Origin: a virus
DNA length: 64,000 nucleotides
Strand: one strand, 5' to 3'
IMG/VR virus record: IMGVR_UViG_3300031669_000001
Span: 1 to 64,000 of that record
In this document: positions 1-64,000 of the stretch, piece after piece
Position numbering within the stretch: position 1 is the first letter of the stretch
How the letters are laid out: every line of letters starts with the position of its first letter
Translations under genes and position numbers: made by a program
The notes under the pieces: generated by a model
Told to the model about the DNA's origin: nothing
The model's input: the letters and a program-made list of their open reading frames with translations, nothing else
The model's database searches: none

Positions 1-274
1 AGTCGGCAACTTCTTCAGGCAGACGTTCACGCTTGACCTTCTTGAGAGCGCGGAATACTGCACGAGCAGAGTCTTCCACGGTGCCAGATTTTTCCATCAG
101 GCTGCCGAGCAGTTCATTGCGAGAAGCCTTTGAAAGAAAGCGGAACAGATTGTCACCGCGAAGCTTGTTGATTTGTACGACGATGGCGTTCAGATCATCA
201 AGCTGAGCGTTCAGCTCAGCCAGTGCTACGTCATCTTGCGTGGTTGGTACGACGGTTGTGTCTTGGTCAGTCAT
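1..274 (-). CDS. hypothetical protein (N-terminal part; gene runs off the window start)
   Basis: ATG at 274 preceded by AAGGAG. Frame stays open to nt 1 (MTDQDTTVVPTTQDD...). Absent from the ORF track because it is truncated. Confidence 0.6.
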   Translation of the reverse strand, partial: MTDQDTTVVPTTQDDVALAELNAQLDDLNAIVVQINKLRGDNLFRFLSKASRNELLGSLMEKSGTVEDSARAVFRALKKVKRERLPEEVAD

Positions 275-285
275 TGTAAATCTCC

Positions 286-780
286 TTAAAGGCCAGGTAA
301 ATCTGACGTGGGTAGGAGTCCATCTCCGTAGAGAGATTCTCCATGAACCCGCATCAGGGTTGAAAAAACGTGCTTGTTGTAAATGCTGTACTGCTCTGGA
401 AAGCTCAAATTGTAAATTAAAGCGATAAACTTTGAAACTGCTGCTGATCTGGAGATGCCTGCTTCACAGTGAACTAGTGCGTAGACGGTATCGTCTTGAT
501 GCTTCTTCAGAAACTTCAAAATCTTCACAGCGTCATCTTCATTGAAGAGACGATACTGCGTCGCTTGTGAAGCGTTCATGTGAGATGGATCTGCATCATC
601 AAACTCAAGACGAAGAACATCTTTCCATGAAGCATCATGAAGGACCGCAGGCGTACAGTGTGCTGAAAGGCTATCAGGAACCGCTGGAGTCGTGATCGAG
701 ATCAACACTCGGTCATCTCGTCCTGACGGCTCTACAAACCTTTCAGCAGATCTTTTTGAGAAGAAGTTTGTATTTTTCAT
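286..780 (-). CDS. Cys-X5-Arg protein phosphatase (dual-specificity/PTP-like)
   Basis: VHCEAGISRS matches the HCxxGxxR(S/T) catalytic P-loop. Sits just downstream of early promoter 814..842. Confidence 0.7.
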   Translation of the reverse strand: MKNTNFFSKRSAERFVEPSGRDDRVLISITTPAVPDSLSAHCTPAVLHDASWKDVLRLEFDDADPSHMNASQATQYRLFNEDDAVKILKFLKKHQDDTVYALVHCEAGISRSAAVSKFIALIYNLSFPEQYSIYNKHVFSTLMRVHGESLYGDGLLPTSDLPGL

Positions 781-813
781 GTATTTTTTAAGTCAGGTTA
801 ATTCAGTTGATCA

Positions 814-842
814 ATTTTATCATCTATCTCGCAAAAAGTAAA
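814..842 (-). promoter_or_regulatory. early sigma70-like phage promoter
   Basis: -35 TTTACT, 17-nt spacer, -10 TAAAAT. Member of the 18-copy motif. Confidence 0.6.
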
Positions 843-897
843 CATATATTTGCGCGCTGCGTATAAATATTCGTAGATCTTCCTACGAGGTAACACA

Positions 898-1470
898 ATG
901 AAGCTTAAAGAATTCTTGCTCGAATCAACTATACAGTCAGCGACAACTCACATCAGAGATAATCTCTTCGAGAGTATCGTCGATTATCTTTCTCTAGTCA
1001 TCGCGCAAATTAACAACAAAAAGCCTGATGAACTCTTCAAACCAGGTCCAAACGCGCTCGATTTAGATCATCTCGCTACAATTCTTACGGGTCTCAAGAT
1101 CGTCGCAGATCCAGATTATCGTGCAGGTATCACAAAGCGAGATGTTGGTATGAATCCTAATGATGCAAAAGAACTCTTTAACGTTCTCAATCAAGTCGAC
1201 AAGCAAGGTAAAGATCCAGAAGCAATAAAGAACGTGTTCGTCGCTCTCTGTAAGTTAGCACCTCAAGCTCTCAAGCTTCAACGTTCTGAACTCGACATAC
1301 TCAGCGCTGGAGATGAAGCGGAGCGTAAACATGAAGCTCAATCTCTTCAACAGGTTCTTACAAAGGCAACTCAACTATTCAACAAAGTTCGTGTGTCAGC
1401 CACAAGCACTCGCGGCGTTGATGTACCATCCTTGGGTACTCCCGGTCACACATCCATTAGCACCAGCTAA
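898..1470 (+). CDS. hypothetical protein (rare + strand gene)
   Basis: 190-aa ORF with a GAGG SD. No competing minus-strand ORF across 898..1395. Its 3' end overlaps the convergent gene by 75 nt. Confidence 0.55.
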   Translation: MKLKEFLLESTIQSATTHIRDNLFESIVDYLSLVIAQINNKKPDELFKPGPNALDLDHLATILTGLKIVADPDYRAGITKRDVGMNPNDAKELFNVLNQVDKQGKDPEAIKNVFVALCKLAPQALKLQRSELDILSAGDEAERKHEAQSLQQVLTKATQLFNKVRVSATSTRGVDVPSLGTPGHTSISTS

Positions 1471-2274
1471 CACTCCATTATCCGAATCATCAATCCTCAT
1501 CTTTTCACGAAGATGAGGATGTTTCAAAGCTATCAAGTGCCTTAATTCTTTATCTTCAGTCAGACCGGGATAATTTGCTTGCCGCAGGATCTGATCTTCA
1601 TCTCCCGATCTTATGAACATAATCATGGCGAGAACTTGATCTAGAACCGGTGTGCTTTCCATGATCACACAAAGCTTAGACACAAACAAGTTTTCTTTGG
1701 TGTACAGCTCAAGCTTATAAGGAGTACTGTAACCTGGGTATTGTGTTCTTTGAATGATAGATTGATCCTTCGTAAGCACAAACTTAAAGTCGCTTTCAGG
1801 GTGATAAACTTCTACTCCTGATCCTCCCAAGAAGCACCTAATCTCATCATTGAATCCTAAGCCCGTAATGAGCTTGAGACCTTTCTTTATGGCAGACCTT
1901 ATAGGTCTTGGATTCGGTCTCAATAACTTTCCAGCGACTTTTATGTTGTTAGCTTCAGCGTATAATCTCGCCTCATTCCAATTGTTCATCGTCCAAGTTG
2001 CACATGTTGTAGCCGTATCCCAGCCAGTGCCAGTCCAACTATGAATTGGAGAAGAACTTGTCAAGAATGAGAGGTAAATGTCATTCATGATGTCCTGTCC
2101 TGTCCTAGTAATAGACACAACATTGGTTGTTGAAGTTGCGATAACCCCATTGCTAATCGCTGATACGGTCCCCGACGGTCTAATGTTATTCACAAGGAAC
2201 ACAGTAGAATTAGTATCAATCACATTTGTAGGAACGTTGTGATTGTGAGTCGGAGATTCTGTTGGGGCTGCCAT
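1396..2274 (-). CDS. hypothetical protein
   Basis: 292-aa ORF. Its start abuts the stop of the upstream gene. Confidence 0.65.
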   Translation of the reverse strand: MAAPTESPTHNHNVPTNVIDTNSTVFLVNNIRPSGTVSAISNGVIATSTTNVVSITRTGQDIMNDIYLSFLTSSSPIHSWTGTGWDTATTCATWTMNNWNEARLYAEANNIKVAGKLLRPNPRPIRSAIKKGLKLITGLGFNDEIRCFLGGSGVEVYHPESDFKFVLTKDQSIIQRTQYPGYSTPYKLELYTKENLFVSKLCVIMESTPVLDQVLAMIMFIRSGDEDQILRQANYPGLTEDKELRHLIALKHPHLREKMRIDDSDNGVLAGANGCVTGSTQGWYINAASACG

Positions 2275-2687
2275 TAGCCGCCGGCTATCTTACGAACTGC
2301 GACAGCCTTTGAGTTTGCAACCTTTGTCGGGTCACGCTCGATGACTGGATCAGCTTTTGATCCTTTGCCGAAGAGATTTGGACGGGCGAAACTTGCATTG
2401 CCGCTGCGAACCTGCTCTGCCACATCGCGATCATCAACAGACTTTACCATACGCTCGAATGCATCATCGTCGATGACAACATGTTCACACTTGTCGAGAG
2501 TCTCTTCCGTAACTTTAACCTTGCGGTAAAGCTTAACGATTGGAATCTTCTTTGTGGTGAAGAATGTGTAGCCTTCAGACATCTTCTTCTTGATCATCTC
2601 TATGATCTTGTCTTTGTTGTGTTCATCCCAGGTGATCGTGATGTCGCCTGAACCGTTCAGAAATGTGATGCTTGGTTGTTCGTTCAT
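2274..2687 (-). CDS. hypothetical protein
   Basis: 137-aa ORF in the minus-strand operon. Confidence 0.65.
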   Translation of the reverse strand: MNEQPSITFLNGSGDITITWDEHNKDKIIEMIKKKMSEGYTFFTTKKIPIVKLYRKVKVTEETLDKCEHVVIDDDAFERMVKSVDDRDVAEQVRSGNASFARPNLFGKGSKADPVIERDPTKVANSKAVAVRKIAGG

Positions 2688-2688
2688 T

Positions 2689-2919
2689 TTAGCTCCAGTA
2701 AATTTTACATTGAATTGAGGTGACAGATTTAAGCATCTCTGTCATTCTGTAACCATCACTTCCAAGGCGTCCAAGAATATCCTTAGCTTCAGACATCTCT
2801 ACAATGATGTATGCCTCGTATTCGCCTTTTTGAGCTGCAGCTTTAATTACCGATATCACATCAATATACCCCGGTAAATTAGCATCACGTGCGATCTTAT
2901 ATGCTTCACTTGCTAGCAT
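2689..2919 (-). CDS. hypothetical protein
   Basis: 76-aa ORF, tightly packed. Confidence 0.55.
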   Translation of the reverse strand: MLASEAYKIARDANLPGYIDVISVIKAAAQKGEYEAYIIVEMSEAKDILGRLGSDGYRMTEMLKSVTSIQCKIYWS

Positions 2920-3293
2920 TTATTTTCTCCTAAGATTGTTGCGATGAAAGGCGCAGAATCTTTTACGGTCATGTACCTTGCATACGCTCCATTTGCATTC
3001 TCGATTGCCTGCTCCATAGCTTCTTGTGGAGAATTAGCCTTAAGAGTCATCGTTTTACTCTGCGTGATGATCCTAAAAACATTAACCTCATATTCTTGAG
3101 GTGCAAATGGGTCGGTAGAAACTTTTGCTATGCACCCACATTCGAATCTTGGACTGTTGTGATCATCACACCAATCACATCCCAAATGCGAAATTTGGCC
3201 GGCTCCCTTACAGTTACAGCGCTCAAGATCGTCGTTCTCTGGAGCGCGACCTGTTGCTTCCTCGAATATTTTGGCAGTGATTCTTTTAGACAT
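2913..3293 (-). CDS. hypothetical Cys-rich protein
   Basis: 126-aa ORF with a Cys cluster (CNCKGAGQISHLGCDWCDD...CGC). Confidence 0.6.
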   Translation of the reverse strand: MSKRITAKIFEEATGRAPENDDLERCNCKGAGQISHLGCDWCDDHNSPRFECGCIAKVSTDPFAPQEYEVNVFRIITQSKTMTLKANSPQEAMEQAIENANGAYARYMTVKDSAPFIATILGENKC

Positions 3294-3834
3294 CTTTCTT
3301 ATCCCAGTTGTAATTTTCTCTGATTGCTATCTCGTTTGGACGACCGTCGTCGAATGAGTTATTGATCCACCAGAAGGCATGGTAAATCTGCTTGTTGTAA
3401 CGATAGCGTTTCTCCACCGCGTGGAAAGATGCTTCATTGTAAAATGGTTTCTTATCCTTTAAGATCTGCCACAAATCCCACCAGGCTTGCCTGTCATCAC
3501 GTGATTGCGGAAGTTCAACAGTGTGCCATTCGCCCATAATCTTTCGGAGCATCTCTACATCAGTCGTCTTCTTTCCACGAGCAGATATCAAAGACCATCC
3601 TGCATCTTGATAATGTTCTTTTGGTGAACCATCGAAATACTTTGGTACCCAACCGGTCAAGTTTGCGAAGGTTGCAACTAATCTACTGGTGGCTAAGTTG
3701 AGACCTTTTGAGGCGTCAGCAGCCCCTTCATTAGTAGAAAATTCACCCGAGTTTCCTTCTCCTTGAACCTCTCCAGTAGCATCAGCGTAATCCTCTATCG
3801 CATTCCACAACTTTTCTGCATCAGACTTTTTCAT
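3286..3834 (-). CDS. hypothetical protein
   Basis: 182-aa ORF with 8-nt overlap coupling. Confidence 0.65.
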   Translation of the reverse strand: MKKSDAEKLWNAIEDYADATGEVQGEGNSGEFSTNEGAADASKGLNLATSRLVATFANLTGWVPKYFDGSPKEHYQDAGWSLISARGKKTTDVEMLRKIMGEWHTVELPQSRDDRQAWWDLWQILKDKKPFYNEASFHAVEKRYRYNKQIYHAFWWINNSFDDGRPNEIAIRENYNWDKKDV

Positions 3835-4174
3835 GTTCGGCGCACCATTGACATTCTTGCATCTCTTGTTCTTGTTGCGGAACAGGATTACCGCAACACT
3901 CTCCAGAAAGTGTAGGACGATTGCAGCAGACAGCGATTGTCCTAACAGAAACTATCGCTCCACTTCCATCGCAATGAGGACATGCAGTCAGCAAATTGTA
4001 ATAGACGTACCACTTTGCATCTGCGACCTTACGGAGTTCTTCCCACTTAGGCCATGGCTTTTCAAGTGGTGGGTTGAAGCCGCCTTTCTTAGACAGATAT
4101 GTTGACGCTTCTACAACGGCAGCATCGTTGGCTGCCAACCATTCATCTTTAGCTTTCTGAAGTGTTTCGCTCAT
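3821..4174 (-). CDS. hypothetical zinc-finger protein
   Basis: CPHCDGSG (DnaJ-type CxxCxGxG) plus further Cys pairs. Confidence 0.6.
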   Translation of the reverse strand: MSETLQKAKDEWLAANDAAVVEASTYLSKKGGFNPPLEKPWPKWEELRKVADAKWYVYYNLLTACPHCDGSGAIVSVRTIAVCCNRPTLSGECCGNPVPQQEQEMQECQWCAEHEKV

Positions 4175-4458
4175 CTTACAACTTCCTTTTCACGTTCCTT
4201 TGCCGGAGCAATTTCAGGATCGATTCGTTGCAAAGTTTCGAGAAGAAAACCTTCTCTTTTACCATCTGGTGCAAAATCTTTCCACGCAAGTGCTTCATCA
4301 AATGTAGCGTGACAACGTCTACAGTAACCTTCCCAACCGTCTGTGAACTTGGAGATTTCAACTATCGTGAAAATCAGGCCGATGCTGTTAGTGTTACCAC
4401 AGCAAGGGTCAGGATAAACAACGATGACTCTATCTCCAACTTGTAACAGCCTAGTCAT
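4171..4458 (-). CDS. hypothetical protein
   Basis: 95-aa ORF with a 4-nt overlap with the upstream gene. Confidence 0.6.
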   Translation of the reverse strand: MTRLLQVGDRVIVVYPDPCCGNTNSIGLIFTIVEISKFTDGWEGYCRRCHATFDEALAWKDFAPDGKREGFLLETLQRIDPEIAPAKEREKEVVR

Positions 4459-5085
4459 TTAAACCTTTAACAGGTTTGGGATGACAGCTCTGCTCATCCA
4501 ATGTTCATCTGTTTGGACGTGTCCCTTGCGAACCCACTTTGCAACCTTCTTGTCAAAGTCGTCAAAGCGAATTTCATCGACTATGCGAACGACGAAACCC
4601 TCTTGCGTGTGTGGATCCAACTCATCAGCCAGATCGTAGAGCACTTGAAGATTAAAGACGCCTCTGTAAAATTCTTCAGGCTGAACGATGCCTAACCTGT
4701 CAAACCAATCCGTCTGAGCGTCGACGCTGAGAGCTACGTTGCGATCATCCCAAATGGAGAAGCCGTAGAAGTAGCTCTTCAAGTCGGTGTAGGGAATTGA
4801 GTGTTGCGCGTACATGTTCTCGCCGCAAATTCTCCAACCATCAGGGATCATGTAGCTCATGTTTCCATGAAAACGTTTGATCCAGTCTCGAGATGGGTGG
4901 TGACGAGAATCCAAGCTGCGCGCGTGGAAGCCGTGATGATAGAGAGTAGTGTTTTCTCCATCCATCTTTTCAGTGACGATGACTTCCTTGCCGATCAGGC
5001 CTACAAGGCTCTCGATCAGGCGGTCATCATTCTGCAGCCCAGGGCTGAATGGAAGATGCATCGTGCGTGGGTATTTGACTTTCAT
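4459..5085 (-). CDS. RNA ligase family protein (PF09414-like nucleotidyltransferase)
   Basis: YPRTMHLPFSPG N-terminus, EKMDGEN motif I (KxDG), EGFVVR motif IV, KWVRKGH motif V. Start moved to the ATG at 5085 (ATGA overlap with the upstream stop, AAGGAG SD). Confidence 0.8.
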   Translation of the reverse strand: MKVKYPRTMHLPFSPGLQNDDRLIESLVGLIGKEVIVTEKMDGENTTLYHHGFHARSLDSRHHPSRDWIKRFHGNMSYMIPDGWRICGENMYAQHSIPYTDLKSYFYGFSIWDDRNVALSVDAQTDWFDRLGIVQPEEFYRGVFNLQVLYDLADELDPHTQEGFVVRIVDEIRFDDFDKKVAKWVRKGHVQTDEHWMSRAVIPNLLKV

Positions 5086-5423
5086 TGCAACTCCTTGTAG
5101 ACGCTGATAGGATATGAATTTGGTACTTCCTTGTACCCACAATTCAACAACCTCAAATGCAATCTAGCATTCAAAATGCTCTCGACAAATACAGCTTCCA
5201 TATCTGCAGCTTTTGCATCAATCTCGGTTTGCGCAAGCCATGCAGTAAATAAGCCGCGTCCACGCTTCTTCTCATCAACATTTATGTTGGCTACATCAAA
5301 GCACTTCTTCACAGTGTCACCGATGCGATGCGCACCACGTCGAACATATATGCTCATGTCGTCATCATGCAACCAGGAATTTCTGAGTCCACTAGCCAAA
5401 AATTCCACAGCAGAAGTGCTCAT
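5082..5423 (-). CDS. possible GNAT-type acetyltransferase
   Basis: KKRGRGLFTAWL resembles GNAT motif A (R/QxxGxG/A). Confidence 0.4.
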   Translation of the reverse strand: MSTSAVEFLASGLRNSWLHDDDMSIYVRRGAHRIGDTVKKCFDVANINVDEKKRGRGLFTAWLAQTEIDAKAADMEAVFVESILNARLHLRLLNCGYKEVPNSYPISVYKELQ

Positions 5424-5725
5424 GACTTTTTTGGTATGCGTGAAACGCGGTATCCCTGTCTTGCCGCATATTGCTTCAGCAAGCTAAGCTCAGGTGTCTC
5501 ATCATTCCAGTGCGTCGATGCTACTCGCTGATCAAGTCCACTACCACCACCAAAGGTTCGAAGAGTAACGTTGTCGTTGTGCACCTGTTCAACAACTTGA
5601 CCTAGACCGCATTGGATTCTTCCAGCAGACACTATCGCGTCATAAAGTGCATCTGCTTTTTTGAGAAAGTCTTCACGACCACATATTGCATCATTTTGAA
5701 ATACAAACACTGTACGAAATCCCAT
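5420..5725 (-). CDS. hypothetical protein
   Basis: 101-aa ORF, first gene after promoter 5752..5779, with a GGAG SD. Confidence 0.65.
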   Translation of the reverse strand: MGFRTVFVFQNDAICGREDFLKKADALYDAIVSAGRIQCGLGQVVEQVHNDNVTLRTFGGGSGLDQRVASTHWNDETPELSLLKQYAARQGYRVSRIPKKS

Positions 5726-5751
5726 GCTGTTCTCCTATGGTTGATGGAGTA

Positions 5752-5779
5752 ATTATAACACATCGGGCAGAAAAGTACA
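5752..5779 (-). promoter_or_regulatory. early sigma70-like phage promoter
   Basis: -35 TGTACT, 16-nt spacer, -10 TATAAT, TTACTCCATC leader. Confidence 0.7.
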
Positions 5780-5790
5780 CACTTTATATT

Positions 5791-6051
5791 TTAAACAAAC
5801 AGCTTCAATTGTTCAGAAAAACGATATGTTTCTGTCACAATCATTAAGTCGGCAGCTTTTGGAATACTAAAGTGTTTCCCTATTGGCAACCCAAAATGCT
5901 TAGTCCAAATGTCTCCGATGGCTTGATAGAGTTCTGGGTACTCGCTACGGAGAACAGACCCACCATCTGCAGGAATGTATTTCAAGTCTCTGGGAAAGTA
6001 AAGTGCAAACTCCTTTGGAAATAGGATTCCAGCCACTGGAAGAAACATCAT
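5791..6051 (-). CDS. small protein with tail-collar-like motif
   Basis: GILFPKEF...IPADGGSVLRSEYPELYQAIGD...FSIPK resembles the phage tail collar domain pattern. Confidence 0.35.
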   Translation of the reverse strand: MMFLPVAGILFPKEFALYFPRDLKYIPADGGSVLRSEYPELYQAIGDIWTKHFGLPIGKHFSIPKAADLMIVTETYRFSEQLKLFV

Positions 6052-6365
6052 AGCTTTCTAGCCAACTTTTCAGAGGCTTCAACAGCCTTCGCGTGAGAGC
6101 TGTATATTTTCTTGTAAAGATCTTCTGGCGCAAATCCAGGTGCAGCTTCTCCAGTCGAGTGGAAAAGCTCAGCTAACTGATGATGGATGGTGCACAGCGT
6201 GATGCCGTTTTCCTTAACGTATCCACCGTTAGGCATCTCATTTCGATCAGTGATGTGATGAGCGTCAAGGTCTGTTGTGATGTTACAGAAGCGACACTTG
6301 TGGCCGTCTCGCTTGAACACCGCGATCCTGAATGCATCTCTAACTGCTTTCTTCTTGCTACTCAT
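6048..6365 (-). CDS. HNH endonuclease
   Basis: CRFC...DAHHITDRNEMPNGG...NGITLCTIHH. Confidence 0.8.
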   Translation of the reverse strand: MSSKKKAVRDAFRIAVFKRDGHKCRFCNITTDLDAHHITDRNEMPNGGYVKENGITLCTIHHQLAELFHSTGEAAPGFAPEDLYKKIYSSHAKAVEASEKLARKL

Positions 6366-6525
6366 CTTCTACTTTCCTATAAATTCCGTCTTTCAAAGTT
6401 ATAACACCGTCATAGATTAAATCTGTAAGAGCTTTATGCAAATCAATGCTCAGAAATTGATCGTAGATCAATCCACTTTTATCAAGTTCATCTAAGACCA
6501 TTTGCCTATATTCAAGCTTGTTCAT
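6358..6525 (-). CDS. hypothetical 55-aa protein (not in ORF track)
   Basis: MNKLEYRQMVLDELDKSGLIYDQ... Its stop overlaps the HNH start and its start overlaps the upstream gene end. Confidence 0.45.
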   Translation of the reverse strand: MNKLEYRQMVLDELDKSGLIYDQFLSIDLHKALTDLIYDGVITLKDGIYRKVEDE

Positions 6526-6835
6526 ATTTCACAACTCCATGTTTATCTTCAGCCTTAACAACTTGACCGTAGATGATCCTTGTCCAGCCGTTGTCATACC
6601 CATGATTGTTGCTGATGAGGTAACGATCTCCATCTTTCTTCGTGATCTTGTGAGCGTCTATGTAACGACCATTCACCTTACAAAAGACGATATCGTCTAT
6701 CTCGTAAACTTCTTTGCGCTCATACTCACACGTCACCGGGTTAGGTAGGATAGGCTTCATTGAGTTTCCAGCGCACTTCATCCTGCCCTTACCAGTCTCT
6801 TCAAGAGATCTTTTTAGGTTCTCGTACTTGTTCAC
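6512..6835 (-). CDS. S24/S26-like peptidase domain protein
   Basis: CAGNSMKPILP resembles the G(D/N)SMxP catalytic Ser motif. A downstream Lys lies in HKITKK. Confidence 0.55.
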   Translation of the reverse strand: MNKYENLKRSLEETGKGRMKCAGNSMKPILPNPVTCEYERKEVYEIDDIVFCKVNGRYIDAHKITKKDGDRYLISNNHGYDNGWTRIIYGQVVKAEDKHGVVKYEQA

Positions 6836-7119
6836 TCGATGATTCCTCGCTTCAAAATTTCTTTAGCCTTGTTACAAAGTTCCGGTTGAATGTACCACAG
6901 AGCTTTCGTCTCTATGATCTTTGTTAGATAACCAACTTTTGATCTCCAGGCTGCAGGTAACGTGTAGAACGCGGAAGATCCTACCAAGTGTCTTCGACCC
7001 CTGTGGATAGCCCACGTCCACTTCCTATCTCCGTTAGGTGAAAGAACTTCTACGTCAACTTCCTTTATCTTCCTACAAGGATGCAACGCTGATATGAGGT
7101 ACATTTTCATTTGGTTCAC
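6832..7119 (-). CDS. hypothetical protein
   Basis: 95-aa ORF with a GTGA overlap with the upstream stop. The start is uncertain (7119, 7110 or 7104). Confidence 0.55.
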   Translation of the reverse strand: MNQMKMYLISALHPCRKIKEVDVEVLSPNGDRKWTWAIHRGRRHLVGSSAFYTLPAAWRSKVGYLTKIIETKALWYIQPELCNKAKEILKRGIIE

Positions 7120-8096
7120 ACGTTAAAGAATGCTGACACGATCGCCTGATTTGCGTTGACAAAATGCCACGCACCATAGAACATCAGACCTATGACACCG
7201 AGCTTAATTCCGAGGGCTATCGCACCATCGGTTTTGATCTCGACAATCTTGTCAGCGATGAAGAAGATGATGAAAGCTCCGACCATCGTAGTCAGTTCCC
7301 TGATACCGTAGATCGCGGCTGTTGTACCAAAGCCGATGAACACGACTGGTGTGATGACATTCATCAGAGCGTAATTTGCTCTGTCGTAGTAGCGACTTGA
7401 CAGGATGAGCAGTCCTACGAATCCTGCAAGACTACCTAACCAAAACGCGCCAGATTGAAACAAGTCAATGATAGGATAATGAATTCCAACTGCTCGATAC
7501 ACGGTGAACAGAATAAGTATGATCACGCTAGCAGATGTTCCACGATAGATAGAATCTTTATCATCGTAACCAAAGGCGTAACAAAGCGGAGTTACGACGA
7601 CTGAGAATCCTAACAGCGAGATGACAGCGGCCATCGTTAAAAAGCCTATCGAAGGCGCCATGAAGACTATAGCGAGAGCACCCCAAACGACAGTCAGAAT
7701 CGTTGAAAAGCGCGTCATGTTAGGTTTGAGTTTACGAACGTGTGCGCTGAAGGAGATAGCACCTGGTATCAGCAGCGATCCAATGATGAGAGCCCATGAT
7801 GAAAAATCGTCTGTTGGACCATGGCCGTGCATCGTATAATATGCCTTAACTATGAGACCCACAGTAAGCACCCACAAGCCCACCTCGATGAATGCAGTTT
7901 GTTCTAGCAAAGCCGCAACGATTCCTTTGAAAATGAGCAAGATCGCAGACGTAAGCAACACTACACCGATCACCCACAAGAAATTTTCAAGACTCACGTA
8001 GGCTGCGGCCTTCTGCAGCGTTGTGAGGCTGGGACATGCAGTATCAGCCAACGCTATCGCCGGCATCAACATCAAACTTGCTAATAATTTTTTCAT
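7116..8096 (-). CDS. polytopic membrane protein with signal peptide
   Basis: MKKLLASLMLMPAIALA signal peptide followed by about 10 hydrophobic helices. Start set at 8096 (ATGA coupling to the 48-aa ORF, AAAGGAAAA SD). Confidence 0.7.
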   Translation of the reverse strand: MKKLLASLMLMPAIALADTACPSLTTLQKAAAYVSLENFLWVIGVVLLTSAILLIFKGIVAALLEQTAFIEVGLWVLTVGLIVKAYYTMHGHGPTDDFSSWALIIGSLLIPGAISFSAHVRKLKPNMTRFSTILTVVWGALAIVFMAPSIGFLTMAAVISLLGFSVVVTPLCYAFGYDDKDSIYRGTSASVIILILFTVYRAVGIHYPIIDLFQSGAFWLGSLAGFVGLLILSSRYYDRANYALMNVITPVVFIGFGTTAAIYGIRELTTMVGAFIIFFIADKIVEIKTDGAIALGIKLGVIGLMFYGAWHFVNANQAIVSAFFNV

Positions 8097-8239
8097 GATT
8101 TTCCTTTTATTTCCTGAATTGGATAAATTACTCCATAGTTTCCACCGGTCTTCTTGCAGACCACCCACTTGAATTGAACTGGGTGACAGCATTTGTCTGC
8201 AAGAGGCACAGCCAAAATATTCTTTCGTTCTTCGCTCAT
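8093..8239 (-). CDS. hypothetical 48-aa protein (not in ORF track)
   Basis: MSEERKNILAVPLADKCCHPVQFKW... with ATGA overlaps at both ends. Confidence 0.45.
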   Translation of the reverse strand: MSEERKNILAVPLADKCCHPVQFKWVVCKKTGGNYGVIYPIQEIKGKS

Positions 8240-9111
8240 ATCTCGAACACCTTATGCTTTACAAAATGTTGTGATTCAAACTCTTGACTCTTGTAGCCGA
8301 CGCAGTTGTTTACCAACAACGTTTCACCCACCAAAGTTTCCTTCTGATAGTGAGTGTGACCGTAGCACCACATCTTGATGTGTGGATTGTCCAAGATCAA
8401 GTCGCTCAGGTCGCTGTGATAGTAACCGTTACCTGCAGTGTTTGTAGCAAACATTGGGTTGCTCAAGCCTGGCATAGGCAAGTGATGAGTGATCACCACT
8501 ATCTTCTTGTCTTTGTTCTGCTCAATGATGATCTTCAGGTAATCACGATGCTTCATGAAAGTTTGCACCCACTTCTCACTCGTGAACCGGCTCCAACCCA
8601 TTTGAGAGTAGCTGTTAGTTTTTAGATCCAAGCTTTTCAAACCTGTATCAAATGCTATCTTGCCATCGTAGCGCATGTAACCCGGCATGTTGTACATCGT
8701 CAACGGATCAAACTTGTTCATGTCAGTCCACAACGTGCAACCAACGAACAACACATCTTCGTCAATCACCACGTCGCAGTCAAGAACCTTGACGTTCATG
8801 ATTCCTAGGTCAGCCAGCATGTTGTTGCACTTCTGACCGCCCTTCACGATAGACAGATACTTTTCAGTAGGCCAGTAGTCATGGTTACCGAGAACAATTA
8901 ACACTCGCTTGAAGTGCTGCGCGACGTTGCTGATCCAGGAATCCTCTGCGTGCATGATGAAGTGAGTACCAATCCACAGATCGCCAGCAAGAATCAGAGT
9001 AGTCTCTGCATCGTCAGGCATCTTCGGCGGGTACCACATGACATCGCGTGCCTCGTAGTGGTCTAAGTGCATGTCGGAATAAACTCGAATCTTCTTCATA
9101 GGTCTGTTCAT
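8236..9111 (-). CDS. calcineurin-like metallophosphoesterase
   Basis: SDMHLDH, AGDLW, GNHDYW, ITHH and GHTH motifs. ATGA overlap with the PurA-like gene. Confidence 0.8.
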   Translation of the reverse strand: MNRPMKKIRVYSDMHLDHYEARDVMWYPPKMPDDAETTLILAGDLWIGTHFIMHAEDSWISNVAQHFKRVLIVLGNHDYWPTEKYLSIVKGGQKCNNMLADLGIMNVKVLDCDVVIDEDVLFVGCTLWTDMNKFDPLTMYNMPGYMRYDGKIAFDTGLKSLDLKTNSYSQMGWSRFTSEKWVQTFMKHRDYLKIIIEQNKDKKIVVITHHLPMPGLSNPMFATNTAGNGYYHSDLSDLILDNPHIKMWCYGHTHYQKETLVGETLLVNNCVGYKSQEFESQHFVKHKVFEI

Positions 9112-10367
9112 AAGGTAAATCTTTCCTTGATATTGTCTCTTGTAGGCCCACGGCTTTCCAACACGTAAGGTAATCCAATTTCACGAGCAAGTGAAACTGA
9201 GAAGTTATCCTTTGACGCACGCTTACGCTTTCCATTTGAAATGTAACGACCTACGTCGTCGAGATGATCAACGCAAGTAACGGCTAGCTTTGGGTTTACA
9301 TTGAAGCTAGAACCAAACACAGAATCTTTCAGATCAACAGCGATGCGATGACGTAGTTCATCGACATCCAAGTTACCATAACGGAACTTTCCTTGGAACT
9401 CATTTGTAAAGTTCGTAGTTTCCTTGATTCCTTTGTAAGGCTTTTCCTTCAACTCGTTTTCCATTGGACCAGCGCCGTGACGCGTCAAGTAGGCTCTAGT
9501 TACGTAGTAGACGTCGATCGCGTTGATTCCAGCTTCCTTGCAGATTTCTCTAACGTTTGTCAGACCGGTGAAGGACTTAGTTACGTGAGGGTGATGACCA
9601 TTCACTTGATCTAGACCGAGACCTTGACCGCCTTCAAATATCAACGAGTCATGCTTGCTCAAATTTTTTGTGTGCGTGATGGATATTGACTTTCCGAAGA
9701 GAATGATGTCTTCTAGGAACTTCCAGATCAAATTATCGTCCATCACCCGCTTCAGCATTTCATGAGTGTAGGGAATTCCGAGTTGTTGTAACCGCAGTGG
9801 AACCCACTCTTTGCGAATCAACTGTAATTTGTAGTGAAGCTCATCAGTTTTATCGTAGATTGAGTTGTAGTAAACGTCATCTGCATTCAGCTTGAAGATT
9901 GATTTCAGGTCAAATAGCTTGCCATCATTCGCAGACACCACTTCACAATTATTTCGATCGATGGTGTCTGTGACACCTAGACCGCAACTTCCATGTTTGA
10001 AATGTTTCTCGCGATACTCATTGACCATCATGTCGTATGGTGTAGACACCATCACTCTTGGATCAACGAACATCTTTGGAATCTTAACACCGGCGCTCTC
10101 AAGAACTGTGCGTTCTTTGAGGTAGATCATCGGGTTAGCGACGAAGTACTTGCTCAGGAATGTATCGGCACCATGAAACGTTCCCGATCCAAAGTGACTG
10201 AAGACGTGTCGATGACCGCCTGGTGTTACCACTGTGTGACCAGCCTGGGCACCACCATTGAATCGAACAACCAGCTTAGATTTTTCTCGATGTACAAGAT
10301 AGTCAGTGATGAGACCTTTACCCTCGTCACCATAGTTGGCGCCTATTACTACGTGTACGTTGCTCAT
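9108..10367 (-). CDS. adenylosuccinate synthetase (PurA) superfamily enzyme, divergent
   Basis: GANYGDEGKG P-loop, NGGAQAGHT, FEGGQGLGLD, TRHGAGP. The TTGRRRR aspartate loop reads NEFQGKFRYG and the TKLD guanine motif reads TCVD. Confidence 0.75.
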   Translation of the reverse strand: MSNVHVVIGANYGDEGKGLITDYLVHREKSKLVVRFNGGAQAGHTVVTPGGHRHVFSHFGSGTFHGADTFLSKYFVANPMIYLKERTVLESAGVKIPKMFVDPRVMVSTPYDMMVNEYREKHFKHGSCGLGVTDTIDRNNCEVVSANDGKLFDLKSIFKLNADDVYYNSIYDKTDELHYKLQLIRKEWVPLRLQQLGIPYTHEMLKRVMDDNLIWKFLEDIILFGKSISITHTKNLSKHDSLIFEGGQGLGLDQVNGHHPHVTKSFTGLTNVREICKEAGINAIDVYYVTRAYLTRHGAGPMENELKEKPYKGIKETTNFTNEFQGKFRYGNLDVDELRHRIAVDLKDSVFGSSFNVNPKLAVTCVDHLDDVGRYISNGKRKRASKDNFSVSLAREIGLPYVLESRGPTRDNIKERFTL

Positions 10368-10552
10368 TTTATCGTCTTCAAAAAGCCTGTTAGCAGGCGT
10401 TCATTGTCATAAGTTCGAGTTGACTGTTTGCGCTTTGGCTTCGCTGCTTCAGCCATCGCTTGCTTTTTCTTCGAACACGCATCATGATTGCCTTTTCGCC
10501 GAGAACGATGGCAAATTTCGCAGATATTTAGATTGTTCGAGTTGAATTGCAT
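10364..10552 (-). CDS. small basic Cys/His protein
   Basis: 62-aa ORF with CEICH...HDAC, first gene after promoter 10582..10610. Confidence 0.5.
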   Translation of the reverse strand: MQFNSNNLNICEICHRSRRKGNHDACSKKKQAMAEAAKPKRKQSTRTYDNERLLTGFLKTIK

Positions 10553-10581
10553 TGTGATTACCTTTTAATTTCGATGGGTTA

Positions 10582-10610
10582 ATTTTATCACAATATGAAT
10601 AAAAAGTAAA
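10582..10610 (-). promoter_or_regulatory. early sigma70-like phage promoter
   Basis: -35 TTTACT, 17-nt spacer, -10 TAAAAT. Confidence 0.65.
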
Positions 10611-10618
10611 CACTTAAA

Positions 10619-10652
10619 TGAAAAAAGAGCAAGAATTTCCATCCTTGCTCTT
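10619..10652 (-). terminator. rho-independent terminator
   Basis: Stem AGAGCAAG/CTTGCTCT with an 11-nt loop, followed by a T-run on the minus strand. Lies directly after the vWA gene. Confidence 0.7.
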
Positions 10653-10670
10653 TTTGATAGGTGCTACGAT

Positions 10671-11633
10671 TTAAACAGAGGCTTTTGCTTTGACTTTCTT
10701 CTTGTCGAAGCGAACTACTCCGCCGCGCTTCACTGCAACGTCTGTAGAGCTCGACATGCCAGCGACTGCTTTCGCTACCACGACCGAGGTATCTCCAGAC
10801 CAGGTAGCTGCAACCACTGCAGCCGATGATCCTTCGACCACTTGAATCGCCGATACGATCACTTCAGACAGCTTGGTATAATCTGCCAGAGGCAGAACGC
10901 GTTCAGCTCCGATCAAGTTGTTCCAGGATTTGATGACGGAATCTCTTCCATACATACAACCATTTCCTTGTTCAATCACAACGTGGAAGATGTGGTACAT
11001 CTTCGAAGCCATCGCGAACAGTTCCTTCGAGCTGATGAAATCAGGAACGTCATCACCGATGAACCTTTTGATCTGTGCAGGATTCAGACCAGGCGGTGCA
11101 GGTTCATCGCCTACTGTGAACAGATAACCCTTCTTGCCGCGCTTTTCGAAGCAATCGATAGAAGTGTGTTGAGCTGCGAAGTACCATGGCAGATCATACG
11201 ATTCGAAGTTATTGCCGCCGCCACGACCTTCCAAGAAGATGTCTGTCAGCTGTTCGATGATTCGATTGTCTGCCTCAAACTGAGACACCTGCAGCGGGTA
11301 ATTGTCACAGTAAGCATCACCATTGGCCATGAACATCAGGTGTGGATCAGATACAGGTTTGCGATCCAGAATTTCATTGAACAGAACACCCAGGCCTTCG
11401 CGAGCGATACTTTCAGCGATCATACCCATGGATCCAGTAACGTCCAAGGTGACGATGATGGCTGTAGAATTTGGATTGTCAACTGAATCGCGAGATTCAC
11501 GGACTGCAACGTTCAACGGGCTCAGGTGATCTTTGGCTGCGCTTTTGGTTGCAAAAATTTTATCGGCGGACTTACCGACGGTGCTTCTAGAGTATGAGTC
11601 CCAGTCCTTGGAACTCCAGCTGCCTCCACCCAT
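10671..11633 (-). CDS. von Willebrand factor A (vWA) domain protein
   Basis: IIVTLDVTGSMG is a MIDAS DxSGS-type motif. The C-terminal tail is Ala/Val/Ser-rich and basic. Confidence 0.7.
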   Translation of the reverse strand: MGGGSWSSKDWDSYSRSTVGKSADKIFATKSAAKDHLSPLNVAVRESRDSVDNPNSTAIIVTLDVTGSMGMIAESIAREGLGVLFNEILDRKPVSDPHLMFMANGDAYCDNYPLQVSQFEADNRIIEQLTDIFLEGRGGGNNFESYDLPWYFAAQHTSIDCFEKRGKKGYLFTVGDEPAPPGLNPAQIKRFIGDDVPDFISSKELFAMASKMYHIFHVVIEQGNGCMYGRDSVIKSWNNLIGAERVLPLADYTKLSEVIVSAIQVVEGSSAAVVAATWSGDTSVVVAKAVAGMSSSTDVAVKRGGVVRFDKKKVKAKASV

Positions 11634-11634
11634 T

Positions 11635-11982
11635 TTAGTTCTCCTTTTTAAAGATAAAGTATGATGATTCTGTTTCGTAATAAGGTTGTTTTAAATACTG
11701 CACTTTCCAACCTGCCGTTTCAAAGAGTGGTTCAACGTCGAGCCAACCTTTGTTGTATGCATCTACATCTCCAAACTCTTCCTTATGAGCTTCAATGTAA
11801 GATTGAATCTGTTTGTAGACAGTCGTCTGTTTCACCTCGGCGTAATTGCTAGTTGAATTAAAATTCTTGGCGATTTCCGCGTTGAAGATTCCAATTACAA
11901 AGTATGGAATCTTCTGAGCCTTTTCCAACTTAATCTGACGCTTAAAGCTCAGTACTTCATCAGGTCCTATCGGTTCCATCAT
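11635..11982 (-). CDS. hypothetical protein
   Basis: 115-aa ORF lying between the J-domain and vWA genes, coupled to both. Confidence 0.6.
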   Translation of the reverse strand: MMEPIGPDEVLSFKRQIKLEKAQKIPYFVIGIFNAEIAKNFNSTSNYAEVKQTTVYKQIQSYIEAHKEEFGDVDAYNKGWLDVEPLFETAGWKVQYLKQPYYETESSYFIFKKEN

Positions 11983-13025
11983 TTGCTCCCATAAAGATCA
12001 TCTGCGGTCAACTTCAAATCCACGAACCTCCGAGGACCAAAGCTGTCTATTACTGTCTTGGTGTGCCAAGTCTTGTACTCTTCGTAGGCATCACCTTTGC
12101 TCATAGTTCTCAACCAACTTATCAGTTGAGGTGGAATGCTCTTGTTCATGAGCAGCTTTGAGCCTACGATGTCACCAAGTAACTGTCTAGCGGTAGCGTG
12201 AAGAAGTTCCAGATCGATTTTTGGATCAGCTTTTTGAGCATCCAGAACATCTTCTGGTGAAAATTCTACAGCTACTCCAGGTAACGCGTCAAGCGGTTTC
12301 CCTATCTCTCGAGCATACCACCAACCACCAAGCAGGTGAACAGTGTGTTCTCCTGGTGAGATCAGACAGGAATCTACTGTGATTCCAGCGTGCATCAAAT
12401 TTGCATACTTTAGATAGCAGCAGATGCTATACAGACGGCTGATCATCCAAGCAACATGCTTTGGATCAACCTCGCCGTTGAAGTGAGAGAGAACATCGCT
12501 CATCAACAATTGGTCAGGAGTCTTCTTGATCAGCATCACCAAGCGCTCGTCAGTGACCAACTCAGAATGAATTTCAGGCAACAGCTTCTTTACCTCATTC
12601 TTCATCTTGTCATCTGCAAACTTGAAGTTCTTGATGATGCGTTGAGCGTTCTTGTAGAGGTCTTCATTGTCCTTGTACAGAGAGTACGCAACGACGGTAT
12701 CACCGACGTAGATGTCTCCTAGCTCGAATGCTCTGGTGGCTTTGTACTTCAATTTGAATTTTTTGCCATCCACAGTTTTGAATACAATGACTCCTGGAGT
12801 GACCCAGGTGTCTGTGGCGAGTCTGAAGACGGCGAGATTATAGACTACATTAACGTGCGCCATAACGTCTTCATCGACCATTGGGTTCTGATCGGGGTGC
12901 CAGGCGGAGACGAGTTTACGATACTCTACCTTGGCGACTTCAGTGTCGGCGGTGAACAATTGTTCAGGTTGGTCTACAGGGATGGCTAAGATGTCATCGG
13001 CTGTGAGCGTTGAGATGTCTTTCAT
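11979..13025 (-). CDS. J-domain protein fused to a kinase-like (probably pseudokinase) domain
   Basis: YRKLVSAWHPDQNP carries the HPD J-domain signature. The C-terminal region LMHAGITVDSCLI resembles a degenerate HxDxxxxN catalytic loop. Start set at the ATG 13025 (GAGGA SD). Confidence 0.6.
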   Translation of the reverse strand: MKDISTLTADDILAIPVDQPEQLFTADTEVAKVEYRKLVSAWHPDQNPMVDEDVMAHVNVVYNLAVFRLATDTWVTPGVIVFKTVDGKKFKLKYKATRAFELGDIYVGDTVVAYSLYKDNEDLYKNAQRIIKNFKFADDKMKNEVKKLLPEIHSELVTDERLVMLIKKTPDQLLMSDVLSHFNGEVDPKHVAWMISRLYSICCYLKYANLMHAGITVDSCLISPGEHTVHLLGGWWYAREIGKPLDALPGVAVEFSPEDVLDAQKADPKIDLELLHATARQLLGDIVGSKLLMNKSIPPQLISWLRTMSKGDAYEEYKTWHTKTVIDSFGPRRFVDLKLTADDLYGSK

Positions 13026-13075
13026 CACTTCCTCACTTTGTAAAGGCTCTTGAAGAAACTCCTTCTTCAAGATAG

Positions 13076-13083
13076 TATTTATC
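13076..13083 (-). promoter_or_regulatory. possible T4-type late promoter
   Basis: GATAAATA about 50 nt upstream of ATG 13025. Confidence 0.25.
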
Positions 13084-13092
13084 TATGGAAAG

Positions 13093-13121
13093 ATTATAAT
13101 CCAATTTTTGATGAATGTACA
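13093..13121 (-). promoter_or_regulatory. early sigma70-like phage promoter
   Basis: -35 TGTACA, 17-nt spacer, -10 TATAAT. Confidence 0.55.
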
Positions 13122-13122
13122 A

Positions 13123-13266
13123 TTATTTGTTGCAACCTTGAGAAGTAGCAGCGGTGCCGACTTTACCATGCCCAGTAAGAACGGGGATAGTTACAGCGGC
13201 AATGATTCCGATGATTGCAATGACGATCATCAGTTCTGTCAAGGTAAAACCTTTAGTTGCTTTCAT
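13123..13266 (-). CDS. 47-aa prepilin-like peptide (class III signal peptide only)
   Basis: MKATKG|FTLTELMIVIAIIGIIAAVTIPVL... with Gly-1, Phe+1 and Glu+5. AAGGAG SD. Not in the ORF track. Confidence 0.65.
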   Translation of the reverse strand: MKATKGFTLTELMIVIAIIGIIAAVTIPVLTGHGKVGTAATSQGCNK

Positions 13267-13324
13267 TTCATTCTCCTTAGTATATTCACAATCAGGCGCC
13301 GAGCAGCCACATAGTGGACAATGG

Positions 13325-13465
13325 CTAGAACTTCAAGTGTTGTGTTTGATTCATTGGGATGATCTTGTCATGTTTCAAAAACGGAGTGACGAGAGCGGTG
13401 ATGATGATCAGAATTGCGACAACGATCAACATCTCGATTACTGTAAAGCCTTTGTTTGCTTTCAT
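13325..13465 (-). CDS. 46-aa prepilin-like peptide (class III signal peptide only)
   Basis: MKANKG|FTVIEMLIVVAILIIITALV... with Gly-1, Phe+1 and Glu+5. AAGGAG SD. Not in the ORF track. Confidence 0.65.
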   Translation of the reverse strand: MKANKGFTVIEMLIVVAILIIITALVTPFLKHDKIIPMNQTQHLKF

Positions 13466-13466
13466 G

Positions 13467-13742
13467 TTAACTCCTTGGTACTTCAACTAACTGGAAAATT
13501 TTCCATTTGCGATCTGGGGCTTTTGACTTGACATACTTGAGAAACTTATTCGCTGATGACCAAGTCCCATAATGAACTTCGTTACCATAGGCGTACACTC
13601 CGATAGCACCAGAATCTTTCACCCAATAGTGACCGACAGAGTAGTTGAATGACTTTTCTTCTTCTTTAGGCTTTGCTTTCTTCTTTGTCTTCTCGGTCTG
13701 ATCGATAGCTTCTTCAAGAGCCTTTATTCCGTCACTCATCAT
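13467..13742 (-). CDS. hypothetical protein
   Basis: 91-aa ORF. Confidence 0.6.
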   Translation of the reverse strand: MMSDGIKALEEAIDQTEKTKKKAKPKEEEKSFNYSVGHYWVKDSGAIGVYAYGNEVHYGTWSSANKFLKYVKSKAPDRKWKIFQLVEVPRS

Positions 13743-13751
13743 TTTCCCCGA

Positions 13752-14000
13752 TCAATAGTTGAAGTTTCTGCGCTCATCAAGTTGAGCTTGCATTGGCTTT
13801 GCGAGGTTATAAACCTCCATTACGTTCTGCATGTTGTTGCCATTACGAACAGAAACTTCATAACGAGGGTCTTGACCTGGCATGATGTAGACGGGATAAT
13901 CATCCCAGTCAAAAGTGTCCACCATCACCACCATGTGGGTTGCCTGAATCTCAACACCCTTTTCAAACCACTCTTTAATGTCTTCTCTAGTTGCTGCCAT
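13752..14000 (-). CDS. hypothetical protein
   Basis: 82-aa ORF with a GGAGAAAG SD. Confidence 0.6.
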   Translation of the reverse strand: MAATREDIKEWFEKGVEIQATHMVVMVDTFDWDDYPVYIMPGQDPRYEVSVRNGNNMQNVMEVYNLAKPMQAQLDERRNFNY

Positions 14001-14009
14001 ATCTTTCTC

Positions 14010-14276
14010 CTAAATTGGGATACCTTTATCCCAATTATCTGCGCTTGCAATTTCCTGATACTCTCGCGATTCTCCTAAAATCTCTATTTGAATCACTTCG
14101 CCTTTGCTCGTAGTAAACTCTGTGATGTCCAATGGGCTTCCAGTTAAAGCGCGCACCATCTGATCGATGATCCAAGCATTTTGCCCCAGCGTAGTCTCAA
14201 CGTTCGCGTACCGCTTGGCAATGTTGAGAGCATGAACAGCTGGAATAGGGTCCCAACAGGGATTCCTTATGAGCAT
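14010..14276 (-). CDS. hypothetical protein
   Basis: 88-aa ORF. Confidence 0.55.
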   Translation of the reverse strand: MLIRNPCWDPIPAVHALNIAKRYANVETTLGQNAWIIDQMVRALTGSPLDITEFTTSKGEVIQIEILGESREYQEIASADNWDKGIPI

Positions 14277-14277
14277 C

Positions 14278-14625
14278 TTACTTTACGATTTCAACTTTTG
14301 TGATCATGCGGCCAGATGACGTACAGAACGCTACACGCTTTGCATCGTATGTCAGCTTGACGAGTTCGCCTGTTTCATTTGCGCGCAGAAGAATCTTCAG
14401 GTCAGCAGGATTGATCACGTTGGCGTAGATGTCTTGAGTAGACATCGAACCTGTTCCATTGCGCATCACACCAAGGCTGAGATCGATGTCGATGTAGTTA
14501 TCACAAAACATTGGAGTGTTGTGAACGACGCGCTTTACTTGACCTACGACTTCTACGTCACGAGCTTGATAACCACAAGCTGTAAGGCTCATTGCGATTG
14601 CTATAACTGCTAAAATCTTTTTCAA
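14278..14625 (-). CDS. lipoprotein
   Basis: MKKILAVIAIAMSLTAC has a signal peptide with an L-T-A-C lipobox. Confidence 0.7.
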   Translation of the reverse strand: MKKILAVIAIAMSLTACGYQARDVEVVGQVKRVVHNTPMFCDNYIDIDLSLGVMRNGTGSMSTQDIYANVINPADLKILLRANETGELVKLTYDAKRVAFCTSSGRMITKVEIVK

Positions 14626-14635
14626 AATATTCTCC

Positions 14636-14989
14636 TTAAATGCTCAATGCTCTTTGAATTTGAATAGCCTTGTCGCGACGACCTGCGTCAAAGAATTCTT
14701 CTTGTGATTCCCGAATCTTGCGCTTCAGAACCTTGACGTCAATGTTACGCAAAGCTGTTGAGTTAACCCACTCGTTAATCAGTACAGCTTCAACTTTATC
14801 TTTGATCATCGCATTCAATTCCTGACCTTCAGGCGAAGACTTGAAGATCGTCATTCCGATTTTCAAGATGCAATCAGATATCCAGTATGATGTGGAGTTT
14901 TGAGAGATCGAGTGATCGCCTTCAATGTGAAAAACCTTACATGCGCTGCATTGCCGATCACCCGTTCCAATTACAACGTCATCCCACAT
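14636..14989 (-). CDS. hypothetical protein
   Basis: 117-aa ORF. Confidence 0.6.
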   Translation of the reverse strand: MWDDVVIGTGDRQCSACKVFHIEGDHSISQNSTSYWISDCILKIGMTIFKSSPEGQELNAMIKDKVEAVLINEWVNSTALRNIDVKVLKRKIRESQEEFFDAGRRDKAIQIQRALSI

Positions 14990-15044
14990 TAGATTATCCT
15001 CTCATTTATCATGCCGCACTTGCTACAAGTCCGACGCTGTCTCT

Positions 15045-15185
15045 CTATACAGTTGTTATCGTTTTTACTATCTCTCCCCAAACAGACCACTTATGTCCCC
15101 AAGCACAAGGATCATTCCTAGTAGCAAAGTAGATTATGATCGTGACAAAAGCGACAAAAATTGAAATGAAAATTATTGCAGTCAT
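15045..15185 (-). CDS. 46-aa single-pass membrane peptide (not in ORF track)
   Basis: MTAIIFISIFVAFVTIIIYFATRND... with an AGGAGA SD. Confidence 0.45.
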   Translation of the reverse strand: MTAIIFISIFVAFVTIIIYFATRNDPCAWGHKWSVWGEIVKTITTV

Positions 15186-15194
15186 ATATTTCTC

Positions 15195-16610
15195 CTATTT
15201 GTCATCCCTCAGGCAGGTAAAGAATGGGAAACGCAGAGCGTAGGTGTCAGAGTTTTCAGCCAGGGATAGTTCTTGACATTCGATAGTGCAGGTCTCGCCG
15301 ATAAACTTGTCTTGGTTGTTCCAAGCGTAGGTGCGGAAGAACTCATCGTTAGATACTCCGCTTGCCAGGATAGCTGCGATGTCGATCTTGTTGGCTTTTG
15401 CGAACTTCGCCAACCAAGCTTTGTAGTTCTTGTGGCTGACCTTGATGCCGCCGCAACGAGACTTGATCTTGTTACCATTTTCGTCCTTGCCTTCAACGAA
15501 GAAGCCACCGAGACGGCCTTCATTCTTGGTACCGGCGCGGCCTTCGAAGCAACCAACGATCTTGACGTCCACGTCGATGACAGGCTTCCACTTCGACCAA
15601 GTAGCTGTACGCTTCTTGTTGTTCCATTCATACTTGCCGCTGAGGTACTTGATGATCAGACCTTCATCTTGACCAGCGATACCGAGCTCAGTAACTTCGG
15701 CGTAGAATTCTTGGGCTTCTGCCAAGTTTTTCAAGATGCGATACTTTGACTTCACGATTGTGGTCAGGTTGAGCTTCTTGATTACCTTTTCAAGATCACC
15801 AGATCGTGCATATTGAGGCTTAGGGCAGCTTTGAGCTTCCCATTCAGTGAGAGTCATCGTGTCGAATACGTAGAAGCGCATTCCAGATTTGTCACCTTTG
15901 GAACCTTTTGCTTTCGCTGTAGCAGACATTCCACCATCAGCCAAAGCTTCACCATCGACGATGATAGGTTGACCAACTTCTTGTTCCATCTTGATGAGTT
16001 CATCATCGAACAAACCATTCCATTGATCTGCAGATTTGCCGGAGCGAGACAGGTACTCGACTTCACCGTTCTGAACCTTTGCAACCAAGCGCATACCGTC
16101 ATATTTGACTTCGCCCATGCACGGGAATTCCCAACGATATTTTGGGTAAACGATTTCACCCTTTGCGTTCTTACGATGCTCGATCTTTTCGCAGAGCATC
16201 AACTCGAAGCCAGGAATCTTCAACTGAGGGTAAACTTTTTCGAAGGTGTTGGTGTTACCACCGCACTTCAGGTCTTTCAGGAGGACACGTTCGAGGACGG
16301 AAGCAGTACGTTCATCGTACAGTCCGAGGACGGCAGTTACTGCATTCTTTGCAGCGTTGCCAGTCAGAACTCGATCATTAAGTTGGTCTAGGAGTTCGAA
16401 GAAGAGCTTGAAAGAACCATTGCGTCCATCCAAGTTGCCGAATGCCTGTGGTTGTTCCCACTTGCGAATACCAAAGACACGATAAGGATTTTCAGTTTCC
16501 AGCAACAGACGAACACCGTCTGCATCCAGGCCGGAAAGTGCTTCGAATTTTTCTTTCTTCGTTGAAATCTTTTCAGCTGTAAGAATTGCATCTGCGAAGG
16601 ACTTTGCCAT
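15195..16610 (-). CDS. ATP-dependent DNA ligase
   Basis: EVKYDGMR motif I, EGLIIK motif IV, WSKWKP motif V, then an OB-like C-terminus. Start at ATG 16610 (AGGAGA SD). Confidence 0.85.
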   Translation of the reverse strand: MAKSFADAILTAEKISTKKEKFEALSGLDADGVRLLLETENPYRVFGIRKWEQPQAFGNLDGRNGSFKLFFELLDQLNDRVLTGNAAKNAVTAVLGLYDERTASVLERVLLKDLKCGGNTNTFEKVYPQLKIPGFELMLCEKIEHRKNAKGEIVYPKYRWEFPCMGEVKYDGMRLVAKVQNGEVEYLSRSGKSADQWNGLFDDELIKMEQEVGQPIIVDGEALADGGMSATAKAKGSKGDKSGMRFYVFDTMTLTEWEAQSCPKPQYARSGDLEKVIKKLNLTTIVKSKYRILKNLAEAQEFYAEVTELGIAGQDEGLIIKYLSGKYEWNNKKRTATWSKWKPVIDVDVKIVGCFEGRAGTKNEGRLGGFFVEGKDENGNKIKSRCGGIKVSHKNYKAWLAKFAKANKIDIAAILASGVSNDEFFRTYAWNNQDKFIGETCTIECQELSLAENSDTYALRFPFFTCLRDDK

Positions 16611-16638
16611 TGATAATCTCCTGTTTTCCAATAAGGTA

Positions 16639-16666
16639 ATTATAACACAGCAGCGATAGAAGTAAA
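16639..16666 (-). promoter_or_regulatory. early sigma70-like phage promoter
   Basis: -35 TTTACT, 16-nt spacer, -10 TATAAT. Confidence 0.65.
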
Positions 16667-16669
16667 CAC

Positions 16670-16885
16670 TTATTTTGGGATCGTGCTCTTTTCATGCTCT
16701 TCAAGAGAAGATAGGAACATCTGTAGCATCTGAAGTTTTGACTTGACACTTTGAAGAGACGTGTGAGCTCGATCATAATCAAGAACACCATCCGGGTACG
16801 CAAAATCAGCGCTAGTTGTCATTGAATCTACAGTTTTCTTCAAGAATTTGACGGTGTCCAGCGACACTTGTGTTTCGATGTTCAT
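16670..16885 (-). CDS. hypothetical protein
   Basis: Start trimmed to MNIETQ (GGAGA SD). Confidence 0.5.
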   Translation of the reverse strand: MNIETQVSLDTVKFLKKTVDSMTTSADFAYPDGVLDYDRAHTSLQSVKSKLQMLQMFLSSLEEHEKSTIPK

Positions 16886-16975
16886 GTTATTCTCCATTTG
16901 GGTTGAGTTCGTCAAGATACTTGTTAACAATTCTGATGTACCTGCGAAGGTCATCAGAAATCAAAGCTGGATAGG

Positions 16976-17380
16976 TCATCGTGAACGGTGCCCCGCTGGA
17001 AAGTGAACAGGCAACGCTTTACCTTCCTTCTTCTTAAATTTTTGAACCTTGTGACGAATGTGAGGGAGATAGTGATTACCCCTGTTCATCACGGTGACGA
17101 TGTAGCGACCACTGGGATTTGAGATCCCGACGAAGACGTTGTCGTCACGAACGAACAGCGTGTAGCAATTATCAAATCCATACTTCTCACCGAGCATCGT
17201 CATGAAGATGCTATTGTTCAGGAAGCTTTTTTCTTCCTTTGATTCCGCCATTAGCTTGTAGGCTTCCTTCAGCCGTAAAGCTGGCGGTAGCGCTTCTACT
17301 TTTGTAGAAAATTCATGATTGCGTTCACAAAGCCGTTCAACGGCATGTTTTGTTAAGATGTAGTCAAGCGATTTAGACAT
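16976..17380 (-). CDS. hypothetical protein
   Basis: Start at MSKSLDY (GGAGG SD). Confidence 0.6.
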   Translation of the reverse strand: MSKSLDYILTKHAVERLCERNHEFSTKVEALPPALRLKEAYKLMAESKEEKSFLNNSIFMTMLGEKYGFDNCYTLFVRDDNVFVGISNPSGRYIVTVMNRGNHYLPHIRHKVQKFKKKEGKALPVHFPAGHRSR

Positions 17381-17756
17381 TCTTACCTCCACGAAGCGCT
17401 TGCAATCTCTTCTCAGCTAACTCAGCTAACTCACGAGCCCTTTCTGACTGTGCGATTGCTGCTTTCAGACGCTGAACCGTTTTCTTTTCTGTGGCGATCC
17501 GCTTTCTTTTATTGGCTTCACCTTTTATCTGAGACAGCGGTGTCTTCTTGATGACTGACATTGAACCGTCATCCTCATTAATGTCATACTCAATAAGGAT
17601 TAAATTGCTCATGTCTCGACCATAGTTTGCATAGTTTAGGTGACAGCTAACGTGACCAAGTGCAGACCACATCTTTCCCTTCTTTGAAAAATTACAGCGT
17701 TCTCCGCCACAGGAAAATAATTTGTCGGTATTTCTTTGAATCTTGAAGATCTTCAC
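17373..17756 (-). CDS. hypothetical protein
   Basis: 127-aa ORF with a basic coiled-coil C-terminus. Confidence 0.6.
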   Translation of the reverse strand: MKIFKIQRNTDKLFSCGGERCNFSKKGKMWSALGHVSCHLNYANYGRDMSNLILIEYDINEDDGSMSVIKKTPLSQIKGEANKRKRIATEKKTVQRLKAAIAQSERARELAELAEKRLQALRGGKNV

Positions 17757-18250
17757 GCTAACACATCCACCTCTTCAATGTTGTAATCGACGTTTTCAAT
17801 GTAAAGATACCGTTGCTCGAAGAATGGATGTCCCTTAGGATATCCCAATGACAACAGCAAGGCTTTTTCACGGGCTGTAATTATCTTCTGACGAGCTTTA
17901 AAGAACGCCTCGTTACGCTTCGCGATTCGTTTGTTCTTTAGTTCGATCTTCGTGCGCTCATTGCGCATCTTCTGGGTGATCTGTTCTTTGCCGAGTCCTG
18001 GCGCCCAGCGAGGATACGGCAAGAGATGTTCACACTCAACCTTACCAAGTTCACCGTCTATAACGTCGCGGAGTTCTCGAAGCTTTTCAGCAGCTTCCGT
18101 GTCTTTTACATGTTCCGCTTCTAACTCCAAGACTTTGGCTTCTGCCTTTGCCTTGTCAGCTGTTACAGCTTCATTTTTAGACCAAGAATCGTCGTAGCGG
18201 CCGCCAGATGCAACTATCAGGTACATGATGTCTGTCATTATGTGTTCCAC
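17753..18250 (-). CDS. hypothetical coiled-coil protein
   Basis: 165-aa ORF. The start may instead be 18238 (TAATG overlap). Confidence 0.6.
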   Translation of the reverse strand: MEHIMTDIMYLIVASGGRYDDSWSKNEAVTADKAKAEAKVLELEAEHVKDTEAAEKLRELRDVIDGELGKVECEHLLPYPRWAPGLGKEQITQKMRNERTKIELKNKRIAKRNEAFFKARQKIITAREKALLLSLGYPKGHPFFEQRYLYIENVDYNIEEVDVLA

Positions 18251-18423
18251 AAAATGGTTGTAAAAATTATCAGAGCTTCAATCCACCATAATCCTATCAA
18301 CATTGGACGAAGATTTCGATTCAAACGTTCGTAGTACATTGCGATCAAAATTCCAGGAACGAACAGTGGAATGACCAACAATGAGAAGAAGAAAGAGTTA
18401 TCCATTTCAGAACTTTGGATCAA
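18238..18423 (-). CDS. small membrane protein
   Basis: Two hydrophobic segments. Confidence 0.45.
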   Translation of the reverse strand: MIQSSEMDNSFFFSLLVIPLFVPGILIAMYYERLNRNLRPMLIGLWWIEALIIFTTILWNT

Positions 18424-18673
18424 ACTCGCAGCCTACATCGACTGGCGCAAACTCTGGATTTTGTTGGAGAAGATATTCTACTTCCGCTGCATCTTCTTCA
18501 GCAAGAAAGGCTTCGAAATCATTCAATAGAGAAGAAACGAGGCAATTGTCGATCTTGGCATCGCCATCGATAACCATGATGCCATACTTAACATTACGAG
18601 AAATGGCAAATTCTACAAGATCAGCTTCAGGAAAACCGTTATGATTTGCGATCATAGCTACTGTGCTCCACAT
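18407..18673 (-). CDS. hypothetical acidic protein
   Basis: Start at MWSTVAM (GGAGG SD), first gene after promoter 18705..18732. Confidence 0.6.
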   Translation of the reverse strand: MWSTVAMIANHNGFPEADLVEFAISRNVKYGIMVIDGDAKIDNCLVSSLLNDFEAFLAEEDAAEVEYLLQQNPEFAPVDVGCEFDPKF

Positions 18674-18704
18674 AGTTACCTCCATTGCAATTTACGATAA
18701 GGTA

Positions 18705-18732
18705 ATTATAACACAATGGCACAAAAAGTAAA
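18705..18732 (-). promoter_or_regulatory. early sigma70-like phage promoter
   Basis: -35 TTTACT, 16-nt spacer, -10 TATAAT. Confidence 0.65.
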
Positions 18733-18742
18733 CACTTTTGTG

Positions 18743-19108
18743 CTATCCGCGACGCATCTTAGAGATATCGATAGCATTCTCAGCAGAAAATACTGGAACA
18801 GAGTTTGACTTGTGCATCGTTGCAATGCCAATCATGGCGGTGCCGGTGTAGACGTTGCGATCTTTCTTGAAAGTTTCGATAGCGTTTGATTTGAGAGACT
18901 CAACGCGCTTGAAGTCCTCAGCTCCTTCTCGAAGAGGCTGAGGACTTTTCAGATCGATAGGTTGAAACTTCGTGCTTTCATTCTTGACACCATAGTGCTT
19001 AAGGTGTCTTTCCCATTCCAATGATCTTTTTGTTTTCTGTTTCCTCGTTAACTTTGAAGTTTGCAGAGTGTAGATCAACATGCTTGTGCCTCTTCTTATT
19101 GCGCTCAT
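18743..19108 (-). CDS. hypothetical protein
   Basis: 121-aa ORF. The likely start is 19081 (AAGAGG SD). Overlaps the upstream ORF by 83-110 nt. Confidence 0.45.
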   Translation of the reverse strand: MSAIRRGTSMLIYTLQTSKLTRKQKTKRSLEWERHLKHYGVKNESTKFQPIDLKSPQPLREGAEDFKRVESLKSNAIETFKKDRNVYTGTAMIGIATMHKSNSVPVFSAENAIDISKMRRG

Positions 19109-19481
19109 AGCGCTCGTGTTCTAACCATTTTCTATTCAGTTCTTCTTTTCGAATCTTTTCTTCTTTATGGCGTTGTTCTTCAACCTGGTGTTCTCGAATC
19201 AAAGCTTCCTTCTTATAAATCTGAGACATCAGATCGTAACCAACTGAGGTGCACATCTGATAGAAAGCGATGTAAGCGTCAGCTGGATTTTTTGTTTTTA
19301 ACTTGTAAGCGTCAGTGTTGAGACCACTGTAAGGGAAATCTTTCGAAGAAACGGTGCGGGAGTTTATCTGTTCAAGAGGAACCCCAACGTCACGGAGAGT
19401 GACAACGCTGCGAGCATACAACCCAATTTTATCACACTGTTTATCGATAGGTTTTGTTGGTGCCGAAGCACATCCTACCAA
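18999..19481 (-). CDS. hypothetical protein with K/R/E-rich C-terminus
   Basis: 160-aa ORF with only a TTG start available. Confidence 0.45.
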   Translation of the reverse strand: MVGCASAPTKPIDKQCDKIGLYARSVVTLRDVGVPLEQINSRTVSSKDFPYSGLNTDAYKLKTKNPADAYIAFYQMCTSVGYDLMSQIYKKEALIREHQVEEQRHKEEKIRKEELNRKWLEHERYERNKKRHKHVDLHSANFKVNEETENKKIIGMGKTP

Positions 19482-19489
19482 TAATTATT

Positions 19490-20863
19490 TCAATGTTTGA
19501 GGATAGGAACAGTCTTGCCATGTATCTCTAACGAGAACGTGTAAAATTTGTTCTTGTTGACTTCAGCAACCAGCTCCTCGAAAAACTTCTCAGGCTCTAC
19601 CTTGTATTTCTGCACGTTACCTTGCTGCCAATTGCGAGGTAGCTCCTTGTTCGACAAGATAGCATCATCCCATTTAAGGTTGACGGTGTTACCATCAACT
19701 ATAACAGGTAAGAATCCTTGAGTGTCACAATTGCTACGTTTAACGCTCAACGCCAGACAATGTCTTATAATTTCACGGGCATTGAGATCCGTATTGATAA
19801 ACTGTGGAAGGTAAAAGTTTCCATCCTTCTCCATCACTACAAATTGGCTCATCAAATCTGTCTTCGATAACACTTCAGCATCCTGAAGATCTTCGACGTA
19901 CATATTGTTAGCGGAATTGTAACGTTGATTCTTCAAGACTATCTTTTCCCTGGTGAAGATATTCTTCACCTCATTCTTGATGAGCATTGCGTCGCTCTCT
20001 GCAAACTTGGCTTTAGCAGCGTAAACCACCTTGGCGCCGTAGGTGTCTCCAGCGATGGAGAGTGAAGGTTGCTGTTGGTTAACCCTGTCCAGCGCCCAAT
20101 TGAGAATGAAATCGTGATCACCTTGAAAAGCTTTCTTAAGCTCAGCGATCTTTGGAGTGCTTGGAAGATCGATAGAAGATTTTGCGGTTGGAATCATCAG
20201 GTAACGGTCCTTTACTACAAACTTCGTCAGTTGGTGTTGAACGTAGTTGCGACCGTAGTAAGTAACAGTAGGCTTACCATCTTTGTCAAGCTTCAAATCT
20301 TCAGTGGTTTGAACGAGACAGCAGACCTTACCAAAGTATTGAGCTTCTGTTCCATCCACCATCGTTACCAGATCGCCAGGTTTGAGGCTCTTGAGAGTGA
20401 ACTTGTCAGAGCTCTTCATGCGTGTGGTTTGAGCGAAGGCAGCCTGATACTCTTCTGAATTTTCAAGCAACAGCGCGTTCTTAGCACCATCACGGGCGTA
20501 CAGACACTTACCCTTGATCAAACCGTTCTCGATGGTTGTCAACTCCATGAGCATCATGAGGTTGCCAGACGTGATCTCAATCTCGAAACCGCGAGGGTCT
20601 TCAACGCGCCAGACAGACGCGCCGCTACCAAACCAATCCCTTGAACGAGTAACGTCGCCGACGAAGCGGAAGCCTTCGACAGGTACGTTGTCGATGGTTA
20701 CGTAAGAGGCATTTTTTCCTGCCCAGCCTTCAACTGTACTCTTACGTTTATTGGCTGCAGAATCTTTTCCTTCTGGTGTTGCAAATCCAAGTGGAAACTT
20801 TCCACCCATTCCACAGCTTGTACCACTACGCTTACCTACAAAGTATTGGTCAGGAAAGTGCAT
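19490..20863 (-). CDS. hypothetical protein
   Basis: 457-aa ORF with no motif I recognise. Confidence 0.7.
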   Translation of the reverse strand: MHFPDQYFVGKRSGTSCGMGGKFPLGFATPEGKDSAANKRKSTVEGWAGKNASYVTIDNVPVEGFRFVGDVTRSRDWFGSGASVWRVEDPRGFEIEITSGNLMMLMELTTIENGLIKGKCLYARDGAKNALLLENSEEYQAAFAQTTRMKSSDKFTLKSLKPGDLVTMVDGTEAQYFGKVCCLVQTTEDLKLDKDGKPTVTYYGRNYVQHQLTKFVVKDRYLMIPTAKSSIDLPSTPKIAELKKAFQGDHDFILNWALDRVNQQQPSLSIAGDTYGAKVVYAAKAKFAESDAMLIKNEVKNIFTREKIVLKNQRYNSANNMYVEDLQDAEVLSKTDLMSQFVVMEKDGNFYLPQFINTDLNAREIIRHCLALSVKRSNCDTQGFLPVIVDGNTVNLKWDDAILSNKELPRNWQQGNVQKYKVEPEKFFEELVAEVNKNKFYTFSLEIHGKTVPILKH

Positions 20864-20865
20864 CG

Positions 20866-21126
20866 TTATTCTCCGTCGTCGAAATTGTCTTCGTTGTCTT
20901 CAGCTTTCTTACGCCCTTCAAGATCAGTTGGCTGCAGTGGGAACTCACCTTGAATCTGGCCACAGTCTGCACAGTATTCAAATTGAATGTCATCTCCACC
21001 ACCAACGCCTAGATCATCAGGCACGTAGCCTTCATGTTCTTTTTCTCCGATGGAGCACACGCACAAGTCGCTGACCTTACCATACAGGTTGACTATCCTG
21101 TCACTCTTACACTTTTGACATCTCAT
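20866..21126 (-). CDS. zinc-ribbon protein
   Basis: CQKC ... CADCG pairs and an acidic C-terminus. Confidence 0.6.
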   Translation of the reverse strand: MRCQKCKSDRIVNLYGKVSDLCVCSIGEKEHEGYVPDDLGVGGGDDIQFEYCADCGQIQGEFPLQPTDLEGRKKAEDNEDNFDDGE

Positions 21127-21205
21127 TGCTTTTTCCTTTACTTAGTTATTTGTGCTCTAATTGCAGACCATGGAACTTCTATAGTTGTTCCATCCTCGTC
21201 TCCAT

Positions 21206-22390
21206 TCATCGTGAACCTCTCAAGTTATAAAATTTGCGCAGCCATTCTACCATCCACGCGTCGAACTTCTTCATAAATTCAGCGTTACACTCTGGAAGGT
21301 CTGTTGTTTTTTCCAGATCCTTTAGCTCGTCAAGCTTTGAAGCAAGCTCTTCCTTGATAGGATCGAGTGGAAGTTCTCCACGCTTGATTGACAGGAGGTG
21401 GTTTACGTAATTTTCATCAAATGGGAACGACAGCTTCCGAGTTGACAGGATTTGAAGACCCTCATCAACGATGCGCAGCGCGTGCATGGTAGCCTTCCAA
21501 TCAACGTTGTTTGCAGTCGCAGCGTCGGCACGAGATCCATATTTCTTCTCAAGAGCGTGAACAACTTTGAGGGTCTGGATCAAACTGTTTGTGAACGGTA
21601 GGGTCTTCTCGAGGATCACAGCGCAAGGCTTCATCACACCGCCACCGATGTCATATTCTTCCAGGCGGAAGTACTTTGGAAACTTCTTGGCTAGATCGTT
21701 GAGCAGGCCGGAGTACCGAGGAGTCTGATAGATTTCGCTCAGCTTCATCTCATCTTCTTTGTAGTAGACGTCAGCGTCACCTATGATCACTTGAAGTTCA
21801 CGCACAGCGTTCAGCCTCTCACCCTTGAATGAGTAAAGAGAAGCTTGGTTGACAACGTAACCCATCATCGCTTTGATGTTAGACGTCAGGAATTTGGTGC
21901 GAAGTTCACGCACGAACTGTACGAAGAGAGGAACTTCGTAGTCGTAATCGTCAAACTGAACATCACGAATTGCAATCATAAAGTCATACATTGGTCCATC
22001 AACTGCAGAAGTTCCAATGCAGTATCGTCCAACCTCTCCACGCGGATCGAAGATCTTCTGTTCAGCGTGATCGCCTTCCATAGCGAACGCAAGTTCGATT
22101 GCGTATGTTTGACCTTCAACGAAGTGACGAGCGAAGATTTGCAGAGGGATGAACTCTTCATCCACGTCATCTGCAGAGTTTCGGGTGTGCTCTACTTTGT
22201 TTGTCTTCTTAACCTTCGCTTCGAGCTTCTTACCTAACAACATATCGTCAAGATCAGGCAGCACGATATGCTTGATGTCGCGATCAGAGGCTGGAGTAGA
22301 AGTTCCGTAGAGCTTCGATCCATAGAGAGTTGTAAAAAGTTTTTTCACGTTAGGAGGTTCTTTCTTTTGACGGTTCCACATTTTGTACAT
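21206..22390 (-). CDS. Pol-beta superfamily nucleotidyltransferase (RlaP/PF10127-like)
   Basis: LYGSKLYGTSTPASDRDIKHIV matches the GS...DxD nucleotidyltransferase signature. Confidence 0.55.
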   Translation of the reverse strand: MYKMWNRQKKEPPNVKKLFTTLYGSKLYGTSTPASDRDIKHIVLPDLDDMLLGKKLEAKVKKTNKVEHTRNSADDVDEEFIPLQIFARHFVEGQTYAIELAFAMEGDHAEQKIFDPRGEVGRYCIGTSAVDGPMYDFMIAIRDVQFDDYDYEVPLFVQFVRELRTKFLTSNIKAMMGYVVNQASLYSFKGERLNAVRELQVIIGDADVYYKEDEMKLSEIYQTPRYSGLLNDLAKKFPKYFRLEEYDIGGGVMKPCAVILEKTLPFTNSLIQTLKVVHALEKKYGSRADAATANNVDWKATMHALRIVDEGLQILSTRKLSFPFDENYVNHLLSIKRGELPLDPIKEELASKLDELKDLEKTTDLPECNAEFMKKFDAWMVEWLRKFYNLRGSR

Positions 22391-22506
22391 TGAAGGTCGT
22401 AATAGCTTCCACAGGGTACGCCATTATTTGTAATTTTGCCCTGAAAGTTAATTTTCCATTGGTGATCACAGCCACCCCAAATCAGATGCCACAAAAATTT
22501 TATCAC
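22345..22506 (-). CDS. possible 53-aa Cys-containing peptide
   Basis: GTG start after AGGA. Overlaps the nucleotidyltransferase start by 46 nt. Confidence 0.25.
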   Translation of the reverse strand: MIKFLWHLIWGGCDHQWKINFQGKITNNGVPCGSYYDLQCTKCGTVKRKNLLT

Positions 22507-22531
22507 TTTTTAATCCTGTCGTATTTTGAGT

Positions 22532-22675
22532 TCATTTCGAGTGAGCGGGGAATTCATCAGTGCATCCCAGATGGGTGTCTATCTTGATTTTGAATGAAAC
22601 TGGCGCGCTTGGCTGCTTCAGCGTTGGAGGCGCGGTTTTTGTCACAGTTTTAGTTTTACTGAACAGCTTAAACAC
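22532..22675 (-). CDS. possible 47-aa peptide, first ORF after promoter
   Basis: GTG start 7 nt after GAGGA, at the usual distance from the -10 of promoter 22704..22732. Confidence 0.3.
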   Translation of the reverse strand: MFKLFSKTKTVTKTAPPTLKQPSAPVSFKIKIDTHLGCTDEFPAHSK

Positions 22676-22703
22676 ATTACATCCTCATTCAATCTATAGG
22701 CGC

Positions 22704-22732
22704 ATTTTAACACAAAAGAACTCAAAAGTAAA
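22704..22732 (-). promoter_or_regulatory. early sigma70-like phage promoter
   Basis: -35 TTTACT, 17-nt spacer, -10 TAAAAT. Confidence 0.6.
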
Positions 22733-22794
22733 CAGAAAAGTGAGCCGGTGCACCAAATAAATAAATCTAGAAACTAACCTATACGAGATCAAAC

Positions 22795-23211
22795 ATGGCT
22801 AAAGTACATCCAATAATTTTCGAAGAACTTCAAGATGACAAAAATCTTCTTTTCTTGACGCTGATCGAGTACAAGAAGGTCAAGTACCTCACCATCGTCG
22901 AAAACATCATCGACACAGAGATTCAAGCTTACATCCTTGACAACCTAGCTGCAGAAGGTATCGATCAAGATTGGTTCTTGAGCGTGGCTACTAAGTGGTT
23001 CTATGCTGCTTCTGACAGATACCCACTTTCTTTTGAGTTTGCGAAACTTGGCAACGGTGACGTTGTTAGGAAGTCTCTCAAGACTTTCAACATCAACTCT
23101 ACATCTCGAATCATTGGGAAGTTGTTCACCTACGACATCAACAGCAAGCCAAAGATCAAGCGTAGGAAGGTAGTTGCGATGCCTGAAAACGCTGAGATCA
23201 AATTCAAATAG
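22795..23211 (+). CDS. hypothetical protein (+ strand)
   Basis: 138-aa ORF in a divergent region. Confidence 0.6.
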   Translation: MAKVHPIIFEELQDDKNLLFLTLIEYKKVKYLTIVENIIDTEIQAYILDNLAAEGIDQDWFLSVATKWFYAASDRYPLSFEFAKLGNGDVVRKSLKTFNINSTSRIIGKLFTYDINSKPKIKRRKVVAMPENAEIKFK

Positions 23212-23219
23212 GAGACATC

Positions 23220-23663
23220 ATGAACTGCTGTGATACAACTTTAGCTGCACAAGGCACTTATTGCTGCCCTATTTGCATGAAAGATACCCCTCACTCGCAT
23301 TCGTTTGACAAGTGGATAGGTGTAGACTTTGATGGAACTGTTGCATACTCTATTCCAAATCGAACTGACGCTTACGTTCTTGGAGAACCAATTCCAACTA
23401 TGATCTATCGCATCAGAGATTGGGTGGCTAAAGGTTACACCGTTAAACTTTTGACAGCTAGGATGAACGAACAATCTAGCACAGGCATCACCAGAGACGT
23501 CAACAAGATGAAGCAATTGCTGCAGGAATGGTGTGTCAAACACATCGGGGTAGCGCTTGAATGTACAAATTCAAAAGACGGTTGGATGGAAGTATTGTGG
23601 GATGACAGAGCTGTTGGAGTTATCCCTGATACAGGAATGCCTACTCAATCGTTTACGGCTTGA
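23220..23663 (+). CDS. HAD-superfamily phosphatase-like protein with N-terminal Cys/His cluster
   Basis: IGVDFDGTVA is HAD motif I (DxDGT) and VKLLTAR is motif II. The N-terminus carries CCPIC...HSH. Confidence 0.45.
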   Translation: MNCCDTTLAAQGTYCCPICMKDTPHSHSFDKWIGVDFDGTVAYSIPNRTDAYVLGEPIPTMIYRIRDWVAKGYTVKLLTARMNEQSSTGITRDVNKMKQLLQEWCVKHIGVALECTNSKDGWMEVLWDDRAVGVIPDTGMPTQSFTA

Positions 23664-23669
23664 GAAATC

Positions 23670-24830
23670 TTACCCATAGTATCCGCGATTAATGTTTACG
23701 CTAAAGCAGTGATCTTTCGCCCATGCATCTACAAGGGTAAGCTCTTCTGCTGTTGCGGCACGGTTAGCGATCCCGCGCGCCTGGACTATCGAACCAGCCT
23801 CAGTTACTTCAATCGTCAACTTACGGTGAGTTCCACCATATTCATCCTCGTTAGAGAGCGACCAGATAGAAACAGAACCCTTGATACAGCGATCTTTGTA
23901 GCTTAATACGCAGTGTCGTTGGGAGTTACCTTCCTGTTGAAGGTCCTTAGCGGTCTTGATCTGCTTGAAGAACCAGCGCTGTACCTTTCCAGTCCTAAAC
24001 TTTCGATTGTAAGTCTGATCTGGAACATCCAAGCCGTCCCAAGTTGCATTACCGATGACCTTCATTCGGCGAAGATCGTAGTGCCAGTCTTTCATCTTCT
24101 TGGTCAGAGATTCAACGGTCTGCCCAGAACCTGCTAGGGTGAAGGTTGGATTTCCAACGTGCTTGTGATTCAAATAGTCGACGAGATCGTTGATCTGATC
24201 GATGGTGATGTTATTTTCGTGAGCGAAGAATCGCATCACGTACTTCCAAAATTCGGTAGGCTTCTTCTCTACGAGCTTAGAACGAGCGACTCTAAGAGCG
24301 CTTCCGTCCTTCGCGCCAACGCACTTGCAGATTGCGTAGATGAGAGCCTGAGGGATGGTAAGATCGTACTTACAGTTCAAGAAGGCGTGAGTCTCCTTCT
24401 TGGACAAAGCTTTGTCCTTGAAGTATTCTTTGTAGAGAGAGCCACCAGTAGCAATGCAGATGTACCACATCTCAAATTCATGGTATCGTTGACGCGTGCC
24501 AGGAGCACGACCATATCCAGGTTGAACTGTATCGCCGCTATATTCCCAGATGTAGTTCATGAAGCTGGGAACAGGATACTTCTGAAAAACATAGCGAACC
24601 AACTCAAGAGTTTGCTTAGCGCGATTAGCGCTCTTGGTCTTCATCACGAAGAGGTTCTCATCGCGAACGAAATACTCTCGATACTCTTCAAGACGATTCA
24701 GCAGCGGAGGGTTAGCTTTTGCAGCAGCTTCTTTCTTCTCTTTATTTTGCTTGGCGATGCGAGCGGAAGCTGCGGCTAGCGCAGCTTCCTCGATTTCCAA
24801 TTTGTTTGGTTTTGGTTTCTTGCTGCTCAT
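23670..24830 (-). CDS. PcfJ-like domain protein
   Basis: C-terminal QQEGNSQRHCVLSYKDRCIKGSVSIWSL resembles the PcfJ family core. Start at 24830 (TAATG overlap). Confidence 0.5.
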   Translation of the reverse strand: MSSKKPKPNKLEIEEAALAAASARIAKQNKEKKEAAAKANPPLLNRLEEYREYFVRDENLFVMKTKSANRAKQTLELVRYVFQKYPVPSFMNYIWEYSGDTVQPGYGRAPGTRQRYHEFEMWYICIATGGSLYKEYFKDKALSKKETHAFLNCKYDLTIPQALIYAICKCVGAKDGSALRVARSKLVEKKPTEFWKYVMRFFAHENNITIDQINDLVDYLNHKHVGNPTFTLAGSGQTVESLTKKMKDWHYDLRRMKVIGNATWDGLDVPDQTYNRKFRTGKVQRWFFKQIKTAKDLQQEGNSQRHCVLSYKDRCIKGSVSIWSLSNEDEYGGTHRKLTIEVTEAGSIVQARGIANRAATAEELTLVDAWAKDHCFSVNINRGYYG

Positions 24831-25075
24831 TACTGTACGCAGACTCCTGGTGTACCACACGCACCTGTTACAAGAGCGAACAAGAGATGGAAGATAGAAC
24901 CTAGCACGTTAAAAAATCCGTAAATTATCGGCCAGAGAGCATCTGTCCAGAGCTGCGAAAGCAATCCTGTTTCAGCAAGAAACAGAAAGAAGAAGAAAGT
25001 AAAGATGCAGAGCATGACGAAAGATGTTTTTACCATCCAACGCGGTGCAAAAAAGTAAAAGAGTAGAGTTTTCAT
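24830..25075 (-). CDS. small membrane protein
   Basis: 81 aa with 3 hydrophobic helices. Confidence 0.55.
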   Translation of the reverse strand: MKTLLFYFFAPRWMVKTSFVMLCIFTFFFFLFLAETGLLSQLWTDALWPIIYGFFNVLGSIFHLLFALVTGACGTPGVCVQ

Positions 25076-25081
25076 GATAGC

Positions 25082-25384
25082 TTAATCGTTAAAGATCGTC
25101 ACTGTCGATCCGCGAAGATTCGGGAAAGCTTTGCAAGTTTCTTTCGTTGGTACGAGATGCCATGCTACAAAATCACCTTCGGCATCACGTTCGTAGTTGC
25201 TCATGATGAACTGTGCTTGATGAGAAGTACGAGAAGAGATCATCGTGAAACCGAGATCAGCAGAGTCAGGGTAGATTTGATCGAAAGGATTTACATCTTC
25301 GACGAGACGGCTGAGGCTTGACATCTCTGCAACAAATGACTTCTTGACGGCATCGTAAGAAAATTGCTTTGAGTTGACGATCAT
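25082..25384 (-). CDS. hypothetical protein
   Basis: 100-aa ORF, first after promoter 25415..25442, with a GGAGG SD. Confidence 0.65.
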   Translation of the reverse strand: MIVNSKQFSYDAVKKSFVAEMSSLSRLVEDVNPFDQIYPDSADLGFTMISSRTSHQAQFIMSNYERDAEGDFVAWHLVPTKETCKAFPNLRGSTVTIFND

Positions 25385-25414
25385 GATTACCTCCTGTATT
25401 GATTTGATGAGATA

Positions 25415-25442
25415 ATTATATCACAACCGTCAGAAAAGTACA
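25415..25442 (-). promoter_or_regulatory. early sigma70-like phage promoter
   Basis: -35 TGTACT, 16-nt spacer, -10 TATAAT. Confidence 0.7.
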
Positions 25443-25445
25443 CAC

Positions 25446-25970
25446 TTATTTGGCTGTAACTTGCTCATCCATGTACTTCCAGCTTGACTCAAGGTTTTGC
25501 TTGCACTGAGCCATGAAGTCTTTGTTGAAGGATGCCATCAAGTTGTTATCGATATCCCACCAGAAGTCAGAACGATAGCGCAAGTGGCGATCCACATATT
25601 CTTTCGCGCTCTTCCCCTTCAAAGTTTCTGGGACCTGAATAGCCTTGAACCAGTTTTCGATGCGGAGGCCTTTCTTCAGGTGACGTTTGTTGGAGCAAGC
25701 TTCTTGAAATTGAGTGCACCACTGTTCAAAGTCTTCATCAGACAGAGAAGTCAAGACCTGTAGGTTATCACCGTCAACGTTGAAGATGTTTGTTTCACGT
25801 AACGTCAGTTTATCTGCAGCGTGCTGCATCGCTCGTAGAGATTTTGGAAGGGCACCAAATTCAAATTCTGCCGAACCCATGTCATCCATGTTGACGGCCT
25901 GGGAGATTCGGTTTTCGATTGAAAGCGGTGTGTTGATAGTACCACGTTGAACCAGATAAACGTTGCGCAT
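25446..25970 (-). CDS. hypothetical protein
   Basis: 174-aa monocistronic unit lying between two promoters, with an AGGAGG SD. Confidence 0.7.
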   Translation of the reverse strand: MRNVYLVQRGTINTPLSIENRISQAVNMDDMGSAEFEFGALPKSLRAMQHAADKLTLRETNIFNVDGDNLQVLTSLSDEDFEQWCTQFQEACSNKRHLKKGLRIENWFKAIQVPETLKGKSAKEYVDRHLRYRSDFWWDIDNNLMASFNKDFMAQCKQNLESSWKYMDEQVTAK

Positions 25971-25995
25971 ATTTCCTCCTATTTTCGATGGAGTA

Positions 25996-26023
25996 ATTAT
26001 ATCACAGTGCAGCTAAAAGTACA
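25996..26023 (-). promoter_or_regulatory. early sigma70-like phage promoter
   Basis: -35 TGTACT, 16-nt spacer, -10 TATAAT, TTACTCCATCGAAA leader. Confidence 0.7.
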
Positions 26024-26602
26024 CTAAAATTTGATGCCACCTTTTATAAGGTGAAGTTGAAGCACGATAACTAGCGCGTAAGCTACAGCGTGTGCCTTCT
26101 TGAAAGCGTAACCTTCACTACCAGGCTCTCGCTTGTAAAGGTACTCTCTAGTCTCTGTCTTACCCTCGAGGTAGTACTTCAACAAGTAACGCTTTTGAGG
26201 ACGGATGAGAGCTAAGAAGTCTGCGAGCTCAATGATTGATCGAGGCTTGAGCTGCGTTAAAAGTTCATGATGCTTGGAGATTTGGAATAATTGCTGAACG
26301 ACTGATGGAATCTGCAGCAGCTCCCAATCAGGATCATGCTTCAGAAGCTCGGTGATCTCCTCACGGGAAGAGAAGTGATCATACACGTGGACGTGCAAGA
26401 AATCAATCTTGAAGTAACCCAGCTCTTCCGCTTGCTCGTAGGGGATGGCAGACAACCCGGTTAATGGATCCGTTGGAACGTTTTGGAAGTAGAGGCCGCA
26501 GGGGTGTGGCGACAACTTCCCGTCCTTGTACAGGGATGCCTTCACTGCAGATGGAAATGTCGATGAGTTGAAACTGCTCACTACGTCTATGTCGATGTCC
26601 AT
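26024..26602 (-). CDS. DNA polymerase III alpha (DnaE)-like fragment, palm/fingers remnant
   Basis: HPCGLYF, GYFKIDFLH (compare KFDFLGL), LALIRPQK (compare ALFRPGP), YAFKKAHAVAYALV (compare GFNKSHSAAYAL). Confidence 0.6.
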   Translation of the reverse strand: MDIDIDVVSSFNSSTFPSAVKASLYKDGKLSPHPCGLYFQNVPTDPLTGLSAIPYEQAEELGYFKIDFLHVHVYDHFSSREEITELLKHDPDWELLQIPSVVQQLFQISKHHELLTQLKPRSIIELADFLALIRPQKRYLLKYYLEGKTETREYLYKREPGSEGYAFKKAHAVAYALVIVLQLHLIKGGIKF

Positions 26603-26699
26603 TGCGGCTTTTCAAAAGTTTGAAGACAACCTTTTCATCAGCATGATACTCAGTATCGATACCGATGAACGGGAGGTCGTAGGGGATGTTCTTATTCAC
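26603..26699 (-). other. 5' segment of the DnaE-like gene in a different frame (needs a +1 shift at the A4 run 26609..26612)
   Basis: The GTG 26699 frame gives MNKNIPYDLPFIGIDTEYHADEKVVFKLLK. This aligns by eye with PDFDVDFCMEKRDQVIEHV, the catalytic-Asp region of DnaE. Confidence 0.45.
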
Positions 26700-26705
26700 G
26701 AGATG

Positions 26706-26734
26706 ATTATAACATAGTCGAGAATGTAAGTAAA
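26706..26734 (-). promoter_or_regulatory. early sigma70-like phage promoter
   Basis: -35 TTTACT, 17-nt spacer, -10 TATAAT. GTG 26699 lies only 6 nt after the -10. Confidence 0.6.
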
Positions 26735-26762
26735 CATTCTAGACGTACAGGAGACGGAGAAT

Positions 26763-26963
26763 TTAACGACTAAAAACGTGATCAAGAAACTTCGCGTAGT
26801 CTTCCATGTCTTGCTCATTCATGTCGATGATGAGCTTAGGACAAAGGTTAGACTGATGAAGCTTAATGTTCAGAATGCAGCCAAATAAAATATCGTCAAG
26901 CTTTGATTTAGCCCAGATCAGGTCTGGTCTAATAACTCGTAGACTTTTGCTCGGTTCTTCCAT
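26763..26963 (-). CDS. hypothetical protein
   Basis: 66-aa ORF. Confidence 0.45.
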   Translation of the reverse strand: MEEPSKSLRVIRPDLIWAKSKLDDILFGCILNIKLHQSNLCPKLIIDMNEQDMEDYAKFLDHVFSR

Positions 26964-27093
26964 TTGTCGGTTGTTGCGCTTTTAACTTGAGTTGTTCACG
27001 AAGTTCGTAAACTTCTCTGGTAAGATCGTTGATTGTCTTTTTTGAGGCATCAGCGATTTGCTCTAGCTGCTTGACGTATGTTGCTCTGGACAT
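26929..27093 (-). CDS. 54-aa coiled-coil peptide (not in ORF track)
   Basis: MSRATYVKQLEQIADASKK... with an AAGGAG SD. Confidence 0.45.
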   Translation of the reverse strand: MSRATYVKQLEQIADASKKTINDLTREVYELREQLKLKAQQPTNGRTEQKSTSY

Positions 27094-27127
27094 TTTAACT
27101 CCTTCAACTGGTAAAGGACTTGCAATT

Positions 27128-27667
27128 CTATTTATCTGCTTGCAAGGCTGCCGCTTTCTTTTTCTCGATAAATTTTTTCATTGAGATTGACCTTTTAACG
27201 CGAGATTCTAATAGTTGTGGCTTCCCCTTCAATTGAATTGCTAATTTAGCTTTATGTTCATTTGATAATGGACCAATTTTCTTACCCTTATTCCATGGTG
27301 TATGACCTTTAGAATTTGCTATCTGTTCTAACGATCGTGGACGAAGTTTATTACCTACAGTAGAACCGCCTCTGAGACCATCTTCAAATTTCAAGTTTGC
27401 CCATAAATCTGACGTTACTATATTCCACTGTTCAGAGACCATTAATGCAAACTCTTTGATCTCTTCTTTCTCAGTGAATAAACAATACCAAATAGTTTCA
27501 ACTTTATTCCGACCATACTTATTGATATGATTATTCCAATGAAGACCTCCACCTTTATATTTCTCAAGATTTTTATGTAAAGTTTTTCCAAGATAAAATA
27601 GCCCCCTTCCATCAGTTCTAGTTGATGGATCTGTTGGATGCCACTTGATATAAAGATAGACTGTCAT
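27128..27667 (-). CDS. GIY-YIG-like homing endonuclease with NUMOD3-type repeats
   Basis: VYLYI...FYLGKT...E, then HTPWNKGKK..SNEHKAKL repeats. AT-rich. Start 27667 lies immediately after a terminator. Paralog of 37093..37692. Confidence 0.6.
   Translation of the reverse strand: MTVYLYIKWHPTDPSTRTDGRGLFYLGKTLHKNLEKYKGGGLHWNNHINKYGRNKVETIWYCLFTEKEEIKEFALMVSEQWNIVTSDLWANLKFEDGLRGGSTVGNKLRPRSLEQIANSKGHTPWNKGKKIGPLSNEHKAKLAIQLKGKPQLLESRVKRSISMKKFIEKKKAAALQADK
27129..27136 (-). promoter_or_regulatory. possible T4-type late promoter
   Basis: GATAAATA 36 nt upstream of ATG 27093. Confidence 0.25.
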
Positions 27668-27674
27668 GTCGAAG

Positions 27675-27703
27675 AAAAAGCCTGCAAACATTGCAGGCTT
27701 TTT
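27675..27703 (-). terminator. rho-independent terminator (bidirectional shape)
   Basis: AAAAAGCCTGCAA-aca-TTGCAGGCTTTTT, directly after the LemA-like gene. Confidence 0.75.
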
Positions 27704-27715
27704 CGGTGAATGCGT

Positions 27716-28291
27716 TTAGCGCATTTTGATAGGTGCTGACACACCGCTTGAGAATGCTGCTTCAGTATCTGCCGCTACGACTGGCTTGTACTTGTTCAGG
27801 TCAACTTTTGGAAACCCAGCAATTGACAGGAACCAGCTACGTGGAACTGTTCCGAGCTCAGTAACGTACACTCGCTTTTCATCGATCATTCGAGTTTGTG
27901 CGTTCTGGAATTCGTTTCGTCCAGCTTCGATGATCTGTTGAATCTTGGTGTACAGCGTACTATCGAAGTTCACGCTGTGTTCCTTGATCCACTGCATGCT
28001 TGCCTGGCTGCCGTTTGCGCCGTAACGGCTAGACAGTTCCTTGGACATCACTTCTTTCAGATCATCTTTGTACATCGCAGGGATGGAAGCTGCTTCTTGA
28101 ACCTTGAGGGTGTATTGACCCAGAATGTTCTTGTTGTTTGTCCAGTCGGCTTCTAGACCAGCTTCCGCACGAACGGCGTAGTTTGTTGCAGAGTAGTAAG
28201 CGATCACCAATCCACCACCAACAGTAATCGCAAATCCTATCACAGCCAACGCCACGATCAAACCAACGCTCATTGCACCTTTATTTTTCAT
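27716..28291 (-). CDS. LemA-family membrane protein
   Basis: N-terminal TM helix. The C-terminal RNEFQNAQTRMIDEKRVYV...GFP fits the LemA pattern. Confidence 0.5.
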   Translation of the reverse strand: MKNKGAMSVGLIVALAVIGFAITVGGGLVIAYYSATNYAVRAEAGLEADWTNNKNILGQYTLKVQEAASIPAMYKDDLKEVMSKELSSRYGANGSQASMQWIKEHSVNFDSTLYTKIQQIIEAGRNEFQNAQTRMIDEKRVYVTELGTVPRSWFLSIAGFPKVDLNKYKPVVAADTEAAFSSGVSAPIKMR

Positions 28292-28515
28292 TCAATTTCT
28301 CCTAAGTTTACTTCATTAAAAACATCTCGATTGTTGATGCGTCTTTGCTGCCTTCTTCTGTGCGTCTTTTCCTGCTTAATGTCTACTGAATTTCCTTGGT
28401 GACCACCGTCATGTTCCATGCCAGGTACACCAGCTCTAACGCGAGCCATGTAATTCTGATAACTGTAGTTGAATCCTCGTTTGTTTGGATTCTTACGGCG
28501 GTGGTTCGTTTTCAT
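28288..28515 (-). CDS. small highly basic protein
   Basis: 75 aa, Arg/Lys/His-rich. Confidence 0.5.
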   Translation of the reverse strand: MKTNHRRKNPNKRGFNYSYQNYMARVRAGVPGMEHDGGHQGNSVDIKQEKTHRRRQQRRINNRDVFNEVNLGEIE

Positions 28516-29579
28516 TAGTACCCGTTCCTCTTTACTACAATCGTTGTGATCACAGAGGCGATGAGTCCCAAGATAATAGCTAACACCAACACCCAGGTGG
28601 GTGGTTGTATCTGAGTCTTTAGATACTCAAAGTCCTTCATCTCCTTGCGCTTAAACATCTTCTGAGTATCAGCTGCGATCACTGGGATGATCTTTGCTCG
28701 ATCAACTGTTCCTATCGCTGAGATGTCATCATGCAGTTCCACCTTGAACAGAGCTGCATCAGTCCAACTCGAGATACCTACCCAGTCGATCTTTGGATAG
28801 TGAGTGACGCCAAGGATGACGATGATGTCATTTTTCTTTCCACCAACCCACTTGCCTTCTAACGAGTGGATGTAACTTTCATCTGCCGTGTTTACAAAGA
28901 TCACGATAACGTTTGCCTGCTTCTCTGGCCCAAGAGTTCGCAAGATGTCAGAGATGTCATTGTCCCATTGAGGAATGTCCGGCACTGGCACCCCTTCAGT
29001 GATCGCGCGATTCAACTTGTAGTAATCGTAGATGCCAGCTGGATAAACTGGAATCATGTTGTCAAATCGATGCGTCAAGTTCTTGTGGAACAGACTGTCA
29101 GGAACAGCCTTCACGTAGTTTGTGAAGTGATGCTTCGCAGAGACTGGATCACCAGGCTTTACTATAGTCCAACGAGGTGGCTCCCTAAGTCCCTGGCTGT
29201 CAAGCGTGTTGATGTCAAAGTCACGAACGTTTGAGTGAACTACCCAATCAACGTCGTAAGGATGCTCATAACAGGTGTCGCATTCTTCTGTCGATGTTCT
29301 ATGCTTTCCATATCCCGAAGACACCATGTGACAGTGACATTGATAACTGTGGCGGCACGGTACCTTCTCATGATACTTTGAGATGACTTGACCGTTCAGA
29401 ATCTCGATGTCATCTGTCTGGCTGTACATTCCCGTTGCATACACGACTAGAGTTAAGATCGTTCCGACGGCGAATGAAGATCCAATCTCGATCCAAGTAA
29501 CCTTTCTTGGAAGGAAGATCTTCGTCAACCAAGGGATGATGAAGATTGGAAAAAGAACAAACAACAGCGTCATGCTCAT
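28515..29579 (-). CDS. membrane protein with Cys/His-rich extracytoplasmic domain
   Basis: Two N-terminal TM helices and one C-terminal TM helix. Contains PCRHSYQCHCH...CDTC. Confidence 0.65.
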   Translation of the reverse strand: MSMTLLFVLFPIFIIPWLTKIFLPRKVTWIEIGSSFAVGTILTLVVYATGMYSQTDDIEILNGQVISKYHEKVPCRHSYQCHCHMVSSGYGKHRTSTEECDTCYEHPYDVDWVVHSNVRDFDINTLDSQGLREPPRWTIVKPGDPVSAKHHFTNYVKAVPDSLFHKNLTHRFDNMIPVYPAGIYDYYKLNRAITEGVPVPDIPQWDNDISDILRTLGPEKQANVIVIFVNTADESYIHSLEGKWVGGKKNDIIVILGVTHYPKIDWVGISSWTDAALFKVELHDDISAIGTVDRAKIIPVIAADTQKMFKRKEMKDFEYLKTQIQPPTWVLVLAIILGLIASVITTIVVKRNGY

Positions 29580-30052
29580 TTTGATTCCTTCAAAAGTTTA
29601 TCTCGCAATCTGTCAATTACTTCCATCGCTTCTGTGATTCCTACTCCTTTTGTCTTGTAGTAATGCTTCAAAGCTGCGATGCGCCCTTTTGTGTTTAGTA
29701 GTTCCAAACACTCATCGAGAATTGTGTCCTTGTTCTTATCGAACCATTCCTTTTCAAGAGCTGAGCCGTGAAGCGGGCAATTGTCTGCATGATTGTGAGC
29801 CTCTGCGCACAAGCATTTCGGTGAAAGCAGCTCAGGTGGAATTTGATTGACGTAGATTTCTTCGTCTTCAAAAAGATAGTAACGAGTTCCGTAGGTACCA
29901 AGCCCAGCGTTGTAATTCTCGATGAGAGTTTTGATCAGATTTCTGTCCATATCTGAATCAAGCACCGCTACGATGGTATCACCCATCGTGTCAGGAGTAT
30001 GTTTTTTGATTACTAGCATAACTTCTTTCTTATAGCTTCTCAGCGAGGTCAA
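29576..30052 (-). CDS. hypothetical protein
   Basis: 158-aa ORF. The start is either TTG 30052 or ATG 30019. Confidence 0.6.
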   Translation of the reverse strand: MTSLRSYKKEVMLVIKKHTPDTMGDTIVAVLDSDMDRNLIKTLIENYNAGLGTYGTRYYLFEDEEIYVNQIPPELLSPKCLCAEAHNHADNCPLHGSALEKEWFDKNKDTILDECLELLNTKGRIAALKHYYKTKGVGITEAMEVIDRLRDKLLKESK

Positions 30053-30198
30053 TCAAGAACCTCGATGTCATCAAGTTGTTTGCGAAGAGCGCGAAGAACA
30101 ATCCAAGCGCTACCATCCAGTTTGATCCGTACCACAGCAGGCCAAAACCTACCAGGGATAGAAGGAATTCTATCCAAATTTTTAACACGAACACTCAT
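30049..30198 (-). CDS. 49-aa hypothetical peptide
   Basis: MSVRVKNLDRIPSIPGRFWP... with an AAGGA SD. Overlaps the GIY-YIG stop by 17 nt. Confidence 0.35.
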   Translation of the reverse strand: MSVRVKNLDRIPSIPGRFWPAVVRIKLDGSAWIVLRALRKQLDDIEVLD

Positions 30199-31066
30199 GA
30201 GCATCCTTAAATTTGCAATTATTAAAATGCCATTGATGCATTGTTGCTGAGCCGCCTTCTTTATCACAATGTGGACATTTCACAATCTTTTGCTTTTTCC
30301 CTAATGTAGCTGCTGACATATTGGCTTTAGCTTCTTCAGAAACTGAAGTTCTAATTCTAGCTTTAGCACTCAATGACATTTTATCTTTGATTGATTGAAA
30401 CTTAACGGAATCTTTTTTCAACTTATCCCAATGTTCAAAAGCTTGAACTGATCTATCTGTAGGTTTCCAGTCTTCAGCTTGACGTTTTTCTAATAATTTT
30501 TCTTTTCTAGTTTTATGCATTTTATACCAATTTTTGTATCTCGCTTTGGATATTTTACTAAGTCTATTTCCTTGTTGTATTCGTCTTTCATCTGACCATG
30601 CAGCTCTCATTAAAGCTTTAGATTCTAACGTATTCTTTCTCTGAAGACTGCATAATTTCAAACTTGCTTGTTGTCTTTTTTCTGGAGTCCAAAATCGCTC
30701 CATCTTTATAGTGAATTTTTTACGACGCTCATCTGTCCAACTAGCTTTCAGCTTTTCTATTACAGATAGACGTTTAACAGGATCTACAAATAACCATGGA
30801 ACTGCAATTCTTGACAAATTATAATACTTTTTTCCAATTTCGTCTTTATGAATCATCGAAAGAACTCGTTGTTCTTCTAAGAACATTGATTTTTTGTCGT
30901 AGTGGAAAGATAAAATTCTGCGCTTAAAAGATTTTGACCGTTTCTTATACGCGTTTTTCATCCATCTAGAACTACAGATATATCCATCATCCGGAGTCCC
31001 CCAGTGTGCACCGATATAAAAGCGTTTCTTTTCTAAATCATACCAAATGTAGACAAACCCTGACAT
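30182..31066 (-). CDS. GIY-YIG homing endonuclease with multiple NUMOD3-like repeats
   Basis: FVYIWYDLEKKRFYIGAH carries GIY..YIG. AT-rich. AAGGTGAT SD. TATAAATA lies 23 nt upstream. Confidence 0.75.
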   Translation of the reverse strand: MSGFVYIWYDLEKKRFYIGAHWGTPDDGYICSSRWMKNAYKKRSKSFKRRILSFHYDKKSMFLEEQRVLSMIHKDEIGKKYYNLSRIAVPWLFVDPVKRLSVIEKLKASWTDERRKKFTIKMERFWTPEKRQQASLKLCSLQRKNTLESKALMRAAWSDERRIQQGNRLSKISKARYKNWYKMHKTRKEKLLEKRQAEDWKPTDRSVQAFEHWDKLKKDSVKFQSIKDKMSLSAKARIRTSVSEEAKANMSAATLGKKQKIVKCPHCDKEGGSATMHQWHFNNCKFKDAHECSC

Positions 31067-31731
31067 AATATCACCTTTGCTAAAATGATATTTATACAGA
31101 GTGCAAACACGAAAGAATAGTTTTTAGTTGGAATGCGGCACTTAACTTGCCAGCCTTTGTTTGAATCTGCTTTCATGCAAGCTCTCAGAACAGCCTTAGG
31201 ATTCTTCAACACCAAACCCTCATCTTCAGGCTTCAATTCCAGAAAAAGCTTTGCAAAATCACCCGTGTAGTTTGTAGCCACCGACACGTAATCGTGAACT
31301 CGAGTTTGATCACCTTCATCCGCAACAGGTTCCCATTGAGAAGCCAGCAGAAGTTGACGATCTGCAAATGTGCTACCAACAAGGTGAACACCTTCATCAA
31401 CTATCTTGTCGAAGATGTACAGTTGATTCTTTGGACCGCCAGACACCTTGGAGTGCAGCAGCTCAGCAACGTAGACGTTCCACTTTTTAGAACCTTGGAA
31501 GAAGCGAGTGTGCTCTGGAGTAGGAGACCACATGCGATGATCACCGTTGTCGATGTCATTGTGGCGAGTCTTGAAGATGACCTCGTTACCCTTGGCAAAG
31601 ATGACCGTGCAGGTACCGTTCTTTTTCTTTTGAGCCCAGTAGCCTTGCTTCTCTTGAAAGGTAAGCATCGCTTGAGGAATCTTCTGCTCCGGACGAGGAG
31701 GCCAGAGGTATTGGTATTCGTTGTAATCCAT
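31033..31731 (-). CDS. minimal ATP-dependent ligase-like nucleotidyltransferase (no OB domain)
   Basis: AQKKKNGT (motif I, Asn in place of Asp), VYVAELL (III), LYIFD (IIIa), EGLVLKNP (IV), GWQVKCR (V). The C-terminal tail reads into the GIY-YIG gene. Start at 31731 (TAATG overlap). Confidence 0.5.
   Translation of the reverse strand: MDYNEYQYLWPPRPEQKIPQAMLTFQEKQGYWAQKKKNGTCTVIFAKGNEVIFKTRHNDIDNGDHRMWSPTPEHTRFFQGSKKWNVYVAELLHSKVSGGPKNQLYIFDKIVDEGVHLVGSTFADRQLLLASQWEPVADEGDQTRVHDYVSVATNYTGDFAKLFLELKPEDEGLVLKNPKAVLRACMKADSNKGWQVKCRIPTKNYSFVFALCINIILAKVILCQGLSTFGMI
31089..31096 (-). promoter_or_regulatory. T4-type late promoter candidate
   Basis: Exact TATAAATA upstream of the GIY-YIG ATG. Confidence 0.4.
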
Positions 31732-31916
31732 TACACAAGCTCCCAAAACTTTATCAGTTCACCTTCAGACACAGCTATTCCGTCGCGACTACCGACCTTG
31801 TCTACTTCCCAGGTCGTACTTGCATAAAATTTCCTGATGACCCAGTCACCATATTCAGGATGAGCTATTTGACGAATCTTAACGCCCGGTTTGATTTGAT
31901 CGAGAGCGAGACTCAT
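31731..31916 (-). CDS. hypothetical protein
   Basis: 61-aa ORF, coupled. Confidence 0.5.
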   Translation of the reverse strand: MSLALDQIKPGVKIRQIAHPEYGDWVIRKFYASTTWEVDKVGSRDGIAVSEGELIKFWELV

Positions 31917-32110
31917 TGCAGCACCTCGTGCATGTGATCACCGATCCATTCATAAGGATCGCCAGTGCGGGCTTTGGCAGTACCGTAAGGCATCTCACCG
32001 TTATTGCAGAAGTATTCGTAGAGTTTGAGGTACAGATCTTCAGGAAGATCGCTGTTGTTGTCAATAGCGAATTGAATATCTGCCTTGTCTTCATCGGTGA
32101 ATGTAGTCAT
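31913..32110 (-). CDS. hypothetical acidic protein
   Basis: 65-aa ORF, coupled. Confidence 0.5.
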   Translation of the reverse strand: MTTFTDEDKADIQFAIDNNSDLPEDLYLKLYEYFCNNGEMPYGTAKARTGDPYEWIGDHMHEVLQ

Positions 32111-32247
32111 TAGATGTCCATCCCTACGGTAATGTTTGTAGGATAGCCATCTTCGATCAGCTTGCGCTTGATCGCTTTGCAGTTCAAGCGAGATGCAGAG
32201 TAGACTGAATCGTAATATTCACCGAATCGATAAACTGTGTAGTGCAT
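32110..32247 (-). CDS. 45-aa peptide (not in ORF track)
   Basis: MHYTVYRFGEYYDSVYS... with a GAGGTAA SD. First ORF after promoter 32277..32304. TAATG coupling. Confidence 0.45.
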   Translation of the reverse strand: MHYTVYRFGEYYDSVYSASRLNCKAIKRKLIEDGYPTNITVGMDI

Positions 32248-32276
32248 GATTACCTCTAGCTTGATTTGATAGAGTA

Positions 32277-32304
32277 ATTATATCACAGCGCTGCAAAAAG
32301 TACA
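32277..32304 (-). promoter_or_regulatory. early sigma70-like phage promoter
   Basis: -35 TGTACT, 16-nt spacer, -10 TATAAT. Confidence 0.7.
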
Positions 32305-32332
32305 CACTTTTGTGCAATTATGGTGAAAACTA

Positions 32333-33106
32333 CTACAAAACATCTACTTCTCGATCAACGCTCCAATGTTCCGGCATAAATGCGGGCTTTGCAGTGTCGA
32401 TAAAGTGTTGTCTCCAACGCTTGATGAAAGGTTCAAAGTCTCCACTTGCGTGCAAGTCTTCGACGATCGCTTTTCCAGGATCGATTCTACATGCAATCAA
32501 AACGCTATCGGACAGCTCTTCAAGTTCTTCTAGAGTAGGAGTCTTTCCCAGATATTCAACAATCTCTGCCATCATGTCAGCTTGACGAGAAGCTGGTATG
32601 GTGTTTTTGCGTAACAGAGATTTTGCAAGACGACAGACCTTGTCAAGAATTTTATTGTCAACAGACATCTTGATGACTGGAAGATCTTCACCTGTGAACT
32701 CTATGGAGATTTGCTTCTTGAGGTGCATAGCCTCGGTTTCGTATTCCTCGTGGCATGGAACGCAGATCACGACAACGTCATGAGCTGATCGTGCCTTGAG
32801 CTTCAGGGGAAAGAACTTTCGATACATGTATGGAACTATATGGTGCTTCGTCAGATTTGCCTCAGTTCCACATTTGACGCAGCGATTATGCTTTGGAGCA
32901 AGGCTGAACGCATCACCTTTGTTTCCGTTGCCGTGAGGCTTGAACTTGAGCTTGATGGTAGGTGGATCTTCAGAGATGACGTCTGCAAGACCTCTGTCAA
33001 GGTACCACTTAGCGCGCTTGAGCGCACAGCGGCACATCTCCTCGCCTTCAGGAGAGATCATCAGCCAATTGGAGTAGGCTGGGGTTTGTAGGTTACGAAG
33101 GCTCAT
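32333..33106 (-). CDS. HNH-type endonuclease
   Basis: CVKCGTEANLTKHHIVPYMY ... CVPCHEEYE. Confidence 0.6.
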   Translation of the reverse strand: MSLRNLQTPAYSNWLMISPEGEEMCRCALKRAKWYLDRGLADVISEDPPTIKLKFKPHGNGNKGDAFSLAPKHNRCVKCGTEANLTKHHIVPYMYRKFFPLKLKARSAHDVVVICVPCHEEYETEAMHLKKQISIEFTGEDLPVIKMSVDNKILDKVCRLAKSLLRKNTIPASRQADMMAEIVEYLGKTPTLEELEELSDSVLIACRIDPGKAIVEDLHASGDFEPFIKRWRQHFIDTAKPAFMPEHWSVDREVDVL

Positions 33107-33398
33107 TTACAGGAAACACCATGTGAGCGCGGATGCTGACAGTATCTGCATCTGCATAATCCAGCGAAGGAGCATCTTCATGTGGTTCACCGTACAGGAA
33201 CTTCTTGATTGACTCTACACTCAAAGTTACTCGACCGGTCTTTGTGATCTTGATCGCAGTTCCTACTGTAGTGCGAGCCCAGCCACCGTCAGAAGTGCTG
33301 TAACCATATCGTTGTCCTATTGCAATTGGAATTCCAAGAGCATCTTTCCACACCTTTGGAAAGTCAATTGGATTGTCTGTATTTGTCATGTGTACCAT
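33093..33398 (-). CDS. hypothetical protein
   Basis: Start at ATG 33398 (GAGGA SD). Confidence 0.55.
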   Translation of the reverse strand: MVHMTNTDNPIDFPKVWKDALGIPIAIGQRYGYSTSDGGWARTTVGTAIKITKTGRVTLSVESIKKFLYGEPHEDAPSLDYADADTVSIRAHMVFPVNEPS

Positions 33399-33406
33399 GA
33401 TAATCC

Positions 33407-33625
33407 TCAAAGTAAGGTGATGCGATTCTTTGGAAATAAAACCACAGAGATGATTGGGAAGTCCACCTTCTCATCCCATGCAACTGACTCTCCATTGATG
33501 ATGAGAGCTTTGTTCTGACACCATCTCTTCAGCTCCGAGTTTGAGACAGGACCAACGCGCTTGCCTTCTCTCGTTTGAAAGTGACAAACTTTATTGAGGT
33601 CTCGTAGAAATTCCCAGAAGTTCAT
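33407..33625 (-). CDS. hypothetical protein
   Basis: 72-aa ORF. Confidence 0.5.
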   Translation of the reverse strand: MNFWEFLRDLNKVCHFQTREGKRVGPVSNSELKRWCQNKALIINGESVAWDEKVDFPIISVVLFPKNRITLL

Positions 33626-33900
33626 GGTATAGTGCAGGGTACAGGATTCTTAGCAACGTTAGTAGTCCTAAATCCGCACTTCTCCAATGCAGCAGCGACG
33701 TCATAGACATCATAGCAATGCATTCCAGAGATGATCACGATGAAGCCGCCAGGTCCTTGAACCCGGCCTTTTGATAAAAGATAGACGTTTTGCGGTTGAA
33801 TGAGAATGTCCATCGTGTGAAGCTCGTAGCGTAGAAAATGTGCGACGAGCTCAAATAGAGGCGTCACAACGTTATCATTTTTGTAGACTGTGAATTTCAT
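33622..33900 (-). CDS. hypothetical protein
   Basis: 92-aa ORF with an ATGA overlap. Confidence 0.55.
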   Translation of the reverse strand: MKFTVYKNDNVVTPLFELVAHFLRYELHTMDILIQPQNVYLLSKGRVQGPGGFIVIISGMHCYDVYDVAAALEKCGFRTTNVAKNPVPCTIP

Positions 33901-34076
33901 TTTTCGTACTTCTTCATCTTCATGGTGCTGACGCCGTTGAAAACAACGATAGGTTCAGATTTGATTCGGGCTGGAATGTACGCAGCTTGTTTTCCCTTCC
34001 TTATCTCAATCAGCATCCACACTAAGAGAGCTACCAGCAACAGGGAAAAACCAACGTAAAATATTTCTGCATGCAT
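33897..34076 (-). CDS. 59-aa single-pass membrane peptide (not in ORF track)
   Basis: MHAEIFYVGFSLLLVALLVWMLIE... with an AAGGAG SD. Confidence 0.5.
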   Translation of the reverse strand: MHAEIFYVGFSLLLVALLVWMLIEIRKGKQAAYIPARIKSEPIVVFNGVSTMKMKKYEK

Positions 34077-34086
34077 TTTTTTCTCC

Positions 34087-34194
34087 TTAAAACCAAAATT
34101 TAGTTGAGATGTTGATTACGGTCAACGCTAAAGAATCGACGACCAAGATAGCTAGAAATCCTGTAACCAACCAGTGAAGAGGTATCGAGATCAT
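34087..34194 (-). CDS. 35-aa hydrophobic peptide
   Basis: MISIPLHWLVTGFLAILVVDSLALTVI... with an ATGA overlap with the upstream micro-ORF. Confidence 0.35.
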   Translation of the reverse strand: MISIPLHWLVTGFLAILVVDSLALTVINISTKFWF

Positions 34195-34316
34195 TCGGCT
34201 TCTCGCGGGTGCACAATTTGAATCCACTTCAGAATCTCGCTCATAGCTTGTACGCGCCAGCGGCGCACTTGACGAGTCTTTGAAAATTTTGCTATTGGTG
34301 CGCGATACACTTTCAT
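34191..34316 (-). CDS. 41-aa basic peptide
   Basis: MKVYRAPIAKFSKTRQVRRWRV... with ATGA overlaps at both ends. Confidence 0.35.
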   Translation of the reverse strand: MKVYRAPIAKFSKTRQVRRWRVQAMSEILKWIQIVHPREAE

Positions 34317-34516
34317 ACTTTCTCCCTAACTAGATCGTAATATTTCTTAGCCCAATCAGGGCAACCTTCTTCATTTTCTTCAAACGAGGAGAATCGAGGG
34401 AACTTTCCAAAAAGCGCCCTACGAATTGAGATGGGATGCTTTTGTTCACGCCGATATTTCCACCATCCATAACGAGTCATCAATCTCCACAGCCACAATG
34501 GAATTTTAACGCGCAT
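34313..34516 (-). CDS. hypothetical protein
   Basis: 67-aa ORF. Confidence 0.5.
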   Translation of the reverse strand: MRVKIPLWLWRLMTRYGWWKYRREQKHPISIRRALFGKFPRFSSFEENEEGCPDWAKKYYDLVREKV

Positions 34517-35012
34517 AGCAGTTGTCTCTCAACAAATCATGAAGCTCGTTGAGGGTTTCAAATTGTTCGCTTGGTGTGAAATCAGGAAAAACGAGTTGCC
34601 AGCGATCTTCGATGTAATTCACTTCAAGCGTTGCACCGCTGTCGAGCAAATGAATGACGCTACCTGGGTAAATAGAATCTGGTAAGTTCTTGACTCGCAT
34701 CTTGTCAAGAGCTTCTTGGATGTCCTGAGAAGTGAGATCGAGTTTTTCAACTCCATAGTTTATACCACAGCTGCTTAATGGACGCTTCCACTGTGCCTTG
34801 AGAGCGAGCCAACGGGCTGTTAGATAAGCATTGCGCAAACCTTCAACTCGTTTCGACGCTACCACATTGTGGTAGATTCCCCAATAACCGCTAACAATGA
34901 TGGCGTTTGCACGCCACATTCCAGGCTTATCTTCGATGGGCATCTTTGCCTCAAATTCAGGACAGTATTTGCGCATCAACCACATTTGAAGTTTGTTCAT
35001 GTTACCGTTCAT
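34506..35012 (-). CDS. hypothetical protein
   Basis: 168-aa ORF with an AAGGAGG SD. Confidence 0.65.
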   Translation of the reverse strand: MNGNMNKLQMWLMRKYCPEFEAKMPIEDKPGMWRANAIIVSGYWGIYHNVVASKRVEGLRNAYLTARWLALKAQWKRPLSSCGINYGVEKLDLTSQDIQEALDKMRVKNLPDSIYPGSVIHLLDSGATLEVNYIEDRWQLVFPDFTPSEQFETLNELHDLLRDNCYAR

Positions 35013-35026
35013 TCTTCCTCCTTGAA

Positions 35027-35050
35027 GAGCCTGTAGAATTCTACAGGCTC
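35027..35050 (-). terminator. hairpin / possible terminator
   Basis: GAGCCTGTAG-aatt-CTACAGGCTC directly after gene 35059..35691. The T-tract on the minus strand is weak. Confidence 0.4.
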
Positions 35051-35058
35051 GATTTTGA

Positions 35059-35691
35059 TTAAACCAGCAGAGTTTTGACGTTGGTCAGGATGGTGGAGAT
35101 GTCGGTTGTTTCCAGTTTCGGTTTGAACGCGATCACGGTGATAGCTTCGATGATTTCGCGAGGAGCTTTTGAAGAGAACGCTTTGTCCATCGTTGTATCA
35201 CCAACAACGTTCTTCGATTTTTCTTCTTGAACCACGATGAAGTCAGCAGGAACGAACTTGGAGATAGCTTCGGAAACCTTGGAAAGCAGAGCATCGTCAG
35301 AAGCGTAGGCTGGGTTGATGCCGAACAGCTTTTGAACTGCAACAGCTTTTTCGACAGGGAGGTCATACTTTTCGAACAGAGCCACTTCTTCATCGGAAAG
35401 AGCAGAAGCTGTAGAACGCTTGCGCATTTCCACTGAGGCGGATGCATTACCTTCAACGCCGCGGAAGTTGTCAGGACGCTTTGCAGTAGCTTGAGCGATA
35501 TCGAAGAAGTGATCGAATGCTTCAGCTTTGACTGTTGATTCGAGGGTACCTTTTGCAGCTGTAAGAGCCTTGATCAACGCATCGATTTCAGCGAGTTGCT
35601 TCAAACCGTTAATTGCAACTTCATCCTTGGCGGATTTCTTTGCTGCAGGTTTTGCCGCTACTGCTTTAGGATTTGCGAAGAGATTTGCCAT
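35059..35691 (-). CDS. hypothetical Ala/Lys-rich protein (monocistronic early unit)
   Basis: 210-aa ORF with its own promoter and a downstream hairpin. Confidence 0.7.
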   Translation of the reverse strand: MANLFANPKAVAAKPAAKKSAKDEVAINGLKQLAEIDALIKALTAAKGTLESTVKAEAFDHFFDIAQATAKRPDNFRGVEGNASASVEMRKRSTASALSDEEVALFEKYDLPVEKAVAVQKLFGINPAYASDDALLSKVSEAISKFVPADFIVVQEEKSKNVVGDTTMDKAFSSKAPREIIEAITVIAFKPKLETTDISTILTNVKTLLV

Positions 35692-35724
35692 GATCGTGTT
35701 TCCTTATTGATTTATGATAGTGAA

Positions 35725-35752
35725 ATTATATCATAGTGAACCAAAAAGTACA
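35725..35752 (-). promoter_or_regulatory. early sigma70-like phage promoter
   Basis: -35 TGTACT, 16-nt spacer, -10 TATAAT. Confidence 0.7.
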
Positions 35753-35814
35753 CACATTTGTGATGTTTTTACAAACTATTTGCGCTATTATTATAGACTG
35801 GACTGAAGAACCGC

Positions 35815-36513
35815 TCAGATTCCTAATGCCAGAGCTATTTCCCGAACGTTCTTTACAACCTCAGGGGACCGCTCTAACTTCTCAGACCAGTATGTGATGC
35901 CAATGTTCTTCATCAAGGCAGCCCTTTCACTCTCATGAAGAGTACCTATCCAATCTTTGAAGCTCCTGGAGCAGAATAGAAGCCATGGAGATAGACGACG
36001 CTGTTGGATGAGTTCAGTTATCTCTCCGCTAGTGAACTTTGAGAACACCTCAGAAGGTTGAACTTCAAGACCCTCAGATAGCGCCAAGATGGTCTCAATA
36101 GCAATGTTAACCTGCTCGTAAGGATCTGACTTCTTGTCACTGTACTCGAGGAAGATTTGATAGGCTTCATTCCGCTTCCATAGAGAAGGAGCTATCTTCT
36201 GAGCCAACATTAACTCGATATACTTCTGAGGATCTGGGATGCCTGTCTCACGACACCATTCAGCAAATTTGAAGAATGAGGTATAGTAAGAAGATGAGAT
36301 GAAGCCTTCAGCTGCTGGAGGTTTTCTACGCTGCTTCTCCAACCAAACTTTGTACAGCCCATAAGCTTGTTGTCCTATCACGGTTTGTATCTCACGAGAG
36401 CGAACCATCGAGGTACACTCATGCTTCATGAACGTTCGTTCATTGAAGAACTTCTTTTTGCAAAACTTACAATCGTATAGGGGTATGCTACTCATTTTGG
36501 TCGTCAGGATCAT
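35815..36513 (-). CDS. C2H2-like zinc-finger protein
   Basis: YDCKFCKKKFFNERTFMKHEC. The start may be 36495. Confidence 0.6.
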   Translation of the reverse strand: MILTTKMSSIPLYDCKFCKKKFFNERTFMKHECTSMVRSREIQTVIGQQAYGLYKVWLEKQRRKPPAAEGFISSSYYTSFFKFAEWCRETGIPDPQKYIELMLAQKIAPSLWKRNEAYQIFLEYSDKKSDPYEQVNIAIETILALSEGLEVQPSEVFSKFTSGEITELIQQRRLSPWLLFCSRSFKDWIGTLHESERAALMKNIGITYWSEKLERSPEVVKNVREIALALGI

Positions 36514-36676
36514 TATTTGGGATTATATCGAGACACCAGCTCTCAAAATTATTTAGGACATTTGAATAACCATCTGCCATGTCAGTAATGAATTGAGTGA
36601 CAGTTGCAATTATAGCAACAATCAAAAGAGATATGGCTAGGAATGGAAAGGCTACCCAGAATAGTTTACGTTTCAT
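36488..36676 (-). CDS. small membrane protein
   Basis: 62 aa with an N-terminal TM helix. Confidence 0.5.
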   Translation of the reverse strand: MKRKLFWVAFPFLAISLLIVAIIATVTQFITDMADGYSNVLNNFESWCLDIIPNNDPDDQNE

Positions 36677-36685
36677 GTCATATTA

Positions 36686-37096
36686 TTATCGAGATGGAAC
36701 GGGAAGAAACTGCCAATATGCAGGCAGAAGGGAATTTTCTTTTGCATCCCTTACCAGAAACTTAGAGTGAACCGTACCAGGGGAGAAGAATTCTTTAACG
36801 CAGTCTTCTGCAACATTAGGATCAAAGTACTTACAGCTGAAGACGTCGATGTAAGCTTCTCTGGAAATTTCCATGAAGTGACCTGTGATGTTGCTAGTGG
36901 AGATCAGTTGAACTAAACTGTAACCAACCTTTGGATCACCTTCACACATCATCACGATGGTAGGTTCTCCAACAGCAACCATGTCAATTCGCTTAACAAG
37001 TTCCTTTACAAAGTTGTAAATGTTATCGTAGCTGGAAATTTTTTCAAGATTGCAATCACCGCAGTCCAAAAGTATGTGCCATCCAAAAGTTTTCAT
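36686..37096 (-). CDS. S-adenosylmethionine decarboxylase-like pyruvoyl enzyme (SpeH/SpeD class 1 fold)
   Basis: MKTFGWHILLDCGDC, LISTSNITGH (position of the ES self-cleavage site plus the downstream His), IDVFSCKYFDPNVA. Confidence 0.6.
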   Translation of the reverse strand: MKTFGWHILLDCGDCNLEKISSYDNIYNFVKELVKRIDMVAVGEPTIVMMCEGDPKVGYSLVQLISTSNITGHFMEISREAYIDVFSCKYFDPNVAEDCVKEFFSPGTVHSKFLVRDAKENSLLPAYWQFLPVPSR

Positions 37097-37692
37097 AAAA
37101 TGCTCCTCTGCCTAGGTTTACAGTTGACACCATGCCAACGGTTAAAATTTGCTTGTCCGCCAATACTTTTAAGACATTTTGGACAAATTATTTTCTTTTT
37201 TGGTTTACTCAAGTTTGCTTTATGTTCATTTGATTTAGGAATTCCTTTACATGTTACTAAAGTTCCATCTTTACTCTTGCGTAAACGTGTTTCACTTATC
37301 TTCTTACCTACTCCAGGTCTTTTCTTACCTAAAAGTTGATTTAATCTTTTTCTTTGATGTTCATTCGTTTGAATTTTTCCAAGCGCATGACCAGGTTTAA
37401 AATCTCCACCATCTAAACCATTTTCAGGTATTAGATTCAACCAACGATCAGATTTAACAATATCTTGTTGTTGTGAAAAGAGGAATGCTATTCGTGTGCA
37501 TTCATCTTTGTCAGTGAACAATTTATACCACAAAGTTTCAACATGCTCAACACCATGACGTTTTATATGACGTCTCCAATGAATACCAGATCCTAAATAT
37601 TTGATAGGATTTTTTCCTGTGGTCTTACCAAAGTAACATTTGCCAGTAATGGCATGTTGCTTTATGTAGAGATAAGTCGCTGGAAACAGAAT
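37093..37692 (-). CDS. GIY-YIG-like homing endonuclease lacking a canonical start codon
   Basis: The frame is open from directly after the CYTH TAA (ILFPATYLYIKQH...CYFGKT...). There is no in-frame ATG, GTG or TTG before 37533. Paralog of 27128..27667. Confidence 0.5.
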   Translation of the reverse strand: MLFPATYLYIKQHAITGKCYFGKTTGKNPIKYLGSGIHWRRHIKRHGVEHVETLWYKLFTDKDECTRIAFLFSQQQDIVKSDRWLNLIPENGLDGGDFKPGHALGKIQTNEHQRKRLNQLLGKKRPGVGKKISETRLRKSKDGTLVTCKGIPKSNEHKANLSKPKKKIICPKCLKSIGGQANFNRWHGVNCKPRQRSIL

Positions 37693-38214
37693 TTATTTTC
37701 CTAGTACGTTCGGGTCAAACTCAAACGGCCAAGGACACTTTGATAGACTTGCATTGCTGTATCGATGGTCGTTGCTAACTTCACCAGCGATCCACATCGG
37801 AAGGATTACTTCCTGATCTTCAGAAGCCAACTCTATCTCAGCGATGATCAAGCCTTTGTTGTTGGTCCTGAATCGATCTACTTCCCAAAGCTGTCCATGT
37901 TGATCAGGGATGATGTGACGAACCTTCTCGATGATCTTTCCTTCATTACAGAAGTTAGTTAGCAGCGCGCTGGCTACATCAAAGTCAATTTGAGTCTCAA
38001 TCTCAACACGCTTGATCCCAACTGATTTCCCCTTGACGGTAAGGAAAGCGTAGATGTCGTTGTCTCCAGTAAGCTCTTCAACAAGACGAACTCTGATCGT
38101 CTTCGCTGGATCAGTAGACAAGAAGCCTTGCGTGATCTTCTCGATCCTAATTGCTTCAGCCCATGGAACATCAGACGTAGTCAAGAACTTTCTTTCTATC
38201 TCAAACATTTGCAT
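37693..38214 (-). CDS. CYTH-domain triphosphate tunnel metalloenzyme
   Basis: N-terminal FEIERKFL (ExExK) and alternating charged beta-strand pattern. Confidence 0.7.
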   Translation of the reverse strand: MQMFEIERKFLTTSDVPWAEAIRIEKITQGFLSTDPAKTIRVRLVEELTGDNDIYAFLTVKGKSVGIKRVEIETQIDFDVASALLTNFCNEGKIIEKVRHIIPDQHGQLWEVDRFRTNNKGLIIAEIELASEDQEVILPMWIAGEVSNDHRYSNASLSKCPWPFEFDPNVLGK

Positions 38215-38611
38215 CTCCTAATAACCACACGTAAGTCGGTCTCAAGTTCTCAACAAACTTGTACACCTGCTTGTTTGACGGGTCAAATAACTCTTCACCA
38301 TCCCAATAAATCATGTGCTCTCCACCCCCATAATTCAAACTTACAACTTGAATGAGAGCCTTGCGTTTCCAGATTAGAGCTTGCACATATTTCTTGTCAA
38401 GATTTTGTGTCCATATAGACAGCGCATTTTGACCTTCAATGAAACCTGCCATCTTCAAAGCTTCTTTCAGCGTGCTGTCGTAGCAACCTTTGGCGAGTTC
38501 TATCTTCTTACGGAATGCAGGCTTGAACATTGAACTGTAAGGTCTTCCCGTCGCCATTGCAAGTGATGCCAATACACAATCAGATTCACCTTTCTGCTTT
38601 ACAATCTTCAT
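38201..38611 (-). CDS. C39-like papain-fold cysteine peptidase
   Basis: GESDCVLASLAMATG (catalytic Cys context) and GGEHMIYWDG..DPS (His/Asp). Confidence 0.5.
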   Translation of the reverse strand: MKIVKQKGESDCVLASLAMATGRPYSSMFKPAFRKKIELAKGCYDSTLKEALKMAGFIEGQNALSIWTQNLDKKYVQALIWKRKALIQVVSLNYGGGEHMIYWDGEELFDPSNKQVYKFVENLRPTYVWLLGDANV

Positions 38612-39003
38612 GCTAGTAACCTGTTCACCGCGATTTCTGCTTCTGCCATACTTTTTACCTGGACATCACTATGATGCAGCAGCCAAGGACTTAGTGGTTT
38701 CCCGCTGATGTCAATGACGACGACAGGTTTGCCGAGTGTATGTTTCGCATAGAAAACTTCCATTGAAGTTCCCACGGATGGCTTTTCATAAAACACAACG
38801 ATAAGATCGGAATTGTTGATGTCTTCGATATCTCCATCAACGATTTCTTTTGCTATGCCTGGCTCTAATTCCCTACCGCGATAATCACGATTCATTGGAT
38901 CTATACATTCATAGTTCCAAGTATTCTTGATAAGATCTCTCCAGTTTGTAGCTTCAAAATCAGTGCAACCGTTTATCGGACCGCATAAGTATATCTTCTT
39001 CAT
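38608..39003 (-). CDS. nucleoside 2-deoxyribosyltransferase-like protein
   Basis: KIYLCGPI ... SVGTSMEVFYA ... GKPVVVI. Confidence 0.6.
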   Translation of the reverse strand: MKKIYLCGPINGCTDFEATNWRDLIKNTWNYECIDPMNRDYRGRELEPGIAKEIVDGDIEDINNSDLIVVFYEKPSVGTSMEVFYAKHTLGKPVVVIDISGKPLSPWLLHHSDVQVKSMAEAEIAVNRLLA

Positions 39004-39467
39004 GATGTTACTTCCTTCTTCAATAGTTTAAGTTCATCTTTTTGGAGCCCGTGAGCCTCACCTAGTTCCATGATTTCATCTGCTGAGAACAATCTGACTG
39101 TGTCTTCTGCTTCCTTTAGAGACATGTGATAGTGTTCTGCTATCAACTCCACAGATTTCTTACTCTTCTTTGTTCCACCTGTCTTGTAGTTAATCCAAGT
39201 GTAGCGCTTCTTATCTCCAGATGAACACACTGTCAACAGCTTCAAGAATAGTTCCTTGTGTTCTGGTAAACTGAAGACCGCTAGGTTGACAACCTCATTC
39301 AAGAAGATTATCTGTCTTTGATCAGTAGTTCCAGCCATCCACCTCATGGTAACAAGTGGGGAAAACTCTTTCTTCTGATCATCGCTAAGCGAATCCCATA
39401 GCTTGTAGTTCTTCTTGTCAATTTCACCTAACAGCATGAAAATGTCAAGAGCTCTTTCTTTAACCAT
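39000..39467 (-). CDS. clamp-loader small subunit (T4 gp62-like)
   Basis: Position downstream of the gp44-like gene. Shows the by-eye gp62 pattern (GDKKRYTWINYK compared with RGKRYGKWAKL). Confidence 0.5.
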   Translation of the reverse strand: MVKERALDIFMLLGEIDKKNYKLWDSLSDDQKKEFSPLVTMRWMAGTTDQRQIIFLNEVVNLAVFSLPEHKELFLKLLTVCSSGDKKRYTWINYKTGGTKKSKKSVELIAEHYHMSLKEAEDTVRLFSADEIMELGEAHGLQKDELKLLKKEVTS

Positions 39468-39651
39468 CTATCTTGCACCTAACTTTTGCTACGCGAATAT
39501 CTCTGTGTAGATTCTCGATTCGTTCGAGCAGCTCAAGCTCACGAGACCTTGGAACCATCTCTATGTCGTCTGAGTGTTCACCGTTGGTCAACACATATTC
39601 ACCTTGTACTTCACGCACAAATATTTTATTCTTCATCATCATCATCGTCAT
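39460..39651 (-). CDS. hypothetical protein
   Basis: 63-aa ORF. Confidence 0.45.
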   Translation of the reverse strand: MTMMMMKNKIFVREVQGEYVLTNGEHSDDIEMVPRSRELELLERIENLHRDIRVAKVRCKIDG

Positions 39652-39713
39652 CTGGTCCCAAAAATAAAACTGCTGTTAAAAACATTGCTAGCACCCAAAA
39701 AGCTGGATTCACA

Positions 39714-40652
39714 TCATTCTCCTATTGCGTTGGACAACTTGATACATGTGGCTTCAAAGTTAAGGTGTGGAATCGCGACGAGCGCATGTTTGTAAACCCC
39801 ATCAAGAATGATACAGAGAGCTTGCTCATACGCATTTCTATCAGAGACGTACTTTGGGTGCTTGCCAATGTTGCGATATAAAAACTCGTAAACTTCAGTG
39901 ATCTGTTCTGCTGTACATTGCTCTGTTACGAGCTTGCGAATGTCTCTCAGCTTTCCTTCAAGGATGAAGTCGAGCAGCTTGAACTGATAGTCACCGCCTT
40001 CTGAATCATGAACTGGATTTCCAAGGACACCATTCGTCGTGTTCAACTGCATGTTGTTGATCATCTTGCGGATGTCTGGATAAGCCTGATCTACATACTT
40101 GTCGACTATCTCCGGATCAAATTCTACACCTTCGATTGTGAGAATTTCAAACATTCGCATGAGAACGTCATCACGACTTGGTGCCTTGAATCGCAGTTGC
40201 TGCATCCTTGATTTGATGGCGGGGATGATCTTATTTTCATAGTTGCAAGTGCAGATGAAGCGACATGTATCCGCGTTCTCTTCGAGGACTGCACGTAACA
40301 TGCCTTGAGCTGCTGGTGACATGTAGTCAAACTCTTCTAGCTTGACGACTTTGAACTTTCCAATAGGGTAGGTGCTTGCGAAGCTGAGGATTGTATCACG
40401 GATGTAATCAATGCCGGTTTTGTCAGACGCGTTGATCCGCATGACGTCAGCTTCATCGACACCCATCTCGTTGATTAGAATCTCTGCAAGAGTTGTCTTA
40501 CCTGAACCTTGAATGCCTGTTAAAAGCAGGTGAGGAATCTCACCGCTTCCAACTATACGTTCGATCTGTTCTTTTTGCTTGTCACTTTGAAAAACGTAAC
40601 CGCTTAATGTGCTTGGACGATGAGCTTCAAACCATAACTTTTTGACTGCCAT
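39714..40652 (-). CDS. clamp-loader ATPase (T4 gp44 / RFC small-subunit-like)
   Basis: LWFEAHRP, GIQGSGKTT Walker A, VKLEEFD Walker B, SRMQQLRF (SRC-type). Start at 40652 (GGAG SD). Confidence 0.85.
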   Translation of the reverse strand: MAVKKLWFEAHRPSTLSGYVFQSDKQKEQIERIVGSGEIPHLLLTGIQGSGKTTLAEILINEMGVDEADVMRINASDKTGIDYIRDTILSFASTYPIGKFKVVKLEEFDYMSPAAQGMLRAVLEENADTCRFICTCNYENKIIPAIKSRMQQLRFKAPSRDDVLMRMFEILTIEGVEFDPEIVDKYVDQAYPDIRKMINNMQLNTTNGVLGNPVHDSEGGDYQFKLLDFILEGKLRDIRKLVTEQCTAEQITEVYEFLYRNIGKHPKYVSDRNAYEQALCIILDGVYKHALVAIPHLNFEATCIKLSNAIGE

Positions 40653-40677
40653 ACTAAACTCCAATGATTAGATGGCT

Positions 40678-40706
40678 ATTATAATTCTATTGACGCTACA
40701 AGAACA
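40678..40706 (-). promoter_or_regulatory. early promoter (weaker -35)
   Basis: -35 TGTTCT, 17-nt spacer, -10 TATAAT. Confidence 0.45.
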
Positions 40707-42071
40707 TTATTGGTACAAAGATTTTTTGGTTGATGTAGATTCAGCGACAGAGAATAGAGCTTCTGGCATGTGAATCTTAATGTCCTCTAATGAGCTCTTG
40801 AGAGGTTGTTCTACTATCAAATCGGCTTGAGGAGAACCGGAATAATTGATATCGCCGTTGATTTCAGTAACAGGAATTGCTGGAGTGTAATCTTGAACCA
40901 TCTCTACTAAGACGCCTGCTGTATCTATTTCATACTCATCATCTTCAGGCTTCTCGCCAGTATCTATGTCGTCATAAACCAAAGACATCAATTCACGTTC
41001 TTCCTCTGTCAAAGGCTCTTCTTTAGGAGTTGGAATTTCAATAACGTGATCTGCCCAACCGATGGATTGTGGAGTTACCATCGTAACCTTTTCAGGTATT
41101 ACCTCGCCTTCGTCATCGACAGATACTACCTCAAATGGAAACTCTTCTTTGAATTCTGGACTGAGAGCTTCCGTAAATTCTTGTGCAACAACCTGCTCAG
41201 TCGGCGGTGGACTTTCTTCAGCTTCAGTTGGAATGTATATCTCACCTCGCTTTGAGATAATATCATCGTCATCTTTGTGCGACCATGAAGAATCTGGCAG
41301 CGGAAATTGAACGGGAGGTTCTTCATCGTTAGCCTCGTGTCTTAGCTTAACCAAGAAGTTACCAGCTAACAACAATCCCGTAGCCAATGGATCGAAGACG
41401 AAGATGAGGATCATGATGACCCACTTGCTCGCTTCTTCTATCGAGATGTTGAATGCTTTTGCGACGTAGATGATTGGGCCTGCGTGAACGTTCTGATCGA
41501 TGTTCTCGCTTTGAACTTTGAGAATATCAGCCGTCAACTCATCGTTGCGCTTGTTGATCGTGTTTAGACGAGATCTGATTCTCTCTTGTTCAGGTTTAAA
41601 GGAATAGATCAGACGCTGACGACCTCTAATGTAGTTGCTTGGAAGCTGCGCTACCTGCTTATCCATGTCAGCTTGTTCTGTCTTCAATGAATCTCTCTCA
41701 GCGATCAGAGATGCCTGTTCGTGTTGATAAGATTCTACCTTGAGAGTGACCTCCATGACAGGTTGAACAGCTTTTTGAAACGCTCCAGACAGATATCCAA
41801 ACGCACCAACCGACGTGATCGTCATGAGAACGATAACTGCTGCAAGCATGTAGTACTTGAACTTTGACTTAATTCGATTCCAATATTGATAGAGGAAAGA
41901 AACTGTAACGACCTTCGCGATGTCTAGGATCACCGCCATCGTAAGAATTACAGGATCACCTGCAAACAACGCCCCCAAGCCAAACACTGAGATGTAAGTC
42001 CCAATGGACTCCATCCCAAAAGCGTTTGCAAAAATCGTGAAGATGAAAAGTTTGCTAGGCTTGAGCTTCAT
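40707..42071 (-). CDS. membrane protein with coiled coil and acidic C-terminal region
   Basis: 454 aa with several N-terminal TM helices and an E/D/P-rich tail. Confidence 0.65.
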   Translation of the reverse strand: MKLKPSKLFIFTIFANAFGMESIGTYISVFGLGALFAGDPVILTMAVILDIAKVVTVSFLYQYWNRIKSKFKYYMLAAVIVLMTITSVGAFGYLSGAFQKAVQPVMEVTLKVESYQHEQASLIAERDSLKTEQADMDKQVAQLPSNYIRGRQRLIYSFKPEQERIRSRLNTINKRNDELTADILKVQSENIDQNVHAGPIIYVAKAFNISIEEASKWVIMILIFVFDPLATGLLLAGNFLVKLRHEANDEEPPVQFPLPDSSWSHKDDDDIISKRGEIYIPTEAEESPPPTEQVVAQEFTEALSPEFKEEFPFEVVSVDDEGEVIPEKVTMVTPQSIGWADHVIEIPTPKEEPLTEEERELMSLVYDDIDTGEKPEDDEYEIDTAGVLVEMVQDYTPAIPVTEINGDINYSGSPQADLIVEQPLKSSLEDIKIHMPEALFSVAESTSTKKSLYQ

Positions 42072-42385
42072 CAGTAAGTTTCACCAGGTTCATCGCTGAC
42101 ACCGATGATCTTGTCTTCATCAGTCTTCCAGTAACGAGCATCACCTATGTAAAAACCGAAGGTCCACTTACCAGGCTCGATCAGAATGAAGTCACCAACG
42201 TTTACCTCTGTAACATCTGGACCAACGAACAAGGCTTCACCCCAACGAGGCATCAGCGTTTGATTGCCGTCGCCTGATGTAACAAGGATTCCTGAAGCTG
42301 CTTTGTTTACGAATCGGGTTTGAGTGACATCTTCGGTGAACTTGAAGATGATGTTACTTTGGATCGCTTCTATCTGCTGTGTCAT
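42071..42385 (-). CDS. GroES/Cpn10-like co-chaperonin (T4 gp31 analogue)
   Basis: SGILVTSGD...GEALFVGPDV..VNVGDFILIE fits the Cpn10 pattern. Confidence 0.5.
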   Translation of the reverse strand: MTQQIEAIQSNIIFKFTEDVTQTRFVNKAASGILVTSGDGNQTLMPRWGEALFVGPDVTEVNVGDFILIEPGKWTFGFYIGDARYWKTDEDKIIGVSDEPGETY

Positions 42386-42800
42386 TTATTTCTTCTTTCG
42401 TATAGTTTGGTGTTGTGGGTAACGGGTTAACTGAGAGAATCGCGCTGTAAGAATCTTCAATTCCATTAGGGTGTAAGCCACAGGGTTCACGACGGTACGT
42501 TACATCCCAAGTTATAGATTCAACGTTGACAGTTTCAAAGGTATAAGGGTTAATAATGTCTCTGTATTCAGGCTTTTCATTTCTACGAGTTGCGATAAAT
42601 GTTGAAGTGCCGCGAGACATCTCGTCTCCACCTATAACTCTATGACAGATCACAGTGTGAACGGCTGGATCCTGATAAGCTCCATAGATGACTTCGCCTT
42701 CACATAAGTTAAACACTCTGACGCCAGGAATCGTGAGTTCAAGCTCATGTTTCCTTGAATTGATCTTCAATGTCTTATCTTTGTGTTTGAGCATCATCAT
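42354..42800 (-). CDS. hypothetical protein
   Basis: 148-aa ORF. Confidence 0.6.
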   Translation of the reverse strand: MMMLKHKDKTLKINSRKHELELTIPGVRVFNLCEGEVIYGAYQDPAVHTVICHRVIGGDEMSRGTSTFIATRRNEKPEYRDIINPYTFETVNVESITWDVTYRREPCGLHPNGIEDSYSAILSVNPLPTTPNYTKEEINDTADRSDPK

Positions 42801-42801
42801 G

Positions 42802-43062
42802 CTATTCCTGATAATAATCTTTGATCTCTTTAGTAGTCATAGGCTTTTTAGAGAAAACTATACCATGAGTATCTGAACCTTTTGTCATCGGTAAGTCATA
42901 CACAAAAAGTCCTAACTTCTTTAGAATTTTCTTCAGCTCTTTTGCAGTTTCATCGCTCAAATCCCGATGATCAGCCAAGAGCAATTGATGAGTAACTACT
43001 TCTTCTATCAAAAATGATTTGAATAGCATTTTATTTTTTTCCATAATGAGATGATCCGCCAA
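42802..43062 (-). CDS. hypothetical protein
   Basis: 86-aa ORF. Confidence 0.5.
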   Translation of the reverse strand: MADHLIMEKNKMLFKSFLIEEVVTHQLLLADHRDLSDETAKELKKILKKLGLFVYDLPMTKGSDTHGIVFSKKPMTTKEIKDYYQE

Positions 43063-43414
43063 TGCGAACGCCTAGAAACAGACCCATAGCTTTCCAGTGT
43101 GGAGTACCGGTTGCAATTGCAGCTTCTCTCAACACACAATCACACTTGTAGCGAGAAAATGGTGCTGTTGAATAGACGTAATCGTGCAGCGTTGCAGCTT
43201 CTGATGCGATGTCACCAAAGATGGAGAAAAATAGCGCGGGCCATCTTGGCACAGATGCGAAGTCTGTGACGTAACCAACAGGAACTGTAAGAGTACCAAC
43301 TCCCGTGATATCAGATTTATAAACGAGAGGCGCTGTCAACGACCATGTGCCACGACCTTGTGCTGCGCTTTGATCTACGAGTTCAACTTCTAACTTTGAT
43401 TGGAATGATGCCAT
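43031..43414 (-). CDS. DUF1353-like protein
   Basis: VPVGYVTDFASVPRW...LHDYVY. Start at 43414 (AAGGAGG SD). Confidence 0.5.
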   Translation of the reverse strand: MASFQSKLEVELVDQSAAQGRGTWSLTAPLVYKSDITGVGTLTVPVGYVTDFASVPRWPALFFSIFGDIASEAATLHDYVYSTAPFSRYKCDCVLREAAIATGTPHWKAMGLFLGVRIGGSSHYGKK

Positions 43415-43424
43415 GTTTTCCTCC

Positions 43425-44060
43425 TTAGATGTGTGCAAGCTTTTTAAGAGCTGCAAGTTTTCTGTCATATTTACTAGCCCATGACGTGACGCTTTTGATA
43501 ACCTTTTTGATAGCAGAAACTATTCCAGCTTTCAAGTCACCAATCAAACCTTCGTTCACTTTAGCTTTGACAGATAAAGCTGGAGACTTGTCTTCCTGCT
43601 TGGTGATCGTAGTGTAAGCTGCGGCGATCTCATCAACCTTCGCTTGAAGCTCGTCTGGGATCAGCTTTGCGAGTTCTTCAGCGATGGCTTTGTAGTCAAC
43701 GACAATCTTATCATCTTGCTTTGACTTTTTGGAAACCGTGAGAGTGAATGAAACGGTGTCTATCACTCGCGTAAGCACTATGTCCTCAGCGGCGAAGAGG
43801 TCTTCAACCTTCTCCTTGATGTCTGCGTTCAATTCTTTCTTCTTCTCACCCATAACCTTGATGGCTTTATCAAGACGATCGTAACGAGCTGCAAGCTTGG
43901 TCAACACGCCTGATTCATTGCCGTTGAGTTCGACGATGACGCGATCAAGCTGTTTCTTAACGAGTTTTTCTGTGTAAGTTAGATCTTCACGGCGCTTACG
44001 ATTTTCATCAGCTTCAGTGAGAATCAGGTGTTCTTTAAGGGTTAAATTATTGGGTGTCAT
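43425..44060 (-). CDS. hypothetical coiled-coil protein
   Basis: 211-aa ORF. Confidence 0.65.
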   Translation of the reverse strand: MTPNNLTLKEHLILTEADENRKRREDLTYTEKLVKKQLDRVIVELNGNESGVLTKLAARYDRLDKAIKVMGEKKKELNADIKEKVEDLFAAEDIVLTRVIDTVSFTLTVSKKSKQDDKIVVDYKAIAEELAKLIPDELQAKVDEIAAAYTTITKQEDKSPALSVKAKVNEGLIGDLKAGIVSAIKKVIKSVTSWASKYDRKLAALKKLAHI

Positions 44061-44349
44061 TTACTATGCTTCCTTGTACGTTCTCAAATGGTCCACCATG
44101 TTCTACTATAAGACCGGATACTGATGGTGGTATGCTGATTCTTGCGCCGTGTGCTATGTTTGGTGCGTTAAGAATTTCTATGCCCTTGTAATTCTCTGTT
44201 GCAGGTGGAGTTATAATTCCACCGTGTACTACTGTAGGATCTTCATTATAAGATGCTGTCACTGTCTCAAAGACGTAAGAGTCATTTGAACCTGGCGGTA
44301 CTCCAATTTTCTTTATAGGTCCACCATAATTTGTAGGTCTCATTGACAT
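44047..44349 (-). CDS. HGGP-repeat protein
   Basis: Contains YGGPIK, VHGGII and EHGGPF repeats. Confidence 0.55.
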   Translation of the reverse strand: MSMRPTNYGGPIKKIGVPPGSNDSYVFETVTASYNEDPTVVHGGIITPPATENYKGIEILNAPNIAHGARISIPPSVSGLIVEHGGPFENVQGSIVNDTQ

Positions 44350-44358
44350 CCAGATACC

Positions 44359-44616
44359 TCACATTTCATTATCAACATCACCATAGGTTCCTCTAAAGTT
44401 CAGAGGTAGTTGAATCGGTCCGCCGTGCACTGGTGGTACGTTTGTAGTCTTCTCGTCGATGTTAGAAGTAGCTTCATACGGCAAGATAGCTGAAGGGGTT
44501 TTGATGATCCCACCAGCAGTCACATCGTATTGTGGCGGTATAGTCACGTCTACAGGTTTGATTGGCCCACCGTGAACTGGGTGGTGATTATCGAATTGTG
44601 GACGCTGAGCAGCCAT
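44359..44616 (-). CDS. HGGP-repeat protein
   Basis: Contains PVHGGPIKP and PVHGGPIQL repeats. Confidence 0.55.
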   Translation of the reverse strand: MAAQRPQFDNHHPVHGGPIKPVDVTIPPQYDVTAGGIIKTPSAILPYEATSNIDEKTTNVPPVHGGPIQLPLNFRGTYGDVDNEM

Positions 44617-44867
44617 TACTTCTTCTTTTTCGCTGGAGCTTTGACAGGAATTTCCAACTCGACAGCTTCCTGTTCTGTAAAATCAATCACTTCTGTAATC
44701 TCAGTTGTAGCTGCTTTTGATCCGCGAGCTTTTCCTTCTTTTGAATCGATGAATTCTTTACGACGAGCAACCTCGATGTTCATCGGGGCCTGTGCAAGCT
44801 GTTGCTTGATGATAATCGTGTCGAAGTCTAACTGCACTCCACGTGCTGTTCTGACTATTCTTGGCAT
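44616..44867 (-). CDS. hypothetical protein
   Basis: 83-aa ORF. Confidence 0.55.
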   Translation of the reverse strand: MPRIVRTARGVQLDFDTIIIKQQLAQAPMNIEVARRKEFIDSKEGKARGSKAATTEITEVIDFTEQEAVELEIPVKAPAKKKK

Positions 44868-44878
44868 GACATATTCTC

Positions 44879-45439
44879 CTATAATTTTATGAAGTCTGTG
44901 ATCTCGATGTCGTACTCGACGGGATCGACTTCATGTAGACCGAGAAGATACAGTAAGTAGCTTGAACATGAACTTCCACGTCCTACTCCCCAGATGACTT
45001 TCTTTTCCTTCATCACGTCTATCACGTAGATGAGAGTTCTTAGAACATCGTCTAGCTTAAGCTGCTTGAACATCCAGATTTCTGTAGAGAGGCGTTCAAC
45101 ACGTTTCTCATAGAGATCATCTTTCTCAATCCGATCGACCAACCCAATGAGGTAATCTTCGAGATTCAGATCATATTTATAGCGATCGGGCAGCTTCCAT
45201 TCTGGAGGGAACTTAACGTTGCATTCTGTCTTAATCTTCAGCTCATGGTCGCTGATTGAGTTATAGGCGAGGATTTCAGGAGTGATTGATGTGACATATA
45301 ACTTCTCGATACCGTGCGTCTCAGATGACATCCTGAGTATGTACGAGACGATTGAATCAGGGTCTACAGAAATTGTACCATCTGGCCAGAGCAGATGGTC
45401 TTCAACTACTATCGGAAGGAGCTCACTTGAGGGCTTCAT
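44879..45439 (-). CDS. DNA polymerase III alpha (DnaE)-like N-terminal fragment
   Basis: WGVGRGSSCSSYLLYLLGLHEVDPVEYD..TDFIKL aligns by eye with [35 protein letters not shown]. The ORF stops just before the catalytic Asp motif. There is no PHP domain. Confidence 0.6.
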   Translation of the reverse strand: MKPSSELLPIVVEDHLLWPDGTISVDPDSIVSYILRMSSETHGIEKLYVTSITPEILAYNSISDHELKIKTECNVKFPPEWKLPDRYKYDLNLEDYLIGLVDRIEKDDLYEKRVERLSTEIWMFKQLKLDDVLRTLIYVIDVMKEKKVIWGVGRGSSCSSYLLYLLGLHEVDPVEYDIEITDFIKL

Positions 45440-46505
45440 CGACGAGTCTCTTTAACCAGCCAAGGTCAGCTACAACGTCAGTTTGAGGTGGATTGAGCAT
45501 GTCCCATTGTTGGATCTGTTGTAGTGCAGTGCGAAGCTTCATAACTTCAGAAGATTCACCCTTTCTGAATTTTGTAACTGCTTCCACAAATTCTTTATCC
45601 GTCTTTGCTTTTAGACGGGTGCGTGGCAACTTGTCTGCTAATTCTAAGATGAGTGGAAGCTTTGCAAGCTTCATTCTCCACTCAAGTGGAATTCCATCTT
45701 CGCCGTAAAATGCTCCTGCAACTTGACCGCAAATAGCAGCTGTGGTGTCTGCATCATCACCGAGATTAGCAGCCTTTAGGATCGCATCTCGAAAATTGTC
45801 TGTCGTGTAGAAACACCAAAGAGCAGCTTCAAGGCTTTGAATAACGTAACCAGATCCCACGATCTCTTTTTCTGACTTGTCGACATAGGTTCCATCTGCA
45901 ATGTCTTGAATGCTCTTTGACATAAAGCTGTCATGTTGACAGAATAGAATTTCTTCTTTGTTCAAATAGTCAGAGTGTAGAGCGTTGAAGATGATAGCTC
46001 CTAACAACTTACAAGCTTCAATGCACTGAGGTGCAGAGTGAGTAGTCCTAGAGCTCAACCCTGAATTGAACACCGCTAAAGTTCTATTGTCATGAAAGAA
46101 CATTGGAACAGGTGCGAGACGCATGATGCTACCATTGCCTAGAGAGTAATCATCGTGCCACGCAACTTCTGAACCGATTTCTTGAAAGTCTCTAAGAGCT
46201 CTCCGAGTAGTTCCACCAATGTCAAAGCAGTGACCGTTGCTGCTCATGTAACCGAGATTGAGCCAATCCACATACTTTTGAAGCTGATCGACAGCATCCA
46301 TTCCACCTTTGTCTACCAAGCTCTGAGCTAAACAGAGAGCCATCGAGGTGTCATCTGTCCATTGACCAGGCTCGAGGTTAAATGCACCACCGCCTACCAT
46401 GTCAGTGACAGGTTCAAATTCACCTCGAGTCTGAAACTCAACAGTTGTACCTACTGCATCGCCGCATGCAAGTCCTAACAACGCACCTCGAAATTTATCG
46501 TTCAT
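45423..46505 (-). CDS. ADP-ribosylglycohydrolase (ARH/DraG family)
   Basis: FRGALLGLACGDAVGT, WTDDTSMALC, FDIGGTTRRAL, GNGSIMR, GDDADTTAAICGQVAGAFYG. Confidence 0.85.
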   Translation of the reverse strand: MNDKFRGALLGLACGDAVGTTVEFQTRGEFEPVTDMVGGGAFNLEPGQWTDDTSMALCLAQSLVDKGGMDAVDQLQKYVDWLNLGYMSSNGHCFDIGGTTRRALRDFQEIGSEVAWHDDYSLGNGSIMRLAPVPMFFHDNRTLAVFNSGLSSRTTHSAPQCIEACKLLGAIIFNALHSDYLNKEEILFCQHDSFMSKSIQDIADGTYVDKSEKEIVGSGYVIQSLEAALWCFYTTDNFRDAILKAANLGDDADTTAAICGQVAGAFYGEDGIPLEWRMKLAKLPLILELADKLPRTRLKAKTDKEFVEAVTKFRKGESSEVMKLRTALQQIQQWDMLNPPQTDVVADLGWLKRLVDEALK

Positions 46506-46597
46506 TCTTTTGCCTTTATTATGTACAGATAGCACAGCCCTAAAGCTACAGCGATAACAGAACCGCCTAAAGCTCCACTTAGAGCAGCAACTGTCAT
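46502..46597 (-). CDS. 31-aa hydrophobic peptide
   Basis: MTVAALSGALGGSVIAVALGLCYLYIIKAKE with an ATGA overlap with the ARH start. Confidence 0.35.
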   Translation of the reverse strand: MTVAALSGALGGSVIAVALGLCYLYIIKAKE

Positions 46598-46611
46598 ATC
46601 TTCAAATGTTA

Positions 46612-47436
46612 TCATTCTGTTATGTCTTTCAATTCTTTATTCCATCTTTGAAACTTGTCATGCACCTGCAACTTTACTAGCCAATTGTTGAAGTACTCGT
46701 CTATCTCTCTAGAACGAGGATGAGTCTCTGCGTTGTAAATCAAAAAGTCCTTGTAGTTCTGAACCTTGTCAGCTATCAACATTTTCTCAATGCCAAGAAG
46801 AGGACTCATCTCGATGTCGTGAGTGCTTCTTATCTTTCTATGAGATAGATAGCCATTCGCAATGTTGCGATATTCCATGGCTAACGCAACGGCTATAGGA
46901 TTACACTTCACTACGACTCTATCAAAGTTGACTGCAAGATCCATGCTATTTTGAACTAACGGGTGAATGCAATAAGCTTTCATCGCCGTCATTGAAGCGT
47001 CTATCTGCATCATGATGTAGAGACCTTCATCTATGTGATTCATCTTCAACACACCGCTTCTCTTCGCACAATCATTTCCATAAAAGTCCTCAACCATCTT
47101 GTACTCAACGGTATCAAAGATCGATCTAGCAACTTGATGGGGTATGTCGTGCTTCTCAAGAAATGGAATGATGTTGCAATCTTCCATAGTGAGAACTGGA
47201 CAATCTGCCTGCTTCAACAACTTTACACCATGTCCATGACCGCGCATCCTAAATGGAAGGTAGCCAGAACAGAATTTTTCCTCGTCTTTGGTAAAGAACG
47301 TGAGGTAACCATGCTCAGTAGGTTCTACAGTCTTAGACCATTTAAACCCAAGTGACGCCAGCTGCAACGCACGAGTCTTGTAATATTGGACTATGTCCAC
47401 AAGATCATTTGCATCGTGGTTGAGACGGTATGTCAT
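46612..47436 (-). CDS. hypothetical protein
   Basis: 274-aa ORF. GHGHGVKLLK may be GNAT-like, but the function is unresolved. Confidence 0.65.
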   Translation of the reverse strand: MTYRLNHDANDLVDIVQYYKTRALQLASLGFKWSKTVEPTEHGYLTFFTKDEEKFCSGYLPFRMRGHGHGVKLLKQADCPVLTMEDCNIIPFLEKHDIPHQVARSIFDTVEYKMVEDFYGNDCAKRSGVLKMNHIDEGLYIMMQIDASMTAMKAYCIHPLVQNSMDLAVNFDRVVVKCNPIAVALAMEYRNIANGYLSHRKIRSTHDIEMSPLLGIEKMLIADKVQNYKDFLIYNAETHPRSREIDEYFNNWLVKLQVHDKFQRWNKELKDITE

Positions 47437-47984
47437 GTTGGTTTGTACTCTACTCCATTGATGATAAGGGGTTTGTAAACGTCGTTGAGGATGAGTTGTT
47501 CTACCGTTAGGCCGTGAGCGTCATGAAGCTTAAACACCTTAACTCCAGCTAACATGAGAAGTGAAAGTCCATTGTCATCATGTCTATCGTAAAATTCACG
47601 GAAGTAAACTTCCTCAATTCCAGCAGCGATGATAAGCTTTGCGCATGGCAGACAAGGTGATACTTGTTGTACCAGCGCGGCACCTACGGTTTCGATGCCG
47701 TGTTTCGCGCACTGTGCTACAACGTTCATCTCTCCATGAAGCTCAAACCGTTCAGAGAATTGTCTGTGAAGGTCTCTGCCTTCGGGAGTCTTGACATCAA
47801 CGTTACAATTCTTAAAGAATCCTGAACAATGATTGAAGCCTGTTGGAACTCCATTCCAACCTGTCATGTTCACTCTACCATCTCTAACGAGTAAGGCAGC
47901 TACGTGAACTCTGGCGCAGGTTGATCGCTTGATGTACGCGTCGAGAATCTCAACACATGTTTGTAAGTCTGCTTGCTTTATCAT
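47433..47984 (-). CDS. dCMP deaminase
   Basis: HGEMN and PCLPCAKLI zinc-binding motifs, plus GWNGVPTG. Confidence 0.85.
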   Translation of the reverse strand: MIKQADLQTCVEILDAYIKRSTCARVHVAALLVRDGRVNMTGWNGVPTGFNHCSGFFKNCNVDVKTPEGRDLHRQFSERFELHGEMNVVAQCAKHGIETVGAALVQQVSPCLPCAKLIIAAGIEEVYFREFYDRHDDNGLSLLMLAGVKVFKLHDAHGLTVEQLILNDVYKPLIINGVEYKPT

Positions 47985-48040
47985 TTTACTCTCTTCTTCA
48001 AATGAGAAGATTGTATCACATGCAGAAGATCGTGTAAATT

Positions 48041-48364
48041 TTATAGTAAGTGGAGTTCGTCGTCGATTCGGCTGTCCAAGACAGTGTCTTCAATCTTGTA
48101 ACGCCAGACTTTGAAGCCTTTCTGTTTCAACTGACGAACAACTTCGACAGTGCGATTTGTGATGTCCTCGAGTTCCTTCGAGTGACTCGTCATGAAGGTA
48201 TCTTTAGAAGAACGTTCTTCTGTGTCTGCTTCACGCTTCTTCATGAGCAGGTCTGCAATCCTGAACTTCCAACCTTCAGCGATCAGCTTTGCGGTCTCTA
48301 GCTTACCGTCAAAAACAGGTTCGATGGTGACGTGAGCTTCGTAGTAGTGTTTGGCAGTTGTCAT
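48041..48364 (-). CDS. hypothetical protein
   Basis: 107-aa ORF. Confidence 0.6.
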   Translation of the reverse strand: MTTAKHYYEAHVTIEPVFDGKLETAKLIAEGWKFRIADLLMKKREADTEERSSKDTFMTSHSKELEDITNRTVEVVRQLKQKGFKVWRYKIEDTVLDSRIDDELHLL

Positions 48365-48645
48365 ATCACAGAAAGGCAGTAATTCTTCTCATTCTCGATC
48401 AACTTGGCAACTGTCACACACGTAATATTAACCGCCGACTGAATGTAGTCTGTCTCATCGTTCTTAGGTTTAATCAGGCCCTGTGATTTCGCGATACACT
48501 CGTTGTAAGCTTCAAGCTTTGCGAGCTTGATCAGGTTAACGAGTTCGCGGTCACCCACTTGATACTTGCTGCCTGATTCAAAAGAATCTTCTATGCTAAT
48601 TCCAGCCTGAATGCGCAGCTTGTCAATACCTTCCATAGTAATCAT
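48361..48645 (-). CDS. hypothetical protein
   Basis: Start at 48645 (ATGA overlap, AGGAGAGG SD). Confidence 0.55.
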   Translation of the reverse strand: MITMEGIDKLRIQAGISIEDSFESGSKYQVGDRELVNLIKLAKLEAYNECIAKSQGLIKPKNDETDYIQSAVNITCVTVAKLIENEKNYCLSVI

Positions 48646-48875
48646 TTTCTTCCACCTCTCCTTTTTTCCCACTCATAGTCAGAATTCGGCGCAGCTACAC
48701 CATCAAGGTGAGTAGCATCTGGATTTTCAGATGACATCGCGATGAAACTTATGCTCCTTCCAGCTATCCGATCTTGTCTCAGCTTCTCGCACAGCTTTAG
48801 AGCTTTATCAATTTCCTCAAAGCTTTCGAAATTTGATAAATCCCCCTCCGTCCAGTATATGCGATGAACGGTCAC
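48642..48875 (-). CDS. hypothetical protein
   Basis: 77-aa ORF with a GTG start in a GTGA overlap. Confidence 0.5.
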   Translation of the reverse strand: MTVHRIYWTEGDLSNFESFEEIDKALKLCEKLRQDRIAGRSISFIAMSSENPDATHLDGVAAPNSDYEWEKRRGGRK

Positions 48876-49000
48876 GGTAAAACTGCTCCTATGGTAAAGA
48901 GAATTCCAAATACCAAGAATCCTGCTGCAGTTGAATGTACCAAAAATCCAATTGCAGTTCCAATGACAATTATTCCTACGAGATAATCAGCTGATCCCAT
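48872..49000 (-). CDS. 42-aa two-helix membrane peptide (not in ORF track)
   Basis: MGSADYLVGIIVIGTAIGFLVHSTAAGFLVFGILF... Confidence 0.4.
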   Translation of the reverse strand: MGSADYLVGIIVIGTAIGFLVHSTAAGFLVFGILFTIGAVLP

Positions 49001-49307
49001 TTTTTGCTCCTAATATTTTGTTCAGCGTCACAGAAAAGATAGATTTTGGTTTACGAGCTGCACGAGCCTTGCGTATTTCCTTGTACAGCGTGTAGCTATA
49101 ATCAGCCATCTTCTTTTCAAACCAAGGCTTCTGCGTTATAGCGTATCGATAAGCTCTGTCACCATAAACATCGCGAGCGCCGTAGCTCGGCCACTCACAC
49201 TTAGGACAACCGCCATGTTTGCTGGCATCTTTCTTCTCAAAGATCCACTCGCATGACATGCAGACCCGCAAGTTTGCTCGTTGTTGAGGGCTGAGTTTCT
49301 GTTTCAT
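48987..49307 (-). CDS. zinc-ribbon protein
   Basis: CMSC ... CPKC. Confidence 0.55.
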   Translation of the reverse strand: MKQKLSPQQRANLRVCMSCEWIFEKKDASKHGGCPKCEWPSYGARDVYGDRAYRYAITQKPWFEKKMADYSYTLYKEIRKARAARKPKSIFSVTLNKILGAKNGIS

Positions 49308-49645
49308 ACAAAGACCTTAGCTATAGCTGCCCAAGCATCCTTCTTGGAATTTTGCCATTCGATGTGTTGAGTGATGCTGTTCGTTTCCAGGTAAATCATG
49401 TACTTTCCAGAATGATTTGAATAAACACAGTGGGCTTCTGGATACTTGCTCTTTACCTTCTCTTCATTGGACATTTCAAACTCCTTACCTTCGGTAAACA
49501 ATCTTCCTCTATCAACTGCACAGGTTTTATGAGCTGGGTAGATACCGTCTAGCCTCACAAAATCTTTATCTTTGACAACAAATCTGCACAGTCTGCACCG
49601 AGGCTTCGGCTTAATGACGTTTGGATTCCAGTTACCGCGTGCCAT
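49304..49645 (-). CDS. hypothetical protein
   Basis: 113-aa ORF. Confidence 0.55.
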   Translation of the reverse strand: MARGNWNPNVIKPKPRCRLCRFVVKDKDFVRLDGIYPAHKTCAVDRGRLFTEGKEFEMSNEEKVKSKYPEAHCVYSNHSGKYMIYLETNSITQHIEWQNSKKDAWAAIAKVFV

Positions 49646-49871
49646 TTAAGTACAACTTCAATCCAGCTTCCAAAATTTCTATCTTATTGCGATGTTTCAT
49701 GATCTCTTTATTGATCTTATCGACACCGCATTCACGAGCAAGCTGGGCAGCATTTGCAATCTTTTCTTCTAGAGTTAAGATTCCAGAAGGATTTGTTTCT
49801 TGAAGCTTTGGAGCTTTCAAGTCTTTCTTATTCATTTGCTTTTTAATCGTGTGCATAGTAAGTTGCATCAT
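49632..49871 (-). CDS. hypothetical protein
   Basis: 79-aa ORF with an ATGA overlap. Confidence 0.5.
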   Translation of the reverse strand: MMQLTMHTIKKQMNKKDLKAPKLQETNPSGILTLEEKIANAAQLARECGVDKINKEIMKHRNKIEILEAGLKLYLNGTR

Positions 49872-50893
49872 TCTTTCTCCGTCAGAGCGTAGACTGCAAG
49901 CTTCTTCCAGTCTTTGCAGCTTGAGTTGCGGATTGTGATCAAGTTCATCAGCGAGCGGAAGTTGATGTCGTCAGTCACGTTCATGTGCTCTTCCAGCAGG
50001 TTAAGAGCTTCATGCTTGTGTTCAAGCTCGACGTGCGGAAGAACATCTTCAATCACGTTGCGCATACGTTCGATGCGTTGTGGCTTGGACATCGACAGGT
50101 CAACCTTGAAGCAGCGAGTCTTCACGGCTTCATCGATCTTAGCGAGCTTCATGTTCGAGATGAAGATGATGCGGCCGTTAAACTTGAAGGTCATCGGCAA
50201 ATCTGCATCGCCGAAAGATTGTTCGACTAACCAAGACACCCAACGTTCTTCGTAGGAGTCCAACGCCGATTTCAGCAAGCTGATCGAATCAGCGTCTTTC
50301 AGAACCTTGTCGCAATCATCGAAAACGATAGTGCGATCACGATTTTCCCAAAGCAGACGGTAGAGAGCTTTGGAAGATGCGTGGCCTTTGATGACAACGT
50401 AGTCACCTTTAGGCTGATTGATTTGTGCGTAGACCTTGTCTTTGATCTTTTCTTCTGAATCTTCTACCTGGATGACGTTAAGATCATCGATGCTTGGGAA
50501 GATCGTGTTGCAGTTAACCTTACCGGCCTTGCGCAGCGATTCCATCACGGTGAAGGTCTTACCGACTCCACCTTCGCCGCTAACCATCAGAGATTTAGCA
50601 TCACCTTCAACCACCAGGGTGATCAACTCGTTGAGAAACTCAAAGCGTTCGTTGATGTCGAAGTTAGAATCGACTGAAGATATCGCAACGCCCTTAGGAT
50701 CAGTGATCTTGATGTTGGTTGTAACAACCTCAACGTCCGTGATCTTCGCCTTCACGACGTGAGGGTGAGATTGTTTAGCGACGTAGCGAACTAACGTCTC
50801 CGAGCTTTTTGATGCTACGATAACTTTGTTGCGGGAGATAAGTTGAAACTTGTTCTTTGTTTCATTCCAAACTATCTTAGCTTTTGACATCAT
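49868..50893 (-). CDS. P-loop AAA-type ATPase
   Basis: SGEGGVGKTFT Walker A and TIVFDDCD Walker B. First gene after promoter 50923..50950. Confidence 0.7.
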   Translation of the reverse strand: MMSKAKIVWNETKNKFQLISRNKVIVASKSSETLVRYVAKQSHPHVVKAKITDVEVVTTNIKITDPKGVAISSVDSNFDINERFEFLNELITLVVEGDAKSLMVSGEGGVGKTFTVMESLRKAGKVNCNTIFPSIDDLNVIQVEDSEEKIKDKVYAQINQPKGDYVVIKGHASSKALYRLLWENRDRTIVFDDCDKVLKDADSISLLKSALDSYEERWVSWLVEQSFGDADLPMTFKFNGRIIFISNMKLAKIDEAVKTRCFKVDLSMSKPQRIERMRNVIEDVLPHVELEHKHEALNLLEEHMNVTDDINFRSLMNLITIRNSSCKDWKKLAVYALTEKE

Positions 50894-50922
50894 TACCTCT
50901 CTCTGTTTAGATTTGATGGTGT

Positions 50923-50950
50923 ATTATATCACAAGCAGCTGAAAAGTAAA
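50923..50950 (-). promoter_or_regulatory. early sigma70-like phage promoter
   Basis: -35 TTTACT, 16-nt spacer, -10 TATAAT. Confidence 0.7.
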
Positions 50951-50971
50951 CACTTTTGTGCGGAAAAGACT

Positions 50972-51004
50972 GAAGCCCGATTGAATTTCTTCAAATCGGG
51001 CTTC
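50972..51004 (-). terminator. rho-independent terminator
   Basis: GAAGCCCGATT...AATCGGGCTTC stem followed by a T-rich tract on the minus strand. Confidence 0.6.
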
Positions 51005-51035
51005 GGATGCTCCTTCTACACGTGGCAGATGAGTC

Positions 51036-51212
51036 TTATTTTAGAAGTTTTGCAGCTTCATCTAACATATTGATTGCATTACGCAGGCTATCTGGAGCGT
51101 CAGGACCCATAACCCTTTGAATTTCGCCAAGCTCTTTCATTGCCTTGGAAATAATCTTTACGCCTGCTGGAACAGATCGTTCTTCTTTCAGGTATTGCTT
51201 AAAGTCACTCAT
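51036..51212 (-). CDS. 58-aa hypothetical protein (not in ORF track)
   Basis: MSDFKQYLKEERSVPAGVK... with an ATGA overlap with the upstream stop. Confidence 0.45.
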   Translation of the reverse strand: MSDFKQYLKEERSVPAGVKIISKAMKELGEIQRVMGPDAPDSLRNAINMLDEAAKLLK

Positions 51213-51391
51213 TTCTTCTTTCGCTCGTAAACTACAGCGCGCCTGTCACCATAGATGTACCTTTGATCCTTCTGACCATTTTGAAGGATAACAGTTTCAA
51301 CGTCAATCAAATCGTGTCCGTCGTAACAGATGCCAAATACAACCTCTTCGTCATCAGCGCAGTGTGCTTCTACGGTTACTGTAGTCGTCAT
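51209..51391 (-). CDS. hypothetical protein
   Basis: 60-aa ORF. Confidence 0.5.
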   Translation of the reverse strand: MTTTVTVEAHCADDEEVVFGICYDGHDLIDVETVILQNGQKDQRYIYGDRRAVVYERKKK

Positions 51392-51392
51392 C

Positions 51393-52478
51393 TTAGTTCT
51401 CCTGCATCGCTTTTCTAGCGACTGCGATTATTTGTTTCTTTTCTGCTTCATTTGGATTTCCAGGATTAGCAACAATTTCTACCTTTCCATTCTTCTTGAA
51501 GACTACCGAAAAGTGACCATACTTTTCACCACGTGAATCAGTGACTTCACACATGTCCGTCTCCATGCTACCAGCCCAATACTTGGCTTCACACAATTGA
51601 GATTCTGTCAGCTTTTCCTTGAACTCACCGCTCATCTTTTTGATGTCAGCTTTACGATCACGCATTGAAACTTCTTCAAGGCGCTTCACTACATTTTCTA
51701 TGAGATTTTCTAGGCGTTCATCCAACTCATCTTCAGTGAATTCGAATGGAGTATCTTCATCATCTTTATGAGTGCGTTCATACTTGACCTTGTCGTCGAC
51801 AAGATAGACGTAAGCCATTCGGATTAAGGTAGGCATCAACGCATTGACAACGTCATGAGAATCTGCACGATCAGGATCTAGCTTGATCACGTCAACGTCT
51901 GGAAAAACATCTGCTTCCATGACGAGAGATTCATTAACAAGTTCTTTAAAATCTACTTCTTTTTCATCGCTCATTCTATAGGTTGCAGCAGCGATATACT
52001 TTCCAGCTTTGGCTTTAGATAAAGCATCGCGAGTGATCCTTGGATGATTCACATCAATGATTGTCTTCATTCCTACAGGCTTAAAATCTTTTTGAGTCTC
52101 ACGTCTCTTGAGATCTGCAGCATCTAACCCGTAAGTTATGTATTTGAAACCTACTGATTCTTCAAGAGGTTCAAATGCATCTTGATCAAGCTTTACACCT
52201 CTAAATCCACGAGCATCGAAAATTTTCACATCTTCAATCTTATTATTTCCACGAATCGCGCAATCAAATTCTATGATGCCTTTACCATGTGCAGAATTAG
52301 TTTCCCAATTAAAAGCTACCATGTACCCTTCTTTTCCATGTGTACGAGATACTGGGTTATCGAGTTCAATAGTGGCAGTATTTTCGATGCCTAAACGCTT
52401 TGCAAATACATTTTCCAGATCATTGATCTGGTCTGCTGTGAAGTGTGTTTCTTCTTTTAGAAATTGTGAGAATTTCAT
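51393..52478 (-). CDS. hypothetical protein
   Basis: 361-aa ORF. Confidence 0.7.
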   Translation of the reverse strand: MKFSQFLKEETHFTADQINDLENVFAKRLGIENTATIELDNPVSRTHGKEGYMVAFNWETNSAHGKGIIEFDCAIRGNNKIEDVKIFDARGFRGVKLDQDAFEPLEESVGFKYITYGLDAADLKRRETQKDFKPVGMKTIIDVNHPRITRDALSKAKAGKYIAAATYRMSDEKEVDFKELVNESLVMEADVFPDVDVIKLDPDRADSHDVVNALMPTLIRMAYVYLVDDKVKYERTHKDDEDTPFEFTEDELDERLENLIENVVKRLEEVSMRDRKADIKKMSGEFKEKLTESQLCEAKYWAGSMETDMCEVTDSRGEKYGHFSVVFKKNGKVEIVANPGNPNEAEKKQIIAVARKAMQEN

Positions 52479-53155
52479 GATCTGCTTTCTAATTCTTTTT
52501 CAAGATTTGGATCTATCTTCTTCACGAGAACATCAATCTCGTCTTGGGTCGGGGTGTCACGGTTGATACCTACTAACTTTCTCGCTGCATAACCTGTAGG
52601 ATGATTTGCAGAATCTGCAAAGAAGTCAACGATGACGTTGCTGACTTCTTCGATTGTTATTTCTAGCTCATCTTCTATCTCAGCTAGATCTTCTGCTTTA
52701 TTGAAAGCTTCAAGACACTTATCAAATTGTGGAGTCCAAAACTGATCTGTAGTGCGAGCGAGTTCTGCGGCGTAGGTGAAGTGCATGCCGTGATTTAGCT
52801 CTTTAAGCTTCTTCAACACGTAATCGTAGATCTTTTGTTGCATGACACCAAAGTTGATGCCTTCGAGGATGAGAGATTCTTTGACAGGTTTGTTTGCGAG
52901 CATTGACTTTAGCTCGGCTTTGATCTTCTTGGCAACTTCACCTTTCCAAGTAGAAGCATTTGAGAGGAAGTAGAGAACTACCCCCTTGCCATCATCTGCA
53001 TGATAATTGTCTGTAAGCTTATCAAGGTCTGCCATCGCATCGAGATAAGGCTTTGCGTAAGGACTTATATTTTTCCAGTCCTTACGAATATCGTTCGCAA
53101 TCGCCGACAGTGAACGATAATTCGCTGGCGCTTCTAACAGATCTCTAATTTTCAT
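52475..53155 (-). CDS. hypothetical protein
   Basis: Start at MKIRDLL (AAGGTGA SD). Confidence 0.65.
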   Translation of the reverse strand: MKIRDLLEAPANYRSLSAIANDIRKDWKNISPYAKPYLDAMADLDKLTDNYHADDGKGVVLYFLSNASTWKGEVAKKIKAELKSMLANKPVKESLILEGINFGVMQQKIYDYVLKKLKELNHGMHFTYAAELARTTDQFWTPQFDKCLEAFNKAEDLAEIEDELEITIEEVSNVIVDFFADSANHPTGYAARKLVGINRDTPTQDEIDVLVKKIDPNLEKELESRS

Positions 53156-53196
53156 TATTTCACCTTGCATAATTCCTTAGTTTTATTCTTCATGGA

Positions 53197-53204
53197 CATA
53201 AATA
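53197..53204 (+). promoter_or_regulatory. T4-type late promoter candidate (+ strand)
   Basis: CATAAATA 18 nt upstream of ATG 53222, followed by a GAGGA SD. Confidence 0.35.
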
Positions 53205-53221
53205 ATAATTTTGAGGATTAA

Positions 53222-53908
53222 ATGTATCACTTCACATATCAAACAACAAATCTTATCAATGGTCATATTTATATTGGAGTACACTCAACTCTATTATTAA
53301 ATGACGAATATCTTGGTTCTGGTAAAATACTCAAACAGGCAATCTCAAAATATGGAAAAGAACATTTCAAAAGACAAATTTTATGTTTTTATGATTCATT
53401 TGAGAAAGCACTACAGGCAGAGAAAGAGATCGTAACAGAAGAATTTATCAGCAGGCCAGATACTTATAATCTAAATATTGGAGGTCACGGCTCCTGGCAT
53501 CATAGACGCGGAATTAAAATGTTAGACGAAACGAAACGAAAAATATCTGCAAAATTAAAGGGGCGAGAATTCTCAAAAGAACACAAATCTAAATTAGGTC
53601 ATATTAAAACTATAGAAGAACGAGAAAGAATTTCTAAGGCATTAAAGGGAAGATCTTTTTCAGAAGCTCATAAACAAAAGATAAAAGAATCTCATGCAAA
53701 CGTTTCTGGAAAAAATAATCCAATGTTTGGAAAAGGACCAACAAAAGGTTCTTTTAATAGCGAAAATCATCCCCGTGCAAAAAAGATTACTATAGACGGT
53801 GTTACTTATTCTTCAGGGCTTCAAGCTGTTAAAGCTCTCGGTAGAGCTCGCGTCTATAAATTTGTCAAGTTGCGCCGTGATGATCAACAGGCTGGAATTC
53901 AAGCTTAG
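53222..53908 (+). CDS. GIY-YIG homing endonuclease with NUMOD3-like repeats (+ strand)
   Basis: HFTYQTTNLINGHIYIGVH, then repeated K..S..LKGR.FSxEHK units. AT-rich. Its 3' end overlaps the convergent gene by 44 nt. Confidence 0.8.
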   Translation: MYHFTYQTTNLINGHIYIGVHSTLLLNDEYLGSGKILKQAISKYGKEHFKRQILCFYDSFEKALQAEKEIVTEEFISRPDTYNLNIGGHGSWHHRRGIKMLDETKRKISAKLKGREFSKEHKSKLGHIKTIEERERISKALKGRSFSEAHKQKIKESHANVSGKNNPMFGKGPTKGSFNSENHPRAKKITIDGVTYSSGLQAVKALGRARVYKFVKLRRDDQQAGIQA

Positions 53909-54527
53909 ACATTATATTCTCGACTTCATTAAAACTGATTGGATAGAAATTGTGAGAATCAACACCAACATCCAAAATTTTCCCCTTGAAAGGATATTTT
54001 AATCCACCATGAGAATGGCCATGGAGCATAAACGATGAATGATGAGCTTTATTCCATGTCAGCATCGCGTAGTGACTCATCACGATCATCTGGTTGCCAA
54101 CGTTGATCTCGAGATAGTCAACGCACTTCTCAAACTTCGATTGCAGGAAGTTTGACATCTTGATTCCCTTGTCATGGTTCCCATAGACCAAGATCTTCTT
54201 GCCGTTTAGCTGATCAAGGATGCGACCGGTCTTTGCTTCATCGTAGAATGCAATGTCGCCGATCATATAGACGGTATCATCAGGTTGAATTCTGGAATTG
54301 TGTTTACGGATCATCTCTGTGTCCATGACCTTGACTGCTTCATACAGAGAATTTTTGTAGATGCGCTTGAGTTGATCGACGGTGGATGATCCACTGTATC
54401 GACTTGCAACTGCGTCATCGTAATCCCGCTTGTGTTTGATGAGTGCAGCGTCTGCGAACGGACGCTTGCAGTACCAGATAACGTTGCCGTGTCCGTAATG
54501 TTGATCGCTTGTGAAAAATATTGCCAT
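53865..54527 (-). CDS. calcineurin-like metallophosphoesterase
   Basis: FFTSDQHYGH, IGDIA, YGNHD, MSHY and HGHSHGG motifs. Confidence 0.8.
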   Translation of the reverse strand: MAIFFTSDQHYGHGNVIWYCKRPFADAALIKHKRDYDDAVASRYSGSSTVDQLKRIYKNSLYEAVKVMDTEMIRKHNSRIQPDDTVYMIGDIAFYDEAKTGRILDQLNGKKILVYGNHDKGIKMSNFLQSKFEKCVDYLEINVGNQMIVMSHYAMLTWNKAHHSSFMLHGHSHGGLKYPFKGKILDVGVDSHNFYPISFNEVENIMSKLEFQPVDHHGAT

Positions 54528-54558
54528 TTTGTTTTATTTGGTTAGTTTAACTCAGGCT

Positions 54559-54586
54559 ATTATAACACAACAGCCTGAAATGAACA
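54559..54586 (-). promoter_or_regulatory. early promoter (weaker -35)
   Basis: -35 TGTTCA, 16-nt spacer, -10 TATAAT. Confidence 0.45.
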
Positions 54587-54589
54587 TCG

Positions 54590-55168
54590 TTATTTTTTAT
54601 CTAATGACGTTATATAGCTGTCAGTTCGAGTTTCAAAATAAATCCTAGCAGCACGCTCGACCTTACCGCTTGGACCATCCTTAAAGCTGGTGACGTCTAT
54701 TGATAAGTTGTAAAAGAATTTGTAGAGAAGAGCTATCATCTCTGGGCCACCAGGGATGGACTCTGGCAAGTTTCCAATTATTGACTTTGGATCGAATGCA
54801 ACTTGTGTTAAGTTGTGATTTCTAGAACCTCTATAATCGAGCGCATTGACGTGGCTAGTGCTCGTAATGCGACAATCTTTGAATTTCATCTCTTCAAGAA
54901 TGTAATCATTTCCATCTAGAATTTGGATTGACAGGTCAAATTTATCACCTGCATTGCCGACTTCATTGATAGCAGATGCTGCTCCACTTAGAACGTCATC
55001 GTCGTATTCGAAGTAAAGTTCACCATTTTCTGGACCGTTGCAATAATTTTTCTCAGGAGGGTAGATGCTGTTGACCTGTAGCGAAACTGGTGACAGTCGA
55101 GAGTCACTAAAGACTACTCTGAAGCGGTTTGATAGTTTAGGTTGAAGGATTCCGGTAAAGTCTGCCAT
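54590..55168 (-). CDS. late protein, possibly tail-tube-like structural protein
   Basis: Late-type promoter upstream. LQPKLSNRFRVVF...VNSIYPP loosely resembles the gp19-type tube N-terminus. Start at 55168 (GGAGA SD). Confidence 0.35.
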   Translation of the reverse strand: MADFTGILQPKLSNRFRVVFSDSRLSPVSLQVNSIYPPEKNYCNGPENGELYFEYDDDVLSGAASAINEVGNAGDKFDLSIQILDGNDYILEEMKFKDCRITSTSHVNALDYRGSRNHNLTQVAFDPKSIIGNLPESIPGGPEMIALLYKFFYNLSIDVTSFKDGPSGKVERAARIYFETRTDSYITSLDKK

Positions 55169-55200
55169 GATTTTTGTATCTCCATTATTTGTTATGGAGA

Positions 55201-55208
55201 TATTTATC
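55201..55208 (-). promoter_or_regulatory. T4-type late promoter candidate
   Basis: GATAAATA followed by an ATAACAA box, 33 nt upstream of the ATG. Confidence 0.45.
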
Positions 55209-55221
55209 ATGGACAGAAAGT

Positions 55222-55815
55222 TTAGTGGAGATGCTTTTTGTGACGAGGTTCTAACTTGCGTTCACGCGCTAGACGCTTCGTTATCTCACTTAGACGGTTT
55301 TGTAGCTCACGAGGAATTCCATTCTCCTTACCACAACCCAGAGTCTTTCCAAGATTCGTTAGGTGTCGAGGGTAATGAGAGTAGACAGTTCGCTGCAGCA
55401 TAAACTTGTCGTAGTACGCTTCACCCCAAGGTCTCAACTTTCCATGTAGATAGTTTGCTGGGCCGATGTTGTAGGATTTCACCGCGCCTTCAGCCGATCC
55501 GGTCAGCATGTAATATTCTCGAAGCAACGCAACACCACGCGCGATGTTTTCACGAGGATTAAATGGACCGTCCTGTACTTGCATGAGACCATGAGATGAT
55601 TCCCTAGATGATTCGTTCTTTGCATCTTCTCGATAAGCTGATTCGATCCTGATGATGGCGAAGATGTCAGGCGCAGTTGGAAAAGAATTCCGATAAGCTA
55701 AGCGAGTTACAAGCTTTGTTATCTCTTTGTTTGGTTTGATCTCCCCACATGAAAAAGCTGGTTGAGCGAGAGTTAATGCAATTGCACCTAGAAAGAGCTT
55801 ACTTCGCTGTCTCAT
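55222..55815 (-). CDS. lytic transglycosylase (SLT domain) with signal/lipobox-like N-terminus
   Basis: IIRIESAY...SHGLMQV...YNIGPANY. The N-terminus reads LAQPAFSCG. Confidence 0.8.
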   Translation of the reverse strand: MRQRSKLFLGAIALTLAQPAFSCGEIKPNKEITKLVTRLAYRNSFPTAPDIFAIIRIESAYREDAKNESSRESSHGLMQVQDGPFNPRENIARGVALLREYYMLTGSAEGAVKSYNIGPANYLHGKLRPWGEAYYDKFMLQRTVYSHYPRHLTNLGKTLGCGKENGIPRELQNRLSEITKRLARERKLEPRHKKHLH

Positions 55816-55961
55816 TTCTTCTCCTTAGTTTCATCATTGTCGGCCTTGAAGCCTGGTTTGAATTGAGCTGGAGGTCCCATCATAGGGATGACTCTCAAAC
55901 CCTGATAGATGGGAGGTTTCAGTCCCATCCAGATGTGAATTTCAGTTCCTGTCTGTTTCAT
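55812..55961 (-). CDS. 49-aa peptide
   Basis: MKQTGTEIHIWMGLKPP... with an ATGA overlap with the SLT start and a TAATG overlap upstream. Confidence 0.35.
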   Translation of the reverse strand: MKQTGTEIHIWMGLKPPIYQGLRVIPMMGPPAQFKPGFKADNDETKEKK

Positions 55962-56095
55962 TAAAAGTACCTGAGATTTTTGATTGTTTCGATTGCAGCT
56001 TCTTTGAATGTCATATCTTCAAACAACCATAAGCCGTAACGATATTCAGAAATTGTTTGTCCAATCCAATTCGTCTTTTTGAGAGAAGAATTCAC
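55961..56095 (-). CDS. 44-aa peptide
   Basis: GTG start in a GTGA overlap (VNSSLKKTNWIGQTISEYRYGLW...). Confidence 0.3.
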   Translation of the reverse strand: MNSSLKKTNWIGQTISEYRYGLWLFEDMTFKEAAIETIKNLRYF

Positions 56096-56346
56096 AGTCC
56101 AAGCACCTCCTTGAACTTTCCGATGATGAAGTCGACTTCAACGGGTGTGAGATTGACGACATCATTCTGCAGCCTCTTACCCATGGTACGGATGAGATCA
56201 TTGCCAACCGACGGAGGAAGTTTCGAACGACTGCGATTGAAGAGCTGAACGTGCTTGTTGTCGAAGAAGACTTCGAGACGAATGCCGTCCACGAAGATAC
56301 GAGTTGTGTCGGTGTTGATACCGGACTTGATCTCGATATTTCTCAT
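56092..56346 (-). CDS. hypothetical protein
   Basis: 84-aa ORF. Confidence 0.55.
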   Translation of the reverse strand: MRNIEIKSGINTDTTRIFVDGIRLEVFFDNKHVQLFNRSRSKLPPSVGNDLIRTMGKRLQNDVVNLTPVEVDFIIGKFKEVLGL

Positions 56347-56405
56347 TCTTCCTCCGCGTTCATAGCAGCAACTTCTTCATCTACATAATCGTAAAATTCG
56401 GACAT
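56343..56405 (-). CDS. 20-aa acidic leader peptide
   Basis: MSEFYDYVDEEVAAMNAEEE with an AAGGAA SD. First ORF after promoter 56436..56463, ATGA-coupled. Confidence 0.3.
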   Translation of the reverse strand: MSEFYDYVDEEVAAMNAEEE

Positions 56406-56435
56406 TTTGCATTCCTTGTGATTTATGATAGAGTA

Positions 56436-56463
56436 ATTATATCACAACAAGAACAAAAGTACA
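56436..56463 (-). promoter_or_regulatory. early sigma70-like phage promoter
   Basis: -35 TGTACT, 16-nt spacer, -10 TATAAT. Confidence 0.7.
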
Positions 56464-56494
56464 CACTTTCGTGCTAAAATCTCAAGATTTAACG

Positions 56495-56671
56495 CTAAAA
56501 CTTAGGAAGTCCAAGCATATAAAGCGCGATGACGGAAGTAGCAGTCATAGCATCTACGAGGCTTATTACGTAGTTATGATCATGGATTGCGCAACGGAAA
56601 ATGTTTATTACCAACTGCGGAACTAGACACAGAAGCCAGAAAGAACAGAAGATTTGAATTACGTAATACAT
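56495..56671 (-). CDS. small membrane protein
   Basis: Start at MYYVIQIF (AAGGAG SD). Two TM helices. Confidence 0.5.
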   Translation of the reverse strand: MYYVIQIFCSFWLLCLVPQLVINIFRCAIHDHNYVISLVDAMTATSVIALYMLGLPKF

Positions 56672-56681
56672 GGAAACTCCT

Positions 56682-56846
56682 TTATGGAAACATTTTATCG
56701 GCAAATTTACCGCAAAGCTTGAAGAACTGGATGCAGAAGAAGCCGATGACGATCTCTTTGAAGAAGATGACTATCAAAGAAAATTCTGCGGCGATGATCG
56801 CCAAAACTGCAAATATCTTCAGAGCATACAAAAGTTTTGAGTTCAT
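56682..56846 (-). CDS. 54-aa membrane peptide (not in ORF track)
   Basis: MNSKLLYALKIFAVLAIIAAEFSLIVIFF... Confidence 0.35.
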   Translation of the reverse strand: MNSKLLYALKIFAVLAIIAAEFSLIVIFFKEIVIGFFCIQFFKLCGKFADKMFP

Positions 56847-56849
56847 GGG

Positions 56850-57191
56850 TTAAAAGCCACTTTCATTGTCACGTTCATCGTCACCACCTGAGTTGTATGC
56901 TGCTTGTAACAAAGTCTCAAGATGCTCTATCAAGGACTTATCACCTTTAGTGAGAGCATCATAGGCTTCACGAAGCTCTTTCATCTTGGTGACAGGATCG
57001 CGTTCAGTCCAGTGAATGTAGGTGTCAGTTGCATGATATGGAAGACCGCGAGCGTTCAGACAAGGATCAACATCCTTGACGTCCACCGCCCAATCTGGGT
57101 AACATCCGCGAGAGCCTTCAGATCCGATTTTGATATCGAGAAAGCGCTGACCTTTTGGATCATCTTTGTGTGCGTAGGTAACTTCGGCCAT
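56850..57191 (-). CDS. hypothetical protein
   Basis: Start at MAEVTYAH (AAGGA SD). Confidence 0.6.
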   Translation of the reverse strand: MAEVTYAHKDDPKGQRFLDIKIGSEGSRGCYPDWAVDVKDVDPCLNARGLPYHATDTYIHWTERDPVTKMKELREAYDALTKGDKSLIEHLETLLQAAYNSGGDDERDNESGF

Positions 57192-57195
57192 GATT

Positions 57196-57477
57196 TTATC
57201 CTTGAATGAGTTCAACAAACTCAGAATAGTAGTTGTAGACTTCTTGGTAACCGGAAGAATGACCGTGTTCCCAGGCCAGCGAGAAGCACTTGTCTGCTTT
57301 TGGATGACCTACGACATCAAATTCAGCTTCAAGGTCGGCTTTGAATTTAACTTCGAGACGGGTGTTCTCGGCACGATATGCTGCACGAGCTGCACGACGT
57401 TCTGCGGCTACTGAAGGTGCTGCAGATGAATTGAATTGAGGGTACGGAAGATGATTTTCGTAGTTTGCAAAATTCAT
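57196..57477 (-). CDS. hypothetical protein
   Basis: 93-aa ORF, first after promoter 57504..57531, with an AAGGAGG SD. Confidence 0.65.
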   Translation of the reverse strand: MNFANYENHLPYPQFNSSAAPSVAAERRAARAAYRAENTRLEVKFKADLEAEFDVVGHPKADKCFSLAWEHGHSSGYQEVYNYYSEFVELIQG

Positions 57478-57503
57478 AATTACCTCCTTGTTTCGATGGA
57501 GTA

Positions 57504-57531
57504 ATTATATCACAGGCAACAAAAAAGTACA
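57504..57531 (-). promoter_or_regulatory. early sigma70-like phage promoter
   Basis: -35 TGTACT, 16-nt spacer, -10 TATAAT. Confidence 0.7.
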
Positions 57532-57536
57532 CACTT

Positions 57537-58823
57537 TTATTCGAAAGTGATCTGATCTATCTTGAAACTTTTAGATTTTGGTGAAATGTAGTGTGCAGAT
57601 GATTCTGTTGGTGTAAGCAACCAAACCCACTTTGTTGGAGCTTTAGGATTTACTGAGTCACCATAGCCATCTGTGATCACGACGACGCAGTCAGGGTAAC
57701 GACCTTGATCTTTCTGAAGCCTCAAGCATTCTTCCTCAATGATTCGAAAGCTCGTGCCGCCGCCGATTCTAACGTGATCTCCAGGTTTTACAGGCGTAAC
57801 GACCGTGTCGAAGATGTAGAGCCTAGTGTCAAATATCCTGCGTTCCTCATCGAACGCCAGAAAGACCTTCTGAAAAATTTCAATGTAAGGTAAGCAAGAT
57901 CCAGAGATGTCCATGAACACGGCTGTTAGGAGACGATCTCTTACAGGTCTTTCAACGGCATTTATGCCTGGAAGAGATGCTTTGCTGCTCCTAATCACGT
58001 CATCGAAGCGGCGACTGTCGTGAGTGAACGTCTCTACATCCTTCTCAACCTGCTTCATGCTTGTCTTTTTAAGCTTGCGAATGATGTGAGAAAAATTGAC
58101 CTTCAACTTCTTGATCTTCTCCGCGATGATGTGTTCAAGCACTCCGGCAACCTTGCCGGCCAACAGACCGCCTGAAGCGCTGAAGAATGGAGGCAAGCTC
58201 TTGATTATCTTTTCAATATCAGCGACATCCAAATCTTCAGCTAAGGTGGCGGCCATCTCTGCTCGAGCGTGCTTCTCGACTTCTGTCATCGTTCCATCAT
58301 CATGAACGTCCAAAGTAGATGGGCCTCCAGCGCCTGAACTCTTAGGTGGTTTCTTGATCAGCTCCTCGAGGTAGTAGGTGAAAGTTTCATTTCTCTTGAT
58401 GAGGATAGGGTTCTCAAAGCAAGTATCGATCCAGCAGTACTTCTTCCAATCTCTAAGGTCTTCACGATCGTAGTGGAAGAGGTCGACTATCATCTCATTG
58501 ATCGTGATGTCCTGAGCGATGTTGACTAACTCTGCAGTAGCGCCTGGAACGTTCATGCCGTCGCGGATGCCGTGATCGAGGATGACGTGCATGCACTCGT
58601 GACAAACTACAAACAACTTCTCCCTGAAGGTCAGCTTATCCCAAAATTCTTGGTTGAGCTTCATCTCCGCTTTACCTTTGCGAGGTAGCCAGACGGCAGC
58701 CGTTGGAACGCTGTCATCAAATACCACGTCAGAGAGCTCAAAGAAGGTGAAGAAGACCTTGTTATAGTCCTCTATCGAAGCTGCGATTTCCAGCTTATCC
58801 TCTGATGACATTGAACGTCTCAT
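57537..58823 (-). CDS. HExxH metallopeptidase-like domain fused to vWA-like domain (DUF2201-type)
   Basis: VVCHECMHVILDH carries HExxH. VFMDISGSC is a MIDAS-like DxSGS. ATGA-coupled to the upstream gene. Confidence 0.7.
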   Translation of the reverse strand: MRRSMSSEDKLEIAASIEDYNKVFFTFFELSDVVFDDSVPTAAVWLPRKGKAEMKLNQEFWDKLTFREKLFVVCHECMHVILDHGIRDGMNVPGATAELVNIAQDITINEMIVDLFHYDREDLRDWKKYCWIDTCFENPILIKRNETFTYYLEELIKKPPKSSGAGGPSTLDVHDDGTMTEVEKHARAEMAATLAEDLDVADIEKIIKSLPPFFSASGGLLAGKVAGVLEHIIAEKIKKLKVNFSHIIRKLKKTSMKQVEKDVETFTHDSRRFDDVIRSSKASLPGINAVERPVRDRLLTAVFMDISGSCLPYIEIFQKVFLAFDEERRIFDTRLYIFDTVVTPVKPGDHVRIGGGTSFRIIEEECLRLQKDQGRYPDCVVVITDGYGDSVNPKAPTKWVWLLTPTESSAHYISPKSKSFKIDQITFE

Positions 58824-59023
58824 GAATCAGGCCCACAATCAATTCGCCAGGGACACACTATCAAGCACGCAGTTGAGCAGTCATCTTCTCCGTGACAAGG
58901 CGGAGCTTTATCACCACGAAGTGATTTGATCTCCTCCAATAGCTTGAGTCTCTCAGGAGAGTTGTGAGCTCCTGTATTGCTCAAGAATGCCTCTTCGTCC
59001 AACAGGTCTTGTAAAATGCTCAT
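58820..59023 (-). CDS. small Cys-rich protein
   Basis: 67 aa. The C-terminus reads PPCHGEDDCSTACLIVCPWRIDCG. Confidence 0.5.
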   Translation of the reverse strand: MSILQDLLDEEAFLSNTGAHNSPERLKLLEEIKSLRGDKAPPCHGEDDCSTACLIVCPWRIDCGPDS

Positions 59024-60318
59024 AGAAAGTTCATGTCATCTACGATCTTGCGACTGTAGAGCTTCTCGTTGATGTAGTTCTTTTCTTTAGGTGTAAAGAA
59101 TCCGCCCACCTTAGCGATGATCTTGACGATCTCGTGGAAGTTTGTTTCTTTGCGAGCATCTTTTCCACCTATACCCCAGAAGATCCTGATCAAAGTCTTT
59201 TCCTGACAATTGAAAAGTACGTCTACACATCTATTTGCCAGCTTTGCTACGAGGTTGTGCTTTGTCGCGCTCAAGCCTCTGATGTCGTTTTCAAGTGAAC
59301 CACCATTCTTGTATAGCAGGTCAAGTCTAACGTTGTTTATGAGAGCTGCGGTACCTTGATTCCCCTTATCGTCTGGAAGTTTATTGATCAAATCTTCCAG
59401 AGAATTTACAACTTCAAAACCCTTCTGCCTAGCGTACACAAACTCAGTGAACGGTTCTACAAGCTCCTTAGGCATTTGCCTTCCATGCTTCTTGAAGAAG
59501 TCCACAGCTACTGGGTCGTTAGCTTTTACAAGGTCAAGCAGCTTCGTAGCGTTGTTTATGTCTGCGACGAACGCTCCCGCTTCCGCGTCATTCGTGACCT
59601 TCTTGATCTGCTCGTGGAACGGTAAGCTCTTCAGCATGCTTCGAAGAGCTGAGACATTTGATTCGGTAGGTAGGAAGTCCTCCAAGCGGCAACCATTTGC
59701 GTACGCTGCCGCTGCGTAGTCAACTCGGCGAGGAGACACCATTCTTTGAATGTCACCAGGCAAATCCTTCCACCATTGAATGAAGATCATCCCGGTGGTC
59801 GGGAATTTTGCGTTGAAGTAGTCCTCGTCTATCTTGTATGGAACTTTGATTGTAACCTGGAAGCGATCAAGTTGTGCGGGATCGATGTGATTGACTGAGT
59901 AGGTGTCGTCATCATCTTCTGGATTGATAGCTGCCCAGATAACTTTCAGATTGTTGAGCTTGTGTCCGTTGATTGACTTGAACTGAATCAGCTCCATGAC
60001 GGCGTTAATCACCTTGTCAGGTGCGCGGTTAAACTCGTCGAGCATGATCGCTTCTATCTCGTCGTTCTCACACCAAGCAGGCCTCACCAACTCAAGAGTT
60101 CGCTTGTTTACACCATCATCGATGACCTTAGGTACCCCTACAAAGTCAACCCAAGGATCGAGGGTACTTGCTGAGAAGTACTTCCAGCGATCGCCGTAAA
60201 GCTCAGTGAAAACTTCCTTAATGACGGTAGTCTTGCCGACACCGTGGAGCCCACTCAGGAGAACGTTATAGTTTAGGATAGCGTACTGTGTCAGCCTAGC
60301 TTTGTTGATGATTGCCAT
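59020..60318 (-). CDS. MoxR/AAA_5-type ATPase
   Basis: LLSGLHGVGKTT Walker A and AIMLDEFNRA Walker B. First gene after promoter 60346..60374. Confidence 0.8.
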   Translation of the reverse strand: MAIINKARLTQYAILNYNVLLSGLHGVGKTTVIKEVFTELYGDRWKYFSASTLDPWVDFVGVPKVIDDGVNKRTLELVRPAWCENDEIEAIMLDEFNRAPDKVINAVMELIQFKSINGHKLNNLKVIWAAINPEDDDDTYSVNHIDPAQLDRFQVTIKVPYKIDEDYFNAKFPTTGMIFIQWWKDLPGDIQRMVSPRRVDYAAAAYANGCRLEDFLPTESNVSALRSMLKSLPFHEQIKKVTNDAEAGAFVADINNATKLLDLVKANDPVAVDFFKKHGRQMPKELVEPFTEFVYARQKGFEVVNSLEDLINKLPDDKGNQGTAALINNVRLDLLYKNGGSLENDIRGLSATKHNLVAKLANRCVDVLFNCQEKTLIRIFWGIGGKDARKETNFHEIVKIIAKVGGFFTPKEKNYINEKLYSRKIVDDMNFL

Positions 60319-60345
60319 GATGTCTTTCTGATATGGTTGTGGTCT

Positions 60346-60374
60346 ATTATATCACGACATCAACTTAAAGTACA
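60346..60374 (-). promoter_or_regulatory. early sigma70-like phage promoter
   Basis: -35 TGTACT, 17-nt spacer, -10 TATAAT. Confidence 0.65.
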
Positions 60375-60375
60375 C

Positions 60376-60403
60376 AACAAAAAGGGCAGCTTGAGGGCTG
60401 CCC
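60376..60403 (-). terminator. rho-independent terminator
   Basis: GGGCAGC-n6-GCTGCCC then TTTTTG on the minus strand, directly after gene 60426..61025. Confidence 0.75.
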
Positions 60404-60425
60404 TAAATGAGAGGATGATTGAAGC

Positions 60426-61025
60426 TTAAGCGTAGTTAGGATTGGTGATAGTTGTACCAACCGTTGCAGCCGTAATCTTGAATCCAGATCCGTTTGTTGC
60501 AGGATATGAACTTCCAGAAACACCGATGTAAGCAGACAAAACGTCACCGGCTGTGTAGTCTTCACCACCTGTGAGAAGAGTCACAGAAGTAACAGCTCCA
60601 CCAGAAGCAGTTATCTTTGCACGAGCTCCCTTACCAGTTCCGCCAGTAAGTTGAACAACGAAGTCAGTCAGATTAGGGTAACCTGTACCACCAACCAACG
60701 AGCCAAGAGTTAGAATCTCTGGACGAGGACCAGCAGGAACGAAACTTCCAGCTTCAACGGCTGCTACGATAGCATTAAAAGCTGCAACAACGTGAGCATT
60801 GACACTTAATGTTCCTGGAGCTGCACTAGACGCAGCTGGATAATCAGTTATAACAGCAAATGAATCGCTTGCTGGACCTACATTGCTACCTACTCTGATG
60901 GTAGTTGTAGCTGCAGTAGCTGCAGTAGAATCTGTATAACTGTCGACGGTGATACCATCGAAAACGATAACGTCAGCGCTATCAGTGTGAACGTTGACTG
61001 TGTATTTTGTACCTGTACCTGCCAT
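60426..61025 (-). CDS. late Ala/Gly/Thr-rich protein (probable virion/surface protein)
   Basis: 199 aa with its own TATAAATA promoter, a strong GAGGAG SD and its own terminator. Confidence 0.65.
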   Translation of the reverse strand: MAGTGTKYTVNVHTDSADVIVFDGITVDSYTDSTAATAATTTIRVGSNVGPASDSFAVITDYPAASSAAPGTLSVNAHVVAAFNAIVAAVEAGSFVPAGPRPEILTLGSLVGGTGYPNLTDFVVQLTGGTGKGARAKITASGGAVTSVTLLTGGEDYTAGDVLSAYIGVSGSSYPATNGSGFKITAATVGTTITNPNYA

Positions 61026-61080
61026 GATGAACTCCTCTTAAATTCGTTGACGAAATGTGCGTCGATGATTGTTATGCAGT

Positions 61081-61088
61081 TATTTATA
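61081..61088 (-). promoter_or_regulatory. T4-type late promoter candidate
   Basis: Exact TATAAATA followed by an ATAACAAT box, placed directly after a terminator. Confidence 0.5.
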
Positions 61089-61095
61089 GCGATAT

Positions 61096-61125
61096 ATGAA
61101 AAAAGACAGCCGAAGCTGTCTTTTT
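61096..61125 (-). terminator. rho-independent terminator
   Basis: AAGACAGC-cgaa-GCTGTCTT then TTTTTT on the minus strand. Confidence 0.75.
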
Positions 61126-61153
61126 CGTTTTGTTACTCGGTCTAAGTTGAAAC

Positions 61154-61651
61154 TTAGATTGTTGCGCCTGTAGGACCAGTAGGAGCGTAAGGTAATGTTG
61201 GACCTGTAACTCCATTTACAACGTGCTGGAAATAACCGCCACCACCAACTGCGTAAGGACCCTGTGGAGTAGCGTTGGTATCAGCAATTACGAGATTGAT
61301 AGCTGTAACAGCATCTGCAACAAGCGTTGCAAAAGTTGTAGTCATTGCTGGAATTACTGCTTGTCCATATTCCAGGAAAACATCATAAGCGATGAATTCT
61401 TGATCTAAACTATATTGTGGTTCAACTTTAACACTACAAACGATAGCTAAATCGCCAGCTGCGGAATTTCCTGGACCGCCTCCTGTATTGATGTTAATTG
61501 GAGCAAGATATCCACTAGAAGAAAGTGGAATATCTGCTGAAGTGTTGAAAGCTGGGCTATATGTGAACTTTTCTGTCTTGATAGAATCAAGTTCAAGAGT
61601 GTTCGCTGCATCTGTGACCATGCGAATTGTTACTTTTTGACCTGTTGCCAT
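61154..61651 (-). CDS. late Ala/Gly/Thr-rich protein (probable virion/surface protein)
   Basis: 165 aa with its own late-type promoter, a GAGGAG SD and a terminator. Confidence 0.65.
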   Translation of the reverse strand: MATGQKVTIRMVTDAANTLELDSIKTEKFTYSPAFNTSADIPLSSSGYLAPININTGGGPGNSAAGDLAIVCSVKVEPQYSLDQEFIAYDVFLEYGQAVIPAMTTTFATLVADAVTAINLVIADTNATPQGPYAVGGGGYFQHVVNGVTGPTLPYAPTGPTGATI

Positions 61652-61688
61652 TTTAATGCTCCTCTAGAGAATAAATGTTAGTTGTTTT

Positions 61689-61704
61689 AGCGTTCCGGAA
61701 CGCT
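61689..61704 (-). terminator. palindromic hairpin (possible terminator/processing site)
   Basis: AGCGTTCCGGAACGCT lying between two late genes, with no clear T-tract. Confidence 0.35.
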
Positions 61705-61722
61705 TGTATTGTTATACGGAAG

Positions 61723-61730
61723 TATTTATG
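61723..61730 (-). promoter_or_regulatory. T4-type late promoter candidate
   Basis: CATAAATA followed by an ATAACAAT box. Confidence 0.45.
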
Positions 61731-61757
61731 TCTATGCTTAAAAAGTCAATGATTTTT

Positions 61758-62321
61758 TTACGCCATTGCTAAGCCAAACGCTGAATTTGCAGCTGCCAAC
61801 GCCAGACCTCTAAAATATTCTACGGTTTGAGTCGTATCTGGTCCGGCGCCTGTAAGATATAAGATTTCCACGATGAAATCCTGCGATGGAAATGGTGAGC
61901 CTGGAGTCTCTGGAGCACCGGTCATTGAAGCTGGACTGTAAAGCGCGACATAGTTGAACCCTGTCTGTCCAGCAGCCGGAAGTGGCTGAGCCATACGAGT
62001 GATTCCTGCTACGGTAGCAGTTCCTGTACCCGAGCCTACAACGTGAGGATACATTCCATAAGGAGGATAATCACCAGGGGGGTTAGCTCTTGCTACGAAT
62101 GTAACACCGACTGTATTAGAAGCTGCACCGATCAAAGTAAAGTCTGTAGTGCCGACAGTCGCTATAGTGTACGCAACGCCTACTACAAATTGGCCCGCAA
62201 CAACAGGGGCATCATCGTAGCTCCATTGCTTGTCTGCTGACATGTTATCCAGCGTAAAAGTTACAAAGCGCGGATCAGCGTGTCCGTAGATAGTTAAAAT
62301 TTTTCCTACTTGGGTTGTCAT
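61758..62321 (-). CDS. late Ala/Gly/Thr/Pro-rich protein (probable virion/surface protein)
   Basis: 187 aa with GATAAATA 29 nt upstream and a GAGGG SD. Confidence 0.65.
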   Translation of the reverse strand: MTTQVGKILTIYGHADPRFVTFTLDNMSADKQWSYDDAPVVAGQFVVGVAYTIATVGTTDFTLIGAASNTVGVTFVARANPPGDYPPYGMYPHVVGSGTGTATVAGITRMAQPLPAAGQTGFNYVALYSPASMTGAPETPGSPFPSQDFIVEILYLTGAGPDTTQTVEYFRGLALAAANSAFGLAMA

Positions 62322-62349
62322 GGTTAGACCCTCATTAATGTTCTAGTTG

Positions 62350-62357
62350 TATTTATC
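62350..62357 (-). promoter_or_regulatory. T4-type late promoter candidate
   Basis: GATAAATA. Confidence 0.4.
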
Positions 62358-62973
62358 TTGAGTTCAAGAACGATTGATAATTATAGTCGAAGTATAGTAA
62401 ATCATTTCGAAATGCGCGTTCTACAACTTTGATTGTGTCTTCACTGTATAACTTTGACCTATCTTTCAATTCATTCTTTTTAAGATTGATATTATCATGA
62501 CTTAAGTCATTCTTCAGATTATATTTTTTGCAAAATTTATCATAATCTTCAGATAGATTTTCAAATTTTAATATGTCTGTAGCTATGACTTTATCATTAT
62601 TTTCGACAAAATCATAACAAGGATTAAATTGGATTCTTTTACCTGCAAATTTTAATTCATAAGAAAGCACAAACTGTTCAAATGTCATATCAGGATTGAT
62701 ATCCGTTCTACCCAATTTTTCATATTTTAATTGTTCTTGAGTTTGATTAGTTTTAGGTCTAAATTGATAAAATTCAAAAATTGAATAGAGTCTATCAAAA
62801 GGATTCCTAACAATTGACATTATTGGTAAATGTGAATCTTCTTCTATTAAGACATTTTTAATAAATCCATGAGTTAAATAGCATTTACGTAAAAATCGCG
62901 CATTTTGTTTATCTAAACTGTTACTAATAGATACACCTGCCGTTTTGGGTATATGAATAAAAATTATTTGCAA
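62353..62973 (-). CDS. sulfotransferase (Sulfotransfer_2-like)
   Basis: [15 protein letters not shown] resembles the PAPS 5'-phosphosulfate-binding loop. Very AT-rich. TTG start overlaps the upstream gene by 10 nt. Confidence 0.55.
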
Positions 62974-63509
62974 TTTAAAACCTCATCTATTTTTTCTGAA
63001 CATAATAAAGAAGCATTAGTTTTAATTTTATCAATATCCCAATCCCACCAGCGCAATTCAAGTAATTTTTCTATCTCAATTTCTTTGAAACGATAACGAA
63101 TAATTTTTGAAGGATTACCAATAACAATTGCATAAGGTGGTATATCTTTAGCAATTACGGCTCCTGCTCCAATTACAGCTCCATGTCCTATCGTGACACC
63201 AGAAAGTATCATTGCATTAGATCCTATCCATACATCGTTCCCAATTATAGTTGGGCCTTTAGCGAAAGCTTCACCTAAATTAGAAATCCCAAAAGCTAGT
63301 CCCAACGGGAATGATGTTATATAATTAGTTCGATGTTCTCCTCCACCAAAAATTTGAATGCCATCAGCCATCGAACAAAAAGAACCTATTTTAATTTTAT
63401 CTGTATCAAGCCATAATTTTAGACTTGGTGATGACCCGTATGTAAATCTTCCAATTTCGATTCTAGGATCATCAGAAATTAAATAATCCATTACCATTAC
63501 CATTCCCAA
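62964..63509 (-). CDS. XAT-class hexapeptide-repeat acetyltransferase (CatB/Vat-like)
   Basis: [53 protein letters not shown] plus the C-terminal LLELRWWDW hallmark. The start is ambiguous (TTG 63509 or ATG 63503, 63497 or 63491). Confidence 0.8.
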
Positions 63510-64000
63510 AAATGACGTTTTAATGGTGTTCCAAGATCAAATTTATGAATGTTTGGATTGTCAGTGTGCTTTAAACCTGGAATATTCTTTACATTAAAAT
63601 GTTTGATATTTGTACGATCAACGTGCCAACCCTTTTTAGTTTCTTTAGTAGAATAGACTCTTTTTAGATATTTTTGTTTAGCATGCTGTTCACTAAGAAT
63701 AATGTAATGTCTTAAAAAGAATATATTTGGTGAAATCTTCAAATTGTGAGCATACGAATCCCATCCCAACATGTAATCTCCATTAGGATTAGTTGTTGTT
63801 CTTTTCCAAGCACGGTGGAGGCGAAACTTATTGTAAAAATAATAAGTTGACATTAGTTCAGCATAATTTTCAACGTAAAAGTCCTCTCCTGTTAGTGGTA
63901 CAAATACAATTTCATAGAAATTGATGCAGTTAAAGCCTGCTGCATCAGCTTCTACTATCCCCTCATATAACGTCTGTCCTTCTACAGAGGAACATAACCA
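63497..64000 (-). CDS. possible glycosyltransferase (C-terminal part; gene runs off the window end)
   Basis: The frame stays open from 64000 through the track's Met at 63853, so the real ORF is longer than listed. AT-rich. The GT call comes from context and a weak ...[16 protein letters not shown] pattern. Confidence 0.3.

Follow-up and report, generated by a model that had tools for sequence, protein, structure and literature searches.

The gene at 9108..10367 of a jumbo phage (minus strand, like every other feature given with coordinates below) encodes a 419-aa protein that retains the catalytic core of adenylosuccinate synthetase (PurA, EC 6.3.4.4), and the question raised by this locus is which reaction such a protein would carry out, and with which partners. 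The locus lies in a 64,000-nucleotide stretch (the window) of a 345-kb genome. The protein matched Pfam family PF00709 (E = 1.8e-41) over profile positions 1-317 of 416 only; its Pfam and PHROG matches both end near profile position 317-337, and its C-terminal domain is approximately 45 residues shorter than that of PurA.

Motifs were checked in a MAFFT alignment with E. coli PurA and phiVC8 PurZ, and in HMMER alignments to PurA chains from the PDB. The motif calls that the original prediction had made by eye were reproduced: GDEGKG, AGHT, FEGxQG and TRxGAGP are kept, and the three loop changes were borne out, namely IGTTGRGIGP to HGSCGLGVTD in the IMP loop, GATTGRRRRTGWLD to TNEFQG-KFRYGNLD in the aspartate loop and TKLD to TCVD in the guanine motif. 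These changes are real but are not peculiar to this gene, being shared by a whole clade of homologs.

Residue conservation was mapped across 148 homologs encoded with the partner gene described below, using E. coli PurA numbering throughout for positions D13 to S414. The catalytic residues are kept: D13 (145/145), K16 (145), H41 (146), Q224 (147/148) and T239 (147/148). N38 is replaced by Q (145 homologs), T129 by C (132), R131 by V, M, L or I (131), V273 by H (147/147), T301 by Q (147/147) and R305 by L, F, I or M (139), and R304 is deleted in 148/148. R131, T301 and R305 are presumably aspartate-binding positions in E. coli PurA; at the aspartate-binding positions R131, T300/T301, R303 and R305, the window protein carries L, F/Q, K (with R304 deleted) and F, respectively. 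Only T239 is kept in the clade among the IMP 5'-phosphate ligands N38, T129, T239 and R143, and the position of R143, the trans-subunit residue of PurA, is not conserved (G, E, A or D). In PurA itself, both the IMP O2' and the free aspartate are contacted by R303, aspartate is contacted also by the T-T-G-R loop, and the phosphate is paired with an arginine of the other subunit (PMC8342488).

In the guanine pocket, C (74 homologs) or H (69) takes the place of K331, while 118 homologs keep D333 and 112 keep S414. The suggestion that ATP is used instead of GTP found no support, as D333 and S414 are kept in the window protein as well as in most clade members; from these residues, GTP is a plausible nucleotide for the clade. 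The clade signature was set as Q38, C or V at 129, H273, Q301, deletion of R304 and hydrophobic residues at 131 and 305, with D13, H41 and Q224 kept. The window protein carries this signature (D-Q-C-L-H-Q-(K)-F), and H273 and Q301 are common to 154 fetched loci.

The protein is neither PurA nor PurZ, since its scores are far below the NCBIfam cut-offs (PurA equivalogs: 119.4 bits against 402 for NF002223 and 110.2 against 395.55 for TIGR00184; PurZ: 57.2 against 300 for NF038379), Asp13 is kept and the aspartate-binding side chains are gone. As judged from its sequence, the protein belongs to a third clade of the adenylosuccinate synthetase superfamily, large and so far uncharacterised. This clade shares with PurA the fold, the GDEGKG loop with Asp13 and Lys16, His41, Gln224, Thr239, the TRxGAGP loop, a C-terminal SxGP and, in most members, D333 and S414. 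It differs from PurA in the replacement or deletion of R131, T301, R303, R304 and R305, in the changes at positions 38, 129, 143, 273 and 331, and in being almost always paired with a vWA gene, as canonical PurA genes are not. The earlier view that this is not a normal PurA was thus upheld, the aspartate-contacting side chains being replaced clade-wide and the phosphoryl-transfer residues invariant; the same replacements make a different amine donor likely, as had been proposed.

Two genes that lie upstream, beyond the coordinates covered by the original prediction, encode a vWA/MIDAS-fold protein and a J-domain protein. The vWA gene (10671..11633, 320 aa) accompanies the gene of the PurA-like enzyme almost without exception, and the residue signature tracks it exactly: 146 of 154 clade-type loci contain the vWA gene, against 0 of 11 canonical PurA loci. 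It is usually located 0-100 bp upstream of the PurA-like gene on the same strand. Eight clade-type loci have no vWA gene, five of them cut by contig ends and three untruncated with none within 8 kb; in locus L140, a vWA domain and a PurA-like domain are naturally fused, in that order. The AF2 model of the window protein (pLDDT 84.7, pTM 0.85) matched integrin beta-I and vWA domains in Foldseek (E from 4e-6). M1/G2 and the MIDAS-type residues DxTGS...GD are invariant in the family, which comprises 839 50%-identity clusters at E<=1e-30; the window protein begins with MGGGSW and is 50-54% identical to its bacterial partners. No description of the module was found in the literature searched.

The J-domain and protein-kinase-fold protein (11979..13070; ORF of 363 aa, database gene call of 348 aa starting near 13025) is an optional third member of the module, present in about half of the loci (upstream of the vWA gene in 77/170). 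Its profile matched J-domains (3e-7) and Ser/Thr kinases (~1e-4) in the PDB, and the top Foldseek matches of its AF2 model (pLDDT 93.6) were a DNAJB1-PKA chimera and Aurora/PKA kinases. In the family, the WHPD motif is nearly invariant, only 9/37 members have the HRD aspartate and the DFG position reads GGW. Between this gene, which it overlaps by ATGA, and the vWA gene lies a lineage-specific 115-aa ORF (11635..11982) that gave no Pfam, NCBIfam or PADLOC match and has homologs in only two loci.

The module occurs in both phages and bacteria, and its genomic surroundings tie it to NAD+/ADP-ribose metabolism. NrtR-type regulators directly adjoin it in approximately 22 loci of bacteria belonging to four phyla. 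Among phages, at least 8 diverged lineages have a NAMPT gene 52-368 bp downstream (four of these lineages) and/or an NMNAT-Nudix gene upstream. In the window, an ADP-ribosylglycohydrolase is encoded 35 kb from the module; tblastn searches of the window with phage NAMPT, NMNAT-Nudix and NrtR queries gave nothing at E<=0.01, so for this phage the NAD+ link is guilt by association from other genomes. NAMPT and NMNAT-Nudix form the NARP2 (NadV-NatV) pathway of NAD+ salvage, which is present in ~1.1% of phages overall. In the at least 8 phage lineages, the vWA/PurA-like pair sits inside or beside this cassette; NARP2 as described is nevertheless a two-gene pathway that requires neither a PurA-like nor a vWA protein. 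NARP1 (Adps + Namat) and NARP3 (PnuC + NadR-like) are unrelated to the module in composition. Iyer et al. (2022, PMC9503650) describe ARG-centred ADP-ribose systems with a Nudix-HTH regulator, for which sensing of ADP-ribose is predicted, a vWA protein that binds peptides in an Mg2+-dependent manner and, in some cases, a calcineurin-like phosphoesterase. These accessory themes (Nudix/NrtR-type regulator, vWA protein, calcineurin-like phosphatase) are shared with the module; the ARG-centred systems differ in having an ADP-ribosylglycohydrolase at their core, and their description includes neither a PurA-family enzyme nor a kinase-fold protein with a J-domain (PMC9503650).

The explanation that we favour, and consider reasonably probable, is that this third-clade enzyme joins a GTP-activated nucleotide carbonyl to an amine other than aspartate, works with the vWA and J-domain proteins and is connected with NAD+/ADP-ribose metabolism. 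The GDEGKG P-loop with Asp13 and Lys16, together with His41, Gln224 and Thr239, would move the gamma-phosphate of GTP to a nucleotide carbonyl, as PurA does to the purine 6-oxo group, and the phosphate would then be displaced by the non-aspartate amine. The vWA/MIDAS protein, and not the downstream phosphoesterase and membrane genes, would be the working partner, and the J-domain and pseudokinase protein would, in about half of the lineages, probably recruit Hsp70/DnaK. Clade membership, the residue pattern, the partner genes with their folds and the genomic associations are established by the analysis; catalytic competence, the nature of both substrates, a physical interaction with the vWA protein and a role in NAD+/ADP-ribose metabolism are inferred. 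A nucleotide reaction that is uncharacterised so far is probably the activity of the clade, given the loss of the aspartate residues, the vWA adjacency and the repeated placement beside NAD+/ADP-ribose genes. Because both partners are of scaffold or chaperone type, a protein-directed or purely regulatory role would fit as well as a metabolic one.

In the best-surviving alternative, the PurA-like protein would have been recruited to a vWA and Hsp70 co-chaperone machine, by analogy with MoxR-vWA systems, and would serve there as a scaffold or GTP-binding switch that no longer performs any ligation. Both conserved partners are non-enzymatic by sequence, and vWA proteins often pair with P-loop NTPases, as in MoxR-vWA and CobS/CobT-like pairs, or occur in vWA-kinase-phosphatase triads (TerY-P). 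The module would resemble these systems in that a MIDAS vWA protein is genomically bound to a P-loop NTPase and a kinase-fold protein is encoded close by. Its NTPase is, however, of PurA fold (SIMIBI-class) rather than AAA+, with the ligase active site preserved, and its kinase-fold protein has a J-domain and lacks the catalytic aspartates. Moreover, the essentially invariant Asp13, His41 and Gln224 have their function in IMP deprotonation and phosphoryl transfer, not in plain GTP hydrolysis, and the former substrate pocket has new invariant residues (H273, Q301 and an aromatic residue at 300); such a pattern would be expected of a changed substrate, not of a dead site, and we regard the switch or scaffold as unlikely.

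A further alternative takes the unit first described as a pathway running downstream, in which the PurA-like enzyme would make a modified nucleotide, a metallophosphoesterase would process it and a membrane protein would export or import it. All the ORFs of that unit are present, and the ATGA coupling is genuine and forms a longer chain than claimed: four consecutive overlaps link p62 (10364..10552) to the PurA-like gene, the latter to the calcineurin-like phosphoesterase gene (8236..9111, 291 aa; PF00149 2.5e-11, phrog_1649 1.9e-40), this to p48 (8093..8239, 48 aa, coupled at both ends) and p48 to the membrane-protein gene. Three viral loci, including the closest viral relative (L011), also carry a phosphoesterase homolog 335-658 bp downstream of their PurA-like gene, and calcineurin-like phosphatases recur in ADP-ribose-processing systems (PMC9503650). 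Against this, the phosphoesterase is found near the module in only 6/170 related loci, p48 and the membrane protein occur in the window only, and the 126 phage records with phosphoesterase homologs belong mostly to genera that the PurA-like search did not return. Start/stop codon overlaps are, in addition, common in densely packed phage genomes. The phosphoesterase is a lineage-specific neighbour and a common stand-alone phage gene, not a conserved partner; the conserved partners are upstream, and we rate the downstream pathway as distinctly improbable. The membrane protein, described earlier as secreted with 10 TM segments, is polytopic with a signal-peptide-like N-terminus (MKKLL); its ORF spans 7116..8192, but the start is the MKKLLASLMLMPAIALA codon at 8096 (7116..8096, 326 aa, in agreement with the ENA gene call) and not 8192. 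Its hydropathy profile has about nine to ten hydrophobic segments, so the number of 10 is only approximate.

Compared with the favoured reading of a rewired ligase with upstream partners, a divergent but genuine adenylosuccinate synthetase, acting as an auxiliary metabolic gene that raises the AMP supply, is very improbable: the PF00709 match, the kept catalytic core and the name 'adenylosuccinate synthase' borne by homologs in many database records would agree with it, but the aspartate-binding residues are replaced, R131 and R305 having become hydrophobic, the score of 119 bits is far from the 402-bit equivalog cut-off and the 11 canonical PurA genes that were fetched fall into a class of their own, none of them with a vWA partner. 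Hardly credible at all is a PurZ-type enzyme of the 2-aminoadenine (Z-genome) pathway, as once framed, which would share with this clade a phage-borne PurA paralog, a shortened C-terminal region and a PHROG label (best match phrog_1211, 1.1e-66, '2-aminooxy adenylosuccinate synthetase', the automatic label also of related phage genes), but in which Asp13 is Ser in 100% of 147 phage PurZ/PurZ0 sequences (PMC12884076; GSTGKG in phiVC8 PurZ against GDEGKG here), the aspartate loop lost by the clade is kept, and the partners are DatZ, MazZ or DutZ and a Z-specific polymerase, whereas the clade has other partners and tblastn with phiVC8 PurZ, DatZ and DpoZ gave no significant match in the 64-kb window.

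The remaining features lie immediately upstream of the PurA-like gene. The 62-aa p62 contains a CxxC...HxxC pattern, is absent from the ENA gene calls, matched phrog_17140 weakly (1.7e-6) and has homologs in only two loci. Between the vWA gene and p62/PurA-like lies an intrinsic-terminator-like hairpin (10615..10655) with a 15-bp stem followed by a U-run, for which RNA folding gave -20.9 kcal/mol (z = -4.17, 0/200 shuffles as stable). A consensus scan placed a weak sigma-70-like promoter candidate upstream of p62 (10582..10610, TTTACT-17-TAAAAT, extended TG), such sites being no more numerous in the region than in shuffles. With the hairpin and the promoter-like site between them, the vWA and PurA-like genes are probably carried on separate transcripts in this phage.

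All the ORFs named in the original prediction were found in the window, on the minus strand. ORF 9108..10367 (-) encodes a 419-aa protein of the PurA family (Pfam PF00709, E=1.8e-41, a match limited to profile positions 1-317 of 416), and the motifs called by eye were reproduced both when MAFFT was used to align it to E. coli PurA and phiVC8 PurZ and in HMMER alignments to PDB PurA chains. GDEGKG, AGHT, FEGxQG and TRxGAGP are retained in this PurA-like protein; HGSCGLGVTD replaces the IGTTGRGIGP of PurA, TCVD replaces TKLD, and TNEFQG-KFRYGNLD stands where PurA has GATTGRRRRTGWLD.

The protein was assigned neither to canonical PurA nor to PurZ. It scored 119 bits against the NCBIfam PurA equivalog (cut-off 402) and its aspartate pocket is rewired. 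The PurZ/Z-base framing was abandoned for the following reasons: the NCBIfam PurZ score was 57 (cut-off 300), Asp13 is kept (GDEGKG, versus GSTGKG in phiVC8 PurZ), and tblastn of the 64-kb window with phiVC8 PurZ, DatZ and DpoZ queries gave nothing significant. In a 2026 survey, Asp13 was replaced by Ser in all 147 phage PurZ/PurZ0 sequences, and the other phage PF00709 homologs were left uncharacterised (PMC12884076). The PHROG label of the protein, '2-aminooxy adenylosuccinate synthetase', which has been copied into many phage annotations, is therefore misleading.

More than 5,600 relatives of the PurA-like protein were present in the database at E<=1e-10; the best 120 of these share 41-75% identity with it and lie on viral and megabase-scale bacterial contigs. 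Eighty viral and 80 bacterial loci were fetched, ORFs were called mechanically, and all homologs were aligned to E. coli PurA, whose numbering is used here, to read the functional positions. In E. coli PurA, aspartate is bound by R131, T301 and R305. Among the 148 homologs accompanied by the partner gene described below, the catalytic positions were retained: D13 (145/145), K16, H41 (146), Q224 (147/148) and T239 (147/148). Other positions were replaced, as follows: N38 by Q (145), T129 by C (132), R131 by V, M, L or I (131), V273 by H (147/147), T300 by W, F or Y (137), T301 by Q (147/147), R305 by L, F, I or M (139) and K331 by C or H (143), with R304 deleted in 148/148 and no conservation at the trans-subunit R143 position. 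According to published structural work, R303 touches the IMP 2'-O and free aspartate, the T-T-G-R loop, which PurZ conserves strictly, touches aspartate, and an arginine of the second subunit pairs with the phosphate (PMC8342488).

The altered loops of the original prediction are real and are conserved across the clade. A preserved phosphoryl-transfer core beside a pocket that is replaced yet invariant indicates that the clade has changed its substrates rather than decayed. The suggested use of ATP instead of GTP fared less well: the guanine pocket is mostly retained (D333 in 118 and S414 in 112 of the 148), so GTP would still be the likelier phosphoryl donor. One member, P0109 (586 aa; 8 member sequences), carries an N-terminal extension of ~190 residues.

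The genes conserved beside the PurA-like gene lie upstream of it. A homolog of the 320-aa ORF 10671..11633 (-) was found in 150/170 loci and one of the 363-aa ORF 11979..13070 (-) in 77/170. The 320-aa gene, which encodes a von Willebrand factor A (vWA) fold, is directly upstream of the PurA-like gene on the same strand, usually with a 0-100 bp gap or an overlap. When clade-type loci were defined by the residue signature H273 plus Q301, this partner was present in 146/154 of them versus 0/11 PurA loci of canonical signature; of the eight clade-type loci without it, five are truncated where the contig ends, and the other three have no partner within 8 kb. In a Bdellovibrionales MAG (CAYTAW010000032.1; L140:6444-9311 (+)), both proteins form one 956-aa fusion ORF, in which the vWA part (residues 12-471, including a ~160-aa insertion) precedes the PurA-like part (513-955) and the MGGGSY N-terminus is kept. 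Mycobacteriophage Catera has the matching gene order: the 'kinase' gp249, gp250, gp251 and the PurA-like gp252.

The operon proposed originally, in which the PurA-like gene was united with a metallophosphoesterase and a membrane protein, was dropped as a conserved unit. ORF 8236..9111 (-) does match the calcineurin-like phosphoesterase family, but a homolog occurs in only 6/170 loci, and the 48-aa ORF (8093..8239) and the membrane protein (7116..8096) were found in the window's own contig only. The phosphoesterase is a common stand-alone phage gene, with homologs in 126 phage records, mostly of genera absent among the PurA-like matches; apart from the window, only three viral loci, including that of the closest viral relative (L011), have it downstream of the PurA-like gene. 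The ten transmembrane segments claimed for the membrane protein were counted as about nine to ten hydrophobic segments, with the start at MKKLLASLMLMPAIALA (position 8096, 326 aa), in agreement with the ENA gene call.

The ATGA coupling was confirmed in a chain longer than claimed, joining the 62-aa ORF (p62, 10364..10552) to the PurA-like gene, the PurA-like gene to the phosphoesterase, the phosphoesterase to the 48-aa ORF, and the latter to the membrane protein gene. Upstream, the 363-aa gene overlaps the 115-aa ORF (p115, 11635..11982 (-)) by ATGA, and the vWA gene starts 2 nt past p115. Directly after the vWA gene are a 15-bp hairpin and U-run (-20.9 kcal/mol, z = -4.2), followed by a promoter-like site and the ATGA-coupled chain from p62 onwards. 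The vWA and PurA-like genes of this phage are adjacent and probably on separate transcripts, and the genes downstream of the PurA-like gene are lineage-specific additions. The 345-kb contig to which the window belongs carries phage replication genes and has no close annotated relative in INPHARED (megablast of window positions 7000-10600 and 1-25000 gave zero matches), which suggests a jumbo phage.

The 320-aa family is large (>6,700 close matches; 839 clusters at 50% identity, E<=1e-30) and has no Pfam domain, name or described function in the sources searched. The AlphaFold model of the window protein (pLDDT 84.7, pTM 0.85) matched integrin beta-I and other vWA domains; the family profile had no match among PDB sequences, and the fold was seen only by structure prediction and Foldseek. 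A DxTGS...GD MIDAS-type motif is invariant. Nearly every member begins with Met-Gly, even where the start codon is TTG or GTG; a conserved extension of ~45 residues comes next, and library matches align from residue 1. Locus L016 was rejected as an exception to Met-Gly: the match there is a second vWA gene, and the adjacent partner starts MGSGRF.

The 363-aa protein has a J-domain at its N-terminus, in which the WHPD motif is near-invariant, joined to a complete protein-kinase fold (pLDDT 93.6; best structural matches a DNAJB1-PKA chimera and Aurora/PKA kinases). Since the HRD aspartate is present in only 9/37 members and the DFG position reads GGW, it is probably a pseudokinase serving to recruit Hsp70/DnaK. 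The vWA partner, this J-protein, p115 and the membrane protein had no NCBIfam or Pfam match, and PADLOC found no match for six window proteins. In phages without the J-protein, two families of ~243 aa (14 viral loci) and ~198 aa (13 loci) sit just upstream of the vWA gene (e.g. L038:6366-7094, L040:5707-6417, L078:6503-7096); neither has a Pfam match, and they were rejected as divergent J-proteins after the J-protein HMM found no match. One group of phage contigs, roughly 150-170 kb long, has a recurrent DUF2828/DUF7788 protein (~530 aa) near the module; its gene is ~1 kb downstream (L055, L060, L062, L063 and L076) or ~4.4 kb upstream (L069) of the PurA-like gene.

When all neighbours were clustered, the next commonest neighbour of the vWA/PurA-like module was a Nudix plus NrtR winged-helix regulator. 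NrtR-type regulators, reported as ADP-ribose sensors (PMC9503650), adjoin the module in ~22 bacterial loci of Pseudomonadota, Acidobacteriota, Bacillota and Actinomycetota, either divergently upstream or immediately downstream. In several phages, NAD+ salvage cassettes enclose the module, with a bifunctional NMNAT-Nudix gene upstream and NAMPT 52-368 bp downstream (L038, L040, L041/L042, L080); NAMPT lies within ~6 kb in four further phage loci. The PurA-like proteins of these cassette loci share only 31-46% identity, so the loci are about eight independent lineages; across phage genomes as a whole, NARP2, the NAD+ reconstitution pathway of NAMPT and NMNAT, occurs in ~1.1%. The module is mentioned in neither the NARP1/2 paper nor the NARP3 paper, and NARP3 was rejected as a relative, being composed of PnuC and a NadR-like enzyme unrelated to the module. 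The apparent link to NAD+ is an association in other genomes: NAMPT, NMNAT and NrtR are absent from the 64-kb window, which has an ADP-ribosylglycohydrolase homolog (45423..46535 (-), phrog_6572, 2e-77) 35 kb from the module.

From these observations we infer the following scheme. The PurA-like enzyme would bind GTP and phosphorylate a nucleotide carbonyl, and an amine other than aspartate would displace the phosphate, given a pocket in which the carboxylate-binding arginines are lost and hydrophobic, aromatic, Gln and His residues have appeared. Ammonia is one candidate for the amine; a more speculative one is the N-terminal glycine of the vWA partner, through its free amine. The enzyme and the vWA protein would work together, Hsp70 would be brought in by the J-pseudokinase, and the module may serve NAD+/ADP-ribose homeostasis or counter-defence. 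The main alternative, in which the PurA-like protein has become no more than a GTP switch within a machine of vWA and chaperone proteins, has against it the invariance of Asp13, His41 and Gln224.

A bolder form of the amine-transfer scheme is one we consider improbable: a hitherto unrecognised NAD+/ADP-ribose response or restoration system, in which the PurA-like enzyme would join a GTP-activated 6-oxopurine-type nucleotide to the alpha-amine of the vWA partner's invariant N-terminal glycine. It would serve phages as a counter to NAD+-depleting immunity, and in bacteria it would be controlled by NrtR. The exchange of all the carboxylate-binding arginines for hydrophobic, aromatic, Gln and His residues would fit such a conjugation, as would the near-universal Met-Gly N-terminus, aligned in register. 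If correct, the product would be a protein-nucleotide conjugate of a previously unknown kind.

That 'PurA-like' phage genes exist, and which fold they encode, was already known. No paper searched (subscription-only literature was outside the scope) describes them as a separate clade whose aspartate pocket is rewired, their pairing with a vWA family that has no name and in many cases with a J-domain pseudokinase, or their association with NrtR regulators and NAD+ salvage genes; literature searches for the triad, and for functional data on the clade, gave nothing relevant, and the Vi01-like phage paper contains annotation lists only. Across bacteria and phages, the members of the clade number in the thousands, as do those of the vWA family; carriers of the clade include >200 mycobacteriophages as well as many Vibrio, Rhizobium and uncultured jumbo phages. 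Automatic annotation routinely names phage homologs of PurA as PurA or PurZ; on clade-carrying phages these names are probably wrong, and any Z-genome prediction that rests on them would be a false positive. With its rewired active site, the clade points to new chemistry in a textbook enzyme family. Because the module is found time and again next to ADP-ribose-sensing regulators and within phage NAD+ salvage cassettes, it may be a component so far missing from the conflict over NAD+ that phages and bacterial immunity fight. Cluster C mycobacteriophages (e.g. Catera gp249-gp252) and Vibrio phages (e.g. Va1 and pv27) are tractable carriers, and among bacteria, isolates of Massilia, Rhizobium and Clostridium carry the module beside an NrtR-like regulator.

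Other features of the window were recorded; the genes listed, up to and including the second phosphoesterase, are on the minus strand. Near the module are an RNA ligase (PF09414, 4459-5142), an ATP-dependent DNA ligase (phrog_114, 15195-16631) and a nucleotidyltransferase (phrog_388, 21206-22390); RNA ligase genes lie <=8 kb from the module in 6 further viral loci. Two tiny ORFs (46 and 47 aa; ENA gene calls) with prepilin-type N-terminal methylation motifs (PF07963) sit just upstream of the J-protein gene, at ~13123-13465 (6903-7245 in the fetched locus L001). An AAA+ ATPase (59020-60318), weakly matching the MoxR/CobS-like phage families phrog_1297 and phrog_249, could pair with a vWA protein. 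The phage has several phosphatase-type genes: a second phosphoesterase (phrog_547, 5e-47) is at 53865-54527, and ~286-780 (L001 19588-20082) weakly matches dual-specificity phosphatase (DSPc). No tRNAs were found in the window, and its G+C content is 0.337 at 62001-64000 versus ~0.44 in the remainder.

Follow-up and report, generated by a model that had tools for sequence, protein, structure and literature searches.

The window, by which we mean the whole 64-kb stretch of DNA that was analysed, carries two non-adjacent genes on the same strand, 18.3 kb apart, whose products look like the two pieces of a minimal DNA polymerase III alpha subunit (mini Pol III; Table 1). The first gene, here called N, encodes a protein that ends in ...WGVGRGSSCSSYLLYLLGLHEVDPVEYDIEITDFIKL*, and the second, C, encodes one that begins with MDIDIDVVSS; each is present in one copy only within the window. 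Together the two proteins measure 378 aa, rather than the total of about 410 aa given in an earlier annotation made from the letters of this DNA (the sequence-only reading). That reading had rightly located the second piece about 18 kb away on the same strand, with HPCGLYF, KIDFLH, LIRPQK and FKKAHAVAYAL, all of which are carried by the C gene. It had drawn the boundaries of that gene too widely, as 26024..26699 instead of 26024..26602, and it had taken the peptide PFIGIDTEY for the counterpart of PDFDVDF in DnaE. The peptide is part of a 98-aa ORF (26403..26699) in a frame other than that of the C gene. This ORF overlaps the C-gene leader and the promoter-like site that lies in the leader, a sigma70-like TTTACT-17 nt-TATAAT with an upstream TG at 26734..26706 (10 of 12 matches in a promoter scan). 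Its sole Pfam match (E = 0.074) is below the cut-off, it has no PHROG match, and it is without a relative in 52 related loci. A programmed frameshift from this ORF into the C gene was considered and rejected on two grounds: the upstream ORF is not conserved, and the C homologues that were checked have their start at DIDIDV or about 8 residues from it at most.

Table 1. Features of the window that belong to the two mini Pol III genes and to the conserved block between them.
Feature	Position	Strand	Basis
C subunit, mini Pol III alpha (192 aa)	26024..26602	minus	ORF
Leader/intergenic region 5′ of the C gene	26603..26762	minus	sequence and promoter scan
p232 (232 aa), N-terminal zinc finger (C15, C18, H31, C33)	35815..36513	minus	phrog_11058, 2.8e-49
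p155 (155 aa), directly downstream of the clamp loader	39000..39467	minus	conserved order
RFC/gp44-like clamp-loader large subunit	39714..40664	minus	phrog_168, 5.2e-70; Pfam AAA, DNA_pol3_delta2, Gp44_lid
p454 (454 aa), N-terminal ~245 aa conserved	40707..42071	minus	alignment, gene order
p104 (104 aa)	42071..42385	minus	30 related loci, conserved order
p83 (83 aa), immediately downstream of the N gene	44616..44867	minus	23 related loci
N subunit, mini Pol III alpha (186 aa)	44879..45439	minus	ORF

Profile searches and predicted structures, including the Foldseek comparison that the sequence-only reading had proposed as a check, place both fragments in the catalytic core of the Pol III alpha (C-family) polymerases. 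N matches Pfam PF07733 (DNA_pol3_alpha) at 1.1e-10, above the curated cut-off, over profile positions 13-94, and it matches phrog_11127 over its full length (2.6e-32). C matches phrog_11778 over its full length (1.4e-63) and the fingers family PF17657 at 0.0018, which is below the cut-off; both PHROGs carry the annotation “DNA polymerase”. For either piece, the match is well outside what chance would give. When aligned to E. coli DnaE (the MG1655 sequence), N covers residues 314-397 (hhalign 1.6e-06) with its end at the equivalent of residue ~394, so the DnaE palm segment that had been recognised in this gene stands, and C covers residues 549-641, 603-658 and 749-769 (hhalign and HMMER). The alignments of N and C to DnaE are collinear. 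A HMMER profile search of PDB sequences gives marginal values (E ~0.01), and its matches are all DnaE and again collinear. Relatives of N and C have to be sought at the protein level, as a megablast of the two regions against 50,697 phage records returned no match. Folded separately with AlphaFold2, the halves reach mean pLDDT values of 92.1 (N) and 92.9 (C). A Foldseek search of the PDB with the N model gives C-family polymerases as all of the top 10 matches, the best with a modest E of 5.5e-3 (5FKV), and the top 14 matches of the C model are all DnaE or PolC, the best with an equally modest 7.6e-4 (4IQJ). Among viral structures (the BFVD library), the top matches of the N model are Pol III alpha proteins. 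In the N model, the helical, NTP-binding region of the palm takes up residues ~67-186, and residues 1-66 fold into a small alpha/beta domain, with W18-x-D20-G21 invariant, that is without a DnaE counterpart and is lineage-specific.

The position of the split is informative. The end of N (F183-I-K-L186) aligns with E. coli F391-L-N393-P394 (hhalign), and C starts at the equivalent of residues 400-401, so that, as had been proposed, the division falls just before the catalytic DxD. The part of N homologous to DnaE is all helical in the model (helices 85-166), and the four strands of the palm all lie in the C model (E2-7, E20-26, E29-38 and E65-70). On these models the break lies in the loop equivalent to E. 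coli 394-400, with the helical part that binds the NTP on one side and the beta-sheet part that binds the metals on the other. It thus separates two sub-structures and leaves the sheet whole, which would explain why each half folds confidently alone. The split point is also shared by all 11 homologue pairs compared (ten metagenomic pairs, matched by the length of their contigs, and that of Ralstonia phage RsoM2USA): N ends no more than 5 residues past a DFI(K/R)-type motif, and C starts at DIDIDV or no more than about 8 residues before it, in every pair. The best-known case of a DnaE that comes from two distant genes is that of cyanobacterial dnaE-n and dnaE-c, where a split intein joins the halves post-translationally into a full-length chain, and this resemblance is what makes intein splicing worth weighing here. 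Against it, only about 2 residues are left unaligned at the N/C junction relative to E. coli DnaE, which leaves no room for intein halves of ~100 aa and ~35 aa; no Cys, Ser or Thr nucleophile stands at the junction (C starts M-D-I-D); and no intein Pfam domain was found. The collinear junction bears out the earlier remark that the break shows no intein signature, and on this alignment splicing can be regarded as refuted, with a probability close to nil. Unlike the cyanobacterial halves, which are broken elsewhere in the protein, those of the window are separated before the DxD and must stay separate subunits.

The catalytic residues can be assigned by comparison with E. coli DnaE, in which D401 and D403 were confirmed from the sequence in PDFDVDF and D555 in KFDFLG. 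The start of C, M1-D2-I-D4-I-D6, corresponds to E. coli P400-D401-F-D403-V-D405, and hhalign places C K65-I-D67 on E. coli K553-F-D555. By this alignment the catalytic triad is canonical, D2-x-D4(-x-D6) plus D67 (E. coli D401, D403 and D555), which replaces the atypical D-x-E plus E that had been described for it. Conservation was assessed in 121 aligned homologues per half, drawn from 1840 clusters (C) and at least 258 clusters (N). At least 90% of the C homologues have D2, D4, D6, H33 and G36, and all of them have D45, K65, D67, R134, P135, K137, F167, K168, H171 and Y175; R134-P135 and F167-K-K-x-H171...Y175 make up the reduced fingers. The N homologues show no variation at W150, G151, G153-R-G-S-S-C-S-S-Y161, H169 and D172, and at least 90% of them have V152. 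Residues 153-156 of N are the GRGS loop, which in DnaE holds the triphosphate of the incoming dNTP.

In other respects the mini enzyme has lost most of what surrounds this core, and the Pfam results and motif spacings agree with the earlier description of a protein without PHP, beta-binding and OB domains and with shortened fingers. First, the PHP domain is absent from N and C (no PF02811 match in Pfam). Second, the distance from the DxD to the His strand is 31 residues in C as against 110 in E. coli DnaE, which implies that the thumb is gone. The thumb of DnaE grips the primer-template duplex, and in the E. coli protein it reportedly spans residues 433-510. Third, the RP motif is separated from F-(N/K)-K-x-H by 34 residues (118 in E. 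coli DnaE), and only 25 residues follow the latter motif before the C-terminus (404 in E. coli DnaE). The end of C at residue 192 is equivalent to E. coli ~780, and the beta-clamp motif of E. coli (QADMF) lies at 920; by Pfam, lengths and motif spacing, the beta-binding motif, the OB fold and the tau-binding tail are all absent. Compared with a DnaE of ~1160 aa in one chain, the window thus has 378 aa in two chains, without PHP, thumb, clamp motif, OB or tau tail and with ~200 fingers residues missing. What it shares with DnaE and PolC (E. coli 2HNH and 5FKV, Taq 4IQJ) is the Pol-beta-type palm with its GRGS loop and its DxD + D triad and, in the fingers, the motifs RP and F-N/K-K-x-H...Y. Because the thumb is missing and much of the fingers has gone, efficient templated synthesis is not guaranteed by a sequence of this kind.

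Both halves are widespread. C is represented by 1840 clusters at 90% identity, nearly all of ~190 aa, and by 431 representatives at 50% identity in an unfiltered profile search; N is represented by at least 258 clusters, nearly all of ~183 aa. Among cultured phages, N occurs in 91 records and C in 96, in the same host genera and in jumbo phages throughout; the carriers include RsoM2USA, XacN1, Xoo-sp13, 121Q, PBECO4 and Klebsiella, Erwinia and Pseudomonas phages. The sequence-only reading had named a lack of conservation, together with a complete conventional polymerase elsewhere, as a sign that these ORFs are pseudogene debris, here the remains of a disrupted dnaE. At first sight the short size and physical separation of the genes suit that idea. 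The conservation data refute it, and we give it practically no weight: the ORFs are intact, their homologues number in the hundreds to thousands and match them in length, the split point is fixed in 11 of 11 pairs, the predicted folds are confident, and the C gene has a promoter-like site of its own.

This architecture has been described before, in a comparative study of jumbo phages in which the phages of group 2.2 were found to carry a minimal split Pol III alpha (Iyer, Anantharaman, Krishnan, Burroughs & Aravind 2021, Viruses 13:63; PMC7824862). As described there, it consists of a ~180-aa NTP-binding protein and a ~190-aa Mg- and template-binding protein encoded by separate genes, with no other Pol III domains and in the company of a T4-like clamp loader, all as in the window; the two polymerase genes are called “distantly located”. 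The authors state that the split enzyme accompanies a family B polymerase, propose that it serves the synthesis of one strand or repair, and note a MoxR-type AAA+ ATPase for group 2.2. Examples are Ralstonia phage RsoM2USA (gp216/gp210), Xanthomonas phage XacN1 and coliphage 121Q, and the corresponding families are PHROGs 11127 and 11778. The window likewise carries a MoxR-type AAA+ ATPase, together with an ATP-dependent ligase. It differs from the group 2.2 phages in that its halves are only 39% (N) and 52% (C) identical to those of the nearest cultured phage, RsoM2USA, in which both are annotated as “hypothetical”, and in that the DNA between them has expanded to 18 kb. It is therefore another example of an architecture published in 2021 and not a discovery. 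Beyond the 2021 comparative paper, no experimental work on the split mini Pol III was found in the literature.

The sequence-only reading had also suggested looking for another replicative polymerase, and had seen the clamp loader as an odd partner for a relic of the C family. The gp44-type clamp loader itself is present as it had claimed. No family B polymerase was found in the window, where the largest ORF has 478 aa; the window makes up the first 64 kb of a metagenome contig of 274,244 bp. Relatives do have one: RaK2 carries PolB (gp100) and a T4-like replisome, and RsoM2USA carries an 808-aa DNA polymerase and an epsilon-like exonuclease. By analogy with these relatives, a family B polymerase would be expected in this phage lineage as well. 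With such a polymerase in the relatives, and with the two halves flanking the loader genes, the clamp loader no longer looks out of place.

That flanking arrangement is conserved. Among 52 related loci, the clamp loader is present in 44 and p155 also in 44; p454 occurs in 32 related loci and p104 in 30, and p83, where it occurs (23 loci), always lies directly after N. In the window, a GGAG overlaps the stop codon of the N gene. N is found on the strand of C and 3.7-9.6 kb upstream of it in 23 of 51 IMG/VR loci, and within 10 kb it is never adjacent to, fused to or downstream of C in any of the 51; in relatives, N-C gaps span 3.7-31 kb. A 200-aa gene directly upstream of C in one locus (L008) was considered as a possible adjacent N and rejected (hhalign E = 0.18), and this locus has no N within 10 kb of C. 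All 14 loci inspected, RsoM2USA included, show the order N-p83-(p211 in some)-p104-p454-clamp loader-p155-p232-C, the sole exception being a partial contig (L046) with no p454 match, and a dCMP deaminase precedes N in 9 of the 14. In compact relatives p232 ends a few bases before the start of C, and the core block adds up to ~4.1 kb, which is the minimal N-C gap. The window retains the dCMP deaminase (at 47433) and p83, p104, p454, the loader, p155 and p232 (Table 1); its extra DNA consists mostly of 9.2 kb between p232 and C. The two halves therefore flank a conserved clamp-loader block, which measures ~4 kb when compact and is expanded here, and they lie 18 kb apart because DNA has been inserted into it. 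In the searched passages of the 2021 paper (PMC7824862), a gene order in which N and C flank such a block was not found.

The other members of the block offer few clues to function. From its position, p155 is possibly a small clamp-loader subunit; it has no Pfam or PDB match. From its sequence pattern, p454 looks like a protein with hydrophobic segments and a coiled coil, and its only Pfam matches are weak coiled-coil ones. p232 has no informative match in PDB or Pfam. Both p232 and p454 were considered as the missing sliding clamp and rejected, p232 for its conserved C-C-H-C zinc finger and lack of a clamp match and p454 for its hydrophobic segments and coiled coil. Since the block also holds a probable membrane or coiled-coil protein (p454), the conserved order may reflect the history of the lineage and not one functional operon. 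The location of the halves around the clamp-loader genes, in conserved order, together with the lack of proofreading and processivity modules, also suits the idea that they are non-catalytic DnaE relics which act as structural, regulatory, or clamp- or clamp-loader-binding factors of a family B replisome. We consider this quite improbable, given that 90% or more of the 121 homologues per half have kept the three aspartates and the GRGS loop and that the catalytic residues are kept even in the distant fused forms described next.

Unsplit forms, for which the sequence-only reading had recommended a comparative search, do exist and are rare. Three types were found. In the first (P0323, P0390 and P0391, 375-376 aa), N is followed by C with a 10-residue linker; hhalign matches the fusion to the N profile at 2.2e-20. 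The nearest relatives of these proteins are split C proteins (51-59% identity), and the P0323 type therefore looks like a secondary fusion. In the second (P0374, 336 aa), N is again followed by C, here without the extra N-terminal domain, and the gene overlaps one for a PF03090 Replicase. In the third (P0384, 398 aa), C comes first and is followed by a helical part with GKGSSSAS, an order that by sequence is a circular permutation; its gene overlaps one for an AAA_25 ATPase, and no relatives of it were found in IMG/VR. P0374 and P0384 each come from a single short contig and are provisional. None of the three types has lost the DxD, the K-x-D or the G-S loop. The permuted fusion was likewise not found in the searched passages of PMC7824862. 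The occurrence of natural fused and permuted versions argues that the two halves work together.

Near-identical distribution, conserved order, a fixed split point and the existence of fusions all point to N and C being partners. We accordingly favour, with a probability of roughly 70%, a reading of the sequences and models in which N and C are the subunits of one minimal C-family enzyme, a Pol III alpha-like nucleotidyl transferase with a Pol-beta fold. Of the three options that the sequence-only reading had left side by side, a two-subunit mini-polymerase fits best, because of catalytic conservation, near-identical distribution, gene order and fusions; decay products and a regulatory or clamp-binding relic are not supported. 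For such an enzyme we infer physical association of the halves, polymerase activity and a biological role. N would supply the helical subdomain, with the GRGS loop for the triphosphate, and C would supply the beta-sheet with the metal-binding D2, D4 and D67; the cut-down fingers of C would contact the template and the nucleotide. The active site would then form at the N/C interface when the two proteins associate non-covalently, and neither an intein nor splicing would take part in their assembly.

Whether such a complex would copy a template is a separate matter. The Pol-beta fold superfamily is functionally versatile, and N and C could form an active Pol-beta-fold nucleotidyl transferase that is not a templated polymerase: a terminal transferase or tailing enzyme, or in variants of the same idea a synthase that needs no primer, or an enzyme that makes a signal nucleotide or a modified nucleotide for use in phage-host conflict. 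The thumb and most of the modules that grip DNA have been lost and the metal and triphosphate sites strictly kept, as might be expected of an enzyme of this sort, and the window is rich in genes of nucleotide metabolism and conflict (an ADP-ribosylglycohydrolase gene that overlaps the start of N, the dCMP deaminase and an RlaP-like nucleotidyl transferase). We nevertheless judge it unlikely: the retained RP and F-K-K-x-H...Y align with the fingers of DnaE, the fused relatives adjoin Replicase and helicase-type ATPase genes, and a clamp loader is among the conserved neighbours.

If the two-subunit enzyme is a polymerase, it is probably not the main processive replicase, because PHP, thumb, clamp-binding and OB elements are absent and the lineage has a T4-type family B polymerase. 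Mini Pol III would probably be distributive and act beside the family B replisome, and its role is more likely to be short-patch synthesis (primer extension, gap filling or repair). A functional analogy, and only that, comes from Bacillus subtilis, where DnaE reportedly works beside PolC in a two-polymerase replisome, as a C-family enzyme whose task may be primer extension or gap filling next to a different main replicase. Unlike mini Pol III, the B. subtilis enzyme has its full length and binds to the clamp, and the role proposed for mini Pol III is speculative. A further proposal, which we put forward tentatively and hold to be possible though doubtful, is that the two pieces of mini Pol III make up a polymerase module sufficient in itself, whose partners are primases, helicases and the clamp loader. 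In jumbo phages this module may be a second synthesis apparatus next to the family B replicase, specialised for a task such as primer extension. In small unrelated replicons, a single-chain core, with its domains in either order, that is translationally coupled to a Replicase/primase-type or helicase-type ATPase gene could be the sole replicase. If this is true, no working C-family polymerase would be smaller than this core of ~300 residues, which would also offer a model of the ancestral form.

More generally, this type of enzyme could be the smallest natural C-family polymerase, with an active site shared by two polypeptides, and it bears on the evolution of bacterial replicases, on the reasons for which some phages retain a pair of unrelated polymerases, and on efforts to design polymerases that are split or minimal. 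The window adds no new principle; its gains are the canonical Asp triad, the finding that the “distant” genes flank a block, and the natural fused and permuted versions. The split architecture itself is already present in the PHROGs and JGI annotations.

Across related phage contigs, the two halves of the split mini Pol III alpha flank a collinear, same-strand block of genes that has been kept together. The order runs from an N half (bearing the GRGS region), which a dCMP deaminase gene can precede, through genes for proteins of 83 aa, 104 aa and about 400-450 aa, an RFC-like clamp loader, a 155-aa protein and a 232-aa zinc-finger protein to the C half (bearing the catalytic aspartates). In its compact form the block separates the two halves by about 4 kb, and the 18 kb between them in the window is that same interval widened by insertions. 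Two of the intervening proteins have recognizable features. The 232-aa protein, whose gene in compact relatives has the C polymerase gene directly downstream, contains numerous conserved aromatic residues and a zinc finger formed by the invariant C15, C18, H31 and C33. The 454-aa protein, whose gene stands between those of the clamp loader and the N half in every inspected relative except one, looks in its conserved part like hydrophobic segments on either side of a coiled coil.

Features of the window and single-chain mini polymerases of metagenome contigs
Feature	Location	Strand	Remarks
Calcineurin-like metallophosphoesterase	8236..9111	minus	directly downstream of adenylosuccinate-synthetase homologue
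Adenylosuccinate-synthetase homologue	9108..10367	minus	Pfam PF00709 1.8e-41; best PHROG phrog_1211 1.1e-66
ATP-dependent DNA ligase	15195..16631	minus	phrog_114 5.3e-78
Second Pol-beta-fold nucleotidyl transferase	21206..22390	minus	phrog_388 1.1e-58; weak RlaP RNA-repair match
Conserved block	35815..47984	minus	relatives: L001, L013-L059
232-aa protein	35815..36513	minus	phrog_11058
454-aa protein	40707..42071	minus	conservation restricted to N-terminal ~245 aa
ADP-ribosylglycohydrolase	45423..46535	minus	phrog_6572 2e-77
DUF2201 metallopeptidase-like + VWA protein	57537..58823	minus	adjoins MoxR-type ATPase gene
MoxR-type AAA+ ATPase	59020..60318	minus	AAA_3/AAA_5
P0323/P0390/P0391	contigs L002, L007		single chain, N then C
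P0374	L004 3171-4181		single chain, N then C; overlaps PF03090 Replicase gene
P0384	L003 871-2067		circularly permuted, C then N; overlaps AAA_25 ATPase gene

Translational coupling of the ADP-ribosylglycohydrolase and N polymerase genes is suggested by their overlap, the stop codon of the former falling 17 nt past the start of the latter. The break itself may not be peculiar to the mini polymerase. PHROG matches of the N half (44879-45439), together with the proteins P0403 and P0404, include further pieces of phage DnaE, 460-550 aa long, that comprise PHP and the N-terminal palm. Because the profiles of two of these PHROGs, phrog_13169 and phrog_7513, stop soon after the GRGS region, full-size DnaE genes of phages, too, may repeatedly be broken at the loop where the mini polymerase divides into N and C. 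Single-chain mini polymerases are rare in metagenomes: two types have the N-then-C order and one is circularly permuted, with P0374 and P0384 each coming from a single short contig.

The window corresponds to the initial ~64 kb of the metagenome contig k141_860407 (ENA ERZ27256847), which is 274,244 bp long. Nearly all genes in the window are encoded on the minus strand. Compared with 50,697 phage records, the window gave no nucleotide-level match. Among its other genes is a MoxR-type ATPase; a MoxR ATPase is also recorded for the group 2.2 jumbo phages, a published group with a split mini Pol III alpha, by Iyer et al. (2021; PMC7824862). The adenylosuccinate-synthetase homologue has the P-loop GDEGKG and its top PHROG is a PurZ-type family; the product is a candidate PurA-type or PurZ-type (2-aminoadenine pathway) enzyme.

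Follow-up and report, generated by a model that had tools for sequence, protein, structure and literature searches.

What use would a bacteriophage have for a sulfotransferase, an acetyltransferase and a glycosyltransferase (GT) that are encoded side by side in a strongly AT-rich part of its genome, and what would these enzymes decorate? The window, meaning the whole 64,000-nucleotide stretch that was analysed, corresponds to positions 15–64014 of contig k141_860407 in ENA ERZ27256847 (274,244 bp) and belongs to a jumbo phage of about 274 kb. A second stretch of the same contig, locus L001 (20.6 kb), is identical to the window over 11,648 nt and completes the third reading frame of the AT-rich region, so that window and L001 together cover 73 kb of the 274-kb contig. 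A Megablast search of positions 58000–64000 against INPHARED gave no match.

The preliminary description had placed an AT-rich island between about 62350 and the window end, and a sliding-window GC run bears this out, with GC dropping from about 0.44–0.49 to 0.26–0.34. In 500-nt windows the values are 0.41–0.49 over 57000–62250 and 0.256–0.342 over 62250–64000, and in 600-nt windows the minimum is 0.262, at 62501, against a whole-window mean of 0.434 (sd 0.035). The sulfotransferase gene has the lowest GC of the 94 window genes (0.266), and the two lowest GC3 values belong to the acetyltransferase (0.17–0.18) and the sulfotransferase (0.193), the mean being 0.44 (sd 0.096). The AT bias extends to the amino-acid level, because the FYMINK fraction of the sulfotransferase protein is also the highest of the 94 (z +2.4).

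The island was originally seen as three overlapping genes. These are present, all on the minus strand and with overlaps of 10 nt (sulfotransferase/acetyltransferase) and 1 nt (acetyltransferase/GT2), but they merely close, at its 3' end, an operon of nine genes, which continues for about 4.4 kb beyond the window. The features within the window that matter here are the following.

63497–64000, minus strand: GT2 glycosyltransferase, of which the C-terminal 167 codons lie in the window, the frame being open to nucleotide 64000
62964–63497, minus strand: CatB-related, XAT-class hexapeptide O-acetyltransferase of 177 aa, with matches to Hexapep, CatB, Vat and CatB8 in the PDB
62353–62973, minus strand: PAPS-type sulfotransferase of 206 aa (Pfam Sulfotransfer_2), the last gene of the operon
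61758–62321, minus strand: p187, small, acidic and Gly/Ala/Pro/Ser/Thr-rich, a candidate acceptor with orthologs in syntenic relatives
61154–61651, minus strand: p165, also small and Gly/Ala/Pro/Ser/Thr-rich, preceded by a ribosome-binding site and followed by a terminator of its own
60426–61025, minus strand: p199, a third small Gly/Ala/Pro/Ser/Thr-rich protein, with a C-terminal GGxGY-type module that phage fibre and baseplate proteins also have

Profile searches, together with completion of the third frame beyond nucleotide 64000, uphold the original assignment of all three enzymes. Over residues 2–198 the sulfotransferase scores 31.9 bits with Sulfotransfer_2 (PF03567; gathering threshold 22, E 1.9e-7), and it matches PHROG 3347 at E 4.2e-11. 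It contains the motifs IHIPKTAG (K10, T11, G13) and VRNPxDRxxS (R56, R61, S64), which are invariant across 24 homologs and align with those of heparan-sulfate 2-O-sulfotransferase (HS2ST), itself the best match in a PDB profile search (4e-4). The first is presumably the 5'-phosphosulfate-binding (PSB) loop and the second the 3'-phosphate-binding (3'PB) motif. An AF2 model (pLDDT 84, pTM 0.82) retrieves only sulfotransferases among its top 45 Foldseek matches in the PDB, with weak scores (E 4e-3 to 0.5, TM 0.3–0.5). By profile, motifs and fold the protein belongs with the PAPS-dependent sulfotransferases, the sulfuryl transfer itself being a predicted activity. It resembles HS2ST and the chondroitin and HNK-1 sulfotransferases in the PKTAG/S loop, the RxPxxRxxS motif and the fold, but is much smaller at 206 aa, soluble and without a membrane anchor, and only about 10–17% identical to them. 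A P-loop motif scan for APS kinase, a weak test, revealed no PAPS-synthesis gene in the 73 kb of window plus L001, and therefore sulfation would rely on host PAPS.

The acetyltransferase belongs, on profile and structural matches, to the XAT class that includes CatB and Vat. It is matched by Pfam Hexapep (4.4e-12), by the NCBIfam models CatB (8.5e-44) and Vat (2e-40), and by the PDB entries CatB8 (8j40, 4e-39) and PaXAT (1xat, 2e-34). Residues 31–170 align to CatB8 residues 53–198, and the histidine of its GGGEHR sequence aligns with the His-containing loop of CatB8. The protein has 177 aa when read from its ATG and 181 aa if a TTG at 63509 is used. Its homologs at NCBI are named only 'CatB-related O-acetyltransferase', and assignment as a resistance-enzyme equivalog was rejected, since it reaches 149 bits with CatB, where 350 are required, and 138 with Vat, where 300 are required.

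That the best named matches of the acetyltransferase are the CatB and Vat resistance enzymes, and that the closest solved structures to the sulfotransferase by fold are the cytosolic small-molecule SULTs, raises the idea of an acetylation of the chloramphenicol or streptogramin type, in which the two enzymes would act on a metabolite or antibiotic quite apart from the GTs. This is very unlikely. The acetyltransferase falls far under both equivalog cut-offs, lacks the first 20–30 or so residues present in the CatB/Vat enzymes and belongs to a short 'CatB-related' family whose cellular context is an O-antigen cluster, whilst the sulfotransferase is nearest by sequence profile to HS2ST, a carbohydrate sulfotransferase. 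Moreover, the overlaps couple both genes translationally to the GTs, and a methyltransferase, an acetyltransferase and a sulfotransferase also travel together in locus L087.

The third reading frame proves to encode a GT2 enzyme of 263 aa (L001 8686–9477), which starts about 288 nt past the window end. In Pfam the complete protein scores 38.7 bits with Glycos_transf_2 (threshold 23.3, E 1.3e-9) and is also matched by Glyco_tranf_2_4 (4.6e-8), and it has a DAD (DXD) motif within 'HADADEW', just upstream of the window edge. The operon of about 6 kb begins with two paralogous GT-A enzymes, a GT2 and a 244-aa protein, and continues with a SAM methyltransferase (Methyltransf_24/TylF-like), a GT1-like enzyme, the GT2 described above, the CatB-related O-acetyltransferase and the Sulfotransfer_2 sulfotransferase, giving five GTs, one unassigned protein, a methyltransferase, an acetyltransferase and a sulfotransferase. 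Neighbouring genes overlap by 1–35 nt. The nine enzymes are predicted to be soluble, and hydropathy shows them to be without membrane segments: the highest 19-residue value is at most 1.35, the beta-helix of the acetyltransferase excepted. An RNR-like gene adjoins the operon without a break, and this points to an early or middle timing of expression, not a late one.

Two familiar types of surface-glycan locus were considered and rejected. A complete O-antigen or capsule cluster is not present, as neither L001 (20.6 kb) nor the window contains an initiating phosphoglycosyltransferase, Wzx/Wzy or Wzm/Wzt, and no flippase, polymerase, initiating phosphoglycosyltransferase or transporter lies within 10 kb of the operon in L001. 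A seroconversion module of the GtrABC or Oac kind is likewise discounted, since the cluster proteins have no membrane-like segment and no match to GtrA or Acyl_transf_3.

The enzymes may nonetheless remodel the surface glycans of the host. They would then modify undecaprenyl-linked O-antigen or capsule intermediates at the cytoplasmic face by extending, methylating, acetylating and sulfating them, a host ABC transporter would export the product, and the outcome would be to block superinfection or the adsorption of progeny to debris. In Stenotrophomonas rhizophila the gene for a 55%-identical homolog of the acetyltransferase is flanked by those for Wzt and Methyltransf_24, within an O-antigen cluster that includes Wzm/Wzt and GT genes. 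The NCBIfam matches of the phage GTs, all weak, are to exopolysaccharide (EPS), O-antigen and colanic-acid enzymes, the cellular relatives of the sulfotransferase occur in aquatic Bacteroidota and Proteobacteria, and the convention for GT clusters of cyanophages is to interpret them as serving cell-wall modification (PMC12801897). Co-transcription with early-type genes would also suit a role during infection. Against this, the operon itself provides no initiating transferase, flippase, polymerase or transporter, its five GTs exceed the needs of simple tailoring, and the classical seroconversion enzymes GtrABC and Oac are membrane proteins whereas none of the operon enzymes is. Host remodelling also leaves unexplained a conserved linkage between the core GT genes and the p187, p165 and p199 trio, which is kept across relatives ranging in GC from 0.31 to 0.55. 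It is regarded as the main alternative to the reading preferred below, possible but doubtful.

This linkage becomes apparent when related loci are compared. As the synteny of relatives and GC3 show, the last six operon genes (4.2 kb) are an insertion into an older conserved block, the order of which is GT genes, p187, p165, p199, a MoxR ATPase and a VWA protein. The GC3 of the core GTs is 0.40–0.41, as against 0.17–0.35 for the inserted genes. In locus L171 (GC 0.31) a homolog of the paralogous GT-A enzymes (GTa/b, 7e-40) and a homolog of GT2_184 (1.7e-75) are followed by p187, p165, p199, the AAA ATPase and the VWA protein; the AT-rich genes are missing and the core GT genes directly abut p187. 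In locus L170 the AT-rich gene that precedes p187 is a different one. In L085/L086 and in a JGI contig, p187 and p165 are separated by Methyltransf_23 genes, to which L085/L086 add a gene for FkbM (Methyltransf_21). The L170 upstream fragment gives the impression of a GT9 C-terminus; together with the 244-aa operon protein and a 308-aa protein of L085 it has no sequence match in Pfam or the PDB. No direct repeats flank the 4.2-kb insertion, the only duplication seen being the GTa/GTb tandem, and the region around the homologous ATPase in phiRSL1 is not syntenic for the trio.

The AT-rich end is the youngest, recently acquired part of the operon. Horizontal acquisition, which had been proposed from base composition, is supported, with the synteny of L171 weighing more than the composition. 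Viral relatives reach 39–46% identity and cellular ones at most 33%, and the AT-rich signature marks gene flow in an AT-rich, largely viral gene pool. What lies between a zf-DksA gene and p187 varies generally, and enzymes and trio could accordingly be neighbours through an insertion hot spot and not through a functional link. The AT-rich genes might also be neutral or decaying cargo, recent hitch-hikers with no role for the phage, as their strongly unameliorated composition and the variation of the slot between relatives would allow. Such an explanation has very little to commend it, for all nine reading frames are intact and packed with coupling-type overlaps, the catalytic motifs are kept in the sulfotransferase (PSB and 3'PB loops), in the GTs (DXD) and in the acetyltransferase (loop histidine), and the acetyltransferase–sulfotransferase pair recurs intact in another contig at 69% and 76% identity.

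Sulfotransferases had been thought very unusual phage cargo, a view that does not hold: at least 343 IMG/VR stretches encode relatives of the enzyme in an alignment-based scan, there is a PHROG family, and published papers list them. Single-sequence IMG/VR scans with the ATPase or the sulfotransferase gave no matches, and tblastn of the sulfotransferase against phage records gave no more than two matches, to records of huge phages that carry no annotation, at 25% identity. Viral sulfotransferases are recognised as auxiliary genes, and a 2023 list calls their biological function in phages unclear (PMC10580990). Across about 40 distinct viral contigs the commonest nearest neighbours of the homologs are FkbM methyltransferases, further sulfotransferases, GT2, Methyltransf_24, GT25, GT8, GT1 and GT17, and in locus L009 GT11, GT1, FkbM, sulfotransferase, GT17, GT2 and GT10 occur together. 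Other enzymes of the present cluster near sulfotransferase homologs, in viral or cellular loci, are confined to L009 (GT1), L087 (acetyltransferase) and five weak cellular matches. The association of the sulfotransferase family with glycan genes holds at family level only. Predicted sugar-decorating gene islands are common in environmental viruses.

Phage glycans may also be placed on DNA, and in this case the GTs and tailoring enzymes would attach a decorated glycan to a modified base so as to evade restriction. Phage GT-A and GT-B enzymes do make multi-sugar DNA glycans (bioRxiv 10.1101/2023.12.21.572611), and the lineage commits genes to the chemistry of DNA and nucleotides: L085/L086 encode a 5-hmdU DNA kinase domain (HMUDK_hel), the JGI relative has a weak T4-glucosyltransferase-like match, and the window carries a PurA/PurZ-like gene, a dCMP deaminase and a nucleoside deoxyribosyltransferase. 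Set against these are the absence of a ThyA-like hydroxymethylase, 5mYOX/TET, C5-methyltransferase or HMUDK among the reading frames of at least 110 aa in window and L001, and the fact that the DNA-glycan paper mentions neither sulfation nor acetyltransferases (bioRxiv 10.1101/2023.12.21.572611). The neighbours of the sulfotransferase homologs are sugar methyltransferases and GTs, not DNA-modification genes. Hypermodification of DNA is considered unlikely.

The genes that lie directly downstream of the operon offer a different type of acceptor. The start of p187 is 31 nt past the sulfotransferase stop, behind a GAGGG ribosome-binding site and with no terminator in the gap, whereas terminators or terminator-like hairpins follow p165 (61100–61125) and p199 (60383–60404). 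A promoter motif, ATAACAAT, that seemed to be shared upstream of p165 and p199 was discarded as not enriched (4 matches against 2.9 expected). The p187 protein carries a 'GTTDFT' module of about 45 aa that recurs as an insert in SU10-adaptor, tail-collar and gp6-connector proteins and is found in a 'virion structural protein' of cyanophage S-TIM54. Its AF2 model (pLDDT 69.6) has a low-confidence Ser/Thr/Pro loop at residues 117–143; against the PDB it gave nothing meaningful and no solved homolog, and against BFVD it gave uncharacterised Caudovirales proteins, mostly partial, the best superposing over about 70 columns, which is the size of a shared mini-domain. A metagenome scan with p187 found a single full-length relative, already known, the others sharing the mini-domain only. 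The p165 protein is conserved in L170 (3e-70), L171 (1e-43) and L085 (4e-16), and its N-terminus resembles that of p199 (E 3e-4). For p199 there are PHROG matches to a tail fibre (2e-6), a baseplate wedge (1e-5) and a virion structural protein, and tblastn matches to a P-SSM7 'structural protein' and an S-RSM4 'tail fiber protein'. These similarities of the trio to structural proteins are at the level of modules, covering 20–34% of the query, and on this basis p187, p165 and p199 are plausibly virion-type proteins with neck, tail and fibre modules.

The reading favoured here, tentatively and at somewhat less than an even chance, is that the operon glycosylates the phage's own virion-type proteins in the cytoplasm with a methylated, acetylated and sulfated glycan. 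In the cytoplasm the GTs would build a short oligosaccharide from nucleotide sugars of the host, and this chain would be tailored with methyl groups from SAM, O-acetyl groups from acetyl-CoA and sulfate from host PAPS. As acceptor, the small Ser/Thr/Gly/Ala/Pro-rich proteins of the genes directly downstream, one or several of them, are the most likely and, as the modules of the trio are typical of exposed neck, tail and fibre proteins, progeny virions would bear a glycan coat that is anionic and differs from strain to strain. Between relatives there is variation in the enzyme genes on either side of p187, which points to diversifying selection on the structure of the glycan, in the manner of an O-antigen. 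A more specific proposal, that p187, p165 and p199 are dedicated carriers of a sulfated, O-acetylated and O-methylated coat whose flanking enzyme genes are swapped as in an O-antigen locus, is more speculative and less probable. The recognisable genes of the 64-kb window are those of replication and nucleotide metabolism, with no capsid, portal, terminase or sheath genes, and the occurrence of the closest cellular homologs of the acetyltransferase in O-antigen clusters speaks against glycosylation of virion proteins, fitting the remodelling of host glycans equally well.

Known systems provide partial parallels. In mycobacteriophages, soluble GTs encoded by the phage act in the cytoplasm on its own virion proteins and need neither a flippase nor an oligosaccharyltransferase (Freeman et al. 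2023, cited in PMC12619734 and PMC12801897); the glycans are described as sitting at the C-termini of capsid and tail-tube subunits (PMC12619734). As in that system, the present operon has predicted soluble GTs without export machinery; it differs in having five GTs along with methyl-, acetyl- and sulfotransferases, and in that the candidate acceptors are separate small proteins. By enzyme class there is a likeness to the Megavirinae clusters (12 genes in Moumouvirus australiensis, 21 in Cotonvirus), in which several GTs are likewise accompanied by an acetyltransferase and by a sulfotransferase (Ma461), the sulfation not having been validated experimentally (PMC10117803). Those clusters are thought to decorate the virion surface fibrils and differ between clades (PMC10117803), but they belong to viruses with eukaryotic hosts and themselves encode nucleotide-sugar synthesis and a SAT/APS kinase for PAPS, genes of which none was seen here in 73 kb.

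The AT-rich marine islands of the cyanomyoviruses S-SCSM2R, S-SCSM1 and P-SSM2 (PMC12801897) and locus L009 are similar in the number of their GT families. L009 shares with the operon a sulfotransferase (43% identical) and a homolog of the GT1-like enzyme (4.7e-41) and has in addition an FkbM methyltransferase; the islands and L009 differ in their GT10, GT11, GT17 and GT25 families, and no XAT acetyltransferase was seen in L009. The S. rhizophila O-antigen locus (L088) has the CatB-related acetyltransferase, Methyltransf_24 and GT2/GT1 side by side, as does the phage, but is chromosomal and includes a Wzm/Wzt exporter, whereas the phage operon has neither exporter nor initiating enzyme and adds a sulfotransferase.

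The locus is a compact case, in which a soluble operon lies directly upstream of three candidate acceptors and natural variants are at hand that lack the tailoring genes (L171) or have different ones (L170, L085). If the glycan coat is real, sulfated glycoprotein virions would be known from a bacteriophage for the first time, and the widespread and uncharacterised viral sulfotransferases would receive their first assigned function. Sulfation of virion proteins would give the particles a charged glycan shield, sulfation of the host envelope would provide a route to superinfection exclusion, and sulfation of DNA would constitute a new base hypermodification. Should none of these hold, the locus would be one more horizontally acquired cassette; any one of them would give the related glycan-gene islands of IMG/VR a role.

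The base composition changes abruptly towards the end of the window, GC falling from 0.41–0.49 between 57000 and 62250 to 0.256–0.342 from 62250 onwards (500-nt windows); the mean of the whole window is 0.434, and in 600-nt windows the sd is 0.035 and the lowest value, 0.262, lies at 62501. The compositional break is sharp and real, and these values bear out the visible drop from about 62350 reported in the preliminary description, as do the coordinates the three overlapping genes placed there, the third open to nt 64000. The genes concerned, with the trio of small proteins downstream, are as follows.

62353–62973, minus strand, sulfotransferase gene, 206 aa, N-terminus [15 protein letters not shown]
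62964–63497, minus strand, acetyltransferase gene, 177 aa counted from ATG
63497–64000, minus strand, glycosyltransferase frame, no stop up to nt 64000
61758–62321, minus strand, p187
61154–61651, minus strand, p165
60426–61025, minus strand, p199

Overlaps of 10 nt and 1 nt, respectively, join the sulfotransferase gene to the acetyltransferase gene and the latter to the glycosyltransferase frame. GC is lower in the sulfotransferase gene (0.266) than in any other of the 94 genes of the window, GC3 reaches its two lowest values in the acetyltransferase (0.18) and sulfotransferase (0.19) genes (mean 0.44, sd 0.096), and no other protein is as rich in FYMINK residues as the sulfotransferase (z +2.4). 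Low GC3 by itself is no proof of foreign origin here, since the neighbouring p165 and p199 genes also have values of 0.23–0.26, with high GC1 and GC2. The remaining AT-rich, low-GC3 genes, at 27128–27691 (minus), 37093–37533 (minus) and 53222–53908 (plus), encode three paralogous NUMOD3/GIY-YIG-type homing endonucleases, so that the other compositional dips mark mobile endonuclease genes; all three are homologous to the endonuclease that splits the RNR genes of a relative, L085.

A protein identical to the sulfotransferase is encoded by the 274,244-bp ENA contig ERZ27256847 k141_860407, from which a 20.6-kb locus (L001) shares 11,648 nt with the window without a mismatch and reaches about 9 kb beyond nt 64000. 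Annotation of this extension, as had been proposed, reveals that the three window-end genes close a nine-gene run (L001 4629–10621) in which neighbours overlap by 1–35 nt and none of the encoded proteins has a membrane-like segment.

Proteins encoded by the nine-gene run
GTa and GTb, 211 and 221 aa, GT-A paralogs, mutual identity 57%
GT2_184, 184 aa, GT2
unk_244, 244 aa, no match
MT_202, 202 aa, Methyltransf_24/TylF-like
GT1_303, 303 aa, GT1-like
GT2_263, 263 aa, GT2, completed version of the frame open at nt 64000
AT_177, 177 aa, acetyltransferase
ST_206, 206 aa, sulfotransferase

PHROG matches in the window include a DNA ligase, a PurA/PurZ-like gene, a nucleotidyltransferase and an ADP-ribosylglycohydrolase, further phage-type genes encode a clamp loader, a PolIII-alpha fragment, RNA ligase, SLT, dCMP deaminase and AdoMet decarboxylase, and the MoxR ATPase is 40–44% identical to homologs in the jumbo phages phiRSL1 and BCSR5 and an uncultured huge phage. 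A jumbo phage is the well-supported source, though not a proven one, as no structural gene was recognised within the 64-kb window. The PurA/PurZ-like gene (9108–10367, minus, 419 aa) matches PHROG 1211 (1e-66), annotated as PurZ-type for 2-aminoadenine/Z-base DNA synthesis, its best PDB matches are ordinary PurA enzymes (1e-22) and its neighbourhood showed no recognisable DatZ or MazZ; PurZ and PurA are both candidates. The S-adenosylmethionine decarboxylase gene (36686–37096, minus; AdoMet_dc, 1.5e-17) lies inside the phage replication region and might be linked to polyamine synthesis or polyamine-type DNA modification. Past the window end, L001 1–1497 (contig ~71.5–73 kb) encodes a 608-aa CofD-family protein and, next to it, a 282-aa MobA/GlmU-like nucleotidyltransferase; a JGI relative keeps both, adjoining a weak T4-glucosyltransferase-like match and a methyltransferase, and this CofC/CofD-like pair could supply a phospho-linked modification.

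The three enzyme calls of the preliminary description all stand. The sulfotransferase exceeds the Pfam gathering threshold for Sulfotransfer_2, matches PHROG 3347 and has invariant IHIPKTAG and VRNPxDRxxS motifs; the best PDB match of a 24-homolog profile is heparan-sulfate 2-O-sulfotransferase (4e-4), and the top 45 PDB matches of its AF2 model (pLDDT 84) are all sulfotransferases, with weak scores. The completed glycosyltransferase passes the GT2 threshold and contains a DXD motif. The acetyltransferase, judged by its matches to CatB (8.5e-44), Vat (2e-40) and the CatB8 structure (4e-39), clearly falls in the XAT class. It scores far under the equivalog cut-offs of resistance enzymes and belongs to a very large family of ~185-aa proteins that NCBI names ‘CatB-related O-acetyltransferase’, whilst a 55%-identical protein of Stenotrophomonas rhizophila is encoded in an O-antigen cluster between Wzm/Wzt and a Methyltransf_24 gene with GTs. 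Its role is therefore likely to be glycan O-acetylation rather than antibiotic resistance.

The proposed horizontal acquisition is supported by the synteny of relatives, compared where they retain the conserved block p187–p165–p199–MoxR ATPase–VWA protein, and by a GC3 split. These relatives differ in the genes that flank p187. In L171 (GC 0.31) homologs of GTa/b (7e-40) and GT2_184 (1.7e-75) are followed directly by p187, and the closest relative, L170 (p187 84% identical), has another AT-rich ORF upstream with no identity assigned. L085/L086 (GC 0.55) and the JGI contig carry class I RNR genes upstream of p187, and between p187 and p165 a protein of 301–308 aa without assigned function and a Methyltransf_23 gene, joined in L085/L086 by an FkbM methyltransferase. 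These differing flanks show that the stretch from unk_244 through the sulfotransferase gene, six genes and 4.2 kb long, was inserted into an older arrangement in which GT genes preceded the trio, and GC3 agrees, at 0.40–0.41 for the three core GTs and 0.17–0.35 for the inserted genes. The tailoring genes are modular: in contig L087 (GC 0.33) Methyltransf_24, acetyltransferase (69% identical) and sulfotransferase (76% identical) genes are contiguous, without the two GTs that lie between them here. The closest sulfotransferase relatives in virus-like contigs (L002, L006–L009) are 39–46% identical and the best cellular ones at most 33%, so that the donor would more probably have belonged to an AT-rich pool of viral genes than have been a host from which the gene was captured directly.

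The interval from the zf-DksA gene to p187 is a plasticity zone, since its RNR-like and DUF1289 genes are unlike the class I RNR of L085. The RNR-like gene (L001 2418–4629, 619 aa, C-terminus CSGGGCEIV) has a faint Ribonuc_red_lgC match only, and its product has no similarity to the L085 large subunit by phmmer; no small subunit gene follows it, a DUF1289 protein (4.6e-15) being encoded there instead. A class II RNR is one guess at its identity. At the position that other genes occupy in this phage, L085 1015–2531 and L086 627–2143 encode DUF488-N3a and a 5-hmdU DNA kinase helical domain (HMUDK_hel).

Sulfotransferases had been called very unusual phage cargo, a view that does not hold. Relatives are encoded in at least 343 IMG/VR stretches, a PHROG family exists, and sulfotransferases are listed among viral auxiliary genes with a function that ‘remains unclear’ (PMC10580990, PMC8290583); in environmental data the gene is not unusual. 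A survey of 150 proteins, encoded by the two closest ORFs to the left and to the right of sulfotransferase homologs in ~40 different viral contigs, found FkbM methyltransferase (5), Sulfotransfer_2 (5), GT2 (4) and Methyltransf_24 (4) as the commonest Pfam families, followed by Nucleotid_trans (3), Methyltransf_23 (3) and GT25, GT8, TylF and GT1 (2 each). The marine viral contig L009 (IMG/VR 3300028129_000762, 89 kb, GC ~0.25) has a 10-kb island (4168–14417) of GT11, GT1-like, FkbM, sulfotransferase, GT17, GT47/RXYLT1-like, GT2, GT10 and GT11 genes; this glycosyltransferase set is eukaryote-flavoured, and its GT1-like protein is homologous to that of the nine-gene run. Like the phage locus, the fibril-glycosylation clusters of Megavirinae giant viruses contain a sulfotransferase and an acetyltransferase; sulfation there is unvalidated (PMC10117803).

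The p187 gene lies 31 nt from the sulfotransferase gene with no terminator between. p165 and p199 each have a strong AGGAG-type ribosome-binding site, with spacers of 106–128 nt, and strong intrinsic-terminator hairpins follow p199 (60383–60404) and p165 (61100–61125), so that each seems to form a unit of its own with high expression, in contrast to the close packing of the enzyme operon. All three proteins are acidic, with 30–33% Gly+Ala+Pro and 17–24% Ser+Thr. p187 contains a ~45-aa ‘GTTDFT’ mini-domain that also interrupts SU10-adaptor, tail-collar and gp6-connector proteins, as well as a cyanophage virion structural protein, and p199 resembles fibre and baseplate PHROGs and structural proteins of cyanophages at its C-terminus. 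The mini-domain (p187 residues ~40–104, ~45–65 aa, consensus AGxFVxGxxYxIxxVGTTDFTxIGAxxNTxGxxFxATGxGxGTGTA) recurs across metagenomes, at more than 300 loci, as an insert within phage neck and tail proteins that are otherwise unrelated; in p187 it escaped every Pfam model, and it would seem to be a mobile virion module not described before. Next to p187 there are carbohydrate or methyl-tailoring genes in four of six lineages (this phage, L171, L085/L086 and the JGI contig), but not in L173/L174, and the upstream gene of L170 has no assigned identity.

The leading reading, with a probability a little short of even, is that the soluble phage enzymes would glycosylate the phage's own virion-type proteins in the cytoplasm, with p187, p165 and p199 as acceptors of the phage-made glycan. 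A cytoplasmic acceptor is favoured because all the enzymes are soluble and L001 contains no initiating transferase, flippase, polymerase or exporter, and the trio because it lies immediately downstream, is rich in Ser/Thr/Gly/Ala/Pro, shares modules with virion proteins through p187 and p199, and has carbohydrate or methyl-tailoring genes beside p187 in those four lineages. Against this, no structural module could be recognised in the window, the enzyme operon is contiguous with the RNR-like gene, the trio is only putatively located in the virion, and in cells the acetyltransferase has its kin among O-antigen enzymes; remodelling of a host-surface glycan is unlikely, if still appreciable. HMUDK_hel is a hallmark of thymidine hypermodification, no homolog was found in the window, and glycan hypermodification of DNA is very improbable. 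Slimmer still are the chances that the enzymes modify a small molecule or, equally, that the genes are neutral cargo, and a small share of the probability is given to none of these readings.

The locus belongs to a known class of virus-encoded glycan-building and tailoring islands with a sulfotransferase, a class whose function is putative. It is a good experimental entry point because genes for three small candidate carrier proteins are linked to it closely and in a conserved manner, and because natural variants without the tailoring genes exist.
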